Source of the DNA: Phycisphaeraceae bacterium
GTDB taxonomy: Bacteria; Planctomycetota; Phycisphaerae; Phycisphaerales; SM1A02
NCBI GenBank assembly: GCA_019636735.1
Contig: JAHBWY010000005.1
Coordinates: 28,117 to 92,116 of the forward strand
Length of the DNA: 64,000 bases
Direction of reading: 5' to 3'
Shown: one piece after another, positions 1-64,000 of the stretch
Layout: each line of letters begins with the position of its first letter
How positions within the stretch are numbered: the stretch's first letter is position 1
Position numbers and translations under genes: made by a program
The notes under the pieces: model-generated
Seen by the model: the letters and a program-made list of their open reading frames with translations, nothing else
What the model was told of the DNA's origin: nothing
Databases searched by the model: none

Positions 1-1665
1 GCGCGCGGCAACAGCGTCTATCTTCCCCGCGTCGTCATTCCGATGCTGCCCGAGGTGCTTTCGAATGGCGTGTGCAGCCTTCAGGAAGGTGTCACACGCT
101 TCACGAAGAGCGCCATCATCACGCTCGATGGCAAGGGACGCCCGGGGCATGTGCGCGTAGCCAACTCGGCGATTCGATCGGCCAAGCGCCTCACCTACCT
201 CGAAGCGCAGGCCCTGATCGATGGCCGCACCGCCGACGCCGCGACTCACGCGCGCACCGAGACCGAGCCGAGCGATGACCTCGTGCATGCGCTTCGCCTC
301 TGCGATCGCCTCGCGAAGATCATCGAGAAGCGGCGACGAGCTCAGGGCATGATCACGCTCGCGCTGCCCGAGGTCGAACTCGTGCACGACGATGCCGGGC
401 ATGTCATCGACGCCGTCCCCGAGGATGATGCCTTTACGCATCGACTCATTGAGATGTTCATGGTTGAAGCGAACGAAGCGGTCACGCGCATCTTCGCGGA
501 CCTCGAGGTTCCACTTCTGCGGCGCATCCATCCCGAGCCGAGCTTCGGAGACCTTGAGGAACTCAGGCAGTTTGCGCGCACCGCCAAGTTTCGCGTGCCG
601 GAGGAGCCAACGCGCCATGATCTCCAGGCGCTGCTTGAGGCCACGCGCGATCGCGAGGATGCGCGAGCGATTCACTTTGCTGTTCTGCGAACCCTCTCGA
701 AGGCGAGCTACTCCCCGGCGCTGATTGGTCACTATGCGCTTGCGAGCGATCACTACGCGCACTTCACGAGCCCGATTCGGCGCTATCCCGATTTGACGGT
801 CCATCGGGCGCTCGATGCGTATCTCGAGCTCACAGAAAATGGCGCGGCGGTTCCCGGCGGCCGTCGGCGTCGCTCACTGGCACAGGGCATGCACGATGAC
901 CCGCGCGTGTTCGACGAACTGGAACTGGCCGAGGTCGGGCGGCACTGCTCGGAGACCGAGGTTCGCGCCGAGGAGGCGGAGCGAGACCTTCGCAGCTTCC
1001 TGGTGCTTCAGCTTCTGCGCGAGAAGCACATGGGCGATGAGTTCGATGCGATCGTGACGGGCGTGCTCGGTTCGGGGGCCGTCTTTGCGAGCCTCGAGAA
1101 GTACCTTGTCGACGGAGTCGTTCGGCTCGAGGCCGCGATTCGCCGCGGCGACGGAGAATCCACTCGAATCCGCAAGCCCGAGCGGTGGACGGTGAACGAG
1201 CGCGACGGGCGCCTGGTGAATGTGCGAAGCGGCGCAAGCATCGGCTTGGGTGATCACATTCGTGTCGGCATTCTTTCGATCGATCTGCCGAGTCGGACCA
1301 TGGAGTTGGCGCTGGCGGGGCCGCTCAGATCAAGGCGCGCGGCCGAGCCCGAGGATGCCGGGACCGCGGCCGATGGAGCGAACGCGGCCCGTGCGGCTGG
1401 CGCGGATGATCCAGATGACGCCACTCCTGACAGCGCTCGATCGATGCGCGGAAAGCGAGCGGCACGCAGCGATGAAGACAGCGCTCCCAACGAGTCTGAC
1501 AGCGGTCCGGAAGGCTCGTCACCACAGCGCCGTGCGTCGCGCGGCATCGGACTCGGCCACGAGCGCGATCCGCGCCGCGATCTCCTGAGTCGCGAGCAGC
1601 GCGTGGAGCACAAGGGGCATCGCCGCGGCTTCAAGCAGGGTCGCCGCGGACGACGGGGGCGGTAG
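1..1665 (+). CDS. rnr: Ribonuclease R (RNase II/R family), 5' end outside window
   Basis: RNB-domain motif HYALASDHYAHFTSPIRRYPDLTVHRAL, a downstream S1-like region and an Arg/Gly-rich basic tail. The frame is open from base 1 (ARGNSVYLPRVVIPMLPE...), so the ATG at 43 is internal. Confidence 0.9.
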   Translation, partial: ARGNSVYLPRVVIPMLPEVLSNGVCSLQEGVTRFTKSAIITLDGKGRPGHVRVANSAIRSAKRLTYLEAQALIDGRTADAATHARTETEPSDDLVHALRLCDRLAKIIEKRRRAQGMITLALPEVELVHDDAGHVIDAVPEDDAFTHRLIEMFMVEANEAVTRIFADLEVPLLRRIHPEPSFGDLEELRQFARTAKFRVPEEPTRHDLQALLEATRDREDARAIHFAVLRTLSKASYSPALIGHYALASDHYAHFTSPIRRYPDLTVHRALDAYLELTENGAAVPGGRRRRSLAQGMHDDPRVFDELELAEVGRHCSETEVRAEEAERDLRSFLVLQLLREKHMGDEFDAIVTGVLGSGAVFASLEKYLVDGVVRLEAAIRRGDGESTRIRKPERWTVNERDGRLVNVRSGASIGLGDHIRVGILSIDLPSRTMELALAGPLRSRRAAEPEDAGTAADGANAARAAGADDPDDATPDSARSMRGKRAARSDEDSAPNESDSGPEGSSPQRRASRGIGLGHERDPRRDLLSREQRVEHKGHRRGFKQGRRGRRGR

Positions 1666-1670
1666 GCGCA

Positions 1671-2192
1671 TCATGCGCGAGCCGCGAGCAGTCGCTCGTA
1701 CAGGTCCAGTTCTTCGACGCTGAAACAACAGAAGAGGACTTGCGCGATTTCGCGATGGCGCCGCAGCGTTGCGCGAACCTGCCTGATGGCCGTCGGCGCC
1801 GCGAGCTCGACTGGGAATCCGTAGACCCCGGTGCTGATCCCCGGAAAGGCCACCGAGCTCGCGCCATGCTCGAGTGCCACTTCGAGCGATCGCCGGTAGC
1901 ACGACGCGAGCACCTCCACTTCGCGCTCCGTGCCGCCGCGCCAGATCGGGCCGACGGTGTGAACCACGATCCGCGCCGGAAGCCGGAATCCCTCCGTCGC
2001 CTTCGCATCCCCCGGCTCGCAGCCTCCGAGCCGCAGACACGCCCTCCGCAACTCCGGCCCCGCCGCGCGGTGGATCGCACCATCCACGCCGCCGCCGCCA
2101 AGCAGCGAGGAGTTGGCCGCGTTCACGATCGCGTCGATCTCGAGCGTCGTGATGTCAGCGTGGATGGCATCGAGCCTGCGTGCCGCACCCAT
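1671..2192 (-). CDS. Macro-domain protein (O-acetyl-ADP-ribose deacetylase, YmdB-like)
   Basis: Motifs [27 protein letters not shown] and [13 protein letters not shown]; about 173 aa, typical of stand-alone macro domains. Confidence 0.85.
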
Positions 2193-2292
2193 CTGGGGAT
2201 CTTCTCACAACCAGAGCGAAACTCAGTGCCATCTCACCCGGCGTCCATCTCCCACAAGCCTCGATGATGCTCCGACGGCCCGCAGAGAGCTA

Positions 2293-3054
2293 TCACTTCC
2301 ACGGCCTGGGCACGACGCCCATGTCCACCTGCCGATCGGCGAAGCACTCCTTGAGAAAGTGATCCATCGCCGCAAGCGTGCGCCCCTCGGCGCGTTCGCA
2401 GTAGCGCATGCCGCCCTGAGGGTTGTTCACTTCCGGGTGCGTGAACGCATGGCCGCGATGGCCGAACATCATCATGGTCCAGTCGGCGCCAGCGTCGGTC
2501 ATTTCGCGGGCGAACGCATCGACCGCATCCGGCTGCACCATCGGATCGTTGTAGCCGTGGCAGGCGAGCACACGCGTACGCATGGGACGCGGCCCGGGCT
2601 TCACGGAAGTGGGACCGAGCAACCCGTGGATGCTCACCACGCCGACCACGCCATCAAGGCCAGCGCGGGCGAGATCAAGCACGCACATGCCGCCGAAGCA
2701 GAAGCCAATGGCAGCAATACGATGACGGTCAGCACGGTCGTAGTTCTTCACCGTGTGCACGGCGGATGCAATGCGTCGCAGCAGGAGCGCGCGATCCTTC
2801 ACGAAGGGCTCCATGAGCTTGGCGTTCTCTTCGGGGCTCGAACCGCGAACTCCCTTGCCGTACATGTCGAGTGCGAACCCGAGATAGCCATGCTCAGCGA
2901 AGCGTTCGGCGAATCGCCGCGAGAAGTCATCCTGTCCGCCCCAGGCATGCGAGACGATGACGACCGGTCGTGGACCCGACTTGGTCGGGTCGTAGGCAAG
3001 AAACCCTTCGAGCGTCGCTTCTCCGTCGGAGTAGTCAATGAATTCCGTATGCAT
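2293..3054 (-). CDS. Dienelactone hydrolase family alpha/beta hydrolase
   Basis: N-terminus ...YSDGEATLEGFLAYDP..., nucleophile-region IAAIGFCFGG, C-terminal His region FGHRGHAF; about 250 aa. Confidence 0.8.
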   Translation of the reverse strand: MHTEFIDYSDGEATLEGFLAYDPTKSGPRPVVIVSHAWGGQDDFSRRFAERFAEHGYLGFALDMYGKGVRGSSPEENAKLMEPFVKDRALLLRRIASAVHTVKNYDRADRHRIAAIGFCFGGMCVLDLARAGLDGVVGVVSIHGLLGPTSVKPGPRPMRTRVLACHGYNDPMVQPDAVDAFAREMTDAGADWTMMMFGHRGHAFTHPEVNNPQGGMRYCERAEGRTLAAMDHFLKECFADRQVDMGVVPRPWK

Positions 3055-3451
3055 GCCCCCATGCTAGGGCCTTGGTGCGAGGCCCGCGCGGGGCCTTGCG
3101 CGAGCGAGAGTTGCGGCGACGCGGGGCGCGGTCGATCGGCGCCGATGAGTGTGGCGACCGGCCCGGAGCGATTCATCGGAAGAAGTGGCGCGCGACGCAA
3201 AGGCCTTCGGGGTGGGCGATAGATTGACCACGGGTCGAGCCGATGGTCGGCTCAACGGCATTCACGAGAGTCTTCTTGCAGCCGGGGTTGCTGCGCCGAC
3301 TCCTCGAGCCCTTCCGGGGTGGCTCGCGGCGGCGTAAGCACCGGGGGAGGTGGTCATGCCACATGGTGACGGTGCATCTGCTGCACGGCGAGGTCGGAGC
3401 GCGATGGTCGGGGGCGGCCGGGGGCATGAAGCGCGACTTGGCGCGGGCGCC

Positions 3452-4852
3452 ATGCGACTCCCATCGCCACTCGCCTTGGTGGTCGCGGTCGGAGCAGTAG
3501 GGACAGCCACTCTTGCCTCAGCGCGAGCACAGTCGCAAGCGCCGAACCAGTGGCAACTCGAGGCTCAACTCGAGCCCGATGTCGGACCACCTCCCTCACT
3601 CCTGGGACCGGCGGTGGCGATCAATCCCAAGCGCGCCGCGGTCGGCAATCGGCGGAACCACGACACGGGAAGCGACAGCGGTGTCGTGCACTGCTTCGAC
3701 CTCGTGCGCCGCGCCTGGCGGCAGTCGCAACTGGTGCATGAGCCGAGCGGGTGCATTACCTGTGATTTCGGAGCGGCGCTCGACATGGACGCCGATCGCA
3801 TGATCGTGGGCGCCCCGCGTGATGGGGCTCTCGGCTTCGAGGCGGGGCGCGCGCACATCTACCTCAGGCGCGGCACGAGGTGGGTGCTTGAGACGACGAT
3901 CGCTCGCTCCAAGCCTTCACCCGGCGATCTCTTCGGAAGCGATGTGTCGATTGCTGGCCGTGTGGCGGTCGTCGGCATGCCCTATGCGGATCTGGGTCCG
4001 CCCGGACCCGGCCAAGGGGCCACGCCCGATTGCGGCGGGGTTGAGGTCTTTGAGTTCGTCGGCCAGCGCTGGGAGCATGTCGCGACGCTTCTTCCACCCA
4101 CACCTGCAACGAGCGGCTGGTTTGGCGCTGCGGTCGCGGTTGAGGGAGATCTGATCGCCGTGGGAGAGCATGGTCACCCCGATGGACTCGCCGCGGCAGG
4201 CGCAGTTCATCTCTATCGACGGAAGCTTGAAGGCTGGGTCCACGAGCAGACGATTGCCTCTCCCTGGCCGGGCGCGGCGTGGTTCGGCTTTGCACTCTCG
4301 ATCGATGGTGGTCGCCTGCTCGTCGGGGCACCGAGAGCCAAGGCTCCGGGAGCGAGCGCGGCGACCGGTGCAGCGTTCCTCTACGAGCGCTCGGGATCCT
4401 CTCTCACACTCTCGGCAGCGCTCGGTGCACCGTGGCTCCAGTCTGGAGATGGCTTCGGTATCTCCGTAGCGCTCGATCGAGAGACGGCCGTGGTTGGCGC
4501 GTCGGGCGATGACGAATCAGGGTTCGACGCAGGCGCCATCTACTTCTTCACTCGCTCAGGCAAGTCGTTCCGACCTGCGGACAAGGTGCTCATCCCGGGA
4601 GTCGGTGAAGGGGACCGAGCGGGAGCTCGGATGGGCGCCACGCGCGGTCGAGTGATTGTCGGCCGCGGCGGCGACCCGGAACTCGATCCCGCTCCGGGCG
4701 ACGGCGCCGCGTGGATCTTCACCTCGCCGACGGTGTCGCCGCCACCACGGACGACTTCGGTGAACCCTCCTGCTCGCGCGCCTGCGGGTCGTCGCTCCCA
4801 AACCAGAGGTCGATCACTTCGCGCCACTGCTCGGGAGTTTCGCAGCGGATGA
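3452..4852 (+). CDS. Secreted FG-GAP-like beta-propeller repeat protein
   Basis: Signal peptide MRLPSPLALVVAVGAVGTATLASARA from the internal Met of ORF 3350..4852. Repeated FGxxVxxxGDxxVVGAP-type motifs (FGAALDMDADRMIVGAP, FGSDVSIAGRVAVVGMP, FGAAVAVEGDLIAVGE, FGFALSIDGGRLLVGAP, FGISVALDRETAVVGAS). Start choice is uncertain, and the last 134 nt overlap the convergent dus gene. Confidence 0.6.
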   Translation: MRLPSPLALVVAVGAVGTATLASARAQSQAPNQWQLEAQLEPDVGPPPSLLGPAVAINPKRAAVGNRRNHDTGSDSGVVHCFDLVRRAWRQSQLVHEPSGCITCDFGAALDMDADRMIVGAPRDGALGFEAGRAHIYLRRGTRWVLETTIARSKPSPGDLFGSDVSIAGRVAVVGMPYADLGPPGPGQGATPDCGGVEVFEFVGQRWEHVATLLPPTPATSGWFGAAVAVEGDLIAVGEHGHPDGLAAAGAVHLYRRKLEGWVHEQTIASPWPGAAWFGFALSIDGGRLLVGAPRAKAPGASAATGAAFLYERSGSSLTLSAALGAPWLQSGDGFGISVALDRETAVVGASGDDESGFDAGAIYFFTRSGKSFRPADKVLIPGVGEGDRAGARMGATRGRVIVGRGGDPELDPAPGDGAAWIFTSPTVSPPPRTTSVNPPARAPAGRRSQTRGRSLRATAREFRSG

Positions 4853-5939
4853 ACGCCGCCTTCACCTCGGACTCCCGCGGATGGTGCCGCGCGAATCGAA
4901 TCCCGAACTTCCGCATTCTCTGACCTGCACTGCGCTCCCCATGAATCACCCGGGCAAGGTCGAAGTGAGCCAGCAGCGCCTCGCGCTGTTCCGCAAGCGA
5001 CGGCGGGCGTGCTGGTCGTCCGGCCATCAGCTCCCGAGCCTGGCGGAAGATCCACGGATTGCCGATGCACCCACGCGCCACACTCACGGCGTGCACACGG
5101 CAGAGCTCGAGCATGGCGAAGATGTCCTCCACTTCCCAGACATCTCCCGATCCGAAGATGAGGCGATCGGGATGTCTGCGCGTGAGGTCACTCAGGAACA
5201 CCCAGCGCCCGGGACCTTCATAGCGCTGCACCACGGTGCGACAGTGGACGGTCGTCCAGAGGTAGCCAAGGTCATACGCGGCATCAAAGACTCGCTCGAA
5301 CGCGCGGACCATCTCGGGTGTGTCGTCATAGGAGCGACGCAGTTTGACCGTGCAGGGCACCTGTTCGGGAACGGCGCGGCGCACCGCGTCGAGCACCCGG
5401 ATGGCATCGTCGGGATGCGCGAGGAAGTGGCCGCCTCGGTTGGCCCGGCGGATCTTCTTGACCGGACATGCAAGGTTCACATCGAGAACCTCATAGCCCA
5501 TCTTGAGAAGGATGAGGGCGCCATCCGCCATCTCCGCTGGTTCAGTGCCAATGATCTGGCCTGCGATCGGGTGGTCATCGAGGCCCGCCGCCCGATTGTC
5601 CTCCAAGTCACCAGTGCCACACTCGCAGGCGATGAGATCGGGATCCTCCTTCCGCCGCCCCTTGCCCCCGTTGATGAGCGTGCGGTCGAGAAGTGCCTCC
5701 GTCACACAGAATGGCGCTCCATGGCGCCGGGCGATCAGTCGCATCGCCCCATCGGAGTAGCCGGCGAGCCCCGCCTGAAAGAAGGGTGCATCAAAGCCCG
5801 CGATCCGCCCGCTCACGCGCGGATCGACGCTCGCGGCGGCGGCAATCTCCGCGACCGGCCGTGGCAAGGCGCGGGCGGGGTTCATCCGCTGCGAGGGCGA
5901 AGGGGTCACGGGCACGCTCATGACAGTGAGGGTAGTCAT
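4719..5939 (-). CDS. dus: tRNA-dihydrouridine synthase (Dus family)
   Basis: TIM-barrel Dus motifs (LDVNLACPVKKI..., VPCTVKLRRSYDD, FGSGDVW). Start placed at Met MTTLTVMSVP (5939) rather than the first in-frame Met at 6113. Confidence 0.8.
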   Translation of the reverse strand: MTTLTVMSVPVTPSPSQRMNPARALPRPVAEIAAAASVDPRVSGRIAGFDAPFFQAGLAGYSDGAMRLIARRHGAPFCVTEALLDRTLINGGKGRRKEDPDLIACECGTGDLEDNRAAGLDDHPIAGQIIGTEPAEMADGALILLKMGYEVLDVNLACPVKKIRRANRGGHFLAHPDDAIRVLDAVRRAVPEQVPCTVKLRRSYDDTPEMVRAFERVFDAAYDLGYLWTTVHCRTVVQRYEGPGRWVFLSDLTRRHPDRLIFGSGDVWEVEDIFAMLELCRVHAVSVARGCIGNPWIFRQARELMAGRPARPPSLAEQREALLAHFDLARVIHGERSAGQRMRKFGIRFARHHPRESEVKAAFIRCETPEQWREVIDLWFGSDDPQAREQEGSPKSSVVAATPSAR

Positions 5940-6137
5940 GTGGCCATCGCATGGGCTCACTGGCCTGCGGTCCGCCCGACCGACGCTCGCGGTACATTGT
6001 CTTTGCTCATGCCGCGGGACCACGAAGGACACGACTCCCCCAGACACGCCGATGGGTCCATCACCAGCGGACAGGGCACCACCACGCAGTGTCCCTCCGA
6101 CGCCATTGGGCACCCGGCGGCCGCAGCGCGGTCCTTG

Positions 6138-6701
6138 ATGGACGGTCCGATGCCGCGTGCCATTGGCCGCAACTGCTCTCGCGGGGCCTCGAGCGCCGCC
6201 GTCACCCGCTTACGCCGCGCGTCGGTGGTCGGCACGATTTCCCTCATCGCGATGTTCGGAGGCGCAATCGTCGGCACGGGATGCAGCCCCGTCAATGTCG
6301 ATCCATCGCGAGCGACGCGGCACTACCCGCGCGAACTCGTGCAGGGCGAGGTGGTTCAGGTTCAAGTCATCCCCGGCCCCACCTGGGTCGAGGTCGTCAA
6401 CGCGACGGCACGGAGCTACCGGGACTTCGACCTCTGGCTCAACCAGCGATACATGGTCCATATCGACGCGCTCGAGTCGGGCCAGACGCTCAAGATCCCC
6501 CTCTCCGACTTCTGGGATTGGCGCGGCGAGGGCCCCTTCGAGGGCGGCATCTTCCGCTACTACGCACCGACTCCGATCGCGCTGATGCAGGCACAGCTCT
6601 CGCCGACCGACCCGCTCATCGGCTTCGTCTGCGTGCTGCCCGAGGGCGCCCGTGACTTCTATGAGAATCCGCCGGCTCTGCCGGTCCAGCCGCGCCGCTG
6701 A
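6138..6701 (+). CDS. Putative lipoprotein (hypothetical)
   Basis: Only the 3' third of the 606-aa ORF 4881..6701 looks protein-like; the rest is antisense to dus. Basic n-region, hydrophobic core and lipobox-like IVGTGC. Start is approximate. Confidence 0.45.
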   Translation: MDGPMPRAIGRNCSRGASSAAVTRLRRASVVGTISLIAMFGGAIVGTGCSPVNVDPSRATRHYPRELVQGEVVQVQVIPGPTWVEVVNATARSYRDFDLWLNQRYMVHIDALESGQTLKIPLSDFWDWRGEGPFEGGIFRYYAPTPIALMQAQLSPTDPLIGFVCVLPEGARDFYENPPALPVQPRR

Positions 6702-6824
6702 ACCAGCCTCGCCGCGCTGACTCTGCTTCGCGCCGCTGAGCCAGCCTCGCCGCGCTGACTCTGCTTCGCGCCGCCGAGCCAGCCTCGCCGCGCTGACTCT
6801 GCTTCGCGCCGCTAGGCCAGCCTC
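6691..6824. repeat. 38-bp tandem repeat, about 3.5 copies (CCAGCCTCGCCGCGCTGACTCTGCTTCGCGCCGCTGAG)
   Basis: Full units at 6703-6740, 6741-6778 and 6779-6816, differing by 1-2 nt at the unit end. Partial units at 6691-6702 and 6817-6824. The first partial unit includes the stop codon of the upstream CDS. Confidence 0.9.
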
Positions 6825-7002
6825 TTCACCAAGAGGCCGCGTTTCAGATCCCCCGCGTCACCGAGACCGAGCGAGGACGACCGGCACAATGAGAGCAAGC
6901 GAGGCGGGCTTCAGGGAAGCCGCCGAGCGAGGCTCGACGCAGTGCTGCGAAGCCGGAGCCGGTCGAAGGTAGCGCGGGGTCTGAAACACTCTCCAAGGCT
7001 GA

Positions 7003-8394
7003 TCAGAGGTTCGGCACTTCCCATCCTGCCCGATAGGGTCGCCGCACCCACGAGTTCGCCTCGGTGTTGTTTGTGATCGTCCCAAGCTGATCGTTGAACT
7101 CAAGCGTCTGCTCGTTGAAGCGGCTCGCAATCGCTCCCAGCGAGAGCATTTCGCACAGCGGCCCTGCCAACTCGAAGGGTGCGCGAGGCCGACCCTTGCC
7201 CAGGCAGGCGTCAACCCAGTCATGCCAGTGATTCGTGGTCGCGGCCTCGGGCAGCGACACCTCCACCTGACGACCGTCTCGGAACACCATCGGCGCCGCG
7301 CTGTCGCACGGCTGCACGAGGATCCCATCCTCGCCGACGACAATGGCTGCACCGTCGTTGTTCGGCAGCTTGAGATCCGTCGGCAATCCGATCTCGGCAA
7401 GGTCCGGCCTTCGACCGCCGTCGAACCAGTAGAAGGGCAGCGGCCCCGCCGTGCGCGGCGTCGCCGCGAAAGTCATGCGAATGGACTCCTGCGAGGGGAA
7501 CTGATCCTCGGTTGCATTCGGCGCGGAGCAGGTGATGGTCAGCGGTCCGGTCAACTCAAGCGCCATGAACGGCACATCCATGATGTGACAGCCCATGTCG
7601 CCGATCGCGCCGGTCCCAAAATCGTAGTAGCCGCGCCACTTGAAAGGCGTGTACGCATCCTTCACGAAGGGGCGCAGCGGCGCGACGCCGAGGAAGAGGT
7701 TCCAGCCCAGCCACTCGGGCACCGGGTCGTCACCAGCGGGACGATTCTCGCCGCACGGCCACCAACCTGCCGGGCGATCAGTCCAGCCGTAGAGCGCCTT
7801 CGCACGCCCGACCACACCCTGCTGAAGCAGCGCCAACCCCTGGCGTCGCTCCGCACGGGCGAAGCGCTGCGTTCCCATCTGCGTCATCACGCGCGGCTTC
7901 GTCGCCGCCACGCGGGCAAGCTGCCGATTCTCATAGGCCAGTCGCGCCAACGGCTTCTGGCAGTAGATGTGCTTGTCGTGGTTGAGCGCCGTCATGGCGA
8001 CCGGCGCATGCATGTGATCGGGCGTTGAGCAGACGATTGCATCGACTCGATCGCCGAGCGATGGAATGATTTCGCGCCAATCCTGGATCATCACCGCGCT
8101 ACTGAACTTCTCCGCGGCCTTCTCCATGGCACGGAGGTTCATGTCGCAGAGCGCGACGACCTCGACTCCGGGATGCGAAGAAACCTGTCCAAGGTCGCTG
8201 CCCCCCATGCCGCCGACCCCGACGAACGCCACGGCCAGTCGCTCATTCGCTCCAACACGCCCGGGAATGGCTGGCGCCAACTGCGGCCCGGCTCCGGCTC
8301 GCTTCGAGAACCCGGTCATGGCGGCCGCCATCGGCCCCGCACTCAGGGCCGCAAGGGCTCCCTGCTTGATGAACTCTCGACGCGTCTTGCTCAT
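7003..8394 (-). CDS. Gfo/Idh/MocA family oxidoreductase with twin-arginine signal
   Basis: N-terminal Tat motif MSKTRREFIKQGALAAL, Rossmann segment VAFVGVGGMGGSD, and the usual family architecture over 463 aa. Confidence 0.85.
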   Translation of the reverse strand: MSKTRREFIKQGALAALSAGPMAAAMTGFSKRAGAGPQLAPAIPGRVGANERLAVAFVGVGGMGGSDLGQVSSHPGVEVVALCDMNLRAMEKAAEKFSSAVMIQDWREIIPSLGDRVDAIVCSTPDHMHAPVAMTALNHDKHIYCQKPLARLAYENRQLARVAATKPRVMTQMGTQRFARAERRQGLALLQQGVVGRAKALYGWTDRPAGWWPCGENRPAGDDPVPEWLGWNLFLGVAPLRPFVKDAYTPFKWRGYYDFGTGAIGDMGCHIMDVPFMALELTGPLTITCSAPNATEDQFPSQESIRMTFAATPRTAGPLPFYWFDGGRRPDLAEIGLPTDLKLPNNDGAAIVVGEDGILVQPCDSAAPMVFRDGRQVEVSLPEAATTNHWHDWVDACLGKGRPRAPFELAGPLCEMLSLGAIASRFNEQTLEFNDQLGTITNNTEANSWVRRPYRAGWEVPNL

Positions 8395-8723
8395 GCGATG
8401 ACTCCTTGGGCGAATGGTGACCCTCGCAGCTTACGGATCGTCGGGCGAAATCGCGACATGCAAACTCACCGACGGAATCGGACTGCGGCCGCTCGGAGTG
8501 CGCCATATCACGGCGTCACGCCTCGACGCGTGAACATCACTCGGAGCGCTCTCCGTTCCGAGCCATCTCACTCGGGGGAAGACCTGCGAACGACACCTCA
8601 CGACACCACGGACCAGGCACCGAGCAGGAGTGCGAGATCGGTGCTATCAACAACTCCATCGCCAATGGGGTCGCTGAGCCCACCCACGCCCCGAGGAGAG
8701 AGCCATTTGCGACCTGGCGCAAC

Positions 8724-9221
8724 TCACTTGAGGAAGCGATCGAGCCCGGATGCCCGAAGGATCGCCCGGAAGTTCTCACCGAAGACGAAGTTCTCCTCGG
8801 GGAAGACGATGCCCGAGCGATTTTGATCGAGGTGACTGAAGATCATCTCGACGCGACCGATCGGCTCCCACACCCCGCTCCGATGGTCAAAGCGCTCGAT
8901 GGTCCCCTTGGTGCTCGCCCCCATCGAGTCCATGCGCTCGATCGTGGCGTCATAGCGCACGCACTGCCCCGGCACGACATCACGCTCCACCGTCGCCACG
9001 GCGATCTTCGCGAGGATCACCTTCTCCTCGAAGCCTCTCGATGCGCCAACAAGAATGCCGGCGGTCTGCGCGAAGCCCTCAATCATGAGCGATGCCGGCA
9101 TGACGGGCGAGCCAGGCAAGTGATCGTGGAGATGTTCCTCCGCCAGTGAGACATTCTTGACGGCCACCATCCGGCGACCGAGCTCGAATGAAACCACTGT
9201 GTCAATCCACATCCAGCGCAT
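8724..9221 (-). CDS. FabA/FabZ-like hot-dog fold dehydratase
   Basis: MRWMWIDTVVSF...VAVKNVSLAEEHLHDHLPGSPVMPASLMIEGFAQTAG, i.e. the His-containing HxPG..V.P motif of 3-hydroxyacyl-ACP dehydratases. Confidence 0.7.
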   Translation of the reverse strand: MRWMWIDTVVSFELGRRMVAVKNVSLAEEHLHDHLPGSPVMPASLMIEGFAQTAGILVGASRGFEEKVILAKIAVATVERDVVPGQCVRYDATIERMDSMGASTKGTIERFDHRSGVWEPIGRVEMIFSHLDQNRSGIVFPEENFVFGENFRAILRASGLDRFLK

Positions 9222-9267
9222 GCAATCGCCTTGGTGAAGGCACCCCGCCGTCGTGCCCGAGGGACCG

Positions 9268-9678
9268 TCAGGTACCGAGCTTCCGCTCGACGAAATCGAC
9301 CAGGCTCTTCACCGTGAAGGTGTCCTGAAGCGTGGCGACCGCCCGATCATGCTCGAAGGTGGTGAAGTCCACATGGGGCATCCGCTCCTTGAGCATGGCC
9401 ATGCCCTTGTCCGTCACTCGCCCCGCTTCAACGAGCGTCGGGTCGGAGAGCATGTTCTCGGGGAAGAGCTCGCCCTGCGGGATCTTGAAGGGCCGTTCGG
9501 GCGTTGAGAACTTCTTCTCCAGCCGGAACATGATGTCCAGATAGTCGATGCTCTCGGCGCCCAGGTCCGCCTTGATTCGCGCCGTCGGCGTGACCTCGTC
9601 GGCATCCACACCCAATGCGTCACAGAGCACCTCGCGGACGCCGGTTTCGATCTCGCTTCGATTGAACGCCAAGTGCAA
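9268..9678 (-). CDS. Acyl carrier protein-like, with a long internal insertion
   Basis: Phosphopantetheine attachment context DLGAESIDYLDIMFRLEKKF. 136 aa against about 80 for canonical ACP, with about 55 extra residues before the last helix (TVKSLVDFVERKL). Confidence 0.7.
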   Translation of the reverse strand: MHLAFNRSEIETGVREVLCDALGVDADEVTPTARIKADLGAESIDYLDIMFRLEKKFSTPERPFKIPQGELFPENMLSDPTLVEAGRVTDKGMAMLKERMPHVDFTTFEHDRAVATLQDTFTVKSLVDFVERKLGT

Positions 9679-9721
9679 ATCTCCTGACTTCTTCCGTGAA
9701 GCAGGCGGGGACGATTCCGCC

Positions 9722-10141
9722 CTACTCCCGTCTCAAGGGCCTCATTGTAAAGCGTCCGGAGACGGCGGTCTCTGCCGCCGCTCCCTGCCGGATCACGGTG
9801 GCCGATCCCCGAAATCCCGCCGCCGTCTCCCCGGGTTCGCCATCCAGAGTGACCTCAACCCGAAGGCTCTCCCCCGGACGGACCAGGCTGCCGTAGCGCA
9901 TCGCCTTGACCTCTCCAAGGACCCAGGACGGGCACCCCCGGCTTTCGAGCAGCTTGCGGGCGGCCTGCACCATCGCCTCGACCATGAACACTCCGGGGAG
10001 CACCGGGAAACCGGGGAAGTGGTCTCCAAGGTACTCCTCGGCAAGAGTGACATTCTTGAGTGCCACCAGGCGATCCGGAGTTGCCTCGAGCACCGTGTCG
10101 ATGAGCGCGAAGTGCATGCCGTTCGGGGCGGATGGTAGCAA
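9722..10141 (-). CDS. FabZ-like 3-hydroxyacyl-ACP dehydratase
   Basis: FALIDTVLE...VALKNVTLAEEYLGDHFPGFPVLPGVFMVEAMVQAA. An alternative start at the Met at 10117 is possible. Confidence 0.75.
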   Translation of the reverse strand: MLPSAPNGMHFALIDTVLEATPDRLVALKNVTLAEEYLGDHFPGFPVLPGVFMVEAMVQAARKLLESRGCPSWVLGEVKAMRYGSLVRPGESLRVEVTLDGEPGETAAGFRGSATVIRQGAAAETAVSGRFTMRPLRRE

Positions 10142-10216
10142 TGAACGGGGAAGATTGCCGTCGAAGCAACCGACGGCGATTCATCGGCGGAGGCCGCGGT
10201 TTCCGATATTGGAGGC

Positions 10217-13200
10217 ATGGCCAGCAAGACCTCTCGGGCTGTCACGCGCCCCGCCGGTGATCGACTCTCAACCTCCTTCCTGAAGGCCCCCGGGTGGGGA
10301 CGCCGAGTCGGATGGTTGGTACTGGCGGGCGCTTGGACGCTGCTCTTCCTGGCGCTCGCGACCTTCTCGAGCGCCGACTGGCCCTCGCGGTCGGTGGCCA
10401 TGCACAACGATCCGCCCGCGAACCTCCTTGGCGCAACCGGCGCCCTCGTGGCGCATTGGGTCTACATCGCCGCAGGTCCCGGCATCTGGGTCGCGATGGC
10501 GGCGTTCGCGTGGATGCTCGGATTGATCGCGTCGGGTCGAGTGGTCACGCATCCTCTGGTGCGCCTGCTCGGTGTCTCGCTCCTCACCCTCTGTGTGAGT
10601 GCGCTTCTCGGGTGGTGGCTTCCGGTGCTCTCCCCCGTGGTCGGCGCCGAAGGTGGCGTGCTTCCCGCCTATGTCTTTGACGAACTCTCCGTCCGGTTCC
10701 CGCCGCTTGCGGTCGCGGGCCTGCTGCTGCTTGGGTTGCTGGTCGGTGCGATCGTCTCGATGGATGAACTTGTCTTCGCATTTCCCTCGATGGTGCGTCG
10801 CGCGTTCACCCTCTCGGAGCCCCTCACGCGACTCGACTGGAAGCGCCTCGGTGAACACCTTCCGCGCGGTCGTCAGCCGGTTCTTCGGAGCGCTGGCGCC
10901 GTCCTTGATGGCGGCGACATGGAGGGCGCGGTCGTGGTGTCGCCGGTCCTCTCAGGAAGCAAGGTTGCCCGTCGCAAGGTGAACGATCGCGATCTTGAAG
11001 TGGCCGACATGCTCGCGCGATCGGCGCGCGGCGGCGCGACGCTCGCGGATCACGACGAGGAAGAGACGCTCGACACTCCTTCGCGCTCGGCGCGCGGTGG
11101 GCGCGCTGGCGCCGTGGCCGATCATGAGGATGACGCCGAGGCCATCGATGAGCGCGGCGATGACCATGATGGCGAAGACGGCGAGTTCGACAGCGAGTTC
11201 GATGCCGAGGCGCGCAACCTCACGGCGGCTGAAGACTCCGAAGAGGATGATGACGCTGATGAGTCGCCCGCCGACGAGACCGACTCGGCGGAGGACGAGG
11301 GCGACGACGGGGTCGCGGACCACACCGCTGGCACCGAGACCAGCGCGGCGGCGAAGGAGACGCCCAAGCAGCTCAGCGCCGAAGAGCTTCGCGCACGCAT
11401 CTCGAAGCTGCCCGTGCGCATGGCGAACCGCCGCGTCGAACAGGCGCGCGAAGAGGACATTCCGCGCGCAGTCGATTACAGCGGCTATCAGTTCCCGCCG
11501 CTTGAGATGCTCGAAGACCCCGAGGGGAACTTCTCCGAGACGATGGAAGCCTTCGTACGCGATCAGGCGCAGGTCCTGACCGAGGCGCTGCGCACCTATC
11601 AGATCGACGGCGAGGTCGTGGGCATCGAGAGCGGTCCGGTGGTGACGCTCTACTCCGTGGAGCTCGCACCAGGCACGCGCGTGATGCGCCTCGAGACGAT
11701 CTCCAAGGACATCGCGCGATCGCTCCAGGCGCCCAACATCCGCATCATTCCCAACATGGTCGGTCGCACGGCCGTGGGCATCGAGGTTCCCAACCGGCAG
11801 AAGGAGCGCGTCCGGCTGAAGGAGCTCATGTCGGGCGGCCAGGCGCAGAGCATGGTGCTTCCCATGTTCCTCGGCAAGGACTCCGCCGGCGAGCCGATGG
11901 TGGTCGACCTGACGCGCATGCCACACATGCTCATTGCCGGCACCACCGGCAGCGGCAAGAGCGTCTGCATGAACACCATCATCATGGGATGGCTCTACAC
12001 CAAGCGTCCCGACGAACTGAAGATGGTCCTCGTCGATCCGAAGATGGTCGAGATGAGCCAGTTCTCCGACATTCCGCACCTCATGTGCCCGGTCGTCACC
12101 GACATGAGCAAGGCGGCGGGCATCCTCGAGTGGGCCGTCGAGAAGATGGAGGAGCGCTACGAGCTCCTCAAGGATGCCGGCGTGCGCGACATTCGCTCCT
12201 ACAACGACCTTGGCGAGGAGGAGCTGATTGTTCGTTTCAATCCGCAGAATGATCTCGAACGGGCGAAGATCCCCAAGAAGCTACCCTACCTCGTCTTCGT
12301 GATCGACGAGCTCGCCGATCTGATGATGACCAACAAGGAGGTCGAGCACTCGATCGTCCGCATCGCGCAGAAGGCGCGGGCGGTCGGAATCCACCTGATC
12401 GTGGCGACGCAGCGCCCCCAGGCGAATGTCGTGACCGGCCTCATCAAGAGCAACATGCCCTGCCGCATCAGCTTCAAGGTGGCCAGCGGCATGGATTCGC
12501 GCATCGTGCTCGACCAGAAGGGCGCGGAGCTGCTGCTCGGGCAGGGCGACATGCTCGTCCTCACGCCGAGCTCGAGCGAGCTGCGCCGCGCTCAGGGCAC
12601 GCTCGTGACCGATGGCGAAACGCGAAGCGTCGCGCGTTTCCTGAAGCAGGTCGCGGCACCATCCTTCGAGCGGCAGCTCATCGCGATTCGAGGCCCCGGC
12701 GCTCGCGGCGGCGAAGTGAGCGAGGGCGATGGCGGCGACCCCGGCATGATGGAGCGCGATCCGCTCTTCGACAAGGCCGTCGAAGTCATGATCGAGAGCG
12801 GCCGCGGCAGCGTGAGCCTGCTCCAGCGGCGGCTCGCCATCGGCTATGGCCGTGCCAGCCGGCTCGTCGACCAGATGGGCATGGCGGGCATCCTCAGCGA
12901 TCACAAGGGTTCGGTGGCGCGCGAAGTGCTCATCACCCTTGAGGACTGGCAGCGCATGAAGGCCATGGAGGCCGAGGATCTCGCCGAGGCGGAGGAGGTC
13001 GATCCGATTCCGCCGAGCCAGCGCGAAGCTCGTGCCGCAGCCGACGCAGGCCGGGGCTCGCCTGCGACCTCGACCGCGCGCAGCGCGCATGGCAACGAAG
13101 CCGATGAGGATGACGAGTCCGATGAGCCCGACGACTCGGACGACACCGACGAGCGTCATGTTCGCACAGGCGGCGCTGACGCCAAGTCACTCGCCACGGG

Positions 13201-13279
13201 TGATCTTGAGTATGTCGAGGGCGAAGAGGATGACCACTCCGGCGTCCCCGATGAGTTCGACGGCGAGTTCCGCCAGTAG
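10217..13279 (+). CDS. ftsK: DNA translocase FtsK/SpoIIIE
   Basis: N-terminal TM helices, a long acidic linker, Walker A GTTGSGKS, motor-domain motifs (VIDELADLMM, ATQRP) and a gamma/winged-helix domain (SVSLLQRRLAIGYGRASRLVDQM). An extra acidic tail of about 110 aa follows. Confidence 0.95.
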   Translation: MASKTSRAVTRPAGDRLSTSFLKAPGWGRRVGWLVLAGAWTLLFLALATFSSADWPSRSVAMHNDPPANLLGATGALVAHWVYIAAGPGIWVAMAAFAWMLGLIASGRVVTHPLVRLLGVSLLTLCVSALLGWWLPVLSPVVGAEGGVLPAYVFDELSVRFPPLAVAGLLLLGLLVGAIVSMDELVFAFPSMVRRAFTLSEPLTRLDWKRLGEHLPRGRQPVLRSAGAVLDGGDMEGAVVVSPVLSGSKVARRKVNDRDLEVADMLARSARGGATLADHDEEETLDTPSRSARGGRAGAVADHEDDAEAIDERGDDHDGEDGEFDSEFDAEARNLTAAEDSEEDDDADESPADETDSAEDEGDDGVADHTAGTETSAAAKETPKQLSAEELRARISKLPVRMANRRVEQAREEDIPRAVDYSGYQFPPLEMLEDPEGNFSETMEAFVRDQAQVLTEALRTYQIDGEVVGIESGPVVTLYSVELAPGTRVMRLETISKDIARSLQAPNIRIIPNMVGRTAVGIEVPNRQKERVRLKELMSGGQAQSMVLPMFLGKDSAGEPMVVDLTRMPHMLIAGTTGSGKSVCMNTIIMGWLYTKRPDELKMVLVDPKMVEMSQFSDIPHLMCPVVTDMSKAAGILEWAVEKMEERYELLKDAGVRDIRSYNDLGEEELIVRFNPQNDLERAKIPKKLPYLVFVIDELADLMMTNKEVEHSIVRIAQKARAVGIHLIVATQRPQANVVTGLIKSNMPCRISFKVASGMDSRIVLDQKGAELLLGQGDMLVLTPSSSELRRAQGTLVTDGETRSVARFLKQVAAPSFERQLIAIRGPGARGGEVSEGDGGDPGMMERDPLFDKAVEVMIESGRGSVSLLQRRLAIGYGRASRLVDQMGMAGILSDHKGSVAREVLITLEDWQRMKAMEAEDLAEAEEVDPIPPSQREARAAADAGRGSPATSTARSAHGNEADEDDESDEPDDSDDTDERHVRTGGADAKSLATGDLEYVEGEEDDHSGVPDEFDGEFRQ

Positions 13280-13328
13280 TCCGGTCAGTCTCGGCGCGTG
13301 GACCTCGCAGCGAGCGTCGGGCCGGGGC

Positions 13329-15062
13329 TCATCGGCGGGGCAGTGAGCTTGGCAGCGAGAAGGTGTCCTCGGAGAGATACCACTCCGGCTTCGGTACGCC
13401 CTCGTACTCGATGACGGCGAGCATGCCCGCTGCCTCGTGCCAAGTGATGTGACAGTGCATCATCCAGAGGCCGGGATTGTCGGCATCGAACTGCACCTTC
13501 ACAGTGGTGCCCGGCATGACGAGGATGGTGTCGCGCATGGCGCCATCAATCTTCCGACCATCGATCTCGACGACCTGGAAGACATGCCCGTGCAGATGCA
13601 TCGGGTGGGACATCATCGTCCGGTTGGTGAACACCATCTCCACACGCTCACCCTCCTTCACGGAGAAGCGGGGCCCGTCCGGCCATCGGCCTCCGCTGAG
13701 ATTCCACTCGTATCCCGCCATGCGACCGTCGAGCGTCACATCAAGCGTTCGGTCGACTTCGCGGGGCGACAGTCGACGCAGCGGTCGAAGCAATCGCTCC
13801 TGCCGGTAGCCGACACCGATGGCTCCGGAGGGCTTCGTTGCCTGCGGCGGGAGTTGCGGGATCGCCGCCCCCGGCGTGGCCAGGACGATGGCCGCAACAA
13901 GCGTGGATCCTTCTCCCTGCGCCAGGACCGGCACGGCGGCTTCCCGCTCGGGCATTCGCAGCAGAACATCCATGCGCTGCGCAATCGCCAGCTCCGCCGA
14001 TTCAATCGGCAGCGGCTCGATCGGCTCACCGTCGACCGCCACGAGCGTGCCGGTCAGACCTCCGAAGCAAGCGGTGAAGTTCGTTGAAGAGGAGGCATTG
14101 ATGAGTCTGAGTCGCACCAGATAGCCCGGCGCGGCGCGCACGACTTCCGCGTTCGAGATGGGCCGACCATTGGCGAGCACCGCGTCGTAGTCCACATCGT
14201 TGAGATCGGGGGCGGGCTTCGACGCTTCGCCCGAAGCGCCGTGCTCCATGCCCTTCATCTCCTTCATGTCCTTCATGTCATCGCCCGGCGCCGCAGGTTC
14301 CTTCGCCCCAGGCAACGGCGCGACCCCGCTCATCGACTTGGCTCGCAACTCGGCGAAGACCTCGGGTGGGCTGCGTAAGAGGAGATCCGTGAGCATCATC
14401 ACCACATCCTGCGCTGCCTCGATCGCCTCGACGACGCTATCCCCCTTGCCCTCACCCTCTGATTCATGCCCATCCGCGCTCGCCGGCGACCGAGCGATCC
14501 GGGCCGACCGCGGCTCGATCACGATCGGCACCGCCAGTTGATCCTGCAACTGCCAGCCGTAATGGGAATGGAAGAAGTAGGAGCCGCTCTGCACGGGCAC
14601 GAAGTCGTAGATGAGGGTGCCGCCCGGAGGAACAGGGAGCTGCGTGACGAACGGCACTCCATCCTGCGCGTTTGGCAGGATCAGCCCATGCGGATGCATG
14701 CTCGTGGGCAGGCTCGACTCATTCACCAGCTCGATGCGAAGCCGATCTCCCTCGCGGGCGCGAATCACCCGTTCGCCAGCGTCGAGTATCACCTTGAAGA
14801 CGGGCGTCGTTCGGCCGTTGATCTCAAGCTCGCCCTCACGGATCACCATGCGCTGGGTCGACTCCGCTCGCGTGTTGTTCGGCGGGTCGGGGAGAGTCGC
14901 GGACAGCGCGGATGCCGAGGGCGCCGCGAGAGTCATGAGAACTCCGAGTGCCGTGGCCGACACGAGCGCTGCCGGAGATGGAGAAGAAGCGCTCCCCGCG
15001 AACACGCTCCGCAGGCAAGCATCATGATCAGGGCCGAACGCACGCTTGAGTGATCGGTGCAT
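13329..15062 (-). CDS. Multicopper oxidase (CopA-like)
   Basis: Copper-ligand motifs MHPHGL, FFHSHYG, HPMHLHGH and HCHITWHEAAGM; Met-rich insert DMKDMKEMKGMEHG. Confidence 0.9.
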   Translation of the reverse strand: MHRSLKRAFGPDHDACLRSVFAGSASSPSPAALVSATALGVLMTLAAPSASALSATLPDPPNNTRAESTQRMVIREGELEINGRTTPVFKVILDAGERVIRAREGDRLRIELVNESSLPTSMHPHGLILPNAQDGVPFVTQLPVPPGGTLIYDFVPVQSGSYFFHSHYGWQLQDQLAVPIVIEPRSARIARSPASADGHESEGEGKGDSVVEAIEAAQDVVMMLTDLLLRSPPEVFAELRAKSMSGVAPLPGAKEPAAPGDDMKDMKEMKGMEHGASGEASKPAPDLNDVDYDAVLANGRPISNAEVVRAAPGYLVRLRLINASSSTNFTACFGGLTGTLVAVDGEPIEPLPIESAELAIAQRMDVLLRMPEREAAVPVLAQGEGSTLVAAIVLATPGAAIPQLPPQATKPSGAIGVGYRQERLLRPLRRLSPREVDRTLDVTLDGRMAGYEWNLSGGRWPDGPRFSVKEGERVEMVFTNRTMMSHPMHLHGHVFQVVEIDGRKIDGAMRDTILVMPGTTVKVQFDADNPGLWMMHCHITWHEAAGMLAVIEYEGVPKPEWYLSEDTFSLPSSLPRR

Positions 15063-15202
15063 CGGTGCAGCGTAAACCCTCGGGCCGTCGAGCGAGGGCG
15101 CCCGGCCGCTCTACCGCCTATGACTCGGCGGCGAGTGGCAGGCATGGAGCAACGCCCGGCTCCGCCACGATGTCGGCCCCTGGTTGCTAGCATCGTCGGC
15201 CG

Positions 15203-16531
15203 GTGAGCGCCGACGCGACCAGCCCGAATGCTCCCGCCGCACCTCCGAGCGAGCCGTCAATCAACGCGCCTGAACTGCTCGAGTTCATGGTTCGACTGGC
15301 GCAGGCCTATCTCGCCTGCGGTGAGCAGACGGCCCAGGTTGAACTCTCGCTGCGGCGCGTCGCCTCGGCGATGGGAGTGCGACGATCGCGCGTGGTCGCC
15401 TTCCCGACCGCCATCTTCATCTCGCTGCACGCCCCTGATCGCGAGCATGTCACGATCGCCGAAGGGCCGATCCAGATGCTGCGCCTTGATCAGATCGGAC
15501 AGGTGTACAGCCTCGGGACCGAGGCGCAGCGCGCCGGCGCGCTGACGCCTACTGAAGGCTTTCGTCGGCTCAACGAGGTCCTGCGGCAGACTCCCCGCTT
15601 CGGCGCCGTCGGCTCCGTCGCGGGTCACACGGTCCTCGCCGCGGGACTTGCGATTGTCCTGGGCTCATCGATCGAGAACCTGATTGCCGCGAGCGGTCTC
15701 GGGCTCATCATCGGCCTGCTCAAGGTGGCCAATCGCAATCGACCGATTCTCGCCGCGCCGCTGCCGGTCGTAGCCGCCGCGATCGTCTCGGCGATCGTCT
15801 ACTTCGCGATGGGTCGCGGTTACGACATCGACCCGCTGCATGCGCTCATTCCACCGCTCATCACCTTCCTCCCCGGAGCCATGCTCACCTTCGGAATGAT
15901 CGAGCTGGCCTATGGCGACATGGTGAGCGGATCGAGCCGTCTGTTGACAGGCGCGGTTCAACTTGTGCTGCTCGCATTCGGGTTGGCCGCGGGCGCCATT
16001 CTTGTCGGAGTTACCGCCGAGCAGATGCTGCTTGACACGCAGGAGTGGATCGCTCCGGCGTGGCTGCCATGGCTGGGAGTGGCGGTCTTCATCGTCGGCG
16101 TCTGTATTCACTTCTCAGCGCCTGCCCGGGCGCTGCCTTGGATGCTGCTCGTCGCGCTCCTGACCTTCGCGACGCAGCGGCTCGCGGCCACCACCATCTC
16201 CCCAGTCACGAGCGGCTTCTTCGGCATGCTGGTCGCAACGCCTGTCGGCTACCTGATCCAGCAACGCTTCCGCGGGCCGCCGTCGATGGTGACCTTCCTG
16301 CCGAGCTTCTGGCTCCTGGTGCCGGGGTCGCTAAGCCTGATGAGCGTCACGCGACTGCTCAGCGATCGCCCCGCCGGATTCGATGGACTCGCCGACGCGA
16401 CCTTCGCCATCGTCTCGATTGCGCTAGGCACGCTTGTTGGCGCATCGCTCTACAAGTGGCTGACCGACCAGTTCGGCTGGTGGCAGCTCCGGGTCGGGCG
16501 CGTTGGCCGACTGTTCGGGCGCGGACAATGA
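15203..16531 (+). CDS. Threonine/serine exporter family protein (ThrE; DUF1212+DUF3815-like)
   Basis: N-terminal domain ...LAQAYLACGEQTAQVELSLRRVASAMG... followed by about 10 hydrophobic helices. GTG start as given by the ORF track. Confidence 0.7.
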   Translation: MSADATSPNAPAAPPSEPSINAPELLEFMVRLAQAYLACGEQTAQVELSLRRVASAMGVRRSRVVAFPTAIFISLHAPDREHVTIAEGPIQMLRLDQIGQVYSLGTEAQRAGALTPTEGFRRLNEVLRQTPRFGAVGSVAGHTVLAAGLAIVLGSSIENLIAASGLGLIIGLLKVANRNRPILAAPLPVVAAAIVSAIVYFAMGRGYDIDPLHALIPPLITFLPGAMLTFGMIELAYGDMVSGSSRLLTGAVQLVLLAFGLAAGAILVGVTAEQMLLDTQEWIAPAWLPWLGVAVFIVGVCIHFSAPARALPWMLLVALLTFATQRLAATTISPVTSGFFGMLVATPVGYLIQQRFRGPPSMVTFLPSFWLLVPGSLSLMSVTRLLSDRPAGFDGLADATFAIVSIALGTLVGASLYKWLTDQFGWWQLRVGRVGRLFGRGQ

Positions 16532-16602
16532 GCGAATCGCATCGGCGCGCTGGTCGCCGTGCGTCGGTTCTGACGAGTGCGTGAACTGCCAGCGAGCGTC
16601 GC

Positions 16603-17805
16603 TCACTCGTCCAGCGTCGCGATCGTGACGGCCAACTCGCAGCCACGGATGAACTCGGGGATGTCCACCCACTCCTTGACGGTGTGGATCTCATGCTGAC
16701 CCGCGCCGAAGGTGACGGTGGAAAGCCCGTGACGGACAAACCAGTTGGCATCGAGACCGCCATTGGAGAAGAGCAGCTTCGGTGTCGCTCCAGTCGCCTT
16801 CACGGCTCGCATCGCTTGCTGGACGGCGGCGTCACTCTTGGGGAGTTCGAACGGCGGATACTCCGCCTTGCCCTTGAAGACCACCTTGGCTCGGCCACCG
16901 CTCGAATCCTTCACCGTCCGACCAGCCAGCTCGAAGGCCTTCTTGTACGCCGCAGTAATCTCGGCGGCGAACTTGGCATCGCGGCTTCGCGTCTCCCCGC
17001 GCACGAAGACATAGTCGGTGACGACATTGGTCGCATCACCTGCAGCCTTGCGATCGTGTCCGGCAAAGATGCCGGCGTTGCTCGTTCCCGCGCGACGACC
17101 CTTGACCACCTTGCCCCACCAGCCCCCGCGGTGCGCTTCGGCGAGGGCGATCGAGGCCACAAGCATCGATGAGATGCCCTTCTCCGGGGCCACGCCCGCG
17201 TGCGCTGCCTTGCCGTGAATCTCGACCTCCCAGCTCTGGGCTCCGACCGCGCCGGTGATCAGCTCGTGGGCGTACTTGGCATCGACATTGAAGCACTTCT
17301 TGGCGCCGCCGAGCTTCTTCGGATCCATGTACTTCGCGCCCTGCAGACCGCTCTCCTCGCGCACGGTGAAGAGCAGCGTGATCGGCGGGTGAGTCAGCTT
17401 CTTGCGAATCAGCGTCTCCGCCAGCGCGACGAGCACCGCGCAGCCGGTTCGATTGTCACCACCGAGCCCCGTCTTCCCCGCGGGCACGATGCGCTGTCCG
17501 CTCTTCTTCGGCTTCGCGCCGCGCACGATCGGAACGACATCCATGTGGGTCGCGAACACGAGGCGCTCGCCATGTCGGGTGCCGGGGAGGTTCACGAAGA
17601 GATTGCCCGTCTGGGTGGGCAACGGGATGCGGCGGTGGGCATCATCGAAGCTGATGGCGGACGCGGGCACGCCGATCGCGCGCAGCCGCTTGATGATGGT
17701 GTCCCCGATGAGCTTCTCCTCACCGCTCTGCCCTTCCACGGCAAGGAGCGCCATGAGATGGGCTTCAGCGGCACGAGCATCGACGAGGGTCTTTGACTTG
17801 GGCAT
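16603..17805 (-). CDS. M20-family metallopeptidase
   Basis: Metal-binding motifs ATHMDVVP, GGDNRTGCAVL and FTVREESGLQGA. It lies immediately downstream of an AbgT transporter, an abg-like arrangement. Confidence 0.8.
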   Translation of the reverse strand: MPKSKTLVDARAAEAHLMALLAVEGQSGEEKLIGDTIIKRLRAIGVPASAISFDDAHRRIPLPTQTGNLFVNLPGTRHGERLVFATHMDVVPIVRGAKPKKSGQRIVPAGKTGLGGDNRTGCAVLVALAETLIRKKLTHPPITLLFTVREESGLQGAKYMDPKKLGGAKKCFNVDAKYAHELITGAVGAQSWEVEIHGKAAHAGVAPEKGISSMLVASIALAEAHRGGWWGKVVKGRRAGTSNAGIFAGHDRKAAGDATNVVTDYVFVRGETRSRDAKFAAEITAAYKKAFELAGRTVKDSSGGRAKVVFKGKAEYPPFELPKSDAAVQQAMRAVKATGATPKLLFSNGGLDANWFVRHGLSTVTFGAGQHEIHTVKEWVDIPEFIRGCELAVTIATLDE

Positions 17806-17943
17806 GTCTTTCTCCGGGCGTGAGTGAACAAGTTGGGCGCTGTGGTCAGTGCGAAGGTTCGAACGCGGCTCAGATCGGGTTGCAGTGAGAATCCACCGCC
17901 GAGGTGGCCATGCAGCGCCGTGGATCAGGACGCTCGCGAGTGA

Positions 17944-19506
17944 TCAGGAGATCCCCCATGGCAGTCCCAGCAGGTGCCAGAGGACGAAGAGGGCTGTCCA
18001 GACGATGAACATCCAGGCGACAAACGGCAGCATCAGCGCCACCACGGTGCCGACTCCCGCCTTCCGGTCATACTTCTGTGCGAAGGTCACAATGAGCGCG
18101 AAGTACGCATTGAGCGGTGTGATCACATTGACCGGCGAGTCGGCGAGGCGATAGGCGCTCAGCACGGCAGCCGGGTCAACATCGAGCTTCATGAGGAGCG
18201 GCACGAAGATGGGCGCAAAGAGCGCCCACTTGGCGATTGCGCCGGTGATCAGCAGATCGAGGAGTGCGACCACCACGATGAAGCCGAGCAACAGCACCAG
18301 CGGCGGCAGCCCCGCATCCTTGAGCAGATTCGAGAGCCCCACCGCCAGCAGCGACGCCATGTTGCTGTAGTTGAAGTAGGCGATGAACTGGCTCAGCACG
18401 AAGAGCAGCAGGAGCAGGCTTCCGAGGGCACCGACCGCTTTCTCCATGGCCTTGATGACCTCGGTCGCAGACTTCATGGTGCCGGCTCCCACGCCGTAAC
18501 ACGCGCCGACGACCAGGAAGACCACCATGATGAACGCGATCAGACCATTCATGAAGGGCGAGTTGCCGATCAGGGATCCGGTCTCTGGGTCCCGCAGTGG
18601 TGCGCCCGGCCACGCAGAGAGCGCCACGAAGAAGGCGATCGACGCCAGCAGCCCCACGAAGGCAAATCGCAGGCCGCGAGGCTCATTCCCGGCGTCACCG
18701 GGCTTGCCCGTCTCGGCGCCGCCGGGAACTTCCGGATCGGCGTCCTCGGGCTTGTACTTCCCAAGCCGAGGCTCGATGACGCGCTGCGTGATGAAGGTGA
18801 TCAGCAGCGTGAGCACGATCACCGACGCGATCGAGAACCAGAGCGTGGCGGCGAGACCGATCTCCTTCGATGGATCGACCACCCGGATGGCGTCGTTCGT
18901 GAACTCGGTGAGGATCGCATCGAGCGGCTTGATGAGCATGTTGACGGTGAATGCACCCGCTACGGCCGCGAAGCCCGCCGCAAGACCGGCAATCGGATGT
19001 CGACCGACGCTCAGGAAGGCGGTTCCCGCCAGCGGCACCAGCACGAGGTAGCCCGCATCGGCGGCGATGCTCGAGAGGATGCCGACGAACACGAGGATGT
19101 AGGCAAGCGCCGACGCGGGCGACACCGCCACGAGCTTCCGAATGAGCGCACGGATCAGGCCCGACTCCTCCGCCACACCCACGCCGATCATGGCCACGAT
19201 GATCAGGCCGACGGCGGTGAATCCCATGAAGTTGGGAATCATGGCCGCGTACATGAAGCGAATGCCGTCGCTCGAAAGCAGACTCTGCGCGGTGACCGTG
19301 GTCGTGCGAATCTCGTTCGTCTCCTTGTCGATGAACTCCTGGGTCACCGAGACACCGAACAAGGTGAGCAGCGCCGACACGACAACGACCGCGACCGTCA
19401 ATCCCACGAAAAGAAGCACCGGATGGGGCACCTTGTTGCCAACGCGCTCAACGACATCCAGGAAGCGCTGCATGACACCACGGGGCGCCGAGGCGGATTG
19501 ACTCAT
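17944..19506 (-). CDS. AbgT family (p-aminobenzoyl-glutamate/dipeptide-type) transporter
   Basis: N-terminus RFLDVVERVGNKVPHPVLLF is characteristic of AbgT; polytopic, 520 aa. Confidence 0.85.
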   Translation of the reverse strand: MSQSASAPRGVMQRFLDVVERVGNKVPHPVLLFVGLTVAVVVVSALLTLFGVSVTQEFIDKETNEIRTTTVTAQSLLSSDGIRFMYAAMIPNFMGFTAVGLIIVAMIGVGVAEESGLIRALIRKLVAVSPASALAYILVFVGILSSIAADAGYLVLVPLAGTAFLSVGRHPIAGLAAGFAAVAGAFTVNMLIKPLDAILTEFTNDAIRVVDPSKEIGLAATLWFSIASVIVLTLLITFITQRVIEPRLGKYKPEDADPEVPGGAETGKPGDAGNEPRGLRFAFVGLLASIAFFVALSAWPGAPLRDPETGSLIGNSPFMNGLIAFIMVVFLVVGACYGVGAGTMKSATEVIKAMEKAVGALGSLLLLLFVLSQFIAYFNYSNMASLLAVGLSNLLKDAGLPPLVLLLGFIVVVALLDLLITGAIAKWALFAPIFVPLLMKLDVDPAAVLSAYRLADSPVNVITPLNAYFALIVTFAQKYDRKAGVGTVVALMLPFVAWMFIVWTALFVLWHLLGLPWGIS

Positions 19507-21380
19507 GGTGATGGATCCTCAATGAGGATGGATGGGGGCGCCTGAAGGTCCGGCGGCAGAAGCCATGGAACCATCAGGACGGTCACAAGAAGAACGATGA
19601 TGCTGAATGGCACTCCGATCCTGACGAAGTCACCAAATCGGTAGTTGCCCGGGCCGACGACGAGCGTGTTGACCGGCGACGAGACCGGCGTCATGAATGC
19701 GGTGGATGCGGCCAACGCGACGGTCATGCCGAAGGGATAGGGCGACATGCCGAGGTCCTTGGCAATGGCGATCGCCACCGGTGCCATCAGGACCGCCGTC
19801 GCCGTGTTCGAAATGAAGAGACCGAGGGTCGCCGTCACCACGAAGATCGCCGCGAGGGTTCCATGCACACCAAGATTGCTCGTGACGGCGTTCAGGGCGC
19901 CGGCCCCTAGATCGACTCCGCCGGTCTTCTGAAGCGCGATCGAGAAGGGCAGCATGCCGACGATCAGGACGATCGTCTTCCAGTCGATCGCGCGATAGGA
20001 ACTGGTCATCGTCACGCACTTGAAGGCGCCCATCATCAGGCAGCCGATGAGCGCCGCGATCACATTCGGAGTCCACCCGGTGATCATCAGGACAAGCACC
20101 ACGGCGAGACTGATGACGGCCAGCGGCGCCCGTCCCGGCGCGGCAAGCTGGTCCTTCACCTCGACGGGAAGCCGCATGAGTTGAAGGCCGTTGTCATCGG
20201 CGTTCAATCGTTCGAGCCTCTTCCACGGTCCGACCATGAGCAGCGTGTCGCCCTCCCGAAGTCGCTGATCCAGCAGACTTGCACTGCACGCCTTCGTGCC
20301 GCGCCGCATGCCGATGACCGTCGCGCCGACGCGACTGCGCAAGCCAGCCTCGACCACCGTCTTCTCGACGAGGTCGGAGCCGTAGGGCACGATGACCTCG
20401 GCCAAGCCGATCTCCTGCGCGCGATCGCTGAAGTAGTCGCTTGCGAGCGGGAGCGGCGTCAATGAGAAGCGCTCGACGACGGCGGCCATGTCGACCGAGG
20501 CGCCGAGGACATCCAGCAGAAGGACATCGCCCGCTCGAAGTTCGAGGGCCGGCCTGGGCTGGATCAACTGATTGGACAAGCGACCGCGTCGTTCGACCGC
20601 GATGATGTTCACGCCGGACGACGCGCGCAGATCGAGTTCGCCGAGCGAGCGCCCCACGAGGGACGAGGCTTCGCTCACCCGCAAGCGATGCTCGCGCGCG
20701 GCCAGGTCGTACTCCTTGATCCACTCCGTGAGTGTCTGCCGAGGCGCGGCCGAAGGACCCGCGGAGCCGTCGCCCGCGGGGAGCCAGCGTCGGGCAATCA
20801 GCATGTAGCCGATACCGAGAATGAGCACCGGCACACCGAACGGCGTGAAGCTGAAGAAGCGGAAACCATCGAGACCGCTGCGCTGAAGCTCGGAGTTGAC
20901 GACGAGGTTGGGTGCCGTCGCGACCAGCGTCATCATGCCGCTGATGAGCGCCGCGAAGCTGAGCGGCATCATCAGGCGACCGGGAGAGGTTCCCGTCGTC
21001 TGAGCGATTCGAAGCGCCACGGGAATGAAGATCGCGGTGACGGCGGTTGAGCTCATCATCGAGCCGAGACCACAAACCACCACCATGAGCAGCGCCGTCA
21101 GCTTGACTTCGTTCGAACCCGCCTTGATGGAGAGCCAGTCGCCGAGCCACCGTGCGACTCCGGTGCGAACAAGCCCATCTCCAATGACGAAGAGCGCCGC
21201 GATGAGCACGATGTTCGGATCGGCGAATCCTGCCAGAGCGTCACGCACCGGGATGATGCCGAGGAGCGGCATCAGCGTGAGCATGATCAGCGCCACGGCA
21301 TCCATGCGCGGACGGTTGATCGCGAACATCACGATCGCCGCCACGAGAAGGCCCAGCACGATGATGAGTTCAGTGGTCAA
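19503..21380 (-). CDS. SLC13/DASS-type anion permease with central TrkA-C (RCK_C) domains
   Basis: N- and C-terminal polytopic halves flank two soluble segments (...RLRVSEASSLVGRSLGELDL... and ...LAEVIVPYGSDLVEKTVVEAGLR...). It overlaps the abgT start by 4 nt. Confidence 0.8.
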   Translation of the reverse strand: MTTELIIVLGLLVAAIVMFAINRPRMDAVALIMLTLMPLLGIIPVRDALAGFADPNIVLIAALFVIGDGLVRTGVARWLGDWLSIKAGSNEVKLTALLMVVVCGLGSMMSSTAVTAIFIPVALRIAQTTGTSPGRLMMPLSFAALISGMMTLVATAPNLVVNSELQRSGLDGFRFFSFTPFGVPVLILGIGYMLIARRWLPAGDGSAGPSAAPRQTLTEWIKEYDLAAREHRLRVSEASSLVGRSLGELDLRASSGVNIIAVERRGRLSNQLIQPRPALELRAGDVLLLDVLGASVDMAAVVERFSLTPLPLASDYFSDRAQEIGLAEVIVPYGSDLVEKTVVEAGLRSRVGATVIGMRRGTKACSASLLDQRLREGDTLLMVGPWKRLERLNADDNGLQLMRLPVEVKDQLAAPGRAPLAVISLAVVLVLMITGWTPNVIAALIGCLMMGAFKCVTMTSSYRAIDWKTIVLIVGMLPFSIALQKTGGVDLGAGALNAVTSNLGVHGTLAAIFVVTATLGLFISNTATAVLMAPVAIAIAKDLGMSPYPFGMTVALAASTAFMTPVSSPVNTLVVGPGNYRFGDFVRIGVPFSIIVLLVTVLMVPWLLPPDLQAPPSILIEDPSP

Positions 21381-21565
21381 CGCACATCCGTAGTCGCCGA
21401 GGACTCAAGTCGGGGGAAAGCGTACCGAGCAGAGCAAGAGCTGTCTCTCGGCGAACCCCGTTGGGCTTCATCAGGAGCACATTGAATGCTTCTTGATTTT
21501 TCTGGGCTCCGGGTGAATCCAGACACCCTTATCTACATCTTCATACTCCCCCTACGCGCCTGCCA

Positions 21566-22609
21566 TTGGCCATCGAGGAAGTGACTACGCTCCGACTCAT
21601 GAGGACGACTGTACCAAGTGACGAACGGGCTGCGGTCGACGCCGTGTCGACAGGTCATCTGCCTGCGCCGGAGATCGTGGCCCGATTGGTGCAGGAGTCG
21701 TATGAGCGCTTTCGTCAGGTCGACGAGGGAACGGTGGCCGACTACATCCCAGCGCTCGCCAAGGTGCGCCGCGACCTCTTCGGCATCTGCGTGGTCGGGG
21801 TGAACGGCGGTGTCCACCACGCCGGGGATGCCGAACATGAGTTCTCCATCCAGAGCGTCTCCAAGCCCTTCGTCTTCGCACTCATCTGTCAGGCGATCGG
21901 GTTGGAAGACGCCCGCGCCAAGCTTGGCGTGAACGCGACCGGGCTGCCATTCAACTCGGTGATGGCCGTGGAGCTCAACTCCGCGCGCACCATGAACCCT
22001 ATGGTGAATGCGGGCGCAATCGCCTCCACGAGCCTTGCTCCCGGGTCGACAGCCGAGGCCAAGTGGGCGTTCATCGTCGATGGACTCTCACGCTTCGCGG
22101 GCCGCCAGCTCGAACTCGATCGGGAGATCTACGAGTCGGAGGCGGCCACCAATCTCCGAAATCGCGGTATCGCCAAGCTGCTCGAGGGCTACGAGCGCAT
22201 GTACTTTGACGCCCTCGCAGCCGTCGACATCTACACGAAGCAGTGTTCACTTCGAGTGAGCGCCAAGGACCTCGCGGTCATGGGCGCGACCTTGGCCGAC
22301 GGTGGCGTGAATCCGATCACCCGTGAGCGCGTGGTCGATGCGGCCGTGTGCAAGCGCGTCCTGGCGGTTCTGGCCACCGCAGGCCTCTATGAGACCTCCG
22401 GCGACTGGCTCTTCGACATCGGCCTGCCGGGGAAGAGCGGCGTGGGTGGCGGCATTGTGACCATCGCCCCAGGTAAGGGCGGGCTGGGCACCTTCGCGCC
22501 CGCGCTCGACGAAGCGGGCAACAGTGTGAAGGGACAGTGCGTCGCGCGCTTCCTCTCCGAACGGCTTGGCCTCAATCTCTTCGCTTCGAAGCCCGAGACG
22601 ACCGGCTGA
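21566..22609 (+). CDS. glsA: Glutaminase A
   Basis: Motifs SVSKPFVFALI, NPMVNAGAI and LPGKSGVGGGI. The ORF-track start at 21566 is TTG; an ATG at 21599 is an alternative. Confidence 0.9.
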   Translation: MAIEEVTTLRLMRTTVPSDERAAVDAVSTGHLPAPEIVARLVQESYERFRQVDEGTVADYIPALAKVRRDLFGICVVGVNGGVHHAGDAEHEFSIQSVSKPFVFALICQAIGLEDARAKLGVNATGLPFNSVMAVELNSARTMNPMVNAGAIASTSLAPGSTAEAKWAFIVDGLSRFAGRQLELDREIYESEAATNLRNRGIAKLLEGYERMYFDALAAVDIYTKQCSLRVSAKDLAVMGATLADGGVNPITRERVVDAAVCKRVLAVLATAGLYETSGDWLFDIGLPGKSGVGGGIVTIAPGKGGLGTFAPALDEAGNSVKGQCVARFLSERLGLNLFASKPETTG

Positions 22610-22670
22610 ACCGAAGACTCATCTCTTCGCTCGATCCAATCCCGTATCGCCTGCACCTCCCGGAGGACTC

Positions 22671-24326
22671 ATGATGACTCGCGCATCAACGCTCGACACT
22701 CCTGCGATCTCGGCGGATGAGCCTCGAGATCCGTGGCTCCCCATGGTCGTCATCGCCATGGGCCAGATGCTCATGTCCTTTAATGTCGCCGCGCTGCCAG
22801 TCTCGATGCGCGGCATGGTGGAGAGCTTCAACACCCCGCCGACCACCGTCGGGACGGCCATCATCATGTATTCGCTCGGCGTCTCGGGCTTCGTGATGCT
22901 CGGAGCCAAGCTCGGCCAGCGACTGGGCGTGAAGCGCTTCTTCCAGATCGCCGTGAGCATGTTCCTTGCGGCCATGGTCATGATGGTCGCAAGCCCCACG
23001 GCCACCATCATGCTGGCGGCCCAGGGCATCGCGGGACTGGCCGGTGCCGCGCTCGTTCCCACGCTCGTGGCGCTGATCGCCAACCACTACAAGGGCAAGC
23101 AGCAGGCGAAGGCCGTGGGCTGGCTCGGCTCCGCACGGGCCATCGCGGGCGTGCTCGCGTTCGTGATTGTCGGATTCGTGGCGGCCATCAATTGGCGCTA
23201 TGCGTTCGCCCTGTTGATCCTGCACAGCGCGGCCATTCTTCTCCTCTCCTTCAAGCTCAAGCCCTCGGAGGCCAAGCCGGAGGTCCGCATCGATTTCGGT
23301 GGAGTCTTCCTGGCGGCGCTCGGCATCATTCTCATCACTTTCGGATTCAACAACATCCGCGGCTGGGGTGTGCTGCTGGCCCGGCCCAACGCCCCCTTCG
23401 ATCTCGCCGGCATCTCACCTGCCCCGGTGATGATCGCCATCGGCGCCGCCATCCTCATGAGCTTCTTCGTCTGGTCGCAGCGCACGGCACGGCGTGGGGG
23501 AACTCCGCTGATGGCGATGGAGGTGATCGGAAGCGGCCGCGAGTGGGCGGCGGTCATCGCGCTCTTCCTGATCGTCGGAACCGAGGCCGCCATCAACTTC
23601 AGCGTTCCGCTCTACATTCAGATCATCCAGGGGCGCTCCAGCATGGCGACTTCGATCGCCATGATGCCGTTCATGCTCACGGTCTTCTTCGTGGCGATTC
23701 TCGTCGTGCGCTTCTACGACACCTTCACGCCGCGGCAGTTGGCTCGGGGCGCATTCACCCTCGTCATCGCCGGAACCACATGGCTCGCCTTCGTGGCCAG
23801 CAATGACTGGAGCGTGCTGCCCGTGATTGTCGGCCTGGTCACGGTAGGCATCGGACAGGGAGTGCTGGTCACGCTGCTCTTCAATGTGCTGGTCACGGCG
23901 GCTCCGCGGGAGTTGGCCGGCGATGTCGGCTCTCTCCGAGGAGTGACCCAGAACATGGCTGCCGCCGTCGGCACCGCCGTGATGGGCGCTCTCGTGGTGG
24001 CCGTGCTTACCGCGGGCATCATGCGAGAAGTTCAGAACAACCCGCTCATCGCCCAGGAGATCACCGCCGAGATCGACCTTGACAGCGTCAACTTCCTCAG
24101 CAACGAGGCGCTCAGGGCGCGCTTTGAGGGCTCGGCAGCGCGACCCGAGCAGATCGAGGAGGCCATCCGCATCAACAGCGAAACCCGCCTCCAGGCGCTT
24201 CGGACCGGCTTCCTCTTCCTGGCGGGACTTTCGCTGCTGGCGCTGGTGCCGTGCAGTTGGCTGCCGAACTACCGACCGGGCCAGATCCCCACGAACGCCA
24301 CTCCTCCATCGCCGGGGAGATCGTGA
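22671..24326 (+). CDS. MFS transporter (DHA2-like, about 14 TM)
   Basis: Start set at ATGATG 22671, preceded by GGAGG. The region upstream in the ORF overlaps glsA. Many TM helices and an MFS-like loop GAKLGQRLGVKR. Confidence 0.8.
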   Translation: MMTRASTLDTPAISADEPRDPWLPMVVIAMGQMLMSFNVAALPVSMRGMVESFNTPPTTVGTAIIMYSLGVSGFVMLGAKLGQRLGVKRFFQIAVSMFLAAMVMMVASPTATIMLAAQGIAGLAGAALVPTLVALIANHYKGKQQAKAVGWLGSARAIAGVLAFVIVGFVAAINWRYAFALLILHSAAILLLSFKLKPSEAKPEVRIDFGGVFLAALGIILITFGFNNIRGWGVLLARPNAPFDLAGISPAPVMIAIGAAILMSFFVWSQRTARRGGTPLMAMEVIGSGREWAAVIALFLIVGTEAAINFSVPLYIQIIQGRSSMATSIAMMPFMLTVFFVAILVVRFYDTFTPRQLARGAFTLVIAGTTWLAFVASNDWSVLPVIVGLVTVGIGQGVLVTLLFNVLVTAAPRELAGDVGSLRGVTQNMAAAVGTAVMGALVVAVLTAGIMREVQNNPLIAQEITAEIDLDSVNFLSNEALRARFEGSAARPEQIEEAIRINSETRLQALRTGFLFLAGLSLLALVPCSWLPNYRPGQIPTNATPPSPGRS

Positions 24327-24379
24327 CCGATGACGAGCTGCGACCCATGGCTCGACGAACTCGAAACGCAGGAGATCCC

Positions 24380-25768
24380 ATGAGCGACCAGTTTCCTCGT
24401 GTCCCTCGACTGCTGACGCTGGGCTGCGCCGTCGCCACACTTCAAGCCGCGATGGCAGCTCAGGACGCGCCTGCGGTGAGTCCCCCGCCATCGGAGGAAG
24501 CGGCGCTCTCCACTCAGTCGACCGCTCCGGCAACGGACCTTCCACCCGTGCCCGCCGCCGATCTCCCGAATCCCGACATCGTCATCTTCCCGGTTCGATC
24601 TCCGGGCGATGACGGCTACACACCCGGCGAAGGTCCGACGAGTCCGATCAAGGAGCTCGATGAGATCTTCGCACCGCGCCGTGGCATCATTCGTATTCCC
24701 GGGTATGACGACGCGCTCGATGCACTCTTCGACTTCTTCGCGAAGATCGACGAGGACATCGGACTGCGCACGGGCTTCGCGTATACGAGTGTCTTTGCCA
24801 TCGCCAGTGGTGGGCCCGGCAATCGCAATGGCTTCTCCGGCGATGTCGATCTCATGTTCGCGTGGACCCTGCTCGGCCGTGGCACCGCCGACACCGGCAC
24901 GCTGGTCTTCACGATCGAGGATCGCTTTCGCCAGTCGACTCAGACTGCCAATGCGCTGGGCCGGGTGCTGGAGGTGCTCACCACGCCGGTCAATGCATTC
25001 AATGATCGCGGCTTCGTCATTCGCGATCTGCATTGGCGCCAGCGCCTCTTCGACGATCGCCTGCGCCTGCTGGTGGGTCGGGCCGATCCGTCGGATTATC
25101 TCGGCACCATGATGATGGCGAATGCGAACAACGCCTACCTCAACCGATCGCTGGCCACCAATCCATCGGTGGCGTGGCCCGGACACACACCAACGCTCGG
25201 CGCGACGCTGCTTCCGACCGATTGGTTCTACGCCACCTTCGGCGTGGCCAACGCCTACGGAACGACCACAACGACTGGACTCGACACCATCGGCGACCTC
25301 GACCTCTTCTGGGGCGCCGAGTTCGGTGTGACGCCGACCTGGGAGGGGCTCGGTACGGGGCGTTATCGCATCTTCCTGTGGCAGACCGATGCGCGCCCGA
25401 ATGACAATCTCCCGCTCGATCGAGGCCTCTCAGTCGTCCTCGAGCAGAATGTCGGTGACAGTGTGTTTCTATGGGCGCGCTACAACTACGCCGATGCCAC
25501 GGTCACCAACATTCGGCAAATGGCGCAAGGCGGCTTCGGTCTGCGAGGTCTCCTCGGCAGCCCCGACGATCTGACCGGCTTCGGCTTCTCCTACGGGCAA
25601 CCGCGGGTCGGTCTCAGGGATGAGAAGGTGCTCGAAGTCTTCCACCGCTTCCAACTCACGCCGAGGACGCAACTCACTTTCGATGCCCAGCTCATCGTGG
25701 ACCCCTCCTACAACCCCACTCAGGATGTGCTCGGCGTCTTCGCCGTTCGATTGCGCATCGAGTTCTAA
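24380..25768 (+). CDS. Outer-membrane porin, OprB/carbohydrate-selective-like (tentative)
   Basis: Start at ATG 24380 after AGGAG. Signal peptide LLTLGCAVATLQAAMAAQDA, beta-strand-like alternating pattern, C-terminal ...VFAVRLRIEF ending in Phe. Confidence 0.6.
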   Translation: MSDQFPRVPRLLTLGCAVATLQAAMAAQDAPAVSPPPSEEAALSTQSTAPATDLPPVPAADLPNPDIVIFPVRSPGDDGYTPGEGPTSPIKELDEIFAPRRGIIRIPGYDDALDALFDFFAKIDEDIGLRTGFAYTSVFAIASGGPGNRNGFSGDVDLMFAWTLLGRGTADTGTLVFTIEDRFRQSTQTANALGRVLEVLTTPVNAFNDRGFVIRDLHWRQRLFDDRLRLLVGRADPSDYLGTMMMANANNAYLNRSLATNPSVAWPGHTPTLGATLLPTDWFYATFGVANAYGTTTTTGLDTIGDLDLFWGAEFGVTPTWEGLGTGRYRIFLWQTDARPNDNLPLDRGLSVVLEQNVGDSVFLWARYNYADATVTNIRQMAQGGFGLRGLLGSPDDLTGFGFSYGQPRVGLRDEKVLEVFHRFQLTPRTQLTFDAQLIVDPSYNPTQDVLGVFAVRLRIEF

Positions 25769-25883
25769 GGGCGGCGCCACCGCGCCTTGCGAGTGGCCGC
25801 GGTGAGCTCAGGATGAGGGCGTCGAGTCAACTCTCAGTCAGCCGATGGCTGATTGAAGCGAACCGGGGTTTTGCAACACTTCC

Positions 25884-26582
25884 TCACCCCGGCAGGCGCT
25901 GGAGCACCACGCTGAAGCGGTCGGCGCTCACGATGAGTTGATCTCCCGCGAGCGAGAAGCGGGCGTTGATGAGATGGTCCGAACGATTGATGATCAGCGT
26001 GTCGTTGACCACTCGATAGCCCTCATCCGCGGTTCGAATGAGGCCATCCTTGGCTGTGATCGTCGTGAGGAGTCGGCCGTTGGGCCGGAACTCAACGAGC
26101 ATCGAGGCGAACGAACCGAACGCATCCCGCGGATTCACGCTGACCACCGCCCATCGAGTCTCTCCCAGCGGGCCGACTTCCGTGTTGGTGAAGCGCGCCT
26201 CGCCGGCGGCACTGATTGACGGCGCTGGTGCCGATCCACCGCGCTGTTGCGCAGCTTGCTGTCGCTGCTGCGCCTCAAGCGAGGCAATGCGAGCCTCCTG
26301 CTGGCGCGAGAGCTCTGCCGCTCGCGACTTGTCGACTTCGTTCCCGATCAGGTAGCCGACACCCGCGCCGACACCGGTCCCGATGAGCGTCGCGGTGGTG
26401 TCTCGGCCGATGGCCTGTCCCATGAGCGCGCCCAATCCGGCCCCAGCCACCACCCCCGTTTGACCCGCGGTCTGGCAAGCCGTTGAAACCAAGCCCACAG
26501 CCATGCACCCGGCGAGGATCACAAGGATCGACCGCCACCTGGGCTGACCAACCGACGGTTGCAGAGAGTGGGCGTGACGCAT
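25884..26582 (-). CDS. Lipoprotein with glycine-zipper segment
   Basis: Lipobox VILAGC, glycine zipper GVVAGAGLGALMGQAIG...GTGVGAGVGYLIG, a Gln-rich coiled segment, then a beta-rich C-terminal domain. Confidence 0.6.
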   Translation of the reverse strand: MRHAHSLQPSVGQPRWRSILVILAGCMAVGLVSTACQTAGQTGVVAGAGLGALMGQAIGRDTTATLIGTGVGAGVGYLIGNEVDKSRAAELSRQQEARIASLEAQQRQQAAQQRGGSAPAPSISAAGEARFTNTEVGPLGETRWAVVSVNPRDAFGSFASMLVEFRPNGRLLTTITAKDGLIRTADEGYRVVNDTLIINRSDHLINARFSLAGDQLIVSADRFSVVLQRLPG

Positions 26583-27051
26583 GGACTGGATCTCCTTCGG
26601 GGCAGGCGACTCGACACGGACAAGCGGAATCGATGCGTGTCGGATCGCGGCGGATGCTACCCGGCCCTCGACCGATCACTGGGAGAATCCCCCTCTCAGG
26701 CCATTGCATCACCCGGGAACGGTGCTACTGTTTTCCTGTCTCAACGAAGCGACCGACCCTCCGCGCAAAATGCGGCGCGGCATTCGGAAGCAAGGTGGGA
26801 CCGACCGGATCCGCTCCTGGTCTGACGACTCGGGACGCCGAGCCGCACGACCAGAGGTCGCCCGGGCGATGAGCTCCGCGGGACGCTGCGGAGAAGAGAG
26901 CTTGGCGGCGAGTGCTCACCTCGCGACGGCTGAGCGTGGCGCTTTCAAGAAGGAGGTGGTCCAGTGCAGAGTGAAACCATGAAGGGCTTGCACCGCTAAC
27001 CCCGTGCACCCGACGGGGTCCGCACGGTTCGGTGCGGCCCTCTACGACATG

Positions 27052-27091
27052 CCCCGCCGATCGGCTCGTCCGGTCGGCGGGGCTTCTTTTT
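27052..27091 (+). terminator. Rho-independent terminator, plus-strand oriented, with no plus-strand CDS upstream
   Basis: 13-bp GC-rich stem CCCCGCCGATCGG / CCGGTCGGCGGGG (one G-U pair), a 6-nt loop, then CTTCTTTTT. On the minus strand no U-run follows the stem. Confidence 0.6.
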
Positions 27092-27265
27092 CCGGGCTCG
27101 AAACGGCGGGTGAACTGGACTCCATTGGCCGAAGGGACTGTCGTTGAGTTCCGCGCCGAACTTCACCCAAATGGTCGTGAACCCGGCGCCTGTCGAAGAT
27201 TGCATCTCGACGACCAGAGCGAGACCCTTGACGGTGCGATGTGGTGCCCCCGTCGATCATGTGCC

Positions 27266-27799
27266 CTAAGGCATCCCCATGCTCTGAAGTCGAGGAGATG
27301 CTGGCGTCACGCCACGCTCCCCGGCCGGGGCGAAGATCTTCGCAATCGCCGTCAATCGGTAATCGAAGATCGTCTCGACCGCCCGACGCACGACGAGAGG
27401 CGTGGCCACGACATCGAACGCGGCTCGATACTCGACTCGATCGCGCATCAGCGTCCCCTCCGGATGCGGCTCAAGCGTGTGCTCATGCCACCACCAGCGA
27501 TAGGGCCCTCGAATCTGACGGTCGACGAAGCGGAGCGGCGGCTCCCACGCTTCGATCCTGGTGCGCCAGCGAATCGGAATCCCCCAGAGGCGCAGGCGGT
27601 AGTCGATGATCGCCCCTTCCCGCATGTCGATCGGACGCGGCGTGATGATGCGAAAGCGCAGCCACGGCGGCGTGATCGCCTCGAGATTCCAGGCGTCGGC
27701 GAAGAACTCGAAACTCTCTTCCAGCGAGCGCGGGATGATCTGTTCGCGGCGCAGCTCGTGAAGGTGACCCGTCGGGCGCCGATCGGAAACGAAGTTCAT
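27266..27799 (-). CDS. SRPBCC-superfamily protein
   Basis: ...IIPRSLEESFEFFADAWNLEAITPPWLRFRIITP...GPYRWWWHEHTLEPHPEGTLMRDRVEY..., typical of the START/Bet v1-like (cyclase/dehydrase) fold. Start placed at Met MNFVSDRR (27799). Confidence 0.65.
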   Translation of the reverse strand: MNFVSDRRPTGHLHELRREQIIPRSLEESFEFFADAWNLEAITPPWLRFRIITPRPIDMREGAIIDYRLRLWGIPIRWRTRIEAWEPPLRFVDRQIRGPYRWWWHEHTLEPHPEGTLMRDRVEYRAAFDVVATPLVVRRAVETIFDYRLTAIAKIFAPAGERGVTPASPRLQSMGMP

Positions 27800-27945
27800 G
27801 AGACGATCGGCACTTCGAACCGGAGCCGTCGCGGTTTCGTTCACCTTCGGTCGCGCGTGAACTGGCCTGAGGTGTCGAAGTCGAGAAGGTCGGGGAGACG
27901 GTGCGGCTTGGTTGACCGTCGGTCGTGCGTGGGTTGACAGCCTCC

Positions 27946-29091
27946 ATGGCGTTCGTACTCTGTTCGGTCGTGGACCAGCGCTCAAATGAGTTTCAGGATG
28001 CGCTCGTGAAGGGGCCCGCCCATCGCCGCGGCGCCGGGCTGAACCCGGGCAATCGGTTCGAGAGCGTGCGCCTGCATGTGCTGGGCGAAGAGATCGATCG
28101 CCAGTTCGTCGAGCACGAGCGCACCGACGGCACGCTCGCTCGAATGGAACGGCAGGTCTTCACCGATCGCACGAAGTCGATCATCAACCGGGTCGCACGC
28201 ACCAGCGATGTGCCCTTCGACTGGACACTCAACCCCTATCGCGGCTGCGAGCATGGCTGCGTCTACTGCTACGCACGGCAGTACCACGAGTACATCGGTC
28301 TGAGCTGCGGACTGGACTTCGAGACGAAGCTCGTCGCCAAGCCCGATGCGCCGGAGCTGCTTCGAAAGGAGCTTGCGGCGGCGGGGTGGCGGGCCGAGCC
28401 GATCGTGATGTCGGCGAGCACGGACATCTACCAGCCGATCGAGCACGAGATGAGGATCGCGCGGCAATGCCTCGAGGTTCTGACCGAGTGCGGACAGCCC
28501 GTGAGCGGCATGACCAAGAGCTCGATGGTCCTGCGCGACATTGATCTCTGGTCGCGCCTGGCGGCCCAGGGCGCGGGGCGCGTCACCATCACGCTGGTCA
28601 CACTCGATGCGGAGCTCGCGCGATCGCTCGAGCCACGAGCCTCGGCGCCGTCGGCGCGCCTTCGCGCGATCCGCGAGCTCACGAACGCCGGCGTGCCGGT
28701 CACGGTCAATGTGGCACCGGTGATTCCGGGGCTTACGGAGTCGGAGGTGCCCGCGATCCTCGAAGCGGTCGCCGATGCCGGCGCCCTCTCCGCAAGCTGG
28801 ATCATGCTGCGGCTGCCGTATCAGTTGAAGGCGCTCTTCCTCGACTGGCTCGAACGAGCCGTGCATCCCGATCGTGCACGCAAGGTGGAGTCGCTCATCC
28901 GCCAGATGCGCGACGGCAAGCTCTACGAGGCTCGGGTGGCGCGAGGCCGCGGCCGCGGGCCGTTCGCCGAGCAGGTGGCGCAGACCTTCAAGGTCTTCCA
29001 GCGCCGATTTGGTCTCGACCGAGAGCTGCCGCCACTCTCAAGCGCGGCGTTTCGACGGCCGCAGAGTGGCGGTCAGTTGGCGCTCTACTGA
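27946..29091 (+). CDS. Radical SAM protein, PA0069 family-like
   Basis: GAGLNPGNRFE... and NPYRGCEHGCVYCYARQYHEY (CxxxCxxC cluster motif). The start is uncertain (ATG 27946 or GTG 27925). Confidence 0.85.
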   Translation: MAFVLCSVVDQRSNEFQDALVKGPAHRRGAGLNPGNRFESVRLHVLGEEIDRQFVEHERTDGTLARMERQVFTDRTKSIINRVARTSDVPFDWTLNPYRGCEHGCVYCYARQYHEYIGLSCGLDFETKLVAKPDAPELLRKELAAAGWRAEPIVMSASTDIYQPIEHEMRIARQCLEVLTECGQPVSGMTKSSMVLRDIDLWSRLAAQGAGRVTITLVTLDAELARSLEPRASAPSARLRAIRELTNAGVPVTVNVAPVIPGLTESEVPAILEAVADAGALSASWIMLRLPYQLKALFLDWLERAVHPDRARKVESLIRQMRDGKLYEARVARGRGRGPFAEQVAQTFKVFQRRFGLDRELPPLSSAAFRRPQSGGQLALY

Positions 29092-29212
29092 ACGCCACAG
29101 CGCTCCGGCGCGGGCGCCGGAACGCACTGCGTCGCCTGATGCGGTCGCCGTGGACCACGCTTCGAGCCCTGGCGCGACGCCCACCGATCGCAGCGAGTGC
29201 TAGGCTCAATGC

Positions 29213-30448
29213 GTGGGCCGATCAACGAGCGCATCCGAAGCAGCGCTCGCGAGTCTGGACGCGGCGCCTTGCTGCCTGCGCTGCGGGTATCCGATCGCGA
29301 CGACCTCCGAATCGCCGGCATGTTCCGAGTGCGGTGAGAGCACGGAGCGATCGCGTAAGGCATGGCGCGAAATGTGGATTCCGGGCGGCCGACGCGAGCG
29401 GCTGGCTCGCTCGCTCGTCCTGATCGCGACCTGCTCCGGAGCTCTCGCCGCCAGTTGGTCGCTGCAGACGCTGCTTCGACTCGAGGTGCTCGGGCCCAGT
29501 TCGGTGACGCCGGGGCCGTTCGGCTTGATCGCGCCGGTCGGTGCGGTGCTCAGGACGGGCCTCGTGATCACACTCATCCCACTCAACATCGTCGCGGCAT
29601 GCATCTGGTGGCGCATCGGGAGTCGGCCGCCGCTGCGGAGACGCGCCGCGAAGGGCTCTCTGCTCATCGTCGCCATGCTCGTCTGGGGATTCTGCACGCT
29701 GCTTCTGATCACACTGCTCGTCGGGGGGACCGTTGAGTCGCTTGATCGGCAGATGCAGACCATTCCCGAGTCGCTCGTGCTCGCGGCCACGCTGGCCGCA
29801 CAGTTCGCGATCTACCCGTGGCCGATGGCGCTCGCGGCGCGGGGGCTTCGAGCCGATCGCGACATCCCGTTCTGGCGCCGAGTCACCGCTCCGTGCGGAG
29901 TCGCAGGCCATGCGCTGCTCATCATCTGCGCCTGGTGCTTCGTGTCCGACGCAATCCTCCTGTTCGAGATGGAACGGGTCTTCGGCGCGATACTCATCCC
30001 GCCCTGGCTTCACTGGCTGATCCTGAAGACCTCGACGCTGCTCTGGAACGGCGGCGTGCCGCTCGCGCTCGCCTTCGTCGCGGGGGCGTCACTCGTGTCC
30101 CTCGCTCAAAGTGCGCAGGCGTTCGGCATCATGCCGTTGCTGAGGCGAACCTCGAGGACTCGCACCATCGTCGCGGCCATGCTCGTGACGATCTCCCTGC
30201 TCTCGATCGTGTGGTTCGGCTGCCTTGTAACCTGCATCCGGTTTGCCGGATTCACCGCGACGGGCGAACCGCAGGCGGATCGGGCTCGCGCCTTCATCGA
30301 GTCGCTGCTCGCCGACCCATTCTCACTGGCGCAGTTGGTCCTGCTTCCCCTGGTCATTCCCGCGGCGTGGATCGCGTGCTCGTGGTGGGCGCGGCGGCTT
30401 GCCTATTCGCCGATGTCCTCCGCCCAGAGGTCGGGCTTCTCGCGCTGA
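29213..30448 (+). CDS. Polytopic membrane protein with N-terminal zinc-ribbon (hypothetical)
   Basis: CCLRCGYPIATTSESPACSECGES (CxxC...CxxC) followed by about 9 hydrophobic helices. Its last 46 nt overlap the convergent deaminase gene. Its 3' ~150 nt recur at about 39385-39519 and 42797-42931. Confidence 0.6.
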   Translation: MGRSTSASEAALASLDAAPCCLRCGYPIATTSESPACSECGESTERSRKAWREMWIPGGRRERLARSLVLIATCSGALAASWSLQTLLRLEVLGPSSVTPGPFGLIAPVGAVLRTGLVITLIPLNIVAACIWWRIGSRPPLRRRAAKGSLLIVAMLVWGFCTLLLITLLVGGTVESLDRQMQTIPESLVLAATLAAQFAIYPWPMALAARGLRADRDIPFWRRVTAPCGVAGHALLIICAWCFVSDAILLFEMERVFGAILIPPWLHWLILKTSTLLWNGGVPLALAFVAGASLVSLAQSAQAFGIMPLLRRTSRTRTIVAAMLVTISLLSIVWFGCLVTCIRFAGFTATGEPQADRARAFIESLLADPFSLAQLVLLPLVIPAAWIACSWWARRLAYSPMSSAQRSGFSR

Positions 30449-30615
30449 AGGCGCTCCATCAGTGCCACGCAGCGCTCGTCGTTCAGCAGGCGCAGCTCGA
30501 CGCCCTCGCGCCTCATCCACTCCTCCGCGCCGAGATAGGTTCGATGCTCGCCGATCACCACGCGCGGGATCCTGAAGAGGATCGCGGTCCCCGAACACAT
30601 GGGACACGGTGAAAG
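30403..30615 (-). pseudogene. Cytosine deaminase copy 1, C-terminal fragment (split by IS66-family insertion)
   Basis: Encodes ...CPMCSGTAILFRIPRVVIGEHRTYLGAEEWMRREGVELRLLNDERCVALMERLQREKPDLWAEDIGE. Collinear with the intact copy 39474..39950 up to the IS junction at 30615/30616. Confidence 0.9.
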
Positions 30616-30632
30616 GTGTCCGTCCCGCGAAC

Positions 30633-32204
30633 CTTTCAATTACCCACATCTTTGGCCAGACAGTAACCGAGGTGGATGTCGGTCAATCTCGCCATGCCGC
30701 GCCATAGGACCATGTTTCCCGGCGGCGCATCGCGGGCCCGGTTCAGATAGCCACCGAGTCGAGCGAGCCTCGTCAGGAAGTTGCCTACCGTCTTCTTTCT
30801 TGAGCCGTCGTTGACCGGGACGAGGCGCTCGAGCAGGTTGATCTCTCTGGAGGTTCGCAGCACCAGCTTCACCGGGAGGTTCGGAGCGCGGTTCATCATC
30901 GTCAGCCACAGCACACGCCATGCCAGAATGCACATGATCGCACTGGCTGACCAGTCGCTCGGCAGTCCGCAGCCCGAGTCCTCGGCCCGACATCCTGACT
31001 TGAGCACCTTTGTGGAATGTCTCGATCTTCCAGCGTAAAAGCGCGTACCACCGAGCTTTTCGATCGCATCGGCCTTCTTCGATCGGATCGAAAGATTGGT
31101 CACGAGCTTCCAGTCGTTCGTCGCGCGGCCCTTAAGCACGCCCCGTTCCTTCGCGTGGATCACACTCAGCACCATGGTTCCAAAGGCTTCTCCTTCCTGA
31201 TGGGCGGGCACATTCTCGATCTGGTGGTACTTCAGCTCCAGCACTGCAAGCCTGACGGCGGCCCTTGTCGTCCTGACCTCGAGGCGATAAAGACAGCCCC
31301 TCACGCGCCGTTCGTCCATCGCGTTGGCCACGGCGCCTGCCGTCCTCCACGCGACGATCGACGCAAGTGCGGAACACAAACTTCTTCGTCCCCAGCGACG
31401 CGCATTCGCTGAACAACTCATATAGATGTCGCCTCCCGGTCGCCGATGTGGATGCAGCGAGCGGCGTCACCGATGTTCGCGGTCGATTGACGCACATTTT
31501 CGCCAGCGGATGCTCTCCTTCAGCTCAATCGGGATGCGAGTGGTGTTGACCGAATGCGTACCCGCGTCGAGACCTCTGCCCTTGGCCGCGTTGGTGCCTT
31601 GAAACCCCTTGCGCTGTCCAGAGCTTGATCGCCGAGACCGAGGGGCACGCCGTCAGTGGTGACGATGAGACTCGAGTGCATGAGGATGCCGCAGACAGTG
31701 TGCATTCGCTGGCGACCCTCTCTCATCCTTGTGACTCATGGCCACCCTGTTATGACACCAATCGCGAAAGTGCTCGCTCACGGTGAATGAGAACTCGGTC
31801 GTGTCGTGCAGTGCAAGGACCCGACCATCGACAAGCTGCCGACACGCCCGCGTGGCCTGCATGTGCCCGGCCAGGATCTCTGCCTCGCTCACACGCTTGT
31901 TGTCAAGAAAGCGATACGCGGCCTTGGTGCTGGCCCAATCACCGCACGCCAGCGGCAGTGACTGGCCGCTTCCTTGAGAGCTGCTCCATGAGTAGACCGA
32001 ACCGCCCAGCCAGTCGGGCATCGGCAAAGCGGCAGCCAGAAGCAAGCTCCTGATTGATCCACGGTCCCATGGCCGCGACTCCATCCGTTAAAAGCGATGC
32101 CATCCATGGCACGTTACTCCCCAGTGATCGGCATGACCAGTCCGTGCCGCAATAACCCAACCCTGTTCAGCGAACCAACAGACAAAGATGTGGGTAATTG
32201 AAAG
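30633..32204 (-). mobile_element. IS4-family (Tn5/IS50-like) element with decayed transposase, nested in the IS66 left end
   Basis: Perfect 22-bp terminal inverted repeats CTTTCAATTACCCACATCTTTG (30633-30654 and reverse complement at 32183-32204). 9-10 bp target duplication CCCGCGAAC(C) at 30624-30633 and 32205-32214. Confidence 0.85.
30636..32084 (-). pseudogene. IS4-family transposase, frameshifted in several places
   Basis: Tn5-like segments are spread over different frames: WASTKAAYRFLDNKRVS...LALHDTTEFSF (31653..32084), GILMHSSLIVTTDGVPLGLGDQ (31520..31726), ...LYELFSECASLG (31132..31497), KVLKSGCRAED / LRTAERLV / ILAWRVLWLTMMNR and LARLGGYLNR (30636..31421, 30640..30993). Confidence 0.8.
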
Positions 32205-32223
32205 CCCGCGAACCGCGATGGGG

Positions 32224-33822
32224 TCACTCTGAATCGGCCTGACGGCGTTGCCACTCATCGGGCAGCCAGTGATCAAGCTCTTCAGCCGGGGTCTTGGGCA
32301 GGTTCACAAGCAACTGCGTGAGGTAGACCTGTGGGTCGACGCCGTGGCGCCGACACGAGCTCGTGAGGCTCGAGAGGATCGCCGCCGTCTCGCCGCCGCA
32401 CGGACTGCCGACGATGAGCGAGTTCTTGCGGTTGAGCGCTTGACGCTTCATCTCGCGTTCGCTCGCGTTGTTGTCGATCGGGACTTCGGAGTCGTTCAGG
32501 AACACCGTCAGCTCGCTCCACTGGTTGAGCGCGTACTGCACCGCGCCCGCCATCGGGTGCTTGGGCAGCAGCACACCCTTCCAGTGCTCGAGCCGCCCCC
32601 GGATCATCTCCACGATCGGCCCGGACCTGTCCCGCCGGACTTCGGCGCGCGCGTCCGGGGTCGCCTCGCGGATCGATCGCTCGACCGCGAAGAGCGCATC
32701 CATGAGCGTCACCGCTTCGCGTGCGATTCCCGGCTCGCTCTTCTCGAGGTCGACGAACTTCCGCCGCGCATGCGCCCAGCATCCGGCGCGCGTGATCCCG
32801 TTGCCGGCCACGATCCCGTCGTAGCCGCCGTAAGCATCCGCCACGAGAGTCCCGCAGAAGTCCTTGAGGAACTTCGTCGGACCGTCTCTCGCCCGGCTCG
32901 GCGTGAAGTCGAACACCGTGTACGGATGCGAGTCGTCACCGAGGTAGACCCACATTCGCGCTTGACGCGTCTTCTCCTTCTCCAGGAGCGGCATCACCGT
33001 GTCATCGGTCCCGATCACGCGCGACGAGCGCACGCGATCGGCCATGCGCCGGTAGATCGGCATGGCGATCTCGGCGACATCGCGGCACCAGGTGGAGAGC
33101 GTCGATCGTGAGAGATCCAGGCCGTTGCGGCTGAAGATGTTTTCAAGTCTGTACAGCGGCAGGTAATCCGCGAACTTGCTCGTGACCACGAAGGCGAGCA
33201 GTCCGGGGCCGGCCATGCCCTTGTCGATCGCGGACGCGTCCTTCCGGGGCGCGGTCTCGACCTGGCCGCCGAGTCCCTCGCGATCGCAGTCGCGGCAGGC
33301 GTAGGTGTGGCGGCGATGGTGCCAGCGCTCGAAGTGGCCGGGGATGAACTCGACCTGCCAGCTTTCCTCGCATCCGATGCGGGTGCGCATCTGGCCGCAG
33401 CACTTGCAGGGCTTCTCGGCGTCGGGGAGATCATGCTCGACGGTGCGGACGGGCAGGTGCTCGAGGTCGGCGATGCGGCGGCGGCCGTGAGCCCCGGAAC
33501 GCTTCGCGTCGAGGCGACGCGCGTCGGCGCGGTCATCATCGGCAGCGCTCACCTCCGTCGGGAGCTCGAGCGGCCGCGCCTCGAGCTGCGTGGCGAACTC
33601 CAGCAGCAACTGGCCGAGCTCGACCACGGTCGACAGCCGATCCGCGCGCGGTCCGTAGAGACGCTTGCACAGCTTCAGAAGTTGCGCTTCGAGCCAGGCG
33701 ATCTTTGCGTCGCGATGCGCGAGCGACGCATCCTTCTCCGCGACATGAGACATCAGCATCGCGCAGAGCGCCTTCAGGGCATCGACATCTTCGGGAAGCT
33801 CGATCGCGGCCGCGTCGTCCAT
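32224..33822 (-). CDS. tnpC: IS66-family transposase TnpC
   Basis: 532 aa. N-terminal leucine-zipper region, zinc-finger CKCCGQMRTRIG...YACRDCD, DDE core with ...IGTDDTVMPLL... and ...AGCWAHARRKF... Confidence 0.9.
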   Translation of the reverse strand: MDDAAAIELPEDVDALKALCAMLMSHVAEKDASLAHRDAKIAWLEAQLLKLCKRLYGPRADRLSTVVELGQLLLEFATQLEARPLELPTEVSAADDDRADARRLDAKRSGAHGRRRIADLEHLPVRTVEHDLPDAEKPCKCCGQMRTRIGCEESWQVEFIPGHFERWHHRRHTYACRDCDREGLGGQVETAPRKDASAIDKGMAGPGLLAFVVTSKFADYLPLYRLENIFSRNGLDLSRSTLSTWCRDVAEIAMPIYRRMADRVRSSRVIGTDDTVMPLLEKEKTRQARMWVYLGDDSHPYTVFDFTPSRARDGPTKFLKDFCGTLVADAYGGYDGIVAGNGITRAGCWAHARRKFVDLEKSEPGIAREAVTLMDALFAVERSIREATPDARAEVRRDRSGPIVEMIRGRLEHWKGVLLPKHPMAGAVQYALNQWSELTVFLNDSEVPIDNNASEREMKRQALNRKNSLIVGSPCGGETAAILSSLTSSCRRHGVDPQVYLTQLLVNLPKTPAEELDHWLPDEWQRRQADSE

Positions 33823-33867
33823 GACGACATCCTCTCCGCGCCAGGCCCCGGCGCGGATGCAGGGAAA

Positions 33868-34237
33868 TCACGAACTTCGTGCGAATCGCTTCACGCGCTT
33901 CAGGCTCCGCAGGTCGACGCCGTCGAGCAGCATCGCCAGCTCGCTCGCGCGCAGCTCGATCGATGCACCTTCGTCGGCGCGAGGCAGACGGAAGGTGCCC
34001 GCCTCGAGCCGCTTGTACCAGAGCGCGTAGCCGTCGCGATCCCAGTAGAGAATCTTGAGGCGATCGCCTCCGCGCGAACGGAAGACGAAGAGGTGGCCGC
34101 TGCGAGGGTCCTGGCCGATCACTGACTGCGCCATCTCCGCGAGCCGATCGAAGCCGCGGCGCATGTCGGCGGGCGTCGTCGCCAGCCAGATGCGTGGCGC
34201 GCCTCGATCGAGCTGCGCGAGCGACGGTAGCGAGATC
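33868..34237 (-). pseudogene. tnpB: IS66 accessory protein TnpB, separated from its ATG by the IS256 insertion
   Basis: ...IWLATTPADMRRGFDRLAEMAQSVIGQDPRSGHLFVFRSRGGDRLKILYWDRDGYALWYKRLEAGTFRLP... The original ATG-ATC-TCG start now lies at 35702-35694, on the far side of the IS256 element. Confidence 0.8.
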
Positions 34238-35694
34238 GGTAAGGTTCGGAAGATTGCGCAGATTTGAAAAAGCAGCTCCCGCGCTGGAAGGTGTTGGTGT
34301 GTTGGAACAACCCCTTTCCAGAGGAGAGCTGCATGGACAGCGTAGCGAGCGGATCGACGGAAGTCGCGGAGTGCGCGACGGAGTCGTTGAAAGCGGCGGT
34401 GACGGTGGACGCGGAGAAGGTGCGAAGCCATCTGGACGAGATGGTGCGTTCGACGGTCGAGCAGACTCTGAACGCGATGCTGGAGGTGGAGGCGGACCAG
34501 GCGTGCGGGGCTGGTCGTTACGAGTGTTCGCCGGATCGTCTGACACTCGAGCGGGAGCTACGAGCGACGCTGGAGACGAAGGCGGGCTCGGTGAAGCCTG
34601 CTGTCCCGCGGCTTCGAGAAAGCTGCCGCTCGAGTCGATGATCATCGAGCGGTATCGTCGTCGGGAGATTTTTCGGTGGAGGAGCGCTGGCGGAGATAAA
34701 ATTCTGGCGGGCGTGAGCAGTGTCGGGTGGAGGACATCACGGAGCGCTGTGGGGATCGCGGGTGAGCCGCGAGCACGGTGAGCGGTCTGCCGCAGAAGGT
34801 ACGGCCAGATCGAGTCGTAGCGCAGCCGTCGGACCGAGGGGCGAACACGCGCACGTACCTGGACGGATCTGGGCTGAAGCGGAGCTGGGGCGGGGAGGTG
34901 AAGAGCGTGGCGGTGCTGGTGGCGATCGGGGTGAATCAGGAGGGCTTCCGCGAGATCCTTGGAGGGCGGAGGGGACGAAGGAGGACACGGAGAGCTGGCG
35001 CTCGTTCCTTCGGCATTTGAAGGAGCGCGGCCTGAGGGGTGTTCGGCTGGTGGTGAGCGACAAGTGCCTCGGGGGCTGGTCGAGGGCGTTGGGAGTTCTT
35101 CCCCGAGTAGCGTAATGGCAGCGATGCGTGGTGCACTTCTATCGCAATGATGACAGTGGTGCCAAAGGGTCGGGTGCAGGAGGCCGTGGCGATGCTGAAG
35201 ACGATCCACGCCCAGGAGGACGCGCGGAGCGCGGAGGAGAAGTCGAAGGATCGCGCAGAAGCTCGAGCTGCTTCGGCTGGACGAAGGCAGCGGAGCTCGT
35301 ACGTCGGCGTGCTGGAGACGCTGTCGTGGCCATGTCGTTCCCGGGAGCACTGGGCGCAGTCTTCGGACGAACAACCCGCTCGAGCGTCTGAATCGCGAGA
35401 TCCGCCGTCGGACTCGGGTGGTGGGATTTTCCCGGACGGGTCAGTCGGGCGCGATGCTGGTGGCGGCCCGGCTTCGTCACATGTCGGCGACGAAGTGGGG
35501 CTTGAGGCGGTACATGGACATGAGTCGATTGCGGGAGCTCGATGCGTCCCGCGCGGAGTCATCGGCCGCAGCGGCGTAGCTGCGGCCCCACGCTGGCAAG
35601 GCTGCGCCCCTCTTGATGGGGGCTCCGCCTTGCCAGCGATCACCTTCCCACGGAGGCTGCTTGATCAATTGTGCGCAACTTGACGGACGCTACC
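34238..35694 (+). mobile_element. IS256-family element with heavily frameshifted transposase, nested at the IS66 tnpA/tnpB junction
   Basis: Imperfect 30-bp terminal inverted repeats (GGTAAGGTTCGGAAGATTGCGCAGATTTGA versus GGTAGCGTCCGTCAAGTTGCGCACAATTGA, 21/30 match). 8-bp target duplication GCGAGATC at 34230-34237 and 35695-35702. IS256-type transposase pieces lie in at least 5 frame segments (EQTLNAMLEVEADQACGAGRYE; IIERYRRRE; LKRSWGGEVKSVAVLVAIGVNQEGFREILG; WRSFLRHLKERGLRGVRLVVSDKCLG; VHFYRN; AMLKTIHAQED). Confidence 0.85.
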
Positions 35695-35700
35695 GCGAGA

Positions 35701-36030
35701 TCATGACGCGGCCTCGGCGTCGAGACGCTCGAGCCGAACGACGAACCGTGCGACCCACGCCTCGTCGGCGCCGGATGCGATCTCGATCCGTCGTCCACCG
35801 GCAATCGTGATCACAACGCCGGGACCCGAGATCGAAGGTGGCGCCGCGAGCTCGACGAAGGACGGGTGATCATCGCGTCGATGCGACGCCGAGCCATCGC
35901 CTGCGAGCATGCGTCGCCATCGATGGAACGAGCTCGGCGACACCCCGTGCACCCTGCAGAACTCGACGATGCTCAGTCCGCTCCGACGCTGCTCGCGCAG
36001 CAGCCGGCGCCAATGCGCGTGATCATGCAT
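35701..36030 (-). CDS. tnpA: IS66 accessory protein TnpA
   Basis: 109 aa. HTH-like ...WRRLLREQRRSGLSIVEFCRVHGVSPSSFHRWRR..., typical of IS66 orf1. Confidence 0.85.
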   Translation of the reverse strand: MHDHAHWRRLLREQRRSGLSIVEFCRVHGVSPSSFHRWRRMLAGDGSASHRRDDHPSFVELAAPPSISGPGVVITIAGGRRIEIASGADEAWVARFVVRLERLDAEAAS

Positions 36031-36088
36031 CCACGAAGTGTCGACGCCGGCGGCCCGTCATGGAAGACGGGTTTCGCGGGACGGACGC

Positions 36089-36360
36089 GGTGAAAGCGTG
36101 CTCACCAGTGTGAGCGACCGCCAGTCGCGCCGGCGCCCGGCGCGGCGGATGCAGTCAACCTCCGCATGCGCCGTGGGGTCGCCGCTCTGCACGCGCTGGT
36201 TGTGGCCTGCCGCCACGACGCGCCCGCTCGGGCCGAGCAGCGCCGAGCCGATGGGAATGCCGCCCTCGCGCCAGCTCTTCTCCGCCTGCTCGATCGCCGC
36301 GAGCTCAGTGCGAGCCGTGGTGATCGGTGATCCCGACCTGACTTGTTGCTCGACTTTCAC
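36089..36360 (-). pseudogene. Cytosine deaminase copy 1, N-terminal fragment
   Basis: MKVEQQVRSGSPITTARTELAAIEQAEKSWREGGIPIGSALLGPSGRVVAAGHNQRVQSGDPTAHAEVDCIRRAGRRRDWRSLTLVSTLSP, interrupted exactly before the CPMC zinc ligands. Confidence 0.9.
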
Positions 36361-36440
36361 ATCGCATCGTGGCGCTCCGTCAGGATGGCCGTTTCAGCGT
36401 CCTGCGAGCATCACGGTTGAGCGAGTCCCTTACCGCGCGG

Positions 36441-37244
36441 TCACCCCCGCCTCCGGCCGCGAGTGCGCAGTGCGACCAGCGCCAGGAGCAAGGCGGCGCT
36501 GGGCGCGGGAACTGCCTGCGCCCGAAGAAGGAATACACCGTTACCTCCTAGTGCTGGGAATGAGTTGAGGCTCTGAATGACACCCGGAAACTGCGCATTC
36601 CAGGTCCCGCTTGGTGCGGTAGAAAACCACGAGCGATCAAGCGTCGGAACGCTGGTATCAATCGGCGCTGCAAATCCATTACTAACTGTTACGCTTACGC
36701 CCACAACAATATTGGCGAATGCGCTCACATCTGTCGGCGCCACGGTAACCGATTGAAACACATTCGACTTGATCGCGCCGGGATCGATCAGGGCACTCCA
36801 ACTCCCCAGATGGGTCATGCCGTTTGCGGGATCACCATCATTGTCGCCCCACAGATGGACATTGAAGGGAGCGCCGGCGCTGACACCCGCCGAGGAGGTA
36901 CTGCCCGCGAGGCCAAATGTGACCTGGATACTGGTGATGAGCGAGCCGCTCAGATTGACCGCGAAGACATTCATCCACGCAGCATCTGCAGTGTAACCAC
37001 TGAAGCCTCCTGCGGTGTTCGCCACGCCGTCATCCCACTGATAGGCGAAGTCGGCCGAAGCCGTCGCCGACAGAAGAGCAAGGCCGATCGATGCGATCGA
37101 CGCCGCTACGATGTGCCCGGTCGCCACATCAGACACGCACCGTTCTCGCGCGGCCTTTGCATTCATGGTGTCCGACTTAGGCTTGTGATCGCTGGCGGCT
37201 CGCCCCTGCCATGTTGTTGGCGCCTGGATCTGTGTCATCATCAC
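36441..37244 (-). CDS. PEP-CTERM-like anchored secreted protein, variant A
   Basis: C-terminus AVPAPSAALLLALVALRTRGRRRG (P-x-P motif + TM helix + Arg cluster). Signal-peptide-like IVAASIASIGLALLSATASA. Its start overlaps the stop of the upstream HAF gene (TGATG). Confidence 0.65.
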   Translation of the reverse strand: MMMTQIQAPTTWQGRAASDHKPKSDTMNAKAARERCVSDVATGHIVAASIASIGLALLSATASADFAYQWDDGVANTAGGFSGYTADAAWMNVFAVNLSGSLITSIQVTFGLAGSTSSAGVSAGAPFNVHLWGDNDGDPANGMTHLGSWSALIDPGAIKSNVFQSVTVAPTDVSAFANIVVGVSVTVSNGFAAPIDTSVPTLDRSWFSTAPSGTWNAQFPGVIQSLNSFPALGGNGVFLLRAQAVPAPSAALLLALVALRTRGRRRG

Positions 37245-39112
37245 TCACCTTCCTGTTGCTGGCTCATTACAAGCAGCGCGAGTGCCACCGCGGCCTCGAG
37301 CTGCGCCTTGCTCTTTCCCGCCGACCATTGGACGAACTGCTCGTCCGTTTCGAATCCAAGAGCGGCGAGGAACGAGTCCAGGCGATCCTGGGCGCTCCCG
37401 ATGCTCTCCACTCCTGTACGCAGGAATTCCGACGACTCACAGCAGATCGGATCGATTGTGAGCAGATCGTCACCGCTGCTCCAGTTCCCGATCAGGACCG
37501 CCAGGTCGTAGCCGTCGATCTTGACCTCTCCCTCAGGCGGTGTCGGGCCCAGGTCGAATGGACAGGCCTCGCTGCCTACTGAGCCCCAATGTCCAAGGAG
37601 CGCCGCCAGATCGGAACCGTCGATCCGATCATTCCCGTCGAAGTCCATCAGGTGGGCGAGCTTGTAGAGCGTGGTTCCTGCGATCACGAGCACCATGCCG
37701 CGATCGTTGACGGACGCCGCGAATGGGAGCTCGCCCTCGATCGTGCAGGCTCTGGTCACGGTGGCAAGATCAACGGCGCACCAGTCCGTTTCGAGGTCCT
37801 CCCCGCCCGGGTGCTCCCAGATGACGGCATGCGGACCGCCGCCAGCAGACTCCGACTCCTCTTCCTCCTCGACAAGTGGAACGGGTGAACGGAAGCCGGT
37901 GACTCGGATCAAGCCGTCGGCGCCGATCGAGATCGACTCCGCGCCGCTGGCATCGTTCGGCTCTTCGAGGAATGTTCCCAGATTGAGGTAAGGAAGGTCG
38001 TCGCTTCCAAGCGACCAGATCCACGCGTTGCGAACGCAGTCTTGGAAGGCAGGCGGAGCCTGCTGGCCAACGCCGACGGCCAGGCATCGCCCTTCTTCGC
38101 CAAGCGCAATTGCACGAGCGATGTTCTCGAAGTACAGCCAGTCGGACTCGCCGTCGGGCTGGTGCGGGTATGGCAGCAGACCGCCGCTGGGAGTCGAACC
38201 CATTGACCAGCCGTACGAATCCCGGGTTCGGCGGTCGGACGGGCAGTCGGCAAGGCTGAACTCCGCAGTGCACGGCCCAGGTTGCGGCGTCCTCTGCACG
38301 AACCCGACGGCCGCGGTGCCGGTCCCGGTGATCGCATACGGTCGGGCCATCGTGGGCAGCTCCCAATCTGATGGAAGCTCCTCTCCAAAATCACTGGACG
38401 ACCCAGTCCATTGAATGGCAAAGGGAAGGGATCCCCCTTCGCTATCCGAGCAGAACGAGAATGTCCCCACCACGATCGGCTCGAACCCGTCGGAGAGCGC
38501 CCACGCCAACCCGGTCCGAGGATCCGGCTCGCTTGCCGGCGATGATTGAGGATGCGGCGGCAAGTAGGGCGAAAGGTCGAAGACATCGTGCCCTGTTGAA
38601 CTGCTGCTCTCGCGCCACCAGATGCACGGCAGCGCGTTGCTCAATGCGGCGGTGGCGCCGGGATCGGGCAGCACGCCACCGACGACACTCCCGACATCGT
38701 TGATGCCCAGGGCCACTGACGCATCGGCGCCGCTTGGATGAAGCGAATGCAGCCCGGCGGAGAGCCCGTAGAGATCACGCGGAAGCCAGAGAAATGCCTC
38801 GGTCGTCTGACTCGAGCCTTCACCAACGACCCTCGATCCGGCGACGGCGCCATCGTCATTCGAGACAACGCGCGTGGTGATCGAATGGCGCCCCGAAATG
38901 AGCACGCTCGTCCCACTGCGAATCGAAGTCACAATGGGCACTGCCCGGTAGCGCTCGCAAGTCTGCGGCATTCCTCGCGCCCCAGCGACCGCCAGCAGGT
39001 GAATCGCTGCGAGCGCGGTCAGAGTCGGCGCGAGCCGACGGACGACGGACGACGGACGACGGACGACGGACGACGGACGACGGACGACGGACGACGGACT
39101 CAAGTTGTTCAT
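37241..39112 (-). CDS. HAF-repeat extracellular protein with dockerin-like EF-hand pair, copy A (in frame)
   Basis: GGAGGAG Shine-Dalgarno at 39116-39122, ATG at 39112, (PSSVVRR)x3, signal core LAPTLTALAAIHLLAVAGARG. HAF-like repeats (TEAFLWLP...ALGINDVGSVVGG). C-terminal DFDGNDRIDGSDLAALLGHWG and KIDGYDLAVLIGNWS. Confidence 0.75.
   Translation of the reverse strand: MNNLSPSSVVRRPSSVVRRPSSVVRRLAPTLTALAAIHLLAVAGARGMPQTCERYRAVPIVTSIRSGTSVLISGRHSITTRVVSNDDGAVAGSRVVGEGSSQTTEAFLWLPRDLYGLSAGLHSLHPSGADASVALGINDVGSVVGGVLPDPGATAALSNALPCIWWRESSSSTGHDVFDLSPYLPPHPQSSPASEPDPRTGLAWALSDGFEPIVVGTFSFCSDSEGGSLPFAIQWTGSSSDFGEELPSDWELPTMARPYAITGTGTAAVGFVQRTPQPGPCTAEFSLADCPSDRRTRDSYGWSMGSTPSGGLLPYPHQPDGESDWLYFENIARAIALGEEGRCLAVGVGQQAPPAFQDCVRNAWIWSLGSDDLPYLNLGTFLEEPNDASGAESISIGADGLIRVTGFRSPVPLVEEEEESESAGGGPHAVIWEHPGGEDLETDWCAVDLATVTRACTIEGELPFAASVNDRGMVLVIAGTTLYKLAHLMDFDGNDRIDGSDLAALLGHWGSVGSEACPFDLGPTPPEGEVKIDGYDLAVLIGNWSSGDDLLTIDPICCESSEFLRTGVESIGSAQDRLDSFLAALGFETDEQFVQWSAGKSKAQLEAAVALALLVMSQQQEGE
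39036..39098 (-). repeat. Heptanucleotide microsatellite (TCCGTCG)x9 within the 5' coding region
   Basis: Nine perfect tandem units counted base by base (plus-strand CGACGGA, 39036-39098). Confidence 0.95.
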
Positions 39113-39473
39113 CGACTCCTCCGCAGGTGAACCCGAGGTGGACCACTCGGAGAGAACCGGGTGGCCTGGATTTGCGGAAACCGGACTTGTTGGACTTTAC
39201 CGCCGTTCCGGAGCAGGTCAAGGCGCTGCGAGCAGATCTCGATGGAGCAGAATGGCATTTCCTGAGTGTTGAGGGGGCGGACGGTGGTCAAATGGGCCGT
39301 TGCAACGAGATCGCCGAGTTCCTTCGTTCCCAACACCCCAGCGTTCACCACGGCGTCGGCTCCCTGCTCACTCCCCTGCTCTCGGATCCCCCATCACTGG
39401 CGCAGTTGGTCCTGCTTCCCCTGGTCATTCCCGCGGCGTGGATCGCGTGCTCGTGGTGGGCGCGGCGGCTTGC

Positions 39474-39950
39474 CTACTCGCCGATGTCCTCGGCCCAGAG
39501 GTCGGGCTTCTCGCGCTGAAGGCGCTCCATCAGTGCCACACAGCGCTCGTCGTTCAACAGGCGCAGCTCAATGCCCTCGCGCCTCATCCACTCCTCCGCG
39601 CCGAGATAGGTGCGGTGCTCGCCGATCACCACGCGCGGGATCCTGAAGAGGATCGCGGTCCCCGAACACATGGGACACGGCGAGAGCGTGCTCACCAGCG
39701 TGAGCGACCGCCAGTCGCGCCGGCGCCCGGCGCGGCGGATGCAGTCAACCTCCGCATGCGCCGTGGGGTCGCCGCTCTGCACGCGCTGGTTGTGGCCTGC
39801 CGCCACGACGCGCCCGCTCGGGTCAAGCAGCGCCGAGCCGATGGGAATGCCGCCCTCGCGCCAGCTCTTCTCCGCCTGCTCGATCGCCGCGAGCCCAGTG
39901 CGAGCCGTGGTGATCGGTGATCCCGACCTGACTTGTTGCTCGACTTTCAC
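39474..39950 (-). CDS. Cytosine deaminase, yeast Fcy1-type (CMP/dCMP zinc-deaminase fold), copy 2, intact
   Basis: HAEVDCI...TLSPCPMCSG zinc motifs. The C-terminus NDERCVALMERLQREKPDLWAEDIGE closely parallels the Fcy1 C-terminus (...DDERCKKIMKQFIDERPQDWFEDIGE, quoted from memory). Confidence 0.8.
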   Translation of the reverse strand: MKVEQQVRSGSPITTARTGLAAIEQAEKSWREGGIPIGSALLDPSGRVVAAGHNQRVQSGDPTAHAEVDCIRRAGRRRDWRSLTLVSTLSPCPMCSGTAILFRIPRVVIGEHRTYLGAEEWMRREGIELRLLNDERCVALMERLQREKPDLWAEDIGE

Positions 39951-40030
39951 ATCGCATCGTGGCGCTCCGTCAGGATGGCCGTTTCAGCGTCCTGCGAGCA
40001 TCACGGTTGAGCGAAGCCCTTACCGGGCGG

Positions 40031-40696
40031 TCACCCCCGCCTTCGGCCGCGAGTGCGCAGTGCGACCAGCGCCAGGAGCAAGGCGGCGCTGGGCGCGGGA
40101 ACCGCGAAGCTCATGTACTCGATCATGCCGGCTACGGCGACTGTAAAGCCTTGAGGCGGCGGGGGCGGAATCAGTCGCACCCGGTCAAACGGCGTGACCG
40201 ACTGGAAGCCTACGAACACCGCCACTGCGTCATTGGGCGGCATTCCAAAGGGGATGTTGCTTGCAAAGATATCCCCGACGAGCGTATCGCCGAGGTAGAA
40301 CTCAACATGAACACCCATGTAGTTCAACGGCCGGGTGCCCCAGAACTTCAAGGGGGCTGCGAACTCCATGTTGATTTCGTAGATGCCTGGCGGCACGGGG
40401 TTCCATATGTCCTTACCCCCAATTGCCGGCTTCAGAGCCTGCGGATAGCCTGGATTCCACGCGTAGGCCGACCAGTCGTCCCCGTCGGTGAAACTCACGC
40501 CCTGCGGGGCCCATTGATTTGTTATAAGTGTGTTGGCCGGAACATCACCGAAATTGACCTGCGTGATGTTCGAGGCACCGCCAGCCGCCGACACCCACGC
40601 TGCTTTGTCAATGGTGTAGGACACGCCCGCCACGGCGTGCCCGGTCGTGACAGCGAACACGCACAGTACCGCCGCTCTCTGATCCTGTTTCATCAC
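40031..40696 (-). CDS. PEP-CTERM-like anchored secreted protein, variant B
   Basis: Same C-terminal AVPAPSAALLLALVALRTRGRRRG and same TGATG start overlap as variant A, but an unrelated 190-aa passenger (signal peptide AAVLCVFAVTTGHAVAG). Confidence 0.65.
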   Translation of the reverse strand: MMKQDQRAAVLCVFAVTTGHAVAGVSYTIDKAAWVSAAGGASNITQVNFGDVPANTLITNQWAPQGVSFTDGDDWSAYAWNPGYPQALKPAIGGKDIWNPVPPGIYEINMEFAAPLKFWGTRPLNYMGVHVEFYLGDTLVGDIFASNIPFGMPPNDAVAVFVGFQSVTPFDRVRLIPPPPPQGFTVAVAGMIEYMSFAVPAPSAALLLALVALRTRGRRRG

Positions 40697-42524
40697 TCAC
40701 CTTCCTGTTGCTGGCTCATTACAAGCAGCGCGAGTGCCACCGCGGCCTCGAGCTGCGCCTTGCTTTTTCCCGCCGACCATTGGACGAACTGCTCGTCCGT
40801 TTCGAATCCAAGAGCGGCGAGGAACGAGTCCAGGCGATCCTGGGCGCTCCCGATGCTCTCCACTCCTGTACGCAGGAATTCCGACGACTCACAGCAGATC
40901 GGATCGATTGTGAGCAGATCGTCACCGCTGCTCCAGTTCCCGATCAGGACCGCCAGGTCGTAGCCGTCGATCTTGACCTCTCCCTCGGGCGGTGTCGGGC
41001 CCAGGTCGAATGGACAGGCCTCGCTGCCTTCTGCACCCCACACTCCTAGCAACATTGCCAGATCTGACCCGTCAACCCGATCATTCCCGTCGAAGTCCAT
41101 CAGGTGGGCGAGCTTGTAGAGCGTGGTTCCTGCGATCACGAGCACCATGCCGCGATCGTTGACGGACGCCGCGAATGGGAGCTCGCCCTCGATCGTGCAG
41201 GCTCTGGTCACGGTGGCAAGATCAACGGCGCACCAGTCCGTTTCGAGGTCCTCCCCGCCCGGGTGCTCCCAGATGACGGCATGCGGACCGCCGCCAGCAG
41301 ACTCCGACTCCTCTTCCTCCTCGACAAGTGGAACGGGTGAACGGAAGCCGGCGACTCGGACGCTGTCGGGCGCCGATCGAGATCACCGATTCTTCCGCCG
41401 GCATCGCCCGATTTTTCGAGGAATGTACCCAGATTGAGGTAAGGCCGTCGCTTCCAAGCGACCAGATCCACGCGTTGCGAACGCAGTCTTGGAAGGCAGG
41501 CGGAGCCTGCTGGCCAACGCCGACGGCCAGGCATCGCCCTTCTTCGCCAAGCGCAATTGCACGAGCGATGTTCTCGAAGTACAGCCAGTCGGACTCGCCG
41601 TCGGGCTGGTGCGGGTATGGCAGCAGACCGCCGCTGGGAGTCGAACCCATTGACCAGCCGTACGAATCCCGGGTTCGGAGGAGTGTGGGGCAGTTGGGTT
41701 GTCCTAGCTCGGTCGAACACGGCCCAGGTTGCGGCGTCCTCTGCACGAACCCGACGGCCGCGGTGCCGGTCCCGGTGATCGCATACGGTCGGGCCATCGT
41801 GGGCAGCTCCCAATCTGATGGAAGCTCCTCTCCAAAATCACTGGACGACCCAGTCCATTGAATGGCAAAGGGAAGGGATCCCCCTTCGCTATCCGAGCAG
41901 AACGAGAATGTCCCCACCACGATCGGCTCGAACCCGTCGGAGAGCGCCCACGCCAACCCGGTCCGAGGATCCGGCTCGCTTGCCGGCGATGATTGAGGAT
42001 GCGGCGGCAAGTAGGGCGAAAGGTCGAAGAACTCGTGCCCTGTTGAACTGCTGCTCTCGCGCCACCAGATGCACGGCAGCGCGTTGCTCAATGCGGCGGT
42101 GGCGCCGGGATCGGGCAGCACGCCACCGACGACACTCCCGACATCGTTGATGCCCAGGGCCACTGACGCATCGGCGCCGCTTGGATGAAGCGAATGCAGC
42201 CCGGCGGAGAGCCCGTAGAGATCACGCGGAAGCCAGAGAAATGCCTCGGTCGTCTGACTCGAGCCTTCACCAACGACCCTCGATCCGGCGACGGCGCCAT
42301 CGTCATTCGAGACAACGCGCGTGGTGATCGAATGGCGCCCCGAAATGAGCACGCTCGTCCCACTGCGAATCGAAGTCACAATGGGCACTGCCCGGTAGCG
42401 CTCGCAAGTCTGCGGCATTCCTCGCGCCCCAGCGACCGCCAGCAGGTGAATCGCTGCGAGCGCGGTCAGAGTCGGCGCGAGCCGACGGACGACGGACGAC
42501 GGACGACGGAATCAAGTTGTTCAT
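40693..42524 (-). pseudogene. HAF-repeat/dockerin-like protein, copy B (out of frame at the leader, frameshifted internally)
   Basis: ATG 42524 opens only a 73-aa ORF. The body is split into 41222..42418 and 40693..41211, with at least 3 frame changes between about 41340 and 41460 relative to copy A. Elsewhere it is near-identical to copy A. Confidence 0.8.
42483..42510 (-). repeat. Heptanucleotide microsatellite (TCCGTCG)x4
   Basis: Four perfect units. This is 35 nt shorter than in copy A, which shifts the frame. Confidence 0.95.
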
Positions 42525-42885
42525 CGACTCCTCCGCAGGTGAACCCGAGGTGGACCACTCGGAGAGAACCGGGTGGCCTGGATTTGCGGAAACCGGACTT
42601 GTTGGACTTTACCGCCGTTCCGGAGCAGGTCAAGGCGCTGCGAGCAGATCTCGATGGAGCAGAATGGCATTTCCTGAGTGTTGAGGGGGCGGACGGTGGT
42701 CAAATGGGCCGTTGCAACGAGATCGCCGAGTTCCTTCGTTCCCAACACCCCAGCGTTCACCACGGCGTCGGCTCCCTGCTCACTCCCCTGCTCTCGGATC
42801 CCCCATCACTGGCGCAGTTGGTCCTGCTTCCCCTGGTCATTCCCGCGGCGTGGATCGCGTGCTCGTGGTGGACGCGGCGGCTTGC

Positions 42886-43355
42886 CTACTCGCCGATGTC
42901 CTCGGCCCAGAGGTCGGGCTTCTCGCGCTGAAGGCGCTCCATCAGTGCCACACAGCGCTCGTCGTTCAACAGGCGCAGCTCAATGCCCTCGCGCCTCATC
43001 CACTCCTCCGCGCCGAGATAGGTGCGGTGCTCGCCGATCACCACGCGCGGGATCCTGAAGAGGATCGCGGTCCCCGAACACATGGGACACGGCGAGAGCG
43101 TGCTCACCAGCGTGAGCGACCGCCAGTCGCGCCGGCGCCCGGCGCGGCGGATGCAGTCAACCTCCGCATGCGCCGTGGGGTCGCCGCTCTGCACGCGCTG
43201 GTTGTGGCCTGCCGCCACGACGCGCCCGCTCGGGCCGGGCAAGCCGCCGAGCCGATGGGAATGCCGCCTTCGAGCCAGCTCGTCTCCGCCTGCTCGATCG
43301 CCGCGTCGAGACCGGCGCGGATGGCGGCATCGGGAGGCCAGGCGGAGACGCTCAC
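42886..43355 (-). pseudogene. Cytosine deaminase copy 3 (frameshifted; divergent N-terminus)
   Basis: From PSGRVVAAGHNQ to the stop it is identical in protein sequence to copy 2 (ORF 42886..43242). The N-terminal part ...DAAIRAGLDAAIEQAETSWLEGGIPIGSA lies in another frame (ORF 43104..43472; candidate GTG at 43355). The junction near 43235-43245 has 10 nt where copy 2 has 8. Confidence 0.75.
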
Positions 43356-43389
43356 GCGCAATCCTTCCAGCGGGTTGCAGCCATGGGTG

Positions 43390-44454
43390 TCAAGATCCGC
43401 GGCGCGACGATCCGCTCGTGGCCGACCCTGCGGCAGCCCCCGCACCCGGGGCTTGATCAGCACTGGCGGCAATGGTGCGGCTCAGTCCATCCTCGAACGA
43501 GACGATCGGGCTGTAGTTGATGAGCGCCTTGGCCGCGCGGATGTCCGCCTCGCTGTCGCGCACATCGCCGCGCCGCATGGGATGAAAGACCCGTTCGGCC
43601 TTCGTGCCGACGCCACGCTCGATCGCCTCCAGCAGCTCAAGCAGCGAGAAGCGCCCGCCACAGCCGATGTTGACCACCTGGCCTTCAAGCGCCGATGCAG
43701 TCGTCGCCGCGCAGAGGTTCGCGTGCACCGCGTTCGCCACGAAGGTGAAGTCTCGCGTCTGCCTTCCATCGCCATAGATCTCGACCGGGGCACCTTCGCG
43801 CACGGCCTTGATCCAGCGCGGCACGACCGCCGCGTATGCCGAGTCATGCCGCTGCCGGGGACCGAAGATGTTGAAGTAGCGCAGCGAGACGGTCTCCAAG
43901 CCGTAGCAGATGGCCCATGCTCGGAGTGAGTGCTCGCCCGCCAGCTTCGTCATTGCGTAGGGTGACCGCGGATCGGGCCGCATGGTTTCGACCTTCGGCA
44001 GCGTTGGCGTATCGCCATAGGCGCTCGAACTCGCGGAGTAGACGACGCGCTTCACTCCATGCCGCCGCGCCGCCTGAAGCACGGCCACCGTGCCGTCGGC
44101 GTTGGCCGCCTGGAAGCGATCGGGGTTCTCCACGCTCGCCGGCACGCTGCCCAGCGCCGCAAGGTGAAAGACAACCTTCGCCCCGCCCATCGCTTCGTCG
44201 AGCGCCGAGAGGTCAAGAATGCTCGAGGCGAAGACGCGCACCCGGCTGGCCACCCGGGAGAGATTGACCTCGCGTCCGTTGGAGAAATCGTCGATCACGC
44301 TCACATCGGCGCCAAGCTCGACGAGCGCGTCGACCACATGCGATCCGATGAAGCCCGCGCCACCGGTCACGCAGACGCGCATGCCCGAGAGCGCCTTGCC
44401 GGAGTCATGAAGCAGGGAGGACCGGGTCGTGCTCGGCGGCGTGGTCATGGTCAT
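43390..44454 (-). CDS. NAD-dependent sugar-nucleotide epimerase/dehydratase (SDR family)
   Basis: MRVCVTGGAGFIGSHVVDAL..., catalytic YSASSSAYGD...K context; WbpP/TviC-like length. The start may instead be the Met at 44382, which would remove the overlap with the desaturase. Confidence 0.85.
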   Translation of the reverse strand: MTMTTPPSTTRSSLLHDSGKALSGMRVCVTGGAGFIGSHVVDALVELGADVSVIDDFSNGREVNLSRVASRVRVFASSILDLSALDEAMGGAKVVFHLAALGSVPASVENPDRFQAANADGTVAVLQAARRHGVKRVVYSASSSAYGDTPTLPKVETMRPDPRSPYAMTKLAGEHSLRAWAICYGLETVSLRYFNIFGPRQRHDSAYAAVVPRWIKAVREGAPVEIYGDGRQTRDFTFVANAVHANLCAATTASALEGQVVNIGCGGRFSLLELLEAIERGVGTKAERVFHPMRRGDVRDSEADIRAAKALINYSPIVSFEDGLSRTIAASADQAPGAGAAAGSATSGSSRRGS

Positions 44455-45412
44455 CGGAGCGTACCGGCCCCGACACCGACCGTCGATCGATCGGCGACCC
44501 TCGACGCCTGGCGCTGACTCGATCGTGCGAGGGAAGCCGAATGTCCTTGGCCAACCCCACGCTGCTCAACAGGCGAATGAGCCACCAGCTCGCATCCAGC
44601 TCCCACCATCGAAGTCCGTGACGCGCGCTTGATGGAAAGGCGTGATGATTGTTGTGCCACCCCTCGCCCATGGCGAGCACGCCCACGATGAAGTTGTTCC
44701 GGCTCTCATCGCCGCTCTCATACGGCCGTGATCCCCAGAGGTGACAGATCGAGTTGACGCTCCAGGTGACATGATGCACCGCCATGACACGAATGAGGCC
44801 ACCCCAGAGGAATCCCGTGATGGCCCCGTACCAGGAGAGTGTGATCACTCCGCCAATGACCGCCGGCGCAATCAAGCCGATCAACACCCACAATCGAAAC
44901 TGCCGATCAACGGCCACCAGGACCGGATCGCGCTCAAGATCCCGGGAGTAGCGCCCCAGGCCGCCCTGGTGCGGCGCGAAGAGCCAGCCGAGATGCGCGT
45001 GAAACGCCCCGCGCAGCGTGGCCCACCAGCCCTCGCCCCACGACCCATGGTCGCCCATGTGCGGAGAGTGCGGATCGCCCTCGGTGTCCGAGTGCACATG
45101 ATGGCGCCGATGCTCGGCGCACCAGGTGATGACCGGCCCCTGCACGGCCATGGAACCCGCCGCCGCCAGCATGTAGCGCACCGGCGCCGGCGTGGTGAAT
45201 GCCCGATGCGTGCAGAGTCGATGAAAGCCGACGGTGATGCCCAACGCCGTCATCACCGAGAAGCCCAGGAAGAGCGAAAGCGAGACCGCGTCGATGGCGG
45301 TCCCCCAGAGCAGAGCGATCGCCACGGCCAGCCCGCCCGGCGGCAGGAGCACGGCAAAGAGGTTGATCAGTCGTCGCTTGGAATCTGCCGGAGTCAGTTC
45401 TCGGCGGCTCAA
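44405..45412 (-). CDS. Acyl-CoA/acyl-lipid delta-9 desaturase family protein, paralog 1
   Basis: Histidine boxes [19 protein letters not shown] and [18 protein letters not shown]. Apparent TTG start overlaps the atpA stop (TTGA). Confidence 0.85.
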
Positions 45413-46959
45413 GAGGGCCGCCAGTTCGCCTTGAAGGTCTTCAAGGCGCTCATGAACTGATCCTCAAGACCCTTGAAGCTCTTCTTCTCCGCAAGCTGAT
45501 CCCGCAGGGGCTTGCCCGGACCCTGGAAGTACTCCAGGAGATCCGCTTCGCACCGGGACACCTTGTTGAGCGCGACATCGTCCATGAAGCCCTTGCTTGC
45601 CGCGAAGATCGAGATGACCTGGTCAATCGCGTCGTAGGGGGCGTACTGACCCTGCTTGAGCAGCTCCACCATGCGGGCACCGCGATCGAGCTGGCGCTGC
45701 GAGGTCGGATCAAGCTCGGTTCCGAGCTGGGCGAAGGCTTCAAGCTCGCGATAGGCCGCAAGATCGAGTCGCAGCGAGCCCGCGACCTCCTTCATCGCCT
45801 TGATCTGCGCGTTGCCTCCGACGCGGCTCACCGAGATGCCCGCGTTGATGGCAGGCCGGATGCCGGCGGCAAAGAGCTCGGGCTGAAGGTAGATCTGCCC
45901 GTCGGTGATCGAGATGACATTGGTGGGGATGTAGGCCGAGACATCGCCTTCCTGCGTCTCGATGATCGGCAGCGCGGTGAGCGAACCGCCGCCATTCTCA
46001 CTTGAGAGCTTGGTCGCGCGCTCGAGCAGGCGCGAGTGCAGGTAGAAGACATCGCCCGGGTACGCCTCGCGGCCCGGCGGTCGTCGCAGCAGAAGCGAAA
46101 GCTCGCGATAGGCGACGGCCTGCTTCGAGAGGTCGTCGTAGACGCAGAGCACATGCTTCGGGGTCTTCCCCTCCTTGCCCTGCCACATGAAGTACTCGCC
46201 GATCGCGCAACCCGCGTAGGGCGCGATGTACTGAAGCGGTGCCGACATGCCTGCGGTCGCAGCGACCACGATCGTGTAGTCCATCGCGCCGTACTTCTTC
46301 AGCGTCTCGACGACACCGGCGACGGTCGAGTCCTTCTGACCGACGGCGACATAGATGCAGACGACCGCGTCGGGCGTGCCCCAGAACGCCTTCTGGTTGA
46401 TGATGCAGTCGAGGCAGACCGCGGTCTTGCCTGTCTTGCGGTCGCCGATGACCAGCTCGCGCTGACCACGGCCCACGGGAATCATGCTGTCGACGGCCTT
46501 GATGCCGAACTGGAGCGGCTCCTTCACCGGCTGGCGCTCCTTGATGCCGGGCGCCACGATGTCCACCTTCATCGATGCGCTCGCCTTGATGGGCGGGCCG
46601 CCGTCAAGCGGATTGCCGAGTGGATCGATGACGCGACCGAGGAGCTCCGGACCAGCCGGCACTTCGAGCAGGCGGCCGGTCGATCGAACGACATCGCCCT
46701 CGCGGACGGTGGTCGCCTCGCCGAAGAGCACGGCGCCGACGGTGTCGGTTTCCAGGTTCATCACCTGGCCCATGATGGTGCCGCCCTCGGTCTCGAACTC
46801 GATGAGCTCGCCCGCCATGACCTTGCTGAGGCCGTAGACGCGGGCGATACCGTCACCCACTTCAATGACCTGTCCGACCTCGCTGATCTCCAGTTGGCTT
46901 GAGAACTGCTCGATCTCACGCTTGATGACGGAGGTGATCTCGTCGGTCTTGATCTTCAC
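45409..46959 (-). CDS. atpA: F1 ATP synthase subunit alpha
   Basis: 516 aa. Walker A GDRKTGKT and conserved alpha-subunit blocks throughout. Confidence 0.97.
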
Positions 46960-47007
46960 GGGAAGCCTCGTGTTCTGTTCGAAAGTGGCGGAACGGGTTC
47001 AGTTGGG

Positions 47008-47610
47008 TCAGGTGAGAAAACTGCTGAGGTCGCGGCCCAGTCCGGATTGACCGCGCTCGTGCAGGTTGCTGGCCAGTCGGCGGAGGCGCGTGGCCACGGA
47101 GCCGTCGATGAGCTGATCGCCCACGCGCAGCTTGACGCCCCCGATCATCGCGGGGTCGGCGTAGCTGTGAAGCACGGGCTCCTTGCCGAACGCCGCCTTC
47201 ACGCGCTGCACGATCGCGCTCTCGACGGCGGGTTCAAGTCGCCCACCGGTGGTGGTGAAGACATCGACCTCGATTCGGCCGAAGCGCTCCTGCACCATCA
47301 TGTCGTAGGCGTCGGCGATCGACTGGAGGTGACCGCTGCGATCATGCTCGTTGACGACCAGCAGGAAGCGCAGCGTCAGTTCGCTCACGCGACCTTCAAA
47401 GATCTTCCGAAGGGCGGTGCCGCGGGCGTCACGCTCGACGATGGGCGAAGCGAGGAACTCCCGCAGCTTCGCGTCACCGCGGACGAGCTCGGCAATCGCT
47501 TCGAGCTCCGACGCCGACTCCGCGATCTTCGCCTCGCCGCCGGACTTGTCGGCCAGCTCGAAGAGGCTTCTCGCGTAGACCTTGGCGATCTCGTCGACTT
47601 GGGTGGGCAT
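47008..47610 (-). CDS. atpH: F1 ATP synthase subunit delta (OSCP)
   Basis: 200 aa, N-terminal ...IAKVYARSLFELA..., positioned between atpF and atpA. Confidence 0.85.
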   Translation of the reverse strand: MPTQVDEIAKVYARSLFELADKSGGEAKIAESASELEAIAELVRGDAKLREFLASPIVERDARGTALRKIFEGRVSELTLRFLLVVNEHDRSGHLQSIADAYDMMVQERFGRIEVDVFTTTGGRLEPAVESAIVQRVKAAFGKEPVLHSYADPAMIGGVKLRVGDQLIDGSVATRLRRLASNLHERGQSGLGRDLSSFLT

Positions 47611-47646
47611 CGGGAGGGGCGGTGAAAGGGAACGCCTTCAGCGGAT

Positions 47647-48174
47647 TCAGTTCCGACTGCCGGCAAGGTTCTGGAGGGACTCTTCGACCAGGCGCTTCTG
47701 ATCGTCGGGGCTGGCGGCGATCTCCCGCTTCAGGATCTGACCCGCGATCTGCGTCGCGAGGGAGACCGCGCGATCGTGGACTTCCATGATCGCCTGGCGC
47801 TTGGCACCCTCGATCTCGGCGGTGGCTCGCTGCAAGCGCTCCTGAGTTTCCTGCTCCATGCGGGCCCGAAGGGTCTCCGCCTGGCGCTGCGCCTCGGAGC
47901 GAGCCTGCGCGATGAGCCGGGTCGCCTCTTCGCGGGCTTCGCCGAGCTTCTTCTCGAACTCCGCCTGCGCGGCCTTGGCCTGCTTGCGGGCATCCTCGGC
48001 GGCCTTGATCTCGCCGAGAATCTTGTTGTTCCGCTCATCGAGACCCTTCACGATCACCGGCCACACCTTCAGGTAGAGGAACCCGAAGGCGACCAGGAAC
48101 ACCACGATGGCCGTGGCCGAGATGAGCGTCTCGATCTGCGTCAGATCGGCGGCAAGCAGGAGTGGCTGAGGCAC
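47647..48174 (-). CDS. atpF: Fo ATP synthase subunit b
   Basis: Single N-terminal TM helix followed by a long charged Ala/Glu/Arg/Lys helix; operon position. Confidence 0.85.
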   Translation of the reverse strand: MPQPLLLAADLTQIETLISATAIVVFLVAFGFLYLKVWPVIVKGLDERNNKILGEIKAAEDARKQAKAAQAEFEKKLGEAREEATRLIAQARSEAQRQAETLRARMEQETQERLQRATAEIEGAKRQAIMEVHDRAVSLATQIAGQILKREIAASPDDQKRLVEESLQNLAGSRN

Positions 48175-48285
48175 GAGAGAACTCCTTGATCCGGTGCGGC
48201 GCTCGCGTCAGCGCGGCGCGAAACAACGAACGCCTTGGAGCGATCGGCGCTATGCAACGCGCCGATCGCCCCACGGCGACATCAC

Positions 48286-48603
48286 TCAAAGGCTGGTGAA
48301 CGCGAGCAGACCCACGACCACGCCGAAGAGCGCGACGCCTTCGACGAGAGCGGCCGTAATGATCATGTTGAGGAAGATCTTGCCGCTCGCTTCCGGCTGG
48401 CGGGCGATCGACTCGACCGCGGCGCTGCCGATGCGACCGACGCCCCAACCTGCGCCAAGCACGGCGAGGCCGGCGGTGAGCCCCGCGCCAAGACCGGTGA
48501 GGTTCATTGCTCCACTGGCGGTGCTGGGTTCCGCAGCAGCGGCGGTCCCACTGGCGGCGAGGGCGGCGAGGGCGGGAAGGACGAGCATGGTGAGCTTCTT
48601 CAT
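48286..48603 (-). CDS. atpE: Fo ATP synthase subunit c, with signal-peptide-like N-terminal extension
   Basis: Core ...GLAVLGAGWGVGRIGSAAVESIARQPEA...ALVEGVALFGVVVGLL, with the carboxylate Glu in helix 2. Start at MKKLTMLV (48603); the alternative Met MNLTGLG (48507) gives a canonical 73-aa protein. Confidence 0.85.
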   Translation of the reverse strand: MKKLTMLVLPALAALAASGTAAAAEPSTASGAMNLTGLGAGLTAGLAVLGAGWGVGRIGSAAVESIARQPEASGKIFLNMIITAALVEGVALFGVVVGLLAFTSL

Positions 48604-48730
48604 GACGCGTATGGCTCCTGGTGCCTTGGCTGAATCGAAATCGATCGTTGGTGCGAGAGTTTCGGACGATCGGCCTTCAGGCCGACATGCCCCGAAGGGG
48701 CGAACATGGTAGTGGAAATCGGGCGTTGGT

Positions 48731-49693
48731 TCAGTGGGCGTGGACCGCGGCGGGCTGAGCGTGTCCATGCTCCTCGTGGCCATGGTCCTCATGGCCATGC
48801 TCCTCGTCGTGGTGGCTCATAGTGCTGATGAAGACCGCCGTCAGGAACATGAAAATGAAGGCCTGGAGGACCGCCACGAAGACCTCGAGGAAGGTGATCA
48901 GCACGGCAAAGATGCCGGAGACGACGGTGATTCCGCCGACCCCGAGCAGGCCCATGCCGCCCTGAAGGGCCATGGCCCCGAACATGAGCAGCGTCGCCAG
49001 CAGGGTGTGGCCGCCCACCATGTTCGCAAAGAGACGAATCGCGAGCGCCGCGGGCTTGATGAAGAGGCCCATGAACTCGACGACGAAGATGATGGGCACC
49101 ACGAGCCAGAGGCCCTTGGGCCCAACCAGCAGGTCGCGGCCGCCGCAGAGATGCTCGAGCCATCCCTTCACGCCAAGCTCCCGGAAGGCGTGCATCTGGA
49201 TCGCAATGAAGGAGAAGATCGCCAAGCCCGCCGTCACCGAGAGGCTGGCCGTGGCAGTGCCGCCGAAGAAGACCCAGTCCGCTCCTTCGGGCGTCTGCAC
49301 ACCGACGAGGTTCTTGAAGAGGGTCTGCACATCGATCAGCGGGATCAGACCGAGCAGATTCAGCGTGAGAATCAGGAAGAACTGCGTCATCAGGAACGGC
49401 AGGTAGCGCCGCGCGGTGGCCGCACCAAGCACCGGGGTGAGCATCTCGTCGCGGAGATAGACCACCAGCGTCTCGATGAGTTGCGCCAGCCGTCCCTTGG
49501 TGATGTAGCGCTCGTTGCCGAGACTCTCCGGCCCCGTGGCGATGCGCTTCGCGGCGTGGGAGAGGGCCCAGATGGTCAGCGCTCCTCCGACGATCAGCAT
49601 CACCATGCTGATCGAGATGAACTGCGACCCAAAAACCTTCTTGTCCACCACATGGTGGAGGGGATCAAGTCCGGCGAGGAAGAGGGCGTTCAT
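48731..49693 (-). CDS. atpB: Fo ATP synthase subunit a
   Basis: Start at MNALFLAG (49693). Conserved Arg segment ...LAIRLFANMVGGH... His-rich C-terminal tail HHDEEHGHEDHGHEEHGH. Confidence 0.9.
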   Translation of the reverse strand: MNALFLAGLDPLHHVVDKKVFGSQFISISMVMLIVGGALTIWALSHAAKRIATGPESLGNERYITKGRLAQLIETLVVYLRDEMLTPVLGAATARRYLPFLMTQFFLILTLNLLGLIPLIDVQTLFKNLVGVQTPEGADWVFFGGTATASLSVTAGLAIFSFIAIQMHAFRELGVKGWLEHLCGGRDLLVGPKGLWLVVPIIFVVEFMGLFIKPAALAIRLFANMVGGHTLLATLLMFGAMALQGGMGLLGVGGITVVSGIFAVLITFLEVFVAVLQAFIFMFLTAVFISTMSHHDEEHGHEDHGHEEHGHAQPAAVHAH

Positions 49694-49707
49694 GGTGACG
49701 GTCTGAA

Positions 49708-50289
49708 TCAGGAAGCGGGCGGTTGGCGGGCGTTCGCATCGGCCGCCGCAAGCGATCGGGCGATGCTCCTGGCCGCGATCGCGACTTCCGCCGCGAGACA
49801 CGCCAAGTAGGTCCCCGCCAGCGACAGAAGGAAAACATCCGTTCTGCCGGGGATCGCGGAGTATACAGCGAGCCCCGCAATCGGCGTGAGCAGCAGACGC
49901 CCCACGGTGCTGCCGAGCCAGATCGCAGCCCAGGTTCCCGCCGCCCGCACGCGCCACGGCTGAATGGCCGCCAGAATCGGGACCGCTGCCAAGATGGCTG
50001 CCAGCGAGCCCGCGAGACTTGCGGTCACCGGATCGATGGCGGCCGTCGCGTCCCCTGTCCCCGTGGCCGCGGGCGAGCCGACGATCCGATGGGTGATCAG
50101 CGCCGCGAAGGTTGCCGCGCCGACACCCGCCAGCAGCACCGCCAGCACAATGGCCCCCGAAGCTAGCCTGATCCGCGGCTCGCGTGGGTCGGCGGCGAGT
50201 GAACCGATCATGCCCGACCCGCCGCGCGGCGAAGGCGCTGGCGCGTCTCGGTCCGATGGGTGATCGGCGCGGTCGTCTTGCTCACTCAC
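49708..50289 (-). CDS. Hypothetical 4-TM membrane protein in the atpI position
   Basis: Hydrophobic helices after a charged N-terminus. Located between the atpZ-like gene and atpB. No diagnostic motif recognised. Confidence 0.45.
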   Translation of the reverse strand: MSEQDDRADHPSDRDAPAPSPRGGSGMIGSLAADPREPRIRLASGAIVLAVLLAGVGAATFAALITHRIVGSPAATGTGDATAAIDPVTASLAGSLAAILAAVPILAAIQPWRVRAAGTWAAIWLGSTVGRLLLTPIAGLAVYSAIPGRTDVFLLSLAGTYLACLAAEVAIAARSIARSLAAADANARQPPAS

Positions 50290-50512
50290 CGCGGCGCCTC
50301 CTCTTCTCGATCTCGTCGAGTTCCTTCATGGTCTTGATCCCCTGCCGAATGAGTGTTCCCATAGCCACGACCACGCCGAGAATGCCACCGATCATCATGC
50401 CGGTGTTGCCACCCCCCCGAAGCTTGTCCACCAGCCAGCCGATGCCAAGCCCGGCGGCGACTTCGGCGGTGCTCTGGAAGGCGATGCCCATGAGCCGGTA
50501 GCCCAGTCGCAT
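50282..50512 (-). CDS. AtpZ/AtpI-family small membrane protein
   Basis: 76 aa from Met MRLGYRLMG. Pattern ...AAGLGIGWLVDKL.G...GMMIGGILGVVVAMG... is as in AtpZ-type proteins. First gene of the atp module. Confidence 0.6.
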   Translation of the reverse strand: MRLGYRLMGIAFQSTAEVAAGLGIGWLVDKLRGGGNTGMMIGGILGVVVAMGTLIRQGIKTMKELDEIEKRRRRGE

Positions 50513-50627
50513 TTCCGCTGCGTTGGCCCTGCGATCCGCCTTCGAGGTCACGCCGCGGAGCCTAGGGCGAAGAACGCCGATCCGCACAGATCGCGTGGAT
50601 GAATCGCGGGGTATCCTTGCTGCTCCA

Positions 50628-51185
50628 ATGGCCATCCGCGACGAGGACATCATCGATGTGACCCCGACCAGGCTCAACCGCACGGAGAGCCTCTTCGTGG
50701 TGAATGTCTTCAAGGGCCTCGGCACCACGCTGAAGCATGCGCTCAAGAATGTCGGCCGCGACGGCTCGAACAAGGACACCCTCTGGGTGCTCCAGTATCC
50801 CGAGCAGAAGCGCGACGATCGGCCGGTCGAGGAAGGCGGCCAGTACCGCCCCTACTTCCGCGGCGTGCATCGCCTCAACAAGGATGAAGATGGCCGCGTG
50901 CGCTGCGTGGCGTGCTTCATGTGCGCGACCGCCTGCCCGGCCAACTGCATTCACATCGTGGCCGATGAGAGCCCCTGGCCCGATCGCGAGAAGTACCCGA
51001 AGCAGTTCGACATCGACGAGCTGCGCTGCATCTACTGCGGCATGTGCGAGGAGGCCTGCCCCTGCGATGCGATCGAACTCACGCCGCACTACGAAGTGAC
51101 GGGGCTCTCTCGCCAGGAGCTCATCTTCGACAAGGCGAAGCTGCTCCAGGTCTATGACGAGACCGTCGGCGAGAAGCCGATGTGA
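50628..51185 (+). CDS. nuoI: NADH-quinone oxidoreductase subunit I-like 2x[4Fe-4S] ferredoxin
   Basis: CVACFMCATACP and CIYCGMCEEACP cluster motifs with NuoI-type spacing and N-terminal region. No other nuo genes lie adjacent. Confidence 0.8.
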   Translation: MAIRDEDIIDVTPTRLNRTESLFVVNVFKGLGTTLKHALKNVGRDGSNKDTLWVLQYPEQKRDDRPVEEGGQYRPYFRGVHRLNKDEDGRVRCVACFMCATACPANCIHIVADESPWPDREKYPKQFDIDELRCIYCGMCEEACPCDAIELTPHYEVTGLSRQELIFDKAKLLQVYDETVGEKPM

Positions 51186-51248
51186 CCCCCGCGCGGTCGC
51201 GGGTGGCTTCGATCGCGCGGTCGTGGTTTGCAACTGTCGTGCGCGGGG

Positions 51249-52451
51249 CTACTGACCCGCGGTCACCTGGTCTCGGCCAAGGATGCCGCCGCGCGTGAAG
51301 ACATGCACGCTCGTGTTCGTGCCATCCACGGATGCCGAGCTGTAGTAGCCACCGTACACCTGCCACGGTCCGCTGCCGACCGGGGTCATCCAGAGCGACG
51401 CTCCGCCGCCCGCAACCACGGCGGCGTTCTCATCGAGCACCTTGCGGATGGGGAGCGGTCCCGTGTGACCGTCAAAGAAGAGCGTCATGGGCACGCTGTC
51501 GGCGCCCATATTGAAGTGAAGCATGCTCCCAGGGACGAAGGCGGGGTTCGTCAGGAACGGCGCATTCTGGAGCCAGCCATGCTCGATCAGTCGGCTCTTC
51601 AGTTCGGGATGAGCGCATTGCGACACCGTCGGTGACTTGAACGATGCATCGAAGTTGAAGGGGCCGACGAACGGCCCGCCCACTCCCTGATCGCTTCCGC
51701 CAAAGACCTTCGGGTGGTACATGGCGGCCGGGCTCATGATGTACGAACTGAAGCACATCCACTTGCCGTCCGCGACGAGCGTGAACGGGTGAGGGCTTTC
51801 GAGACCGGGACCCACGGCCGACATGCGTGTCCGGTCCGCCGGCGCGTAGAAGACGCGATCCATGAAGCGACCATTCACATAGGAATTGATCACCGGCGTG
51901 TTGACGAGCATGAAGGTGCCGTGGCCCACGGCCGTGCCGGCGAAACTGAACGGGTGATACATGTTGAGATTCGATTGGGACCCCGAGGTTGGGTTGTCGC
52001 AGGGCGGAAGCCAGTAGCCCCAGGTCGCCAGCGCCCCCGCAGGTGGATAGGTGCCGCCGAAGCCGAGAATGAGTGGCGGCAGGCAACCGAAGAGCGCAAT
52101 CGCCTGCGGATAGCTGTTGCCGGAGAGCGCGAACTCGTCGTGGATGAAGGTCGGCTGCCGATCACTCCAGCTTGCGGCATAGGCCGCGTGCGCAGTCGCT
52201 TGCACGCGAAGATTCGCAAGTGACGCATGTTCCATGCTGCGGGAGCGCGCTGCGCCGACCAGAACGAGCACCACGGCGCACGACGCAAACGCCGTTGCCA
52301 GGGTCGCCACCAGCTCCGCGCTGGTGAACCCGCGATGGGCTCGCGCGCCGGAGGGCCGCAGTGAGCCTTGCACTGGAGGCGAGCGCTCCTGCTGCCGCGC
52401 AGAGAGGTTCGAACCTTCACGATTCACGGTGAGTTCATGGCCCATGTGCAT
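51249..52451 (-). CDS. Prepilin-type N-terminal domain / DUF1559-like protein
   Basis: RGFTSAELVATLATAFASCAVVLVLV methylation-site-like segment and a C-terminal ...LFFDGHTGPL motif, as in planctomycetal DUF1559 proteins. Confidence 0.6.
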   Translation of the reverse strand: MHMGHELTVNREGSNLSARQQERSPPVQGSLRPSGARAHRGFTSAELVATLATAFASCAVVLVLVGAARSRSMEHASLANLRVQATAHAAYAASWSDRQPTFIHDEFALSGNSYPQAIALFGCLPPLILGFGGTYPPAGALATWGYWLPPCDNPTSGSQSNLNMYHPFSFAGTAVGHGTFMLVNTPVINSYVNGRFMDRVFYAPADRTRMSAVGPGLESPHPFTLVADGKWMCFSSYIMSPAAMYHPKVFGGSDQGVGGPFVGPFNFDASFKSPTVSQCAHPELKSRLIEHGWLQNAPFLTNPAFVPGSMLHFNMGADSVPMTLFFDGHTGPLPIRKVLDENAAVVAGGGASLWMTPVGSGPWQVYGGYYSSASVDGTNTSVHVFTRGGILGRDQVTAGQ

Positions 52452-52454
52452 GAT

Positions 52455-53933
52455 TCAACTCCACTGCCCAAGAAGGAGGGCGAGGTCAGCGCCATCGACA
52501 ACGCCATCACCATTGAGATCGGCAATGGTGCCCGGTGGCGCCGCTCCCCATGATCCAAGGAGGATTGCCAGGTCGGCACCGTTGACCACGCCATCACCGT
52601 TGAGGTCGCCCGCGATGAGTGTCGTCACGATGACGCATCCTTCGAAGCTCTCCTTGTCGTCGGAGGTGCCCGGCGCCCCGATGACCAGCGTTCCGCCCTT
52701 GAGCGCGAGCGCCGCGCCGAAGTCCGTATCGGCTGCACCAAGGCGCGTATCCACATGGTGCCACGCACCCCCGATGAACTCGAAGATGAAGACCGCCGCG
52801 GTCTCTCCCCCCCGCGCCTCGCCGAACTCGACGGCGCTGATGGCCACGCGGAGGCCGTCGATGGCGACCGCTCTCCCGAATCCTTCGCAGAAGATCTCAT
52901 TTGGCGCCTCGAGTTCGGCTTCAAGCGACCAGAGGTCCCCAACCCGACGATAGATGAACGCCACCCCGCGGCGGGGCTGCGCCTGCATCTCAGTTGCGGG
53001 TGACCCGACGATGATGCGCTCCTCATCCATGGCGAGCGAGAGCCCATGCCAGTTGCTGAGTTGCGGATATGGAGCTTGCAGCGTGGTGAAGGGCGCCCAC
53101 AGCGATTCCCCCGTGCGTTTGAAGATGCGCACAGCCGCATGCAGCCCGAGTTGCGCACTGAGGTCAACGGCGCCTGCGGCGGCCCAGCCAGAGTTGATCG
53201 CGACCACATCGCCGAGGCTCGTGGCGCTTCCAGCCGCAGCGGGGAAGGCCTGCATCGCGCTCACCACCCCATCATCGATCCGCAGGAACTGGACGGCGGC
53301 GCTCTTTGAACCGGGCCGCCCGGCCACGATCCACCCGTGCGACATCGCCACGGAAGAGCCGTAACGATCGAAGTTCGGCGTGACGGATTGAGTGAAGAGC
53401 GAAACATGCGTGTCATCGGCGTTGAGGCGGAAGACCTGGACCCTGCCGCGCATGTTCCCAAACGGCGCCTGTTGCGGGATCACAAAGCCAGGCGACCCGA
53501 TGACCACGATGTCGCCATCAACGGCGATCCCCGCTCCGAACTCGGAGCCGTGCACAACGCTCTCCTGAATGGTGCTCTGCACCTGAGTCCACACTCCGTC
53601 GGGGGAGCGACGAAAGAGCACCACCAAACCCTTCAGACCCGGCTCGCGCCGAGTCACCGGCACTGCCAGCACCGAGTGGCCCAGCGCCAGATGCGATCCA
53701 AAGAAGTCCCGCGGCTGAGCGCCGGGTGCGCGAAGCACCTGATCAGCGCCTGCGACGGCTGTCGCGGCGCCGAGCGTCGTGACGGCCAGAGCGCCCAGGA
53801 GTCCCAACGGGGTGCGTTGATCCGGCCGGCGGACCTCGCCGACTCGACTCATGACGCCCGCCAACGAAGCAGGGTGTCCTGCATGCATGGGGCAACCTCG
53901 CAATCCAAAGTGCGGACGCCGACGCCAAGGCAT
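52455..53933 (-). CDS. Secreted FG-GAP-like repeat protein with two C-terminal dockerin-like repeats
   Basis: Repeats such as FGAGIAVDGDIVVIGSPG, FGRAVAIDGLRVAISA and FGAALALKGGTLVIGAPG. C-terminal DLNGDGVVNGADLAILLGSWG and DLNGDGVVDGADLALLLGQWS. Confidence 0.7.
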   Translation of the reverse strand: MPWRRRPHFGLRGCPMHAGHPASLAGVMSRVGEVRRPDQRTPLGLLGALAVTTLGAATAVAGADQVLRAPGAQPRDFFGSHLALGHSVLAVPVTRREPGLKGLVVLFRRSPDGVWTQVQSTIQESVVHGSEFGAGIAVDGDIVVIGSPGFVIPQQAPFGNMRGRVQVFRLNADDTHVSLFTQSVTPNFDRYGSSVAMSHGWIVAGRPGSKSAAVQFLRIDDGVVSAMQAFPAAAGSATSLGDVVAINSGWAAAGAVDLSAQLGLHAAVRIFKRTGESLWAPFTTLQAPYPQLSNWHGLSLAMDEERIIVGSPATEMQAQPRRGVAFIYRRVGDLWSLEAELEAPNEIFCEGFGRAVAIDGLRVAISAVEFGEARGGETAAVFIFEFIGGAWHHVDTRLGAADTDFGAALALKGGTLVIGAPGTSDDKESFEGCVIVTTLIAGDLNGDGVVNGADLAILLGSWGAAPPGTIADLNGDGVVDGADLALLLGQWS

Positions 53934-54103
53934 CGGCCTTCGTGAGGAGGAACTCCTCGGTCAGTACAGTCAACGAATCACGAAACGCTGCGTCGCGGGC
54001 GAAAGAGATGAAGGGGCGCCGCGAACTCCGAACCGCGTGCAGGGTATCGCTTCAAGTCTGCATGTCAAGACATCAAATCAAGAAAGGCCGGGAGTAACGC
54101 GGT

Positions 54104-56860
54104 TCAATCCCTCGGAAGGCCGTTGCCAAGCAACGGCACCTGTTCGAGCGTGGCCTTTGAGAGCACGGCCCGCAACTCGATCTGCGCCCGATCATCCGCC
54201 TCATCCTGCAGAAAGCGCCAACGCTCAACCTCGGGCGCGTGGTGATGCCAGCGAATGGGCAATCCCTGATCGCGTCGCGCATGGTCACCCTCGATCTCCT
54301 CAAGCGCTCGCATGGTCACGCGAATCATCTCGTCGGTGACCGATTGCCGAGCGCGCTGCCACTCGGCGCTGATGCGATCGATCGCCTCGCGCTCTTCGGG
54401 CTCGACTCCCTCCAAGGCCCGCAACTGTGCAATGATCCATGGAGTGGGCGAGTGGTTCCGCACCACATCGGGATACGCCAGTCGAATCCAGATCTCCTCG
54501 AACTCGCGACGCGCCTCGCCTTCGAGAGCCCCCCGAACCTCCTCCACGATCTCGCGGGACAGTCGGTCGATCGCGCGGGTGTGCCGGGTCCACTCGCGTG
54601 TGGCCGAGTCGAACTCCGCATGGGCCACCTGCCACTCCGGCGTTTGTTCGAGCCAGAGATTCCCCGGACCAGAAAGGATGAACCACTCGTCCCGAACATG
54701 CTGCGAGTGCTCCATGTCGAGGGCCGCCTCCGCCCGCGTCAGCAGGCGCTCGCGCAGTGCATCGCTTCGCTTTGCAACCGCTGCCGCCAGTGCGTGACGC
54801 GCTTCCACGCCGAGGAGCGGCCCCATGGCGAGGAGCGCAAGATTGACCTCCGCGGGCTCGCCCACCACGACGAAGCTCGCCATGCCGGAGCGAGGTCCGG
54901 TCACGATGGAGAGTCGCGCGAGCTCCGCAACCGCGATCCATGGTCGGCGCGCTGGCGCACCGACTCTCGATTCGAGCGCGGCGAAGAGGCGGCGGTCGAT
55001 CGCAACCACCTCGGCAAGGAACTCGAGGTTCGCCTCGAACTGGGTCTGCGCCGCCTGTATCGCCGGCCACTGTCGCCACGCCTCGAGTGACACCGCTTCA
55101 TCACGAAGGCGGTCGTCGCCCATGCCTTCGTGCTCGTCGATGGAAGGGAGATCACTCAACAGCGGATTGGGCAGCGCCGATCGATCAAGAGTCGAATGGG
55201 TCATACGCCGCGAGCCGAGATCGCTCCGTTCGATGCGTCGGCTCCATTGCTGGCGCGCCTCATCGAGCAGGGTCGTCAACGCACGACGCTCGACCTCATC
55301 GAGCTCGATCGCCTGCGCAAGGAGCTCGAGGAACGACTCCTCGATGGGCCGAGGATTCCACCCGCCCCCGTGTTCCTGGCCAACAAGGACGGAGTGTTCA
55401 TCCTCGGCGCTGAGACGAGCGTCGACGGCCGGAACCTCGGAGGGGGAGAGCCACGAGATCTCGTGAGCCCGCTCGCTCATGGGGCGGCGGTCCGCTTCGT
55501 CGCCCGGGCGCCCCGGGAGTCGAAAGCCCATGGCCCGCCACTGCGGCTCGTCCAACTGCTCCATGAGCGTGGCTACGGTCCTTTGCGCCCGATCTTCGCG
55601 GGACTGCACCAGCGTGCTGATCTCCACCGAACGACGGGCGAACTCCGCCTCGAGAGTCTCGACTCGGGCCTCCGGAGTCGCGCGATTGAGGCGCGCGTCC
55701 TCCCGGCGAGCCTCGGCCTGCCGGCAGATCGGGATGAGCTGAAGGATTGCCAGAACGGTCGCGTCATCTTCACGCCTCCACTGTTCGAGGGCACGCAGGA
55801 GCTCCGCCTGGCGCGCAGGGTCCAGATCTTGCATCGCGCGAAGCTGCGCCTCGGCTCGAAGAAGACCACGCTCAAGGCGGGGTCCCGAGGAGGATCCCCA
55901 CAGTGGTCCGATGATCTCTCGCCGCAGCGCACGCCTGGCCTCCTCGGTCACGACAGCCTCGAGGACCTGATTCCAGAGGCGCTCCTCAAACTCCCGACCA
56001 GAGAGAGCCGCGCGACGGAACTGGCGATACGGGTCCGCTGACACAACGGCCCTGCTCACTGCGGTGCGGCGCGCCTGCTGCTGCTCGGGCGAGAGTGCGT
56101 CGGGGTCCGCGACGATGGGAAACCCGGCGAGCGCTTGCTCGACGACAACCAGGTAGCGACGAGCGGCCTCTCGTGCGCTTCGAAAGATGCGCTGGGCGTG
56201 TTCATGGAGCTGCGGAGCATTCGCATCGATCACCGCCATGGCAGCGCGACGCTCCGATGGCGGGAGCTTGGCCGCCCTGATCTTCGCTTCGAACTCACCC
56301 GTCGCATCGACGAGACCGCGACGGTACGGCCGGAAGGTCGTCAGTCGCGACACGGAGACCGCTCGTCGAGCGAAGCGCTCCCGTGCGGCCTCCGGAAGCA
56401 TGGCCTCGACTTCTCGCAAGAACGCCTGTTCGTAGAGCCGAAGCCGGGCTTCCAAGCCATCGACAGCAATCTCGCGACGACGCAGTTGGCGAATGCGACC
56501 GAGATCGAGCCCGAAACCGGTTTCGAGGATCAATCTCGGAGCCGCCTCATCACGGGCTTGCAGCGCTCGAGCAAGGTAGGCGTCGTGCAGCGGCAGCAGC
56601 GATTGAACGAGCCGATGGTCGTCGCCGTCGATCGCGTCGGGGCTTCCATCATGGCGCGTCTCGACCAACACTTCGAGGACCGACGCCTCGACCCAACGAA
56701 CCCGGATCGGTTCAAGCACGCCATACGACTCAAGGCCCTGACCAGCGGCCGGGCGAAGTGGAAGCACCGCGAGGAGACCCAGAACAATGGCGACCGTGCC
56801 GCAGCGCACCCGATCGAGTGTTCGACACCGCACCGCATGCACTCCCGCGCGCACTCTCAT
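54104..56860 (-). CDS. Large secreted Arg/Glu/Ala/Leu-rich hypothetical protein (918 aa)
   Basis: Start placed at Met 56860 (MRVRAGV...GTVAIVLGLLAVLPLRPAAGQG signal-like). The upstream 255 codons of ORF 54104..57625 overlap the divergent oxidoreductase gene. No recognisable family motif. Confidence 0.55.
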   Translation of the reverse strand: MRVRAGVHAVRCRTLDRVRCGTVAIVLGLLAVLPLRPAAGQGLESYGVLEPIRVRWVEASVLEVLVETRHDGSPDAIDGDDHRLVQSLLPLHDAYLARALQARDEAAPRLILETGFGLDLGRIRQLRRREIAVDGLEARLRLYEQAFLREVEAMLPEAARERFARRAVSVSRLTTFRPYRRGLVDATGEFEAKIRAAKLPPSERRAAMAVIDANAPQLHEHAQRIFRSAREAARRYLVVVEQALAGFPIVADPDALSPEQQQARRTAVSRAVVSADPYRQFRRAALSGREFEERLWNQVLEAVVTEEARRALRREIIGPLWGSSSGPRLERGLLRAEAQLRAMQDLDPARQAELLRALEQWRREDDATVLAILQLIPICRQAEARREDARLNRATPEARVETLEAEFARRSVEISTLVQSREDRAQRTVATLMEQLDEPQWRAMGFRLPGRPGDEADRRPMSERAHEISWLSPSEVPAVDARLSAEDEHSVLVGQEHGGGWNPRPIEESFLELLAQAIELDEVERRALTTLLDEARQQWSRRIERSDLGSRRMTHSTLDRSALPNPLLSDLPSIDEHEGMGDDRLRDEAVSLEAWRQWPAIQAAQTQFEANLEFLAEVVAIDRRLFAALESRVGAPARRPWIAVAELARLSIVTGPRSGMASFVVVGEPAEVNLALLAMGPLLGVEARHALAAAVAKRSDALRERLLTRAEAALDMEHSQHVRDEWFILSGPGNLWLEQTPEWQVAHAEFDSATREWTRHTRAIDRLSREIVEEVRGALEGEARREFEEIWIRLAYPDVVRNHSPTPWIIAQLRALEGVEPEEREAIDRISAEWQRARQSVTDEMIRVTMRALEEIEGDHARRDQGLPIRWHHHAPEVERWRFLQDEADDRAQIELRAVLSKATLEQVPLLGNGLPRD

Positions 56861-57101
56861 GGGGCGATGCAGCGTGAGGGTCGAATCGCGGTGACCGCTG
56901 GCATCCCGCGGGCCGTGCAAGGTTCGACAGTGGTCATGCGAGGTTTCATGGCTCCCGCCTGCGCTCACGCCAAGAATGGTAGCCCATGGCTGCGGCTGCC
57001 CTTCGATGTGAAGGGCGTCTGAGGCCCGTCGACCGACCTCGGCATGCGACCAGGCGGGCTGCCGACGCATCCGGTCGGCAGACCCATCGAACCGCCTTGA
57101 G

Positions 57102-58391
57102 ATGTATCCCCTCTCACCAGGAGCAGGAGGACCAATCGCCGTCATCGGCGCCGGCCTTTCTGGTGCCGCAGCCGCTGAGGCGCTCGTGCGCTTCGGCTTC
57201 GCGGTCACATTGCTCGACCTTGGTCGCAGCGCCGGGGGGAGACTCGCCTCGCGACGCCTTGCCACCCCCGACGGCACCGAGTGGCGCTTCGACCACGGCG
57301 CGCCGTTCTTCACGGCCATGACCGATGAGTTCAGGTTGATCGTCGGCGACTGGAGCAGCGCCGGTATCGTCGCGCCGTGGCTCGGGCGTTTCATGTTCCT
57401 CGACGAGATCGGCCTCGCCTTCGAGCGCGCCATCACGCGATGGGTCGGCGTGCCCTCGATGAGCGCACTCCCGCGACGGCTCATTGAATCTGCGGGCGAC
57501 CGGATCGCCGTTCGGAACTCCTTCCGCGCGGAGCGATTGGAGTTGACCTGCGACGGGCGCTTCGACCCCTCGCGGCGCTCGGGCGCGGTGATCTCGCGTG
57601 AGTCGGCACGCCCGCTGTGGCGCATTCACGGCACCAACTCGCGCGGCGCGGCGGAGGCGCTCGGTCCATTTTCAGGCGTGATTCTCGCGATGCCCGCTCC
57701 GCAGGCGTCAAGAGTCATTGCCGCATCGCGCGACCACTCATCCGTCGAGATGTTGCAGCCGCTGTCAGGAGAGCTTGGTCGGCTCTCATGCCGATCCGCA
57801 TGGGTGACGATGCTCGCCTTTGAGTCGCGTGTGCCGATCGACGCCGATGTCATCTCGGTGCGAACGCCCGGGGTGATCGCCCGCGCGGTCAGGGAGAGCG
57901 GAAAGCCGGGCCGACGCGACTCTGGTGATGGCAGCGTTGCGACGGAGCCTGACCGTTGGGTCGTCACTTCGACCGATGAGTGGGCCGCCACTCGGCTCGA
58001 TGAACCGCGCGAACGCATCGCAGTCGAACTCGAACGCGCCTTCCGCCAGCTCGTTCGAAGCCTTGCTCGCTCGAACGGTGCGCCGGCGCCAGATGCGCCG
58101 CGGACCATGCTCGCTGAAGCGCACCGCTGGAGTCTGGCCATGCCGCGGCGAACGCCCGCTCCTCGTCGAGAGCTTGAAGACGAGACGAACGACCCCCGCG
58201 CGGCGATGACACCGACCCTTCCCACCGCGCACGATGGCCGCGTGATCGCCTGCGGAGACTGGAGCGCCGGCGAGGGAGTCGAGGCAGCGTTCCTCGCTGG
58301 CCGCGCCGCCGCCCGGCGGCTGTCGGCCCACCTCGAGGCAAGCTACTTCGAAGAACCTTTCGTGCCAGGCGTCTTCGAGCGCCGAGAGTGA
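57102..58391 (+). CDS. NAD(P)/FAD-dependent oxidoreductase (amine-oxidase/renalase-like)
   Basis: Dinucleotide-binding IAVIGAGLSGAAAAEAL...LLDLGRSAGGR; C-terminal ...ACGDW... FAD-binding context. Confidence 0.7.
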   Translation: MYPLSPGAGGPIAVIGAGLSGAAAAEALVRFGFAVTLLDLGRSAGGRLASRRLATPDGTEWRFDHGAPFFTAMTDEFRLIVGDWSSAGIVAPWLGRFMFLDEIGLAFERAITRWVGVPSMSALPRRLIESAGDRIAVRNSFRAERLELTCDGRFDPSRRSGAVISRESARPLWRIHGTNSRGAAEALGPFSGVILAMPAPQASRVIAASRDHSSVEMLQPLSGELGRLSCRSAWVTMLAFESRVPIDADVISVRTPGVIARAVRESGKPGRRDSGDGSVATEPDRWVVTSTDEWAATRLDEPRERIAVELERAFRQLVRSLARSNGAPAPDAPRTMLAEAHRWSLAMPRRTPAPRRELEDETNDPRAAMTPTLPTAHDGRVIACGDWSAGEGVEAAFLAGRAAARRLSAHLEASYFEEPFVPGVFERRE

Positions 58392-58792
58392 AGACCATGC
58401 GAAGCGCACGCCCGTGGCTGATCGCCGCCGGGCTCTACAACCTCACATGGGGCGCCTTCGTCGTGCTCTCGCCCCAGTCTTTCTTCACATGGACGGGCAT
58501 GGAGCCCCTCAATCATCCCTCGATCTGGCAGTGTCTCGGCATGATCGTGGGCGTCTACGGCATCGGCTATCTCATCGCAGCATCGGATCATCGGCGCCAC
58601 TGGCCGATTGTCCTCGTCGGCCTGCTCGGCAAGGTCTTCGGGCCCATCGGATTCGTCATGACCTGGTGGCGCGGCGAGATTCCGCTCGCCTTCGGAGCGA
58701 CAATTCTCACCAACGACCTGATCTGGTGGGTCCCATTCACGCTCATGCTGTTTGATGCGCGCCGCGCCGCGAGGGCCACGCCCCATGCATGA
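58388..58792 (+). CDS. Small 4-TM membrane protein (hypothetical)
   Basis: Trp-rich hydrophobic 134-aa protein. GTGA overlap with the upstream gene and an 8-nt overlap with the downstream gene. Confidence 0.5.
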   Translation: MKTMRSARPWLIAAGLYNLTWGAFVVLSPQSFFTWTGMEPLNHPSIWQCLGMIVGVYGIGYLIAASDHRRHWPIVLVGLLGKVFGPIGFVMTWWRGEIPLAFGATILTNDLIWWVPFTLMLFDARRAARATPHA

Positions 58793-59222
58793 GTGGATCA
58801 CCCCGCTCAGCTTCATTCATGCGGCGTGCACATGGTTCATGGCGGGCCTGATCTGGTTCGTGCAGGTGGTCCACTATCCGCTCATGGCGCGCGTCGGCGC
58901 GAATGAGTGGGTGGACTACGAACGAGCGCATGTCCGCCGGACCACGCTGGTGGTGGCGCCGGTCATGCTGATCGAGGCTGCATCGGCCATTCTCCTCGTC
59001 ATGATCGGCACCGCGCGTCCGCTCGCGTGGTCGGGAGCGCTGCTCCTCGCGCTCATCTGGATGGTGACCTTCGTGGTCCTTGTTCCGGCCCATGCGCGAC
59101 TCGAACAGGAACCTGACCAAGCGGCGCTTCGTCGGCTTGTTCGATGGAATTGGCCGAGAACCGCAGGGTGGACCCTGCGCGCGGCGGTCGCGTCGGTCAT
59201 ACTGTTCACCGTCGGGGGTTGA
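58785..59222 (+). CDS. Membrane protein, DUF1772-like (tentative)
   Basis: Start at ATG 58785 (MHEWITPL). 4 predicted TM helices, about 145 aa. The family assignment is tentative. Confidence 0.45.
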   Translation: MHEWITPLSFIHAACTWFMAGLIWFVQVVHYPLMARVGANEWVDYERAHVRRTTLVVAPVMLIEAASAILLVMIGTARPLAWSGALLLALIWMVTFVVLVPAHARLEQEPDQAALRRLVRWNWPRTAGWTLRAAVASVILFTVGG

Positions 59223-59243
59223 CCGAGGAGTCGTGGAGTCCCG

Positions 59244-61058
59244 ATGAGCATGACAGAATTGAGTGTGTGTCGCGGCTTGCTCTGCGCCGCGGTGGTGTGC
59301 GGGTTGGGGCACGCGGTGGCTGCGAGAGAAGTCGCCACCTCGATCACGAAGCCCGCCCCCGAGCCGGGCATTCCGATGCAGGTCTGGGTCGATGCGGCGC
59401 CGACGATTCCCGGCATTCAGCGCTGCGTGGTCGATGCCCTGCCCAAGGACCAGATCATCGCACCGGCGGGCATTGGCCCGATGCTCTGCGACCTCGCGGT
59501 GGATGTTCGACTGCTCAACCCAGTCATGCTGAACCCTGCGGCGCGCCTCTTCGCGGTGTCGTTCACGGTGCACTTCGATCCTTCGATCGTCGAAGCGGCA
59601 CCGGGCTTCATCGACGCGCCGGCCTTCAATGGTGTGATGGCGAACCCCGTCTGGTTCGTGCCGCCCGGGGCACCGCCGGGCCAGATTCGCGTGGAGCTTT
59701 CCATTCCCTCTTGCGTGGTGGGGCTTCCCGGCGGCTTTCTCGTCTTTCCGGGCATGAACATTCTGCTCGCGCGCCTCGGTTTCAACGCGCTCGACGACGG
59801 CCAGAGTGGATTCGACCTGACCGACATTGAGTTCCGCACGACGCCGAACTCGTCGTGCCTTCCCATCACGGTGGCAGCGGGCACGGAGAACTTCGCTCGC
59901 TCGAAGGTGGTCATCGATCACGCGGGGCGCAATCTCGGGTGCTTCTCGGTGAATCGCTCCTTCGACGCGCCGGATTTCTCCCCCGGCGATGGCATCGCCG
60001 ACTCGAATGCCACGCCGGGCATCATCGATGCGACCCTTTCCGCGTGCATTGCCGAAGCGAATCTGCGCAGCGGCCCTGACACCATCGCCTTCGCGTTTAC
60101 GCCGATCGGGGCGCCGATCTCGCTGACCGCACCACTGCCGCCGCTCTCCGATCCGACCGGAGGCACGATCATCGATGGCACTTCACAGCCGCTCGTACAT
60201 CTGCGTGGCCAGGGCGCGGTGCATGGCGTGACGATGACAAGCGGCGGCCATGTCCTGCGTGGAGTCGCCCTCACCGGTTTTTCGGGCGCCGCGGTCGTGA
60301 TCACTGAAGCCGCCCAAGGAAACCATGTTGTCGGCTGCCGCCTGGGAAGCGATTGGTCCGGCGCTGGCGTGCCCAACGGAATCGGCGTGCTGCTCGATGC
60401 GGGCGCGCGGGGCAATCGCATCGGCGGAAGCGGTCCCGGTGACGGCAACCTGATTCGCGGGAGCCTCAACGCTGGCGTGGTCGACCTCGCAGGGAACCTG
60501 ATCTCGCGCAACTCGATCGTGGCCAATGGAGGCAAGGGGATCCAGGTGAAGTCCCCCACGGCGGTGGTGACGGTGCTCGGCGCCATGGTCGAACGAGGCG
60601 TCGTGGTGATCGAGGGCATCGTGAGCGGTGTGCCCGATCACGCGTACGACATCGAAGTGTTCGGCAACAACGCCTGCGCGCCGAGCGGCTTTGGCGAGGG
60701 CCAGACCTTCATCGATGCATTCGAAGTCACCACCGAAGCGTCGGGCGATGCGTTCTTCCTTCGTGCGATCACGCTTGCGAATGGAAGCGCGACGCCATGG
60801 CGCCTGACGATGACAGCGACTTCGTCTGCGAGTGAGACTTCAGAGTTCTCCAACTGCGTCATCGTCCTCGGCGCATTGAACCCATGCCCCTCTGACCTTG
60901 ACGGGAACGGTGTGGTCAATGGTGCCGATCTTGCGCTGGTTCTCGGCTCCTGGGGTGACGCGAGCCACTCGTTGCCGATCGGAGACATCAACGGCGATGG
61001 TGTGGTCAACGGCCTTGATCTTGCATTGGTGCTCGGAAGCTGGGGCAAGTGTCCGTAA
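59244..61058 (+). CDS. Secreted protein: cohesin-like N-domain + parallel beta-helix + two dockerin-like repeats
   Basis: Signal peptide. Cohesin-like ...LFAVSFTVHFDPSIVEAAPG... The TLSACIAEANLRSGPDTIAFAF motif is followed by Gly/Asn-rich beta-helix turns. C-terminal DLDGNGVVNGADLALVLGSWG and DINGDGVVNGLDLALVLGSWG. Confidence 0.7.
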   Translation: MSMTELSVCRGLLCAAVVCGLGHAVAAREVATSITKPAPEPGIPMQVWVDAAPTIPGIQRCVVDALPKDQIIAPAGIGPMLCDLAVDVRLLNPVMLNPAARLFAVSFTVHFDPSIVEAAPGFIDAPAFNGVMANPVWFVPPGAPPGQIRVELSIPSCVVGLPGGFLVFPGMNILLARLGFNALDDGQSGFDLTDIEFRTTPNSSCLPITVAAGTENFARSKVVIDHAGRNLGCFSVNRSFDAPDFSPGDGIADSNATPGIIDATLSACIAEANLRSGPDTIAFAFTPIGAPISLTAPLPPLSDPTGGTIIDGTSQPLVHLRGQGAVHGVTMTSGGHVLRGVALTGFSGAAVVITEAAQGNHVVGCRLGSDWSGAGVPNGIGVLLDAGARGNRIGGSGPGDGNLIRGSLNAGVVDLAGNLISRNSIVANGGKGIQVKSPTAVVTVLGAMVERGVVVIEGIVSGVPDHAYDIEVFGNNACAPSGFGEGQTFIDAFEVTTEASGDAFFLRAITLANGSATPWRLTMTATSSASETSEFSNCVIVLGALNPCPSDLDGNGVVNGADLALVLGSWGDASHSLPIGDINGDGVVNGLDLALVLGSWGKCP

Positions 61059-61286
61059 CGATCACGGAGCTTTGTGCGGGCTTCATCGAGATTCAGTCGC
61101 GAAACGGGCGTGCGTTGGCGATCGGGCGCTCAGGGAGCCGCGCCGAACACGCGCGCACTCCGCGGCCTCCGAGTACATTCCCACCTCTCCGTTGCCCCCC
61201 ACATCACAGGCCACGCGCGGCTGAGCTCCTCATCGAGCCTTGACGGACCCGCCCGACTGACCGATCCAGCGCCACCTCTCTCACTC

Positions 61287-62201
61287 ATGCATGCCCACAC
61301 TCCGGCGCCGATCTGGCACCGCATCGTCACACTCATCGGCGTTGTTGTTCCGACACTCGCCCTCATCGCAGGCATCTGGCTGGCATGGGGAGGATGGTGC
61401 TCGACCACCGACCTCGTCATGCTCGGAGTCGGCTATGTGCTGACGGCACTCGGTGTCACCATCGGCTACCACCGTCTGTTCACCCACCGCGCCTTCGAAG
61501 CCTCACCGGTCGTCGCGTGGTTCTTCGGCATCCTCGGCTCGATGTCCGTGCAGGGCCCGCTGCTCTGGTGGGCGGCCACGCATCGTCAACATCACCAGCA
61601 CTCTGATGACGAGCACGATCCACACTCACCCCATGCCGGGCATGCGCAGGGTCTGCTCGGTGCGATCCGGGGCTTCTGGCATGCTCATGTCGGATGGCTC
61701 TGCACGCGCGACCTTCGCTCGCAGACCGAGCGCTATGTGCCCGACCTCATGGCCGATCCCATCGCGCGTCGCATCGATCGCCTCTTCCCATTATGGGTGG
61801 CGCTCGGCCTCGTGATTCCCGCCCTGATCGGCGGCGTCATCGCCGGCACATGGACGGGCGCTGCGCTGGGCCTGCTCTGGGGCGGATTGGTGCGGATCTT
61901 CCTCATGCACCACGCCACTTGGAGCATCAACTCCGTCTGTCACCTCTGGGGCTGGCGCGACTTCGAATCCGGCGATGAGAGCCGGAACAACCCGATCATG
62001 GGCATCGTTTCCATGGGCGAAGGTTGGCACAACAACCATCACGCCTTCCCCGCCAGCGCGCGTCATGGATTCGGCCTGCAACTCGATGTCAGCTGGATCA
62101 TCATTCGCGCGCTGTCGTGGGTCGGCTTGACAAGGCGCTTGCGACTGCCGGACCCCGCGCGCATGGAGCAGAAGCGCCTGCGCTCCGCGGCGACGGCGTG
62201 A
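61287..62201 (+). CDS. Acyl-CoA/acyl-lipid delta-9 desaturase family protein, paralog 2
   Basis: Histidine boxes HRLFTHRAF, THRQHHQHSD and [18 protein letters not shown]. Start at ATG 61287 (MHAHTPAPIW). Confidence 0.85.
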   Translation: MHAHTPAPIWHRIVTLIGVVVPTLALIAGIWLAWGGWCSTTDLVMLGVGYVLTALGVTIGYHRLFTHRAFEASPVVAWFFGILGSMSVQGPLLWWAATHRQHHQHSDDEHDPHSPHAGHAQGLLGAIRGFWHAHVGWLCTRDLRSQTERYVPDLMADPIARRIDRLFPLWVALGLVIPALIGGVIAGTWTGAALGLLWGGLVRIFLMHHATWSINSVCHLWGWRDFESGDESRNNPIMGIVSMGEGWHNNHHAFPASARHGFGLQLDVSWIIIRALSWVGLTRRLRLPDPARMEQKRLRSAATA

Positions 62202-62255
62202 GATGAGCGCGACTCGGTTGATTCTCGATCGCTTGTTGCTTGACGCGCAGGCTCG

Positions 62256-64000
62256 CTACCGATTCCTGCGCTTGAAGATGTCGTCGAAGATGCCGCGAAT
62301 CGGATCGCTGGGCTTGTCCGCGGGCGGTGTGCCACCCCCTTGCCCGCCACTGCCCTGTGGCGCATCGTTGCGACCCGGGATCCGCAGGATGCCGCGATCG
62401 CCGAAGAGACCATCGAGGACCTGATCGACGGGATTCGACCCGGGTGGCATGACGATGACCGGCTCGAACGCCATCTCGAGGTGACGGCCCTCCTCAATCG
62501 GACCACTGAAAGTCGCTCGAACCCGGATGGCGTTCACATCGACGAGCGGAAGGTTGCCGAGCACCTGATTCACTCGGCCGAAGAAGGCGTCGAAGCGCGT
62601 CGCCCCCGAGGCCAGACGGCCAACACCCACAATCGGATAGTCGACATTGATGGCGTTGGCGAACATCGGCGTCGACCCGATGTCAACATCGCCCGAGAGG
62701 AAGATCTGCTGGTTCCAGGTCTGGCCGATCTTGCCCATCGAGAGGATGAAGTTCTCGTAGCTCAGATTGCCCTTGTTCACGGTGACATCGAGTGGCGAGA
62801 TGTTGCCGGGAATGATGCCGTCATCATCCTCTCGGACGAGTTGCAGCAAGTTGAGGATGGAGCCGCCCCGCTGAAGTTCAACATCGCCGACCACGAGGGA
62901 GAACCGGCTGTCGAACTCCCGCAGGTCGAACGAGGTCGGGAGATCGAGGCGACTGATGGTGAAGACGAGAGGCTTCCCCTCCTGCGGCCGAATGTCGGCC
63001 AGCACCGGGTTGATCGGGCGCAGGATCCGCTCGCGCAGCGTGGGGTTTGGAATCAGCGCGGCGGTAAAGGGGTTGCTCTGTGCGATCTGGAAGGCGTTGT
63101 CCTGGATGGCCACGCGACCAAGGTCAGCAACGAGGAACTCGCTCTTGAGGTTGCCCGTCAAGACAGAGCCCGGGTTCCCCGACGGGCTGACCGCGCGCAC
63201 ATCGACATCGAGCTGCGGGCCGATCGCTTCGACGAGGCTGCCGTCGCCATCCATGAAGACATCGAGAAGGGCCACGGGGAATCCCTGCATCTGCACATTG
63301 CCCTGCAAGGCGAGGCGCACCCAGTCGAAGGCGCCCTTGGTGTCGGTGAAGTCCGTCATCGTCGCGGCGACTGAGAGCGGATGGGCCCCGGTCTGCGGCG
63401 TGGTGAGCGTTGACTTGATCGCGGTGACCAATGACCGGCCATTACCGGCGAGCGTGACCTTGCCATCGACGGCGCCGAGTCGGGTGGTGCCGAGGCCGGC
63501 GATATCGAGGTCGAGATTGCCTGTAGTCAGGGTCACCGTCGACTTGGCCTTGGCCCATGGGCGGGTTCCATCACTGAGCGGCGCGGGAACGACAGTGTCA
63601 CGAAGCGAAAGCGTGATGGGCACGGCGCTCGCGCGCGTGATCATGGTCCGACCGCGCGGATCCTTCTCCTGACTGAAGAACTCGGTGCTCTTGGCGGCAT
63701 CCATCGTGATCGAGAGATCAGCGGTAGGGAGCGCGATGGACCCGTCGGCGGCGAGTGATGCCTTGCCCGCGCCGCGCATCGCGCCGACCGCCGTGTCGAA
63801 CTGAAGGCCAAGCGCGCCCGCCGGCTCGGTCCCGGTCGCCAAGGCGAGCGTGCCTCGATCTCCCGGCGCCACGCCCGGCACGGTGGCCGGGTCAACTCCC
63901 GCCACACGAAGCAGGCGCGAAGCCTCAAGATCCTTCGAGTTCACCGTGGCATTCCACTTCCGGCCCGGCGTGGCCAGTGCACTCCCATCGAAACCAAAGT
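62256..64000 (-). CDS. Large beta-rich envelope protein (AsmA/TamB-like, tentative), 5' end outside window
   Basis: The frame stays open from 63944 to the window edge (...FGFDGSALATPGRKWNATVNSKDL...). Ser/Thr/Gly/Val-rich beta-like sequence with a Gly/Pro-rich basic tail. Family assignment is weak. Confidence 0.5.
   Translation of the reverse strand, partial: FGFDGSALATPGRKWNATVNSKDLEASRLLRVAGVDPATVPGVAPGDRGTLALATGTEPAGALGLQFDTAVGAMRGAGKASLAADGSIALPTADLSITMDAAKSTEFFSQEKDPRGRTMITRASAVPITLSLRDTVVPAPLSDGTRPWAKAKSTVTLTTGNLDLDIAGLGTTRLGAVDGKVTLAGNGRSLVTAIKSTLTTPQTGAHPLSVAATMTDFTDTKGAFDWVRLALQGNVQMQGFPVALLDVFMDGDGSLVEAIGPQLDVDVRAVSPSGNPGSVLTGNLKSEFLVADLGRVAIQDNAFQIAQSNPFTAALIPNPTLRERILRPINPVLADIRPQEGKPLVFTISRLDLPTSFDLREFDSRFSLVVGDVELQRGGSILNLLQLVREDDDGIIPGNISPLDVTVNKGNLSYENFILSMGKIGQTWNQQIFLSGDVDIGSTPMFANAINVDYPIVGVGRLASGATRFDAFFGRVNQVLGNLPLVDVNAIRVRATFSGPIEEGRHLEMAFEPVIVMPPGSNPVDQVLDGLFGDRGILRIPGRNDAPQGSGGQGGGTPPADKPSDPIRGIFDDIFKRRNR

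Follow-up and report, generated by a model that had tools for sequence, protein, structure and literature searches.

The genome of this Phycisphaeraceae bacterium carries a tandem array that probably arose by segmental amplification of the chromosome rather than through a dedicated genetic system: an operon (F) was inserted with duplication of a target segment (R), and unequal crossing-over and decay followed. Judged from its sequence, the array is a single type of cassette, doubled over its entire 3.4-kb unit and with one ORF body exchanged, and not two independent cassettes. The window (the whole 64-kb stretch of DNA that was analysed) derives from a MAG, and the two-unit copy number and the unit order are as assembled.

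Anatomy of the array

The array is built on three copies of a repeat, R, which joins the 3' end of a membrane protein gene (M3') to most of a convergent deaminase gene (D). The gene that supplies M3' and the three repeat copies are:

29213..30448, plus strand: M, ORF for a Zn-ribbon (CxxC...CxxC) multi-pass membrane protein, sole full-length copy
30323..30615: R copy 1 (c1), left part, M3' and the C-terminal 71 codons of D1
39394..39890: R copy 2 (c2), a hybrid repeat
42806..43305: R copy 3 (c3), M3' and the resident D3 up to codon ~17

Self-BLAST and a repeat finder recovered the predicted order, M3'-D1-PepA-HafA-M3'-D2-PepB-HafB-M3'-D3, and both predicted periods, those of unit 1 (30323-30615 plus 36097-39393; 3590 nt after removal of an IS element and one TSD) and unit 2 (39394-42805; 3412 nt); a partial unit 3 spans 42806-~43305. 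The units lie head to tail in direct orientation, with identities of 95.9-97.4% over 2660 and 430 nt that are far above chance (E = 0 to 1e-97); the 95.9% match, over 2660 nt, aligns 37238-39891 with 40690-43305. The novel junction between M3' and the region upstream of Haf (ig) recurs at 39393|39394 and 42805|42806.

The first copy of M3' alone lies in a full gene, as the original prediction held, but the repeated length was overestimated at ~150 nt: copies 2 and 3 begin at 39394 and 42806 and comprise the last 126 nt of M. The 46-nt overlap of M and D was found at 30403-30448. Direct repeats do bracket the cassettes, although the size of 0.6-0.7 kb given for them does not hold for the core of ~497 nt found in all three copies (copies 1 and 2 share ~709 nt). 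Two cassettes do lie between these repeats, but not as separate things, the duplication having taken in the whole 3.4-kb unit, flanks and contents alike. The third repeat copy is nearly identical to the second up to ~43240, with higher divergence over ~43240-43305. The product of M is 100% identical to the NCBI MAG protein KF724_08230 and matched no Pfam family. Of the repeated genes, three are already inactivated, and only D2, HafA, PepA and PepB are still intact in the array.

The deaminase gene and the ancestral locus

The copies of the deaminase gene and their conserved right-hand neighbour are:

30403-30615, minus strand: D1, C-terminal part, 71 codons, cut off by the IS insertion immediately ahead of the PCxxC motif
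36097..36360, minus strand: D1, N-terminal part, 88 codons
39474..39950, minus strand: D2, 158 aa, sole intact deaminase copy, with a chimeric N-terminus
42886..43355, minus strand: D3, resident cytosine deaminase gene, GTG start at 43355, ancestral N-terminus
43390..44454, minus strand: NAD-dependent sugar epimerase gene

The deaminase matches PF00383 (74.9 bits, cut-off 25), and D2 is predicted to be a cytosine deaminase of the yeast FCY1 type: its best PDB matches are all FCY1 (1ysb, E = 5e-31, residues 22-158), and TadA matches more weakly (1e-16) in the core only. D2 resembles FCY1 (PDB 1ysb, 1uaq) in its length of 158 aa, in the HAE and PCxxC zinc motifs and in an alignment over its full length that includes the C-terminal EDIGE; unlike FCY1, D1 and D2 have their first ~17 residues replaced by cassette-flank sequence, and two of the three copies in the array are inactivated.

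Differences of 0-3 residues had been predicted among the deaminase copies, in agreement with the three residues that distinguish D1 (IS removed) from D2 and with the identity of D2 and D3 from residue 44 onward. The right-hand boundary of the array was rightly placed within D3, at ~43303-43305, where an N-terminus unrelated to that of D1 and D2 begins. The R core ends at ~36300 in D1, and the first ~17 codons of that copy (N', MKVEQQVRSGSPITTART) are cassette-flank sequence, not resident-gene sequence. D3 is inactivated by a frameshift (+2 nt, near 43243) that is derived relative to the outgroup.

The synteny comparison proposed with the original prediction was made with a related MAG contig, L084 (GCA_964610365.1, contig CAZSVT010000240.1), which encodes a radical-SAM-type gene (rSAM), M, D and the epimerase in the same order, with amino-acid identities of 80% (rSAM), 34-35% (M homologue), 90% (D) and 75% (epimerase), and the same 46-nt overlap of M and D. 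Neither a Pep/Haf cassette nor an ig/M3' junction was found at that locus, which has the expected arrangement M> <D <epimerase. The D protein of L084 begins MSGAAWPSDAAIRAGLDAAIEQAE, like D3 (VSVSAWPPDAAIRAGLDAAIEQAE) and unlike D1 and D2, which supports the prediction of D3 as the resident gene, with M> <D <epimerase as the ancestral state.

Insertion sequences within D1

D1 is split by a 5473-bp composite element:

30616..36088, minus strand: IS66-family element, delimited by Pfam matches, ends and TSD
35701-36030: TnpA gene of the IS66 element
33868-34431: TnpB gene of the IS66 element
32224-33822: TnpC gene of the IS66 element
30634-32204: broken IS4/Tn5-like element nested within IS66
34238-35694: broken IS256-like element nested within IS66

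The element is assigned to the IS66 family on the presence of TnpA, TnpB and TnpC, imperfect terminal inverted repeats (GTGTCCGTCCCGCGAA / GCGTCCGTCCCGCGAA) and an 8-bp TSD (GGTGAAAG, at 30608-30615 and 36089-36096); its Pfam matches are PF03050, PF05717, PF13005, PF13817 and PF01527. The nested insertions were delimited against a clean IS66 copy at the same site in an independent assembly, L001 (ENA ERZ794913).

The Haf and Pep genes

The cassette contents, together with the patches in which the two Haf genes differ, are:

36441..37244, minus strand: PepA, 267 aa, an ORFan body with a 22-residue PepB-type C-terminal tail, VPAPSAALLLALVALRTRGRRRG
40031..40696, minus strand: PepB, a 221-aa PEP-CTERM-like protein
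37241..39112, minus strand: HafA, 623 aa, intact, predicted secreted
40693..42524, minus strand: HafB, a frameshifted pseudogene copy
37578..37624, minus strand: patch 1, 17 of 47 nt differing (HafB equivalent 41030-41076)
37900-37998, minus strand: patch 2 (HafB equivalent 41352-41445)
38232-38270, minus strand: patch 3 (HafB equivalent 41679-41717)
39113..39393, minus strand: ig, the region upstream of Haf, ending at the novel ig/M3' junction

HafA has HAF-like repeats at residues ~85-150 and a dockerin-like C-terminal part at ~480-620. It falls below the cut-off of the HAF_rpt model (E = 0.21, 11.6 bits against 22.65), unlike HAF-repeat extracellular proteins (TIGR02913), but residues 85-150 are homologous to bona fide members of that family: they match many proteins with E values down to 1e-23, and seven of the eight matches sampled score above the HAF_rpt cut-off (98-223 bits), the eighth, a 99-aa fragment, lying just under it at 22.2 bits. 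The ig region contains an RBS (GGAGGAG) and a promoter-like site (TTGACC-16-TAAAGT, 39221-39194).

Outside three patches and a repeat tract, Haf and its upstream region are ~99.7% identical between units, with only 5 differences; the patches diverge by 30-50% within this backbone. HafB is disrupted by a tract of 4 out-of-frame repeat units and by uncompensated indels in patch 2 (41347-41450). A diversity-generating retroelement was considered and rejected, as the patch substitutions hit all four bases, the region yielded no RT, and the window contained no template for any Haf patch.

The Pep bodies (36513-37237 and 40103-40689) are the sole unrelated part of the units, and the boundaries of the swap are precise: it starts 7 nt inside the ORF, at codon 3, and runs to the sorting tail. 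Homologues of PepB (51-58% identity) come after Haf at two other loci, L002 and L003; Haf-PepB is thus a conserved pair elsewhere, with D and M not adjacent to it there. PEP-CTERM/exosortase-sorted proteins constitute a known class (Haft et al. 2006, PMC1569441), which the Pep tail resembles in its P-x-P motif, hydrophobic helix and Arg cluster at the extreme C-terminus. Unlike that class, the tail reads VPAP and not PEP (a P-x-P variant recognized by eye, with VPTPG and VPAPG in homologues), and none of the PEP-CTERM family models (NCBIfam, Pfam; TIGR02595) matched it even at E <= 10. Nor was an exosortase gene, as in PEP-CTERM/exosortase systems, found among the subset of window ORFs that was scanned.

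Origin of the array

Segmental amplification would have proceeded in three steps. In the first, a promoter-bearing two-gene operon, F, for a secreted HAF-like/dockerin-like protein (Haf) and a PEP-CTERM-like one (PepB), would have entered D at about codon 17 in an ancestral locus rSAM> M> <D <epimerase. The same event would have duplicated R, a segment of ~0.5 kb consisting of the last 126 nt of M and of D from about codon 17 to the stop codon, giving M5'-R-F-R-(ancestral D start)-epimerase. Either of two routes may have been taken: a templated insertion accompanied by microhomology-mediated duplication, or the Campbell-type integration of an R-bearing circle. Campbell-type integration likewise places a direct repeat of the homologous segment on each side of the insert, and its right-hand copy combines incoming with resident sequence and keeps the resident N-terminus; in contrast to that model, no vector, circle or donor was observed at this locus, where ig/M3' would be the point of circularisation. 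A one-step microhomology-mediated duplication with insertion accounts for the anatomy equally well. The operon has a lower GC3 (0.65-0.74; PepA 0.65) than the neighbouring genes (0.79-0.88), its context is one of housekeeping genes (FtsK, ATP synthase), and no integrase, tRNA or terminal inverted repeats were found at the locus.

In the second step, unequal homologous crossing-over of the right with the left R would have given R-F-R-F-R. In its left part the middle repeat, c2, agrees with c3 at each of the 11 sites specific to c1, and on the right it runs into a c1-type N'. This hybrid is the product expected of unequal crossing-over, and recombination between the repeats has therefore probably already occurred, in support of the original prediction that they are a substrate for homologous recombination; as direct repeats, they can still expand or collapse the array through RecA-type recombination. 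Divergence is ~3% between the left and right R copies and ~0.3% between the Haf backbones, so that either a long time separated the first step from the duplication or diverged DNA came in with the first step.

The third step is shown by the sequence itself and comprises the insertion of IS66 into the first D copy and later of two nested IS elements, replacement of the unit-1 Pep body by an ORFan from codon 3 to the sorting tail, divergence of the three short Haf patches, frameshifts in HafB and D3, and a change in the Haf-leader tract, whose repeat number is now 9 in unit 1 (ON) and 4 in unit 2 (OFF). Against this model, the three Haf patches are unexplained by simple decay.

Tandem duplication and amplification in bacteria are known to proceed by unequal RecA-dependent crossing-over between direct repeats, with studies by Roth and Andersson as an example. 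The head-to-tail units, the recurring ig/M3' join, the hybrid middle repeat, the capacity to expand or collapse and the decay of extra copies are all in keeping with that process. The founding repeats differ from those of that process in being neither IS nor rRNA, but a 0.5-kb duplication of the target gene made at the insertion of a foreign operon, and one unit has had an ORF body swapped.

Two similar cassettes in one orientation between repeated sequences might also suggest a mobile gene cassette system, either integron-like or a small integrative element targeting the deaminase gene. This is scarcely credible: the ORFs of 29-44 kb include no integrase or recombinase, no attC-like inverted repeat lies in or beside the units (the only inverted matches, of 14-22 nt at 77-93%, are at chance level), the supposed attachment repeats are merely 0.5 kb of the target gene, tRNA, Rfam, plasmid and phage matches are all absent, and Haf-Pep in L002 and L003 is not bordered by D or M. 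An integron/gene-cassette array in the strict sense was rejected for lack of a recombinase ORF in 29-44 kb and of significant inverted repeats bounding the unit.

The L001 assembly has the ig/M3' and D/N' junctions and the same IS66 insertion site, confirming the junctions though not the copy number, and joins the IS66-bearing c1-type repeat to ig, not to the 5' part of M. Its arrangement differs from that of the window, so either strains vary in the array or one assembly is a chimera. It is rather unlikely that the array is an artefact of assembling a mixed population, in which the true locus would be R-F-R and two strain haplotypes (PepA, A-type Haf and 9 units; PepB, B-type Haf and 4 units) would have been concatenated through the shared repeat. 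Such variants are usually collapsed or popped by assemblers, not concatenated; the 320-kb contig passes unbroken through the 5.5-kb nested IS composite, which suggests repeat-spanning reads or pairs; and c2 is exactly the hybrid that a real unequal crossover predicts. The source is nevertheless a MAG, the unit differences (ORF swap, variable loops, repeat number) resemble allelic variation, the opening 84 nt of R are identical in every copy and permit path switching, and L001 presents a third combination (A-type Haf, PepB, 4 units). Were the array such an artefact, the insertion that gave R-F-R would still be real, and so would the resident status of D3, the IS66 insertion and the tract variation.

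A heptanucleotide tract in the Haf leader

The feature of the array worth pursuing is a heptanucleotide repeat, the remaining rearrangement being ordinary:

39036..39099, minus strand: perfect (TCCGTCG)x9 tract within the part of HafA that encodes the leader peptide, in frame (ON)
42483-42510, minus strand: tract of 4 units in HafB, out of frame (OFF)

The HafA tract begins 14 nt past the ATG, and among the unit numbers checked a full-length Haf ORF results only with multiples of 3 (0, 3, 6, 9, 12); by this frame arithmetic, the 7-base repeat could set the first gene of the operon on or off. Three observations give the unit number: HafA has 9, HafB has 4, and an A-type 5' end in L001, on a contig of 4x coverage, also has 4.

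In Neisseria, opa genes carry CTCTT repeats in the signal-peptide coding region. Like such SSR loci, Haf has a perfect repeat, with a unit that is not a multiple of 3, in the leader-coding region of a gene for a secreted or surface protein, and its paralogous copies differ in unit number with an ON/OFF outcome; unlike opa, the unit is a heptanucleotide, and the tract is known from assembled sequences alone, in an uncultured and probably free-living member of the Phycisphaeraceae. Phase variation and SSRs have been reviewed and surveyed, respectively (PMC11868660, PMC5084427).

It is very unlikely that Haf-Pep is a working contingency locus, that is, a phase-variable and antigenically variable surface module in a free-living planctomycete, in which strand slippage in the tract would switch a secreted HAF-like protein ON or OFF, the second copy would serve as a reservoir from which the three patches and the Pep partner undergo segmental gene conversion, and the 0.5-kb repeats and tandem copy would allow recombinational shuffling. 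The position of the tract, the variation of its unit number across copies and an independent assembly, the restriction of the full ORF to multiples of 3, the predicted secreted or surface location of the products, and the overlap of patches 1 and 3 with regions that are variable among outgroup homologues too, would all fit such a locus. However, the known alleles number only two or three (one from the 4x-coverage contig), HafB is not a silent cassette, since a promoter-like site, an RBS and a start codon of its own precede or open it, and its patch 2 wrecks conserved residues and has uncompensated indels, which look more like decay than like a reservoir; neither the window nor the annotated proteins of the MAG contained a donor for PepA or the A-type patches. 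If true, this reading would imply surface variation as in host-adapted pathogens, perhaps driven by phage or grazer pressure. The tract is the sole perfect one of its kind in the 64 kb, a point in favour of a contingency locus; the other tandem arrays found there are imperfect or have a period that is a multiple of 3.

Structure of the repeat array

Comparison of the window (G+C content 65%) with itself gave four matches: 37238-39891 with 40690-43305 (95.9% identity over 2660 nt), 36083-36512 with 39673-40102 (97.4%), 30323-30618 with both 39394-39690 and 42806-43102 (96%), and 36083-36301 with 43085-43305 (95.5%). Thus, the predicted array of direct repeats is confirmed in the assembled sequence, and the approximate periods claimed for it are 3590 and 3412 nt exactly: unit 1 is 3590 nt long after subtraction of an insertion sequence (IS) and one target site duplication (TSD), unit 2 (39394-42805) is 3412 nt long, and a partial third copy ends near 43305. 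Each copy contains M3', a stretch of 126 nt that forms the 3' end of the Zn-ribbon membrane gene M (29213-30448, plus strand), and a minus-strand cytosine deaminase gene (D1, D2 and D3 in copies c1 to c3) whose overlap with M is 46 nt. With the IS excised, D1 and D2 differ by three residues, and from residue 44 onwards D3 is identical to D2, in agreement with the zero to three differences originally predicted. The original prediction also held that direct repeats bracket two cassettes, each with a gene for a PEP-CTERM-like protein (PepA in unit 1, PepB in unit 2) and one for a HAF-like secreted protein (HafA, HafB); the flanking repeats were confirmed, but the cassettes proved to be duplicates as well, with the Pep bodies the sole unrelated part of the duplicated unit. 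Haf and the 280 nt upstream of it are the same in both units except for five isolated differences, three dense patches and a repeat tract that differs in length by 35 nt.

The intact genes of the array are D2, HafA, PepA and PepB; three of the repeated genes are dead. An IS66 element splits D1 immediately ahead of the PCxxC motif, D3 has a 2-nt insertion near 43243 that is derived with respect to the outgroup, and in HafB the leader is out of frame and the indels of patch 2 are uncompensated.

Insertion sequences within D1
30616-36088, IS66 element of 5473 bp, interrupting copy 1 and encoding TnpA, TnpB and TnpC
30634-32204, broken IS4/Tn5-like element nested in IS66, 18 nt from the IS66 end
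34238-35694, broken IS256-like element nested in IS66

The ends of the IS66 element are imperfect inverted repeats (GTGTCCGTCCCGCGAA / GCGTCCGTCCCGCGAA), and the target duplication beside them (GGTGAAAG) measures 8 bp. The limits of the nested elements were set by a clean IS66 copy that occupies this site in L001 (ENA ERZ794913 NODE_2843), an independently assembled metagenome contig, which shares the IS66 insertion and has neither nested element. In L001, IS66 is unbroken 18 nt from the D junction, where the window carries the IS4-like element; thus L001 probably comes from another strain or from an earlier one.

Identification of the resident deaminase gene

A relative with an empty site (contig CAZSVT010000240.1 of GCA_964610365.1, hereafter L084) was reached through its M homologue (34% identity). 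Its gene order is a radical SAM-type gene denoted rSAM (80% amino acid identity), a small gene, M and a convergent D, and an epimerase gene (75%) on the strand of D. D of L084 is 90% identical to D2 in amino acid sequence, and no Pep or Haf gene was found at this locus. The N-terminus of D reads MSGAAWPSDAAIRAGLDAAIEQAE in L084, VSVSAWPPDAAIRAGLDAAIEQAE in D3 (GTG start codon at 43355) and MKVEQQVRSGSPITTARTELAAIEQAE in D1 and D2; beyond the right-hand limit of the repeat, the DNA of c3 aligns with L084, whereas that of c1 and c2 does not. Thus, the ancestral state was M and D convergent, followed by the epimerase gene, and D3 is the resident copy, as had been suspected from its divergent N-terminus; the synteny comparison that had been proposed as a check shows the predicted arrangement without cassettes, and the reading thereby survives the refutation that had been set for it. 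The new N-terminus of D1 and D2 derives from the flank downstream of Pep. M itself is 34-35% identical to its positional homologue (L084 1489-2592) and its neighbours are 75-90% identical to theirs; it is a fast-evolving Zn-ribbon membrane protein. The 46-nt overlap of the convergent M and D genes is kept in L084.

The nearest species representatives by rSAM are Phycisphaerales MAGs. A scan with rSAM gave Phycisphaerales relatives of 68-74% identity that have no M, D or epimerase gene beside rSAM and are therefore uninformative about the insertion site, and a genome scan with M as query gave no matches.

Proposed origin and expansion of the array

The repeated segment, R, is approximately 497 nt long and consists of M3' and D from about codon 17 to the stop codon; the inserted operon, F, consists of the flank that supplies the new N-terminus (N'), Pep, Haf and the region upstream of Haf (ig). 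In these terms the array reads M5'-R-F-R-F-R-(resident D start)-epimerase. F carries a ribosome binding site and a promoter-like site (TTGACC-16-TAAAGT). Imperfect microhomology adjoins both junctions; between ig and M, homology past the identical 42 codons is not significant, which leaves imperfect microhomology alone beside the junction. We infer that R-F-R formed in a single founding event, which could have been either microhomology-mediated duplication with templated insertion or single-crossover integration of a circle that carried R.

With L084 as outgroup, the 11 sites at which c1 differs from c2 and c3 have derived states on both sides. Copy c2 agrees with c3 at all 11 c1-specific sites, yet runs rightward into N' of the c1 type, a hybrid composition that is expected from unequal crossing-over between the right-hand R and the left-hand R of an R-F-R chromosome; such an exchange would have produced R-F-R-F-R. 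The difference of R1 from R2 and R3 is approximately 3%, and that between the Haf backbones approximately 0.3%, indicating that duplication of the unit is much younger than divergence of the founding repeats.

Overall, the earlier interpretation is upheld and sharpened: the locus has probably undergone gene capture, then tandem amplification, then decay, which is a known kind of event. The mechanism of the array is textbook and offers no new principle; its value is as a clean natural example of how gene amplification gets founded, in which a housekeeping gene would have captured an operon, creating 0.5-kb target repeats that then drive expansion, with the direction of events fixed by the empty-site relative. 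An integron-like or mobile-cassette origin was rejected for lack of a recombinase or recombination sites, and an integrative element because no tRNA, integrase, or plasmid or phage similarity was found in the array region, where no Rfam family was found either.

L001, which is independent of the MAG-derived window, confirms the ig/M3' and D/N' junctions and the IS66 site. At 2249-2700 of this contig, an IS-bearing repeat of the c1 type joins ig and not the 5' part of M, and its A-type Haf is paired with PepB; this arrangement is either a variant array carried by a sister strain or a chimera created in an assembly of 4x coverage. Path switching could have occurred at the start of R in either assembly, since all copies begin with the same 84 nt. 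The locus may be genuinely polymorphic, in the number of units or in their order, and there is a modest chance that assembly concatenated two haplotypes of a one-unit locus, which both the MAG origin of the window and the 84-nt identity would permit.

Divergence between the units

In the exchange of Pep bodies (36513-37237 versus 40103-40689), identity stops 7 nt into the open reading frame (GTGATGA) and returns where the VPAPS tail begins, at its first codon. PepA combines an ORFan body with the tail of PepB. The conserved partner of Haf is PepB, as seen in two distant contigs, L002 and L003 (Logan SRR28170335).

Divergent patches of HafA and HafB
37578-37624 in HafA, 41030-41076 in HafB, patch 1
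37900-37998 in HafA, 41352-41445 in HafB, patch 2
38232-38270 in HafA, 41679-41717 in HafB, patch 3

The patches diverge by 30-50%, in a backbone that differs at just five other positions. Patch 3 of HafB (CSTELGQPNCP) is nearer to the outgroups (CSIDIGLPNCP) and looks ancestral; the HafA version is derived, yet it is confirmed by L001. Patch 2 of HafB wrecks the conserved motif ASGAESISI..DGLIRV and looks degenerate. Neither direct nor inverted templates for the patches occur in the window, and the most likely source would be conversion from an unseen paralogue or a foreign allele. A diversity-generating retroelement (DGR) was rejected on the mutation spectrum of the patches.

A heptanucleotide tract in the Haf leader

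A perfect (TCCGTCG)9 tract (39036-39099, minus-strand coding) starts 14 nt past the start codon of HafA and codes for (PSSVVRR)n within the leader peptide, before the hydrophobic stretch of that peptide. There are nine units in HafA (in frame), four in HafB (42483-42510, out of frame) and four in L001 (2855-2882), on an A-type 5' end. The full Haf reading frame is obtained with 0, 3, 6, 9 or 12 units only, and other counts lead to a stop after 14 to 94 codons. The tract is unique in the 64 kb; the remaining tandem-repeat arrays found are imperfect or have a period that is a multiple of three.

The tract thus has the architecture of repeat-driven phase variation, and switching as such is putative. 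The opa genes of Neisseria are the classic example of repeat-driven phase variation. Their leader-coding region contains CTCTT repeats, as that of Haf contains (TCCGTCG)n. Repeat-driven phase variation has been reviewed [PMC11868660]. Taken with the mosaic patches and the precise exchange of Pep bodies, the tract is a more useful lead than the amplification, although a working surface-variation locus in a planctomycete is a long shot. If true, it would be considerably more interesting than amplification alone: variation of tract length within populations would make uncultured Phycisphaerae a further group with repeat-based phase variation of surface proteins, and would provide a first clue to what the very small HafA family does.

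Gene products and homologues

By sequence, D2 is a cytosine deaminase of the yeast FCY1 type: it matches PF00383, and its alignment with PDB 1ysb (E = 5e-31) spans the entire protein and takes in the C-terminal EDIGE.

No Pfam family covers HafA, whose HAF_rpt match is itself under the threshold; residues 85-150 match about a hundred proteins, and seven of the eight sampled exceed the cut-off of the TIGR02913 HAF-repeat model. Full-length relatives number three or four among 5.8 billion proteins, and searches of JGI metagenomes with the Haf alignment and with a DNA pattern of the Haf 5' end and repeat gave no matches. Residues ~480-620 form a dockerin-like module that is also present in two other proteins of the window. 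Secreted-type proteins with Dockerin_1 domains, one with FG-GAP repeats, are encoded at 52455-53933 and 59244-61058, and their C-terminal regions resemble HafA residues ~382-545 (31-38% identity).

PepA and PepB share the C-terminal tail VPAPSAALLLALVALRTRGRRRG, which by eye resembles a PEP-CTERM signal and matched no PEP-CTERM model. Both L002 and L003 carry a Haf homologue (53% identity) and, after it, a PepB homologue (51-58% identity) whose tail reads VPTPG or VPAPG; thus, Haf and PepB constitute a conserved operon. At 81-2623 of L003, the Haf and PepB homologues are each split into two ORFs, as pseudogenes or through sequencing errors in the contig. A homologue search with PepA found only PepA itself. 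GC3 is lower in PepA (0.65) than in PepB and Haf (0.74), and the genes around the array have the highest values (0.79-0.88). Single-sequence AlphaFold models of PepA and PepB were unusable (pLDDT 35-37).

Genomic setting

M, PepA and HafA are identical to KF724_08230, KF724_08285 and KF724_08290 of an NCBI MAG that is labelled Phycisphaeraceae bacterium, on a contig of 319,879 nt. Queries by exact protein sequence with M, D2, the epimerase, P0005 and HafA matched no recorded contig. The neighbours of the array are housekeeping genes (among them FtsK, an RNase R-like protein and the ATP synthase operon). Elsewhere in the window, inverted DNA similarity (79% over 170 nt) between 44610-44778 and 61906-62073 falls within a pair of paralogues:

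44405-45412, minus strand, fatty-acid desaturase
61074-62201, plus strand, fatty-acid desaturase

An unannotated ORF (4881-6701, 606 aa) has at its end a 38-nt tandem repeat (6691-6824) of 3.5 copies, which are 94% identical and show a sub-period of 19 nt.

Follow-up and report, generated by a model that had tools for sequence, protein, structure and literature searches.

Within the window, the whole stretch of 64,000 nucleotides analysed here, self-BLAST revealed a minus-strand unit of ~3.5 kb that the assembly places twice in head-to-tail order and that is then followed by a partial third copy. Each unit carries, in this order, a gene for a HAF-like/dockerin exoprotein, a small PEP-CTERM-like gene and a deaminase gene. 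Read along the plus strand, the array begins with the 3' end of a membrane gene and deaminase copy 1, which is split by insertion sequences (IS), followed by gene A and HAF-like gene A; it continues with the repeat containing the intact deaminase copy 2, gene B and HAF-like gene B, and ends with the repeat containing deaminase copy 3 and then an epimerase gene. The features considered are the following:

30616..36082, no strand assigned: nested stack of IS elements interrupting deaminase copy 1, at the array's left end
36083..36515, no strand assigned: left shared arm of unit A, which spans two-thirds of deaminase copy 1 (its 5' part), an intergenic stretch of 80 bp, and gene A's stop and tail codons
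36441..37244, minus strand: PEP-CTERM-like gene A, 267 aa from a GTG, or 241 aa if translation begins at the ATG at 37166-37164, the likely native start
36444..36512, minus strand: shared sorting tail VPAPSAALLLALVALRTRGRRRG, in which a PAP motif precedes a hydrophobic helix and a cluster of Arg
36516..37052, minus strand: mature passenger A, a beta-sandwich of the 'DDG...W.N.F...LLRA' family, GC3 0.60
37053..37237, minus strand: composite N-terminal region of A, with 72 A-specific nt, a B-like signal-peptide core and an A-family signal-peptide end
37238..39891, no strand assigned: right shared arm of unit A
37241..39112, minus strand: copy A of the HAF-like/dockerin exoprotein gene, intact (623 aa), with a stop that overlaps the start of gene A
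39474..39950, minus strand: cytidine/cytosine-deaminase-like gene, copy 2, the sole intact copy
40031..40696, minus strand: PEP-CTERM-like gene B, 221 aa, with the mature passenger at 40106-40627
40693..42524, minus strand: HAF-like/dockerin gene, copy B, with the frame shifted by patch 2 (see below) and a leader tract that is 35 bp shorter
42788..43305, no strand assigned: third partial copy of the repeat, with the 3' end of the membrane gene and deaminase copy 3, abutting the epimerase gene

The left arm of unit A matches 39673-40105 over 433 bp at 97.2% identity, and the right arm matches 40690-43305 over 2660 alignment columns at 95.8%; once a few sharply bounded patches are set aside, the arms are ~99.7% identical. 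Shorter third copies were found at 30305-30615 and 43085-43305. The original prediction had described two genes that share only their start and their anchor, with an arm of ~150 bp. The sharing is real, but its extent was underestimated, since the flanks, as parts of the tandem unit, extend over 433 bp to one side and ~2.65 kb to the other. The genome-wide search for further copies of the arm that it had called for showed the arm to be purely local: a 155-bp segment is found at just 2 sites across all 3.43 Mb of the assembly, and either passenger is single-copy.

Genes A and B both overlap the stop of the gene upstream with their start (GAG-TGA-TG), and both proteins terminate in AVPAPSAALLLALVALRTRGRRRG. 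Their tails, 23 codons long (VPAP...RRRG), differ by 1 synonymous change. Nucleotide identity reaches 36512/40102, within the GTT that encodes the Val of VPAP, and then ends, the Ala codon before VPAP being GCA in A and GCG in B; it returns at 37238/40690, one base beyond the ATG. No BLASTN or BLASTP similarity was detected between the divergent blocks enclosed by these points, 36513-37237 (725 bp) and 40103-40689 (587 bp), and in a BLASTP comparison of the two proteins the tail was the sole common part. The ORF listing and direct reading therefore bear out the two ORFs, the TGATG overlap, the common tail and the near-identical downstream DNA that had been proposed, and the nucleotide comparison places the loss of identity before VPAP, as predicted. 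Overall, the differences between units A and B are limited to a few sharply delimited blocks. The largest covers all of the small gene from its start up to the sorting tail. The replacement of one passenger between conserved flanks is supported.

The repeats at the ends of the units were also compared three ways. On the membrane-gene side (30305-30615, 39376-39686 and 42788-43098) copies 2 and 3 are the same and copy 1 is off by 3-5%, and on the deaminase 5' side (36083-36301, 39673-39891 and 43085-43305) copies 1 and 2 are alike and copy 3 is different. This pattern indicates that units A and B have one recent origin and that the array's outer ends are of a different type, and it fits the insertion, through homologous recombination within the deaminase gene, of a foreign or circular unit. 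In the complete genome of a member of the same genus (G003), a single deaminase gene directly follows the epimerase gene, with no Pep/HAF genes there, so the array is lineage-specific. The same genome has three B-type PEP-CTERM genes (G003:C1:309072-311622) ~9 kb from its deaminase (299683-300111), compared with one B-type gene in total in the source genome. The IS stack at 30616-36082 consists of IS66-type tnpA/B/C genes holding two other IS elements; other copies of these elements in the genome are 87-99% identical, none of them exactly so.

Alternatively, A and B could be allelic versions of a single locus from two strains living side by side, either joined by the assembly into a false tandem or captured by one strain through out-of-register recombination. 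The assembly, in 33 contigs, is of an environmental organism, and the units resemble conspecific alleles in being ~99.7% identical outside the patches. Exact repeats between the units reach ~450 bp, which is difficult for short reads, and a stretch of 123 bp (39700-39822) is the same in all three copies of the deaminase, so that a chimeric path is possible. Nevertheless, the deaminase 5' region exists in three distinguishable versions, the contig runs unbroken through the array and the nested IS stack, and assemblers usually collapse or split strain bubbles, whereas their concatenation is rare. We consider this explanation rather unlikely; were it true, the anatomy described here would be the same, but it would represent a population polymorphism instead of paralogy.

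The tail of both proteins has the layout SAALLLALVAL, then RTRGRRRG, then the stop, that is, a hydrophobic stretch and a basic cluster at the very C-terminus, and the AF2 model places a C-terminal helix at residues 223-240 of the 241-aa form of A. The near-invariant Pro-Glu-Pro of TIGR02595/PF07589 is absent, as both tails read V-P-A-P. Curated PEP-CTERM HMMs did not match A or B at E<=0.1, nor at E<=10, and neither protein was among the PF07589 matches of the genome at E<=1. Since these HMMs leave both tails unscored, we refer to the genes as PEP-CTERM-like. Pfam and NCBIfam likewise returned no family for A, B or the HAF-like gene.

An exosortase gene had been suggested as something to look for, and the genome encodes one (G000:C1:304671-305459), which matches PF09721 (E 6.7e-46) and scores 106.4 bits with TIGR02602, against a cut-off of 105.55. 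Together with it, ~29 ORFs carry a C-terminal tail of the form [VI]P[AT]P-hydrophobic-RRRR, most of them reading PAP or PTP, so that the genome has the exosortase and the many tails expected of a PEP-CTERM/exosortase system (PMC1569441; TIGR02595, PF07589, TIGR02602). Haft et al. 2006 (PMC1569441) inferred that PEP-CTERM is a modular domain that spreads within lineages. As in the modular paralogous expansion described there, the tails in the present genome are carried by unrelated passengers and are closer to each other than to those of other genomes, the differences being that the motif is VPAP instead of VPEP and that the curated HMMs miss the tails of both A and B. Since 2006 the modularity of the tail has rested on family-level comparison, whereas here an exchange is visible in place, in near-identical operon copies that carry different passengers. 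Among all 406 pairs of PEP-CTERM-like genes, A and B stand alone with ~99% nucleotide identity between their tails, the next best pair reaching 82%. No paralogue or donor of either passenger was found elsewhere in the genome.

Word-indexed homologue searches with A and B returned the query proteins alone. An exhaustive library search recovered 122 representatives of the passenger A family at E<=1e-3. The best of them is 46% identical and ends in '..LLRASAVPAPGA'; P0003, the nearest homologue of A, is on a contig of 1.2 kb. The family is characterised by the pattern ..Y..DDG...IG....W.N.F....ITSI...FG....F.V.LW.D.D.DP........FQSV.I.....GRSW....G.WLLRA. Between 19 and 24 of 60 relatives have an HMM-recognised PEP-CTERM tail and three have a GC-type dockerin, others ending in VPDSG-, VPLPA- or PTPA-CTERM, and in the same taxonomic family the A-type domain is also found repeated in proteins of ~1000 aa. 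Passenger A is thus one family with alternative C-terminal anchors, as in the 'choice-of-anchor' and GC-type dockerin (NF041540) families of NCBIfam, with the difference that protein A itself matches no curated model and that 2 of the 60 relatives match choice-of-anchor R weakly. In one case (locus L027, G022:C161, 1265-2065; P0032), the A-type domain ends in '..WMIRATGVPANG' and two dockerin-like repeats follow in place of a PEP-CTERM tail; the domain boundary LLRA/IRA is reused there with another anchor.

The AF2 model of A obtained with an alignment (pLDDT 89) is a beta-sandwich between N-terminal and C-terminal helices; the prediction from the single sequence was unusable (pLDDT 43). A Foldseek search of this model against the PDB gave weak matches to beta-sandwiches (CBM61, PHR, phage fibre and receptor-binding domains; best E 2.8e-3), and nothing was found for A with sequence profiles of the PDB. 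The GC3 of passenger A is 0.59-0.60, compared with a mean of 0.79 (sd 0.08) across the 29 PEP-CTERM-like genes, 0.72-0.73 for passenger B and 0.74 for HAF-A. This low value is compatible with a foreign origin of the passenger.

Passenger B belongs to a family recognised by 'AW..AAGG..T.INF ... F.G..S...FDRV' (in full, ..AW..AAGG..T.INF..LP.GT..T.QY...GV.F ... F.G..SD..FDRV ... DN..F.), which whole-genome searches found in 63 of the 101 genomes from the taxonomic family, where its members are often tandem paralogues. A HAF-like/dockerin gene lies directly upstream of B-type genes, on the same strand, in seven of these genomes (G412, G436, G450, G020, G473, G454 and G449), and none of the A-type loci has such a neighbour. 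Since the B family is the usual occupant of the position behind HAF-like genes, and A-type loci never have this neighbour, B is native to this slot and A is the replacement. The direction of the exchange can therefore be read at this locus, the B type being native and the A type imported. The pair of a HAF-like/dockerin gene and a B-type PEP-CTERM gene is conserved in at least eight genera (at least seven besides the present one), which suggests a functional partnership between the two products. At seven loci (L015, L047, L055, L054, L049, L048 and L052) the HAF-like/dockerin gene is followed by one to three B-type PEP-CTERM genes, and the spacing within pairs ranges from a TGATG overlap, as in G450, to ~40 nt.

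A and B are both probably all-beta secreted domains of similar size, so they might be homologues that diverged very fast. However, each passenger has its own large family with distinct motifs, their GC3 values differ (0.60 in A and 0.72 in B), and hhalign of profiles built from the passengers only (60 versus 28 sequences) gave homology probabilities of 0.2-1.3%; with the tails included, the tail alone matched. Furthermore, the flanks are ~100% identical, which rules out gradual divergence. We regard homology of the passengers as extremely improbable. The statement that the passengers are unrelated accordingly stands for the passenger domains and fails at their 5' end, where local alignment of the divergent blocks revealed that the signal-peptide cores of the two genes (CVSDVATGHIVAA in A and CVFAVTTGHAVAG in B) share 76% nucleotide identity over 45 columns. 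The score of this alignment is 38, compared with 21.8 +/- 2.4 in 300 codon shuffles, for which the maximum was 32, and the agreement far exceeds what is expected by chance.

The core in A is shifted by 72 extra nt and lies ~23 nt past the internal ATG at 37166-37164, which is probably the working start of A. By inspection, the putative signal peptides read MKQDQRAAVLCVFAVTTGHAVA|G in B and ..IASIGLALLSATASA|DF in A, and AF2 places the N-terminal helix of A at residues 14-33. The end of the A signal peptide, ..LLSATASA|DF, resembles that of its closest A-family homologue, ..LSAVTASA|DF. With a B-like core followed by an A-family cleavage region, A is a chimera whose A-type part starts within the signal peptide. 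The B-like part is 24% diverged and lies beside flanks at ~100% identity, which means that the recipient differed from the gene B of today and was, we infer, a diverged allele. A single recent swap is for the same reason insufficient, and either a pool of divergent alleles or an older event is required.

The gene upstream of A and B contains GINDxGxVVG-like motifs and a double dockerin-like module. The HAF repeat HMM TIGR02913 scores 11.6 bits on it (E 0.21), below the cut-off of 22.65, and for this reason it is called HAF-like. In comparisons with 40 relatives, its matches were limited to the dockerin module, and no close relatives of this gene or of either arm were found in the collections metagenome_contigs or genome_contigs. 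Differences along the long arm are unevenly distributed, with 6 substitutions in ~2.3 kb and the rest in four patches. Patch 1 (37578-37624 versus 41030-41076) has 17 nucleotide changes and 5 aa changes in the dockerin-like module, patch 2 (37900-37998 versus 41352-41445) has indels of -2, +1 and -4 that shift the frame of HAF-B, and patch 3 (38232-38270 versus 41679-41717) exchanges a loop flanked by two cysteines, PC-TAEFSLAD-CP versus PC-STELGQPN-CP. The fourth difference is in a leader repeat tract (39036-39070 versus 42482) and amounts to 35 bp, or 5 x 7 nt; with the shorter tract, the leader of copy B is out of frame with its start. A diversity-generating retroelement was considered as a source of the patches and rejected, as the substitutions are not adenine-specific.

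Hypervariable surface loci with conserved ends and a replaced middle are known from the central domains of flagellins, the pilE/pilS mini-cassettes of Neisseria and the tandem lpl cluster of S. aureus. The array resembles them in having conserved export and anchoring ends around a non-homologous or mosaic middle, tandem copies, a variable loop with two cysteines and a putatively phase-variable repeat tract in an adjoining gene. It differs from them in having two copies, in belonging to a free-living, environmental host, and in that a whole folded domain from another family was swapped here and not variant segments within one family. The array could be read as a variation locus of the pilE/pilS type, with unit A expressed, the defective or silent unit B as donor, gene-converted mini-cassettes and the heptanucleotide tract as an on/off switch. 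The confinement of the differences between the units to sharp patches, including the two-cysteine loop and the dockerin patch, would agree with this reading, as would the frameshift of HAF-B and its leader tract, shorter by 5 x 7 nt. But there are two units only, gene B is intact and in the coupled position and so not obviously silent, no donor copies were found elsewhere in the genome, and the patches are equally explicable as imported allelic differences. A programmed locus of the pilE/pilS type is therefore, in our view, quite unlikely. We attach as little probability to the corresponding proposal that the array serves a free-living planctomycete to vary an exosortase-anchored display through a gene-converted loop, a dockerin patch and an entire passenger, with the heptanucleotide tract as a further layer. 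If true, such variation might be driven by phage or grazers, and would be a rare case of programmed-looking surface variation outside pathogens.

The original prediction had assigned a more specific role to the edges of the divergent block, with the anchor, its intergenic DNA and the TGATG site acting as dedicated recombination arms for the exchange of cassettes. The breakpoints do fall at the start codon and at the Val of VPAP. Yet homology runs 433 bp and 2.65 kb past the supposed arms, so that the sorting signal and the TGATG site are mere edges of the divergent block, and we obtained no support for their action as arms. The A-type sequence, moreover, starts within the signal peptide and not at the start codon, and the genome has just two copies of the arm. 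The ORFs next to the locus include no recombination genes other than IS transposases (IS66-type and others), and no repeated site was seen; an integron- or shufflon-like system would have a site at every cassette and a cognate site-specific recombinase. With no other such pair among the 406 and no further alleles in public collections, dedicated cassette exchange is very improbable, and of the general system for the modular presentation of passengers that was also proposed we saw no sign, there being two copies, no public alleles and no like pair among the 406. The case is a clear but ordinary instance of domain shuffling, with no dedicated cassette system.

The explanation that we favour, and consider probable, is that the array represents a surface-protein operon of horizontal origin, present in duplicate, one copy of which obtained a passenger of another family through ordinary recombination. 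Gene A would then be composed of three parts, namely the local start with the B-type part of the signal peptide, the A-type signal-peptide end with the beta-sandwich, and the local tail. The swap most likely took place by ordinary recombination, either through the import of a divergent allele from the population, or through a homeologous or illegitimate exchange with crossovers in the conserved VPAP tail codons and inside the signal-peptide region. Since no donor for passenger A or for the small patches was found in the genome or in the public collections searched, the recombination route is one that we infer. The coincidence of the swap edges with functional boundaries may reflect selection, as only in-frame fusions that keep the Sec signal peptide and the exosortase tail would remain surface-anchored. 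The products of A and B are both predicted to be exported by Sec, retained by the C-terminal helix and processed by the lone exosortase, and would thus be displayed at the surface. With two copies as the basis, ongoing exchange at the locus would be speculation.

The identities of tails and passengers also differ at other loci. At loci L056 and L034 the tails (89-93%) are more similar than the passengers (69-71%). At locus L048 (G454:C3) modularity is reversed, as two adjacent B-type genes (1498-2073 and 2074-2775) have passengers that are 91% identical at the nucleotide level and tails that are 61% identical.

Follow-up and report, generated by a model that had tools for sequence, protein, structure and literature searches.

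A non-triplet repeat between start codon and signal peptide as a candidate ON/OFF switch in a Phycisphaerae exoprotein gene family

What does a perfect heptanucleotide repeat do when it separates the start codon of a bacterial gene from its signal peptide, at a place where every gain or loss of one unit breaks the reading frame? The question is raised by a 64,000-nucleotide stretch of DNA (hereafter the window) from a Phycisphaeraceae MAG (Planctomycetota), in which an earlier note had read such a tract, (TCCGTCG)9, as a slipped-strand frame switch. With a probability of roughly 0.75, the tract of the gene studied here (gene A, in cassette A) is a contingency locus, a hypermutable simple-sequence repeat (SSR) that turns translation ON or OFF. 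Variation in unit number, tracts at the same site in relatives and the retention of open reading frames in OFF copies lend support to the earlier proposal, and the present state of the putative switch in cassette A would be ON.

The coding strand of gene A reads GGAGGAG-TCG-ATG AAC AAC TTG AG-(TCCGTCG)9-GCTCGCGCC..., with the tract beginning 14 nt after ATG 39112 (Table 1). The nine units, the GGAGGAG and the start codon, together with the signal peptide downstream of the tract, were all found on the sequence as previously described. Tandem Repeats Finder displayed a period of 7, 9.1 copies and 100% match (39036-39099). The ribosome-binding motif had counterparts in relatives (GGAG or GAGG, 8-12 nt before the ATG), and the in-frame TTG of gene A at 39101-39103 aligned with the ATG of its orthologues. 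Between the tract and the hydrophobic core no in-frame ATG, GTG or TTG was found, and the sequence indicates that the signal peptide of the product requires start codon 39112. The AlphaFold model predicted a helix at residues 22-43; at the equivalent of the cleavage region, the orthologue in contig L002 reads AHA followed by RRQVCERYR. The promoter-like element upstream has a duplicate at 42606-42633, ahead of the second copy. The 623-aa product is annotated identically by NCBI (MBX3355682.1), where the MAG has the locus-tag prefix KF724. An ORF at 39109..39351 (80 aa), overlapping the start codon of gene A by ATGA, had no family hit and was treated as spurious, and an Rfam search of the 64 kb window returned no match.

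Table 1. Features of the two cassettes, in positions of the window
Feature	Coordinates	Strand	Remarks
Tandem segmental duplication	37238..43305		37238-39891 vs 40690-43305, 95.9% identity
Partner gene, cassette A (267 aa)	36441..37244	-	ATG overlaps gene A stop (TGATG)
Gene A, 623-aa secreted protein	37241..39112	-	ORF begins MNNLSPSSVVRRPSSVVRRPSSVVRRLAPTLTALAAIHLLAVAGARG
Signal-peptide hydrophobic core and probable cleavage region	38978..39034	-	LAPTLTALAAIHLLAVAGA, then RG; from sequence
Heptanucleotide tract (TCCGTCG)x9, cassette A	39036..39098	-	Translates as (PSSVVRR)x3, signal-peptide n-region; proposed frame switch
Gene A start codon ATG	39110..39112	-	First start codon downstream of upstream stop
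Shine-Dalgarno-like GGAGGAG, gene A	39116..39122	-	Read from sequence
Promoter-like TTGACC-16-TAAAGT	39194..39221	-	About 80 nt upstream of ATG 39112; consensus match only
Partner gene, cassette B (221 aa)	40031..40696	-	C-terminal sorting-like signal as in 267-aa partner
Gene B body, two frames (41222..42418 + 40693..41211)	40693..42418	-	Pseudogene
Dead-end ORF (73 aa) from cassette B ATG 42524	42303..42524	-	Ribosome-binding site 42528-42534
Heptanucleotide tract (TCCGTCG)x4, cassette B	42483..42510	-	Out of frame; Tandem Repeats Finder 4.0 copies

The repeat stood far above chance expectation. The 21-mer made of three units matched nine times in the window, where shuffled sequence predicts 0.01 matches. 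A period-7 tract of at least 21 nt was absent from all 100 windows simulated under a Markov-1 model, and the x9 and x4 tracts were the longest perfect short repeats of the window. As expected of an SSR contingency locus, gene A carries a perfect non-triplet tandem repeat (x9) in frame after its start codon, and changes in unit number switch between full-length and truncated products: among genes built in silico with 0-15 units, a full-length ORF was obtained only when the unit number was divisible by 3, all other numbers yielding products of 66-94 aa or 14-42 aa.

Out-of-frame tracts might instead redirect initiation to Met 38971 and produce a leaderless cytoplasmic form, a secreted/leaderless alternation that the earlier note had also raised. 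ATG 38971, from which the product would start with MPQTC, lies two residues past the presumed cleavage after AGA, in a frame that stays open from that point, but AGGA abuts this codon without a spacer, the methionine is missing in the orthologue of L002 (ARRQVCERYR there), and a disulfide-rich protein with dockerin-like repeats would be unlikely to work in the cytoplasm. This part of the earlier proposal found no support, and such an isoform switch appears highly improbable.

The gene A protein has a core that is beta-rich and propeller-like, a single HAF-like repeat, a conserved helical tail and, at its C-terminus, dockerin-like D-x-D-G-x-D-L repeats. Its AlphaFold model was only moderate (pLDDT 58.6, pTM 0.62); Foldseek matches of this model support a beta-propeller fold class and no specific function. 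The label of HAF-repeat protein, given previously, came down to a sub-threshold resemblance: the HAF repeat model TIGR02913 (NCBIfam) has a cut-off of 22.65 bits and scored 11.6 here, over residues 134-145 only (E = 0.21). In profile searches, residues ~70-140 aligned with true HAF proteins, among them P0004 (HAF_rpt E = 7e-43), and the protein is, on its sequence, HAF-like rather than a demonstrated HAF member. A search of this kind also picked up roughly 500 distant members of the exoprotein family. The D-x-D-G-x-D-L repeats were recognized by eye and by profile matches (positions 470-545); the gene A protein had no Pfam match to dockerin type I (PF00404) at E <= 1, and the relative P0014 only a "faint" precomputed one. 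No significant Pfam or NCBIfam family was obtained for the exoprotein or for the partner proteins of the window.

In both cassettes, the exoprotein gene and the partner gene downstream are joined by a TGATG stop/start overlap, which confirms at the sequence level the translational coupling suggested before, and the two-gene cassette was conserved at all loci compared. The 267-aa partner ends in VPAPSAALLLALVALRTRGRRRG, resembling a PEP-CTERM sorting signal, and partners shared by eye a C-terminal layout of [VI]PAP[GS]A, a hydrophobic stretch and RRRR. The PEP-CTERM models TIGR02595 and PF07589 did not match the 267-aa and 221-aa partners, even at E <= 1 or 10; the homologous partner in contig L131 scored 16.8 bits with TIGR02595, whose cut-off is 16 bits, and other homologous partners displayed weak PEP-CTERM-type matches. 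The partner type of cassette B was conserved in contigs L001, L002 and L003.

Cassette B, the second copy of the tandem duplication, differs from cassette A in three patches. A diversity-generating retroelement was considered as their origin and dropped, as the substitutions were not adenine-specific. Around the tract the copies are alike, with 300 nt identical upstream and a first downstream difference ~450 nt away, yet they hold 9 and 4 units, respectively; the base immediately before the tract is G in A and T in B. For copy B, the earlier description of an out-of-frame x4 tract, a 73-aa dead end and a body reopening at Met 42418 was borne out, while its reading as simply phase-OFF was not. 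Relative to A, copy B bears internal indels of -4, +1 and -2, and the -2, near 41369, is uncompensated; copy B is therefore a pseudogene and not merely phase-OFF. It is read in three frames (from 42524, 42418 and 41211), and NCBI calls only the 172-aa tail of gene B (MBX3355685.1).

The comparison covered 13 related gene copies whose 5' end could be read. In ten of them the start codon was closely followed by a perfect non-triplet repeat, with lineage-specific units of 7 or 8 nt; the other three harbored a decayed 8-mer (L128, ON), a C8 run (L130) and no repeat (L131). Orthologues sharing 52-53% identity, like a subfamily at ~26%, had perfect 7- or 8-nt tracts of their own in the same position. 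One layout recurred among the genes of this Phycisphaerae family, with a ribosome-binding site and an ATG, then 0-12 codons, a non-triplet repeat and the hydrophobic core. Heptanucleotides were found as (TCGCTCG)x4 in L002 (ON), (TCACTCG)x3.3 in L003 (OFF) and (GCACGTC)x4 in L132 (OFF). Octamers of CAGCCCAG numbered 6 and 4 units in L124 and L125, whose 5' ends are near-identical, and ACAGCCAG was repeated 7 and 5 times in L126 and L127, both OFF. L124, L125 and L126 belong to JGI 3300050212. Within a subfamily the units were related, and each array was homogenised. Unit sequence and unit length (7 nt, 8 nt, poly-C) turned over between lineages.

Tract length, the comparison among related genomes that the earlier note had suggested as a check, varied between otherwise conserved flanks (9 vs 4 units in A and B, and 6 vs 4 in L124 and L125). 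A further 4-unit tract was found in L001, an ENA contig whose G flank and gene body are of the A type (the gene has 1 mismatch). L001 is however a 4x-coverage short-read contig whose upstream part is joined to a different repeat copy, and the pairing of a G flank with 4 units there could be a product of assembly chimerism or mismatch correction. These signs of repeat-induced joining raise the concern that the 9 vs 4 difference, or the frameshifts, are errors from a repeated 3.4-kb segment, the more so as the window comes from a MAG and its two cassettes, 96% identical, are difficult to assemble. Against such an artefact, nine further independent contigs, drawn from ENA, Logan, JGI and NCBI, had perfect 7- or 8-nt tracts at that position of the gene, and a 35-nt difference made of whole units is atypical of sequencing or assembly error; there is very little probability left for this explanation.

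The ten perfect tracts were mixed in phase, 3 ON and 7 OFF, which is close to the 1/3 ON expected under free switching. Five of the 7 OFF copies retained an intact ORF of about 490-600 codons, and wherever the body of an OFF copy was intact, the addition or removal of one or two units restored the frame and a normal signal peptide. Same-site repeats in orthologues, mixed in phase and with OFF alleles otherwise intact, are the configuration expected of SSR contingency loci. dN/dS ranged from 0.2 to 0.44 among copies and was about 0.35-0.43 for OFF-OFF pairs, values that are rough since dS was saturated for distant pairs. Complete ORFs in five OFF copies, together with dN/dS of this order even between OFF copies, indicate that the OFF state is transient. 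The two remaining OFF copies (window B and L003) bore further lesions, and some copies are therefore simply decaying.

Decay of this kind would be the rule if the tract were a neutral mutational hot spot, in which an n-region tolerating nearly any sequence lets slippery repeats drift and OFF alleles are gene deaths in a dispensable, duplicating family. The extra frameshifts or stops of window B and L003 fit this picture, as does the lower GC3 of cassette genes (0.65-0.74, neighbouring housekeeping genes 0.80-0.85), expected of an accessory gene, and L131 without a repeat and L128 with a decayed one show that the repeat is not obligatory. Drift does not readily explain perfect arrays at the same site in 10 of 13 copies, down to ~26% protein identity, with units related within subfamilies and homogenised within arrays, nor the intact ORFs of most OFF copies; OFF-OFF dN/dS would also be unexpected if OFF meant permanent loss. 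We consider the neutral explanation unlikely, although it retains more weight than any other alternative weighed here.

Alternatively, the tract could tune leader length, each three-unit step (7 aa, +2 charge) adjusting export efficiency in frame and out-of-frame alleles being a by-product. In silico, 3, 6, 9 and 12 units all yielded plausible leaders with longer and more arginine-rich n-regions, and the tract length of neuO, a heptanucleotide-bearing gene of Escherichia coli K1, has also been reported to affect enzyme activity (PMC13001214). Single-unit slips, the usual step, always break the frame, however; 7 of the 10 perfect tracts were out of frame, and the octamer units of relatives encode uncharged QPSSPAAQ, so that charge tuning is not general. 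Length tuning is accordingly held to be quite improbable as the role of the tract.

OFF may nevertheless be leaky in part of the family. In L125, L126, L127 and L132, an in-frame ATG or GTG is found at the start of the hydrophobic core, and a weak internal start may leave these OFF copies with low expression instead of none. Automatic gene calls of the OFF alleles L125, L126 and L127 start internally, with the loss of all or part of the signal peptide, and that of L132 also starts downstream of the tract-linked ATG.

Further pattern scans added no family members. Protein-pattern scans with a first alignment (A1) yielded no relatives in genome, metagenome and viral contigs. The broader alignment A2 retrieved 21 loci from metagenome contigs; their tblastn matches covered essentially only the C-terminal dockerin-like repeats (9-36% coverage), and they were not counted. 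A genome-wide scan for (TCCGTCG)x4 matched at over 120 places, the majority in genomes of Chloroflexia and Actinomycetota, without a consistent link to gene 5' ends in an ORF-context check; the window's own genome was not among them, and the scan is uninformative on the present locus. Literature searches on the accessions of the samples and assemblies returned nothing.

Similar arrangements are known from other bacteria. The repeat of Neisseria opa genes was reportedly located within the leader-peptide coding region by Stern et al. in 1986. These surface-protein genes occur in multiple copies, each with its own frame-setting coding repeat (CTTCT), and differ in hypervariable patches that recombine (PMC5953494). 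The multi-copy family, the repeat proper to each copy and the variable patches are shared with the present locus, while opa has a pentamer unit and encodes an outer-membrane beta-barrel adhesin of a human pathogen, and the window holds only two copies, one of them decayed. In autA/autB of Neisseria and Haemophilus, AAGC repeats in the signal-sequence coding region set ON or OFF by frame; many natural alleles are OFF, some of these are further disrupted, and predicted proteins were reconstructed by adjusting the repeat number (PMC5118866). All these traits of the alleles recur here, but autA/autB carry a tetranucleotide, belong to host-restricted Proteobacteria and encode autotransporters, whereas the present family has 7- or 8-nt units, and gene A comes from an environmental Phycisphaeraceae and encodes a beta-propeller-like exoprotein with a coupled partner gene.

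Heptanucleotide units occur in two further cases. In neuO, AAGACTC repeats opening the 5' part of the coding region allow a full-length product only if their number is divisible by 3; natural isolates hold 3-53 units, about two thirds of genomes are OFF, and neuO is ON in 34% of the complete K1 E. coli genomes carrying it (PMC13001214). The present locus shares the heptanucleotide in the 5' coding region and the divisible-by-3 rule. It differs in that neuO encodes a cytoplasmic, prophage-borne O-acetyltransferase whose repeat stays in the mature enzyme, whereas here the repeat lies in a cleavable leader and the A1 scan of viral contigs found no phage relatives. Neisseria pglE has a genic, phase-variable CAAACAC heptanucleotide of 5-34 copies (PMC5953494); it too has a phase-variable coding repeat with a 7-nt unit, but encodes a glycosyltransferase of a pathogen and bears its repeat outside a leader peptide.

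Under the translational switch favoured here, an ON tract would be translated as extra PSSVVRR heptads in the leader n-region, which would presumably be removed together with the signal peptide, so that the mature protein would be unaltered by tract length. When OFF, translation would end after 14-94 codons; the partner gene, whose ATG overlaps the stop, would then be deprived of translational coupling and so probably be turned down too. Replication slippage gaining or losing 7-nt units would make these flips of expression stochastic and reversible. The exoprotein and its partner may constitute a surface or secreted module that the cell benefits from turning off at times, for example under phage or predator attack or in a trade-off between attachment and dispersal.

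Units that are lineage-specific but related, in arrays that are internally perfect, indicate continuing slippage together with long-term retention of the mutable site. A broader reading, advanced tentatively and at slightly less than even odds, is that this two-gene cassette family of free-living Phycisphaerae has kept a mutable non-triplet repeat at one site, the leader n-region, since the lineages now at ~26-50% protein identity split, which would represent long-term second-order selection for mutability, outside a host-pathogen setting and invisible to standard gene callers.

Nearly all documented cases of short-repeat phase variation come from host-adapted pathogens and commensals. In agreement with the earlier note, which knew of no description for Planctomycetota-like genomes, no report of SSR phase variation in Planctomycetota or Phycisphaerae was found in the searchable literature. 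The mechanism is already known from opa, autA/autB and neuO; what are apparently new are the phylum and the family-wide conservation. If confirmed, the switch would bring stochastic surface-protein switching to free-living aquatic or soil bacteria, with phage or grazers as the likely selective agents, and would point to a two-gene module made of a beta-propeller-like exoprotein and a partner with a PEP-CTERM-like ending. It would also serve as a warning for annotation, since gene callers mis-start OFF alleles, and would provide a natural comparative series (one site, different units, a mixture of ON and OFF) for testing selection on mutability.

The exoprotein gene of cassette A (gene A; 37241..39112, minus strand, 623 aa) carried a perfect heptanucleotide repeat between its start codon and its signal peptide. 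The coding strand read GGAGGAG-TCG-ATG AAC AAC TTG AG, then nine TCCGTCG units, then GCTCGCGCCGACTCTGACC, and the product began with MNNLSPSSVVRRPSSVVRRPSSVVRR followed by LAPTLTALAAIHLLAVAGARG; ATG 39112 was the earliest start codon downstream of the preceding stop. The 21-mer of three units had 9 matches in the window (0.01 expected from shuffles), no period-7 tract of at least 21 nt appeared in 100 Markov-1 simulated windows, and in a census the tracts of cassette A and of its paralogous copy, cassette B, were by a wide margin the longest perfect short repeats of the window. When gene A was rebuilt in silico with 0 to 15 units, it was full-length solely at unit numbers divisible by 3, while all other numbers gave products stopping at 66-94 aa or 14-42 aa; no in-frame start codon lay between the tract and the hydrophobic core. 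Tract position, frame rule and early stops are read directly from the DNA, as is the TGATG overlap between the exoprotein stop and the ATG of the downstream partner gene, present in both cassettes. The earlier note's claim of a frame-breaking nine-unit tract between ATG 39112 and the signal peptide therefore stands as written, on the repeat calls (Tandem Repeats Finder), the ORF, the chance tests and the rebuild. The public record of the product (MBX3355682.1, locus tags KF724_) is annotated as hypothetical.

No significant Pfam or NCBIfam family was detected in the exoprotein. The HAF-repeat label previously attached to it was not upheld (HAF model at 11.6 bits, cut-off 22.65); residues ~70-140 could be aligned with true HAF proteins, and the C-terminal part contained dockerin-like D-x-D-G-x-D-L repeats. 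An AlphaFold model from a 10-sequence alignment, of moderate quality (pLDDT 58.6, pTM 0.62), predicted that residues 55-490 form a beta-rich core and that the C-terminus is helical. Its best PDB matches (Foldseek) were beta-propellers, headed by the glycoside hydrolase BT3686 (5mul; E = 3.5e-5, target TM-score 0.54), and indicate a fold class, not a function. Directly downstream at all loci lay the partner gene (~190-270 aa), whose product closed with the motif [VI]PAP[GS]A followed by a hydrophobic stretch and then RRRR. The PEP-CTERM cut-off was reached solely by the partner of L131, the window's own partner proteins scoring below it. In a Phycisphaerales MAG (L128, 4865-7138), three consecutive ~190 aa paralogues were found, at least the first being partner-type with a PAP...RRRR ending, so the partner gene duplicates too.

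The neighbourhood was chromosomal (FtsK, ATP synthase alpha subunit, transporters), and the stretch 37238-39891 was duplicated at 40690-43305 with 95.9% identity. Each duplicated unit, on the minus strand, comprised part of a cytidine-deaminase-like gene, an upstream region of ~360 nt with a promoter-like TTGACC-16-TAAAGT, the exoprotein gene and the small downstream gene. The 300 nt 5' of the tract were identical between copies, and the copies differed in tract length by five whole units, exactly 35 nt, and in one base adjoining the tract. Downstream, differences were uneven and gathered in three dense patches (for example, 22 substitutions within 39 nt); in the first, the peptide of copy B (ELGQPNCP) was nearer to that of the orthologue L002 (DIGLPNCP) than was that of copy A (EFSLADCP). 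The patches resemble the product of mosaic recombination, or else hypervariable loops at the protein surface. Copy B had been regarded as merely phase-OFF: the frame of ATG 42524 does differ, but internal indels of -4, +1 and -2 (with no compensation for the -2) leave it reading in three frames (42524, 42418, 41211), and judged by these lesions it is a pseudogene. Elsewhere in the window, a 38-nt tandem repeat (6691-6824; 3.5 copies, 94% identity, score 240) began at the stop codon of the ORF 4881..6701(+), every unit including CGCCGCTGA.

The exoprotein family was rare, with three close relatives among 5.8 billion clustered proteins. The gene body of L001, a 5.6-kb ENA contig, matched copy A with 1 mismatch and had the A-type G flank, yet carried four units. 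Its partner gene was B-type and its upstream end ran into another copy of the deaminase fragment, which could reflect a repeat-induced misassembly; its tract-length difference from copy A is suggestive only. The deaminase-like gene (39474..39950, PF00383) was complete solely between cassettes A and B, and the 5' and 3' fragments of a second copy lay 5.4 kb apart, one on each side of an IS66-family transposase. This arrangement, taken with the L001 contig, suggests that rearrangement of the cassette and its duplication in tandem were associated with an insertion sequence. The orthologue L002 (53% identity, 597 aa) was intact and started with ATGAT-(TCGCTCG)x4, in frame with a normal leader (MIRSSLVARRSAAPVALLSVVAGLSALALVGVAHA, then RRQVCERYR). 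The orthologue L003 (52% identity) had ATGATCGGT-(TCACTCG)x3.3, out of frame, and additional stops; its in-frame TGA codons at 195-197 and 560-562, one replacing a Trp of the relatives (CIWWRE to CV(stop)CRE), most likely reflect a pseudogene or a Logan contig error.

Scanning 1.84 billion representatives with the family profile (HMMER, E <= 0.001) gave 516 proteins, of which many aligned over no more than the HAF-like or the dockerin-like segment. From the N-terminus of one of them, P0013 (MQPSSPAAQQPSSPAAQQP), the 8-nt repeat CAGCCCAG was predicted from the peptide alone, then confirmed in DNA, and DNA was retrieved for its subfamily and three other family members (L124-L132, table). Start codons were scored ON when in frame with the signal-peptide core and OFF otherwise.

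Repeat tracts and associated features (window positions for the window, locus positions for L130)
Feature	Position	Strand	Repeat or content	State
Cassette A tract	39098 down to 39036	minus	TCCGTCG x9	
Cassette A tract, Tandem Repeats Finder	39036-39099		period 7, 9.1 copies, 100% match	
Cassette B tract, Tandem Repeats Finder	42483-42510		4.0 copies	
A/B difference patches, with matching stretches of copy B	38232-38270, 37900-37998, 37578-37624		otherwise identical sequence	
Deaminase-like/duplicated stretches	30323-30618, 36083-36512, 39394-40102, 42806-43305			
IS66-family transposase	~32205-34237			
L124	after start codon		(CAGCCCAG)x5 + one imperfect unit	ON
L125	after start codon		(CAGCCCAG)x4	OFF
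L126	after start codon		(CAGCCAGA)x7	OFF
L127	after start codon		(ACAGCCAG)x5	OFF
L128	after start codon		decayed 8-mer x5	ON
L129			5' end missing	not scored
L130	672-679, n-region		C8 homopolymer	in frame
L131			repeat absent	in frame
L132	after start codon		(GCACGTC)x4	OFF

In all OFF copies with an intact body, gain or loss of one or two units restored a standard leader, with a basic n-region, a hydrophobic core, an A-x-A site and then the conserved C-x-(R/P)YR motif. In L125, L126, L127 and L132 the hydrophobic core opened with an ATG or GTG in the reading frame that had no obvious ribosome-binding site, and OFF may mean reduced rather than zero expression in these four. Gene calls for the OFF alleles L125 (3001), L126 (632) and L127 (3001), which are automatic, and the public call for L132 (1501) began at an internal codon 3' of the repeat, which leaves the deposited proteins without all or part of the leader. 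P0029 and P0050 were among further representatives beginning inside or just past a shortened hydrophobic core, and such representatives may be more mis-started OFF alleles. In L130, a more distant member, the homopolymer occupied the leader position taken elsewhere in the family by 7- or 8-nt repeats; it was in frame with an ATG further upstream (656), which the gene call had ignored.

Conservation across the family, like length polymorphism among near-identical copies, was apparent in the DNA: a perfect 7- or 8-nt array lay within 0-12 codons of the start in 10 of the 13 copies with a readable 5' end. Heptamer units were related on rotation (TCGCTCG, TCACTCG, TCGCACG, TCGTCCG), as octamers were to one another (CAGCAGCC, CGGCAGCC, ACAGCCAG). 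Arrays were internally perfect, yet the unit differed among lineages, a pattern that would be the signature of ongoing slippage and homogenisation at a long-kept site. Three of the ten perfect tracts were ON and seven OFF, near the 1/3 expected for free switching; among complete K1 E. coli genomes with neuO, the gene is ON in 34% (PMC13001214). Uninterrupted ORFs of ~490-600 codons were kept in five of the seven OFF copies, and dN/dS (Nei-Gojobori) was 0.20-0.44 for all pairs, rough values with dS saturated for distant pairs, including the OFF-OFF pairs L126/L127 (0.43) and L125/L126 (0.35). Even with rough values, permanently off proteins would not be expected to show this pattern, and on the OFF-OFF ratios and intact ORFs the OFF state looks transient over evolutionary time. 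Separately, (TCCGTCG)x4 or longer occurred at more than 120 places in GTDB species genomes (L004-L123), with more than 20 arrays in one Chloroflexia MAG (DATEOC01, SMAG_U8985) and several in other Chloroflexia and a Thermoguttaceae MAG. These appear mostly intergenic and bring to mind the heptamer arrays found throughout cyanobacterial and Beggiatoaceae genomes (PMC4679880).

Slippage in replication would alter the unit number, and the repeat-encoded heptads would be cleaved off with the leader, so that the mature protein would be unchanged. The partner gene would be lowered in the OFF state through loss of coupling or polarity, and switching would presumably be advantageous. The layout of gene A, with its repeat after the start codon in signal-sequence coding DNA, is like that of autA/autB and also like that of opa, whose repeat sits in the leader. 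AAGC repeats directly follow the start codon of autA/autB, in signal-sequence DNA, and natural alleles are mostly OFF, some with additional lesions (PMC5118866); opa genes carry CTTCT repeats, occur in several copies per genome and contain patches that are hypervariable (PMC5953494). The divisible-by-three rule for a heptanucleotide tract is shared by neuO (PMC13001214), and pglE is likewise heptamer-based (PMC5953494).

Gene A shows every sequence-level feature expected of a contingency locus and is a candidate for reversible switching, a mechanism that is itself well known. A search of the accessible literature returned no report of phase variation in Planctomycetota or Phycisphaerae. What is new is the phylum, the putative environmental setting, and a mutable site kept family-wide while its units turn over; the site may record selection that has favoured mutability over a long period in a free-living lineage, a reading to which we give slightly less than even odds (about 0.45).

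Follow-up and report, generated by a model that had tools for sequence, protein, structure and literature searches.

A second copy of a HAF-like exoprotein gene in a planctomycete tandem array is probably a recently inactivated paralogue of a putatively slippage-switched family

The second of two near-identical exoprotein genes in the window (the whole 64,000-nt stretch of DNA that was analysed) appears from its sequence to be a pseudogene, disabled here by one complex lesion and by contraction of a leader repeat tract, without general decay. We think it fairly probable that this gene, copy B, was inactivated recently and belongs to a tandem family of paralogues that are switched by slippage and evolve through segmental recombination. 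B would then be a complete tandem paralogue of a gene for a secreted HAF-like/dockerin-like protein, switched by slippage of a 7-nt leader repeat. Its recent pseudogenization would have combined contraction of the tract to four units with a lesion, patch 2, in the most conserved block. Two other divergent patches would be working alleles that stand as alternatives at variable segments of the gene: B1 at a Cys-bounded loop, B3 at the first dockerin-like repeat. These alleles would have originated by segmental homologous recombination (gene conversion) with a diverged homologous sequence, and the backbone would be held nearly identical between the copies of the array. We infer the recombination mechanism, the polarity of the two unit types and slippage of the tract. 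The features concerned are as follows.

36083..43305, minus strand: tandem array with both copies, delimited by alignments and assembly searches
37241..39112, minus strand: copy A, exoprotein gene, intact, 623 aa (ORF list, profile and homology searches)
36441-37244: PEP-A, partner gene of copy A
39036..39099, minus strand: heptamer tract of A, (GTCCGTC)x9, perfect, 63 nt, in frame
40693..42524, minus strand: copy B, exoprotein gene, judged a pseudogene (ORF list, alignment to copy A)
40031..40696, minus strand: PEP-B, anchored partner gene of copy B (ORF list, homology)
42483..42510, minus strand: heptamer tract of B, four units, the first degenerate (TTCCGTC), out of frame
42606..42633, minus strand: promoter-like TTGACC-16-TAAAGT upstream of B; the same sequence precedes A at 39194-39221
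41679..41717, minus strand: patch B1, Cys-bounded loop, CSTELGQPNCPTLL, versus A1, CTAEFSLADCPSDR, at 38232-38270
41352..41445, minus strand: patch B2, complex lesion, versus A2 at 37900-37998
41030..41076, minus strand: patch B3, first dockerin-like repeat, DRVDGSDLAMLLGVWGAEG, versus A3, DRIDGSDLAALLGHWGSVG, at 37578-37624

The genome, that of a free-living Phycisphaerae-type planctomycete, is a 33-contig draft assembly of 3.43 Mb, and the array lies inside a 320-kb contig. In transcription order the array reads D3 (frameshifted), HAF-B, PEP-B, D2, HAF-A, PEP-A and D1. D2 is an intact deaminase gene, and D1 is split by an IS66 stack, with the rest of it at 30323-30618. The stop of copy B is overlapped by the start of PEP-B, and the two partner genes are unrelated apart from their anchor. 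Searches of the assembly with blastn, tblastn and short words found no further copies beyond A and B.

Copy B is out of frame from its start, as had been proposed from the sequence alone. Because its tract is 35 nt shorter than that of A, the ATG at 42524 is out of frame and yields a 73-codon ORF (42303-42524); loss of one heptamer unit or gain of two would restore the frame. The tract has the properties of a repeat switch: the unit is coding, lies in the leader, is not divisible by 3 and differs in copy number between A (nine) and B (four). We consider it likely that the tract does slip. Since B retains the promoter-like site, the ATG and the repeat tract, together with 347 nt of upstream sequence that are identical in A and B, it is no promoterless cassette. 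Two distant homologue loci have comparable repeats, TCGCTCG x4 directly after the ATG in one (L011) and TCACTCG x3.3 upstream of a broken gene in the other (L012). These loci suggest that a heptamer tract, at the 5ʹ end of the gene or shortly before it, is a feature of the family.

Within the gene, the claim that B is internally broken was borne out. Patch 2, which the alignment places at 37909-37998 in A and 41361-41445 in B, has indels of −4 and +1 plus another net −2, for a net loss of 5 nt, with about 25 substitutions, and the homologous reading of B jumps frames across it. Because these indels shift the reading, the last 172 codons of B lie in a different frame (ORF 40693-41211). The remainder of the gene is divided between the leader ORF and a 398-codon body ORF (41222-42418) that opens at an internal ATG. 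The lesion sits in the family's best-conserved block, WSLGSDDLPYLNLG..ASGAESISI..DGLIRV, whose invariance is that of a three-sequence alignment (A, P0002 and P0003). It was seen in this genome only; three public contigs described below (L013, L014 and L015) have the intact form. The frame of B is disrupted by comparison with both its intact paralogue and its homologues, and the copy should be annotated as a pseudogene, not as two genes. The recombination reading does not account for how the patch 2 lesion arose.

It is striking how unevenly the two copies differ. By blastn, 37238-39891 and 40690-43305 are 95.9% identical. In a MAFFT alignment, identity rises to ~99.7% outside four places, which are the leader tract and three dense patches. 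All of the sharply bounded differences listed in the sequence-only reading could be located in this alignment, namely HDVFD versus HEFFD (38584-38585 versus 42031-42032), patches 1 and 2, and the first dockerin-like repeat; isolated differences occur only at 39460, 37976, 37900, 37535 and 37313. The exact match of about 300 N-terminal residues reported from MPQTCERY onward is not uninterrupted: it runs for 128 residues to the HD/HE pair and then for ~100 to patch 1. The patches form three divergent islands of 40–90 nt each, with 34–49% of bases differing, separated by identical stretches of 220–480 nt. We permuted the 70 substitutions over the 2613 ungapped columns 5000 times. The densest 50-nt window has 19 substitutions (permutation mean 5.3, maximum 10), 72.5% of neighbouring substitutions are ≤5 nt apart (12.7% expected), and the longest identical run is 478 nt (permutation maximum 433). 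The observed clustering was beyond that of all 5000 permutations, and a uniform spread of substitutions is not what the copies show. Divergence is 2.6–3.4% between the neighbouring deaminase copies D1 and D2, as against about 0.2–0.3% for the A/B backbone.

Patches 1 and 3 differ in kind from patch 2, since both keep frame and length and have many synonymous changes. In patch 1, 19 of the 39 bases differ (5 transitions and 14 transversions) with no indel, and the changes extend to the wobble bases of conserved Cys and Pro codons. B1 is nearer than A1 to the homologue P0002 (CSIDIGLPNCP). Patch 3 has 16 substitutions and no indel; among its 18 codons, six changes are synonymous and five non-synonymous. 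This synonymous-rich signature of B1 and B3 is compatible with import of sequence from a homologue that had diverged but still worked. A blastn-short search of the whole assembly with the six patch alleles found no donor, only chance matches of 12–22 nt, the three best of which did not grow when extended. Ectopic conversion from the ~50 dockerin-like modules of the genome was rejected, with no match longer than 19 nt. Mutagenesis driven by a DGR or a deaminase was likewise set aside, given the mixed transitions and transversions and the many synonymous changes. So was a coding inverton between 12-nt inverted repeats in B1 and B3: the L015 segment, inverted in silico, stops after 42 codons, and there is no alternative ORF.

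Near-identical public metagenome contigs carry the patches in other arrangements: A1-A2-A3 in L013, B1-A2-A3 in L014 and B1-A2ʹ-B3 in L015, each with PEP-B and each with patch 2 intact. Four patch combinations occur among five sequences, the extra ones in short-read metagenome contigs and with no four-gamete violation. These contigs (L013, metaSPAdes, 4x coverage; L014, MEGAHIT k141; L015 and a further contig, L016, Logan k31) derive from a multi-copy repeat, whose long identical stretches may allow chimeric paths, and in L013 the 4-unit tract may be a longer array that was collapsed at k=21. In L015 the frame stays open between the end of patch 1 and the stop, and three consecutive third-position changes, all synonymous, are private to this contig. 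Because it combines the synonymous T of B at position 37976 with an otherwise intact A-type patch 2, within 31 nt, L015 is not a chimera of the present A and B of the window. B1 and B3 recur base for base in these other samples and, because the contigs carrying them have patch 2 intact, they can be taken as working alternative alleles. The refuting pattern named in the sequence-only reading, an absence of recombinant haplotypes together with further decay of B in relatives, is not what the contigs show: B-type patches adjoin an intact patch 2 in L014 and L015. From L016, which has the PEP-B–deaminase–HAF junction, it follows that two or more units are present in at least one further sample. 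The preference for gene conversion over uniform divergence is upheld in part: the pattern is non-uniform and recombination-like, but the five haplotypes can be ordered stepwise without any four-gamete violation and so do not establish that A and B have exchanged sequence.

Could B instead be a dedicated silent donor? The sequence-only reading likened the pair to pilE/pilS (Neisseria) and vlsE/vls (Borrelia), and tprK (Treponema) is a further system of this kind. It seems very unlikely to us that B is an unexpressed archive that supplies patches, in one direction only, to the expressed A site so as to vary the exoprotein. As in those systems, variable patches lie between identical flanks and an expressed copy adjoins a non-expressible one in this genome; patch alleles also occur in several combinations in public contigs. 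However, silent cassettes of pilE/pilS, vlsE/vls and tprK lack a promoter and 5ʹ end and form banks of many donors, whereas B shares the promoter-like site, ATG and repeat tract with A, has a full front end identical to that of the expressed copy, and is the one extra copy in a 3.43-Mb assembly with neither a donor bank nor a patch donor. B-type patches are found in contigs with intact patch 2, and the haplotype series requires no transfer from B to A. Moreover, the lesion that silences B, present only in this genome, lies in a conserved block and would be harmful if copied. The silent-cassette analogy is not supported by these comparisons. B may act as a passive template for conversion into A; a programmed donor role goes beyond the present evidence.

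The other proposal made for B, a decaying duplicate, is right in that B is a pseudogene. We give very little credence to the account in which B is a recent duplicate whose patches formed locally, by error-prone repair or under relaxed selection, with recombination playing no part. The broken frame of B, the indels and radical changes of patch 2 in a conserved block, and the failure to find donor sequence in the assembly are compatible with plain decay or local mutation bursts, but patches 1 and 3 keep frame and length and are rich in synonymous changes, and B1 and B3 are identical in other samples with intact patch 2. The remainder of B is nearly undecayed (about 0.3% divergent), and the transition/transversion mix, described above for patch 1, makes a deaminase-type process unlikely. 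Concerted evolution with pseudogenization of tandem duplicates also involves a near-identical backbone in neighbouring genes and one copy disabled by frameshift; here, in contrast, divergence is confined to three islands, two of which are alternative working alleles in other samples. It is quite unlikely that the tandem pair or the patch 2 lesion is an assembly artefact of a strain mixture with truly one or two intact genes. In favour of an artefact, the genome is a draft, public data include near-identical strains in which the patches are combined differently, and the repeat units have long identical stretches in common. Nonetheless, each unit has its own partner gene and its own flanks, with consistent joins over 7 kb, the PEP-B–deaminase–HAF junction was found independently in L016, and the patch 2 indels lie amid dense substitutions and are not homopolymer errors. 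We also regard as unlikely an array that works as a combinatorial variation device, in which units are switched by the heptamer, patches and the whole partner gene are exchanged by gene conversion, and disabled units like B are kept as patch archives. If true, diversification akin to antigenic variation would exist beyond host-associated pathogens, directed for instance at phage or grazers.

As a tandem family of switched paralogues, the array resembles the opa genes of Neisseria, a phase-variable multi-locus surface protein gene family (bioRxiv 10.64898/2026.02.02.703239), more than it resembles pilE/pilS. The likeness extends to the presence of several paralogues that are complete and have promoters of their own; to putative on/off switching by a coding repeat in the leader-peptide region, with a unit length not divisible by 3; to short hypervariable segments in a conserved backbone; and to paralogues that are near-identical within one genome, with many copies out of frame. 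The two differ in that the protein here is HAF-like/dockerin-like and secreted, not an Opa beta-barrel, with no sequence relationship between them. The repeat unit here is 7 nt, not CTCTT, and there are only two copies, in tandem, each followed by the anchored partner gene to which it is coupled. The host is a free-living planctomycete, in which switching is predicted from sequence.

Contingency loci that pair repeat-slippage switching with mosaic paralogues are a textbook trait of host-adapted pathogens. Here, such an architecture would occur in an environmental Phycisphaerae-type planctomycete, and public contigs hint at patch turnover among close strains. If confirmed by reads, the array would be a tractable case of a free-living bacterium whose surface or exoproteins diversify fast. 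It would also hint at what the two proteins encounter in nature, such as phage, predators or partners of the dockerin-like module.

The exoprotein family is nearly an orphan. Copy A begins with the leader and its nine in-frame heptamers, followed by a signal-peptide-like hydrophobic stretch, an HAF-like repeat at ~aa 85–150, a dockerin-like module at ~aa 490–545 and a C-terminal helical domain. The name HAF given earlier is retained with a qualification: TIGR02913 detects one repeat at 11.6 bits, below its cut-off of 22.65, but aa 85–150 match proteins that score 122–223 bits on this model. Because of this transitive support, despite the sub-threshold score, we describe the protein as HAF-like with one recognizable repeat. 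Pfam and NCBIfam detect no family in the exoprotein beyond this weak repeat, and hence no Opa homology. The Pfam dockerin type I model (PF00404) has no match in copy A, and relatives of its C-terminal module score 17.5–21.9 bits, below the cut-off of 22.9. Structure prediction from an input alignment of three sequences gave an unusable model (mean pLDDT 28.5). Searches found no relatives of the exoprotein in JGI metagenome contigs or GTDB species representatives, where the repeat-rich matches P0132 and P0152 were rejected as unrelated low-complexity proteins, and no matches to the C-terminal ORF of copy B. In 40 related genomes, only the dockerin-like module is matched.

The distant homologues bear on which unit type is older. 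PEP-B is 50% identical (E 2e-65) to the partner of the homologue in L011, and homologues at 52–53% identity have a PEP-B-type partner and a B1-like loop. This suggests that the B-type unit, with B1 and a PEP-B partner, is ancestral and that the A-type unit, with A1, A3 and PEP-A, is derived.

The source assembly is a draft of 3.43 Mb in 33 contigs with ~65% G+C. The whole locus lies on the minus strand and, in transcription order, comprises:

43390-44454, minus: epimerase
42886-43305, minus: deaminase copy D3, carrying a 2-nt frameshift
40693-42524, minus: exoprotein copy B
40031-40696, minus: PEP-B, the anchored partner gene of copy B
39474-39950, minus: deaminase copy D2, intact
37241-39112, minus: exoprotein copy A, 623 aa
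36441-37244, minus: PEP-A, the anchored partner gene of copy A
split at 36083 by an IS66-based stack, with the remainder at 30323-30618, minus: deaminase copy D1

The PEP-B start and the stop codon end of broken copy B overlap. PEP-B itself is intact and one residue off its metagenome variants; its translation behind copy B is putative.

The tandem units (37238-39891 and 40690-43305) are 95.9% identical by blastn. Global alignment confines the differences between A and B almost wholly to a few blocks, listed here; five further substitutions are isolated.

39036-39099, minus: leader tract of copy A, (GTCCGTC)x9
42483-42510, minus: leader tract of copy B, four units, the first being TTCCGTC
dinucleotide change: HDVFD in A, HEFFD in B
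38232-38270 (A) and 41679-41717 (B): patch 1, a Cys-bounded loop; 19/39 bases different, no indel
37909-37998 (A) and 41361-41445 (B): patch 2; indels of -4, +1 and a further net -2, with ~25 substitutions
37578-37624 (A) and 41030-41076 (B): patch 3, the first dockerin-like repeat; 16 substitutions, no indel

Substitution clustering far exceeds chance. In 5000 permutations the densest 50-nt window never held more than 10 substitutions (19 observed), and the longest identical run never exceeded 433 nt (478 observed); neighbouring substitutions at most 5 nt apart made up 72.5%, against 12.7% expected. The near-identity with sharply bounded patches described in the sequence-only reading therefore holds, with small corrections. 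The same reading had called copy B leader-OFF and internally broken, and both descriptions are correct: the 35-nt tract difference throws its ATG (42524) out of frame, and the net loss of 5 nt in patch 2 puts its last 172 codons in a different frame.

What kind of copy is B? The 347 nt preceding the ATG are identical between A and B, and a promoter-like TTGACC-16-TAAAGT lies at equal distance from the ATG in both (39194-39221 for A and 42606-42633 for B, minus strand). A start codon and a repeat tract of its own are likewise present in copy B, whose leader would return to frame on loss of one unit or gain of two. Judged by these features, copy B is a complete gene copy and not a cassette. The distant homologue locus L011 has TCGCTCG x4 directly after the ATG, and at a second such locus, L012, TCACTCG x3.3 lies ~150 nt before the broken gene, on its upstream side. 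A heptamer tract is thus found at the 5' end in both, and hence we regard the tract as a conserved family feature.

Patches 1 and 3 preserve length and frame. Eleven of the 18 codons of patch 3 differ, six of them synonymously (Gly, Ser, Ala, Leu, Leu, Gly), and the conserved Cys and Pro codons of patch 1 are changed at the wobble base only. This signature points to long divergence under purifying selection followed by placement in a near-identical backbone, and so argues for recombination with a diverged homologue, in support of the patchwise recombination proposed earlier. Local hypermutation, a DGR or a deaminase as patch source does not fit the codon signature. In patches 1 and 3, 34-49% of bases differ between A and B, and each allele differs by 35-57% from the corresponding segments of outgroup genes; the divergence between the copies is at least equal to that from the outgroup. 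The backbone of A and B diverges by only 0.2-0.3%, and D1 and D2, the deaminase copies that flank it, by 2.6-3.4%. Divergence this uneven within a single array is in itself a sign of recombination. Patch 2 differs in kind. It occupies a block, WSLGSDDLPYLNLG..ASGAESISI..DGLIRV, that is invariant across copy A and its homologues P0002 and P0003; copy B retains a damaged yet recognisable homologue of it over three frames, PYLNLGTFLEKSGDAGGRIG / VISIGA / PDSVRVAG.

The B-type patches 1 and 3 share a direct GCTAGGA and a perfect 12-nt inverted repeat, CCCCACACTCCT (41679-41690) and AGGAGTGTGGGG (41036-41047) on the gene strand, with arms 643 nt apart and a total span of 660 nt; the A-type patches have at most 5 nt in common. 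A match of at least 12 nt arose in 3/20000 shuffles, in a test chosen after the match was seen. Inversion between the repeats, performed in silico, yields a stop after 42 codons.

Exact-protein look-ups found four near-identical public contigs. Block-by-block alignment gave five haplotypes, listed here together with L016:

Window copy A: A1-A2-A3 with PEP-A; tract of 9 units, in frame
Window copy B: B1-B2 (broken)-B3 with PEP-B; tract of 4 units, out of frame
L013 (ENA ERZ794913; metaSPAdes, 5.6 kb, 4x coverage): A1-A2-A3 with PEP-B; preceded by IS66 and the C-terminal part of D1; 4-unit tract
L014 (ENA ERZ27240678; MEGAHIT k141, 4.45 kb): B1-A2-A3 with PEP-B; A-type HDVFD; followed by the N-terminal part of D1 and IS66
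L015 (Logan SRR12908344, 1.8 kb): B1 (end only)-A2'-B3 with PEP-B; singletons 37535 and 37313 B-type
L016 (Logan SRR2107179, 1.5 kb): from another sample; carries PEP-B, then a deaminase that is intact, then the start of a further HAF gene

A2' is an intact patch 2 with the synonymous T of B at 37976, and L015 encodes the C-terminal 333 residues without interruption. From these haplotypes, B1 and B3 are alternative alleles, found in contigs whose patch 2 is intact. The backbone stays constant, and each patch on it changes as a whole. Among the five haplotypes compared, the patch 2 lesion is seen in this genome only, and for no two blocks are the four possible combinations all present. The alleles indicate patch replacement; exchange between A and B is putative. 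The arrangement in L016 means that tandem arrays exist beyond this genome.

All extra haplotypes come from metagenome contigs that were assembled from short reads across a multi-copy repeat. Its patches are separated by identical stretches of 220-480 nt, longer than the assembler k, so chimeric paths are possible. Two observations count against this objection. The A2' combination fits inside one 31-mer and is absent from both window copies, and L014 runs through all blocks even though MEGAHIT would be expected to break, not merge, bubbles of less than 95% similarity. The 4-unit tract of L013 may be a k=21 collapse, since a collapsed array keeps its true length modulo 7 and has a length of at least k, allowing 21 or 28 nt; we therefore left it out as evidence of switching. 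The last 50 nt of this 4x contig (L013:5551-5602) contain 16 mismatches that destroy the conserved deaminase motif GHNQRVQSGD. Poor sequence quality at the contig end is the probable cause, and L013 needs careful handling.

The contigs show further differences. L013:1-2258 and L014:3160-4452 carry IS66 at the identical deaminase site (window 30619-36082) and lack window segments 34238-35694 and 30634-32204; insertion of IS66 therefore predates the two elements nested in it. At L013:2249-2560 the deaminase split by IS66 is represented by its C-terminal half, which is D1-type at 8/8 diagnostic sites; a HAF gene follows it there, and in the window the body of the membrane gene follows it. Either the order or number of array units differs in that strain, or there is a misjoin within an 83-nt identical stretch. 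The intact 158-aa deaminase of L016 (627-1103), with PEP-B on one side and the following HAF start on the other, alternates between D1-type and D2-type alleles at its diagnostic sites; this mosaicism is either real or a product of k=31 bubble popping. L015:129-135 (A 38108-38114) has CGC GCC ATC for CGT GCA ATT, private to L015 and keeping Arg-Ala-Ile; the three consecutive synonymous third-position changes look like conversion by a diverged homologue over a very short tract.

The gene that follows the L011 homologue has 50% identity to PEP-B (E 2e-65); PEP-A has only the anchor in common. The partner in L012 is also of PEP-B type, and the loop of P0002, CSIDIGLPNCP, matches B1 at 7/11 positions and A1 at 4/11. 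From partner type and loop, the B-type unit looks ancestral and the A-type unit derived. A haplotype order L015, L014, L013, window A is possible, in which window B would be an L015-like allele with the patch 2 lesion. Both L012 genes are split (SRR28170335, 264-2623; homologue pieces 264-563 and 711-1925, partner pieces 1922-2248 and 2369-2623), which suggests either repeated pseudogenisation of the gene pair or a poor contig.

The copy A protein, PEP-A and PEP-B have no significant Pfam or NCBIfam family; copy A shows one HAF repeat at a permissive threshold (11.6 bits, below the cut-off of 22.65), and its predicted structure is unusable (mean pLDDT 28.5). When 1.84 billion representative proteins were searched exhaustively with HMMER, residues 85-150 of copy A proved homologous to repeats of true HAF-repeat proteins (TIGR02913 scores of 122-223 bits), and the C-terminal module (~aa 477-620) recurred in proteins with near-threshold dockerin type I matches. 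Full-length relatives are extremely rare in that search: only P0002 (56% identity, 53% by BLASTP) and the distant P0125 (33%). No others occurred in JGI metagenomes, GTDB representatives or 40 related genomes. The dockerin-like module has ~50 paralogues in this genome.

The proposed analogy with silent-cassette systems fails on two defining points, a donor bank and a donor that lacks a promoter: the front end of copy B equals that of copy A, with its own promoter-like site and ATG, and the assembly holds no further copy of the gene and no copy or donor of any patch elsewhere. We propose that the locus is closest in its working to a small opa-type family, with complete paralogues, leader-repeat switching and variable segments on a conserved backbone (bioRxiv 10.64898/2026.02.02.703239), although it is not homologous to Opa. 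One member, copy B, appears to have been knocked out recently. Patch exchange or tract slippage, if ongoing, would make the locus more significant.
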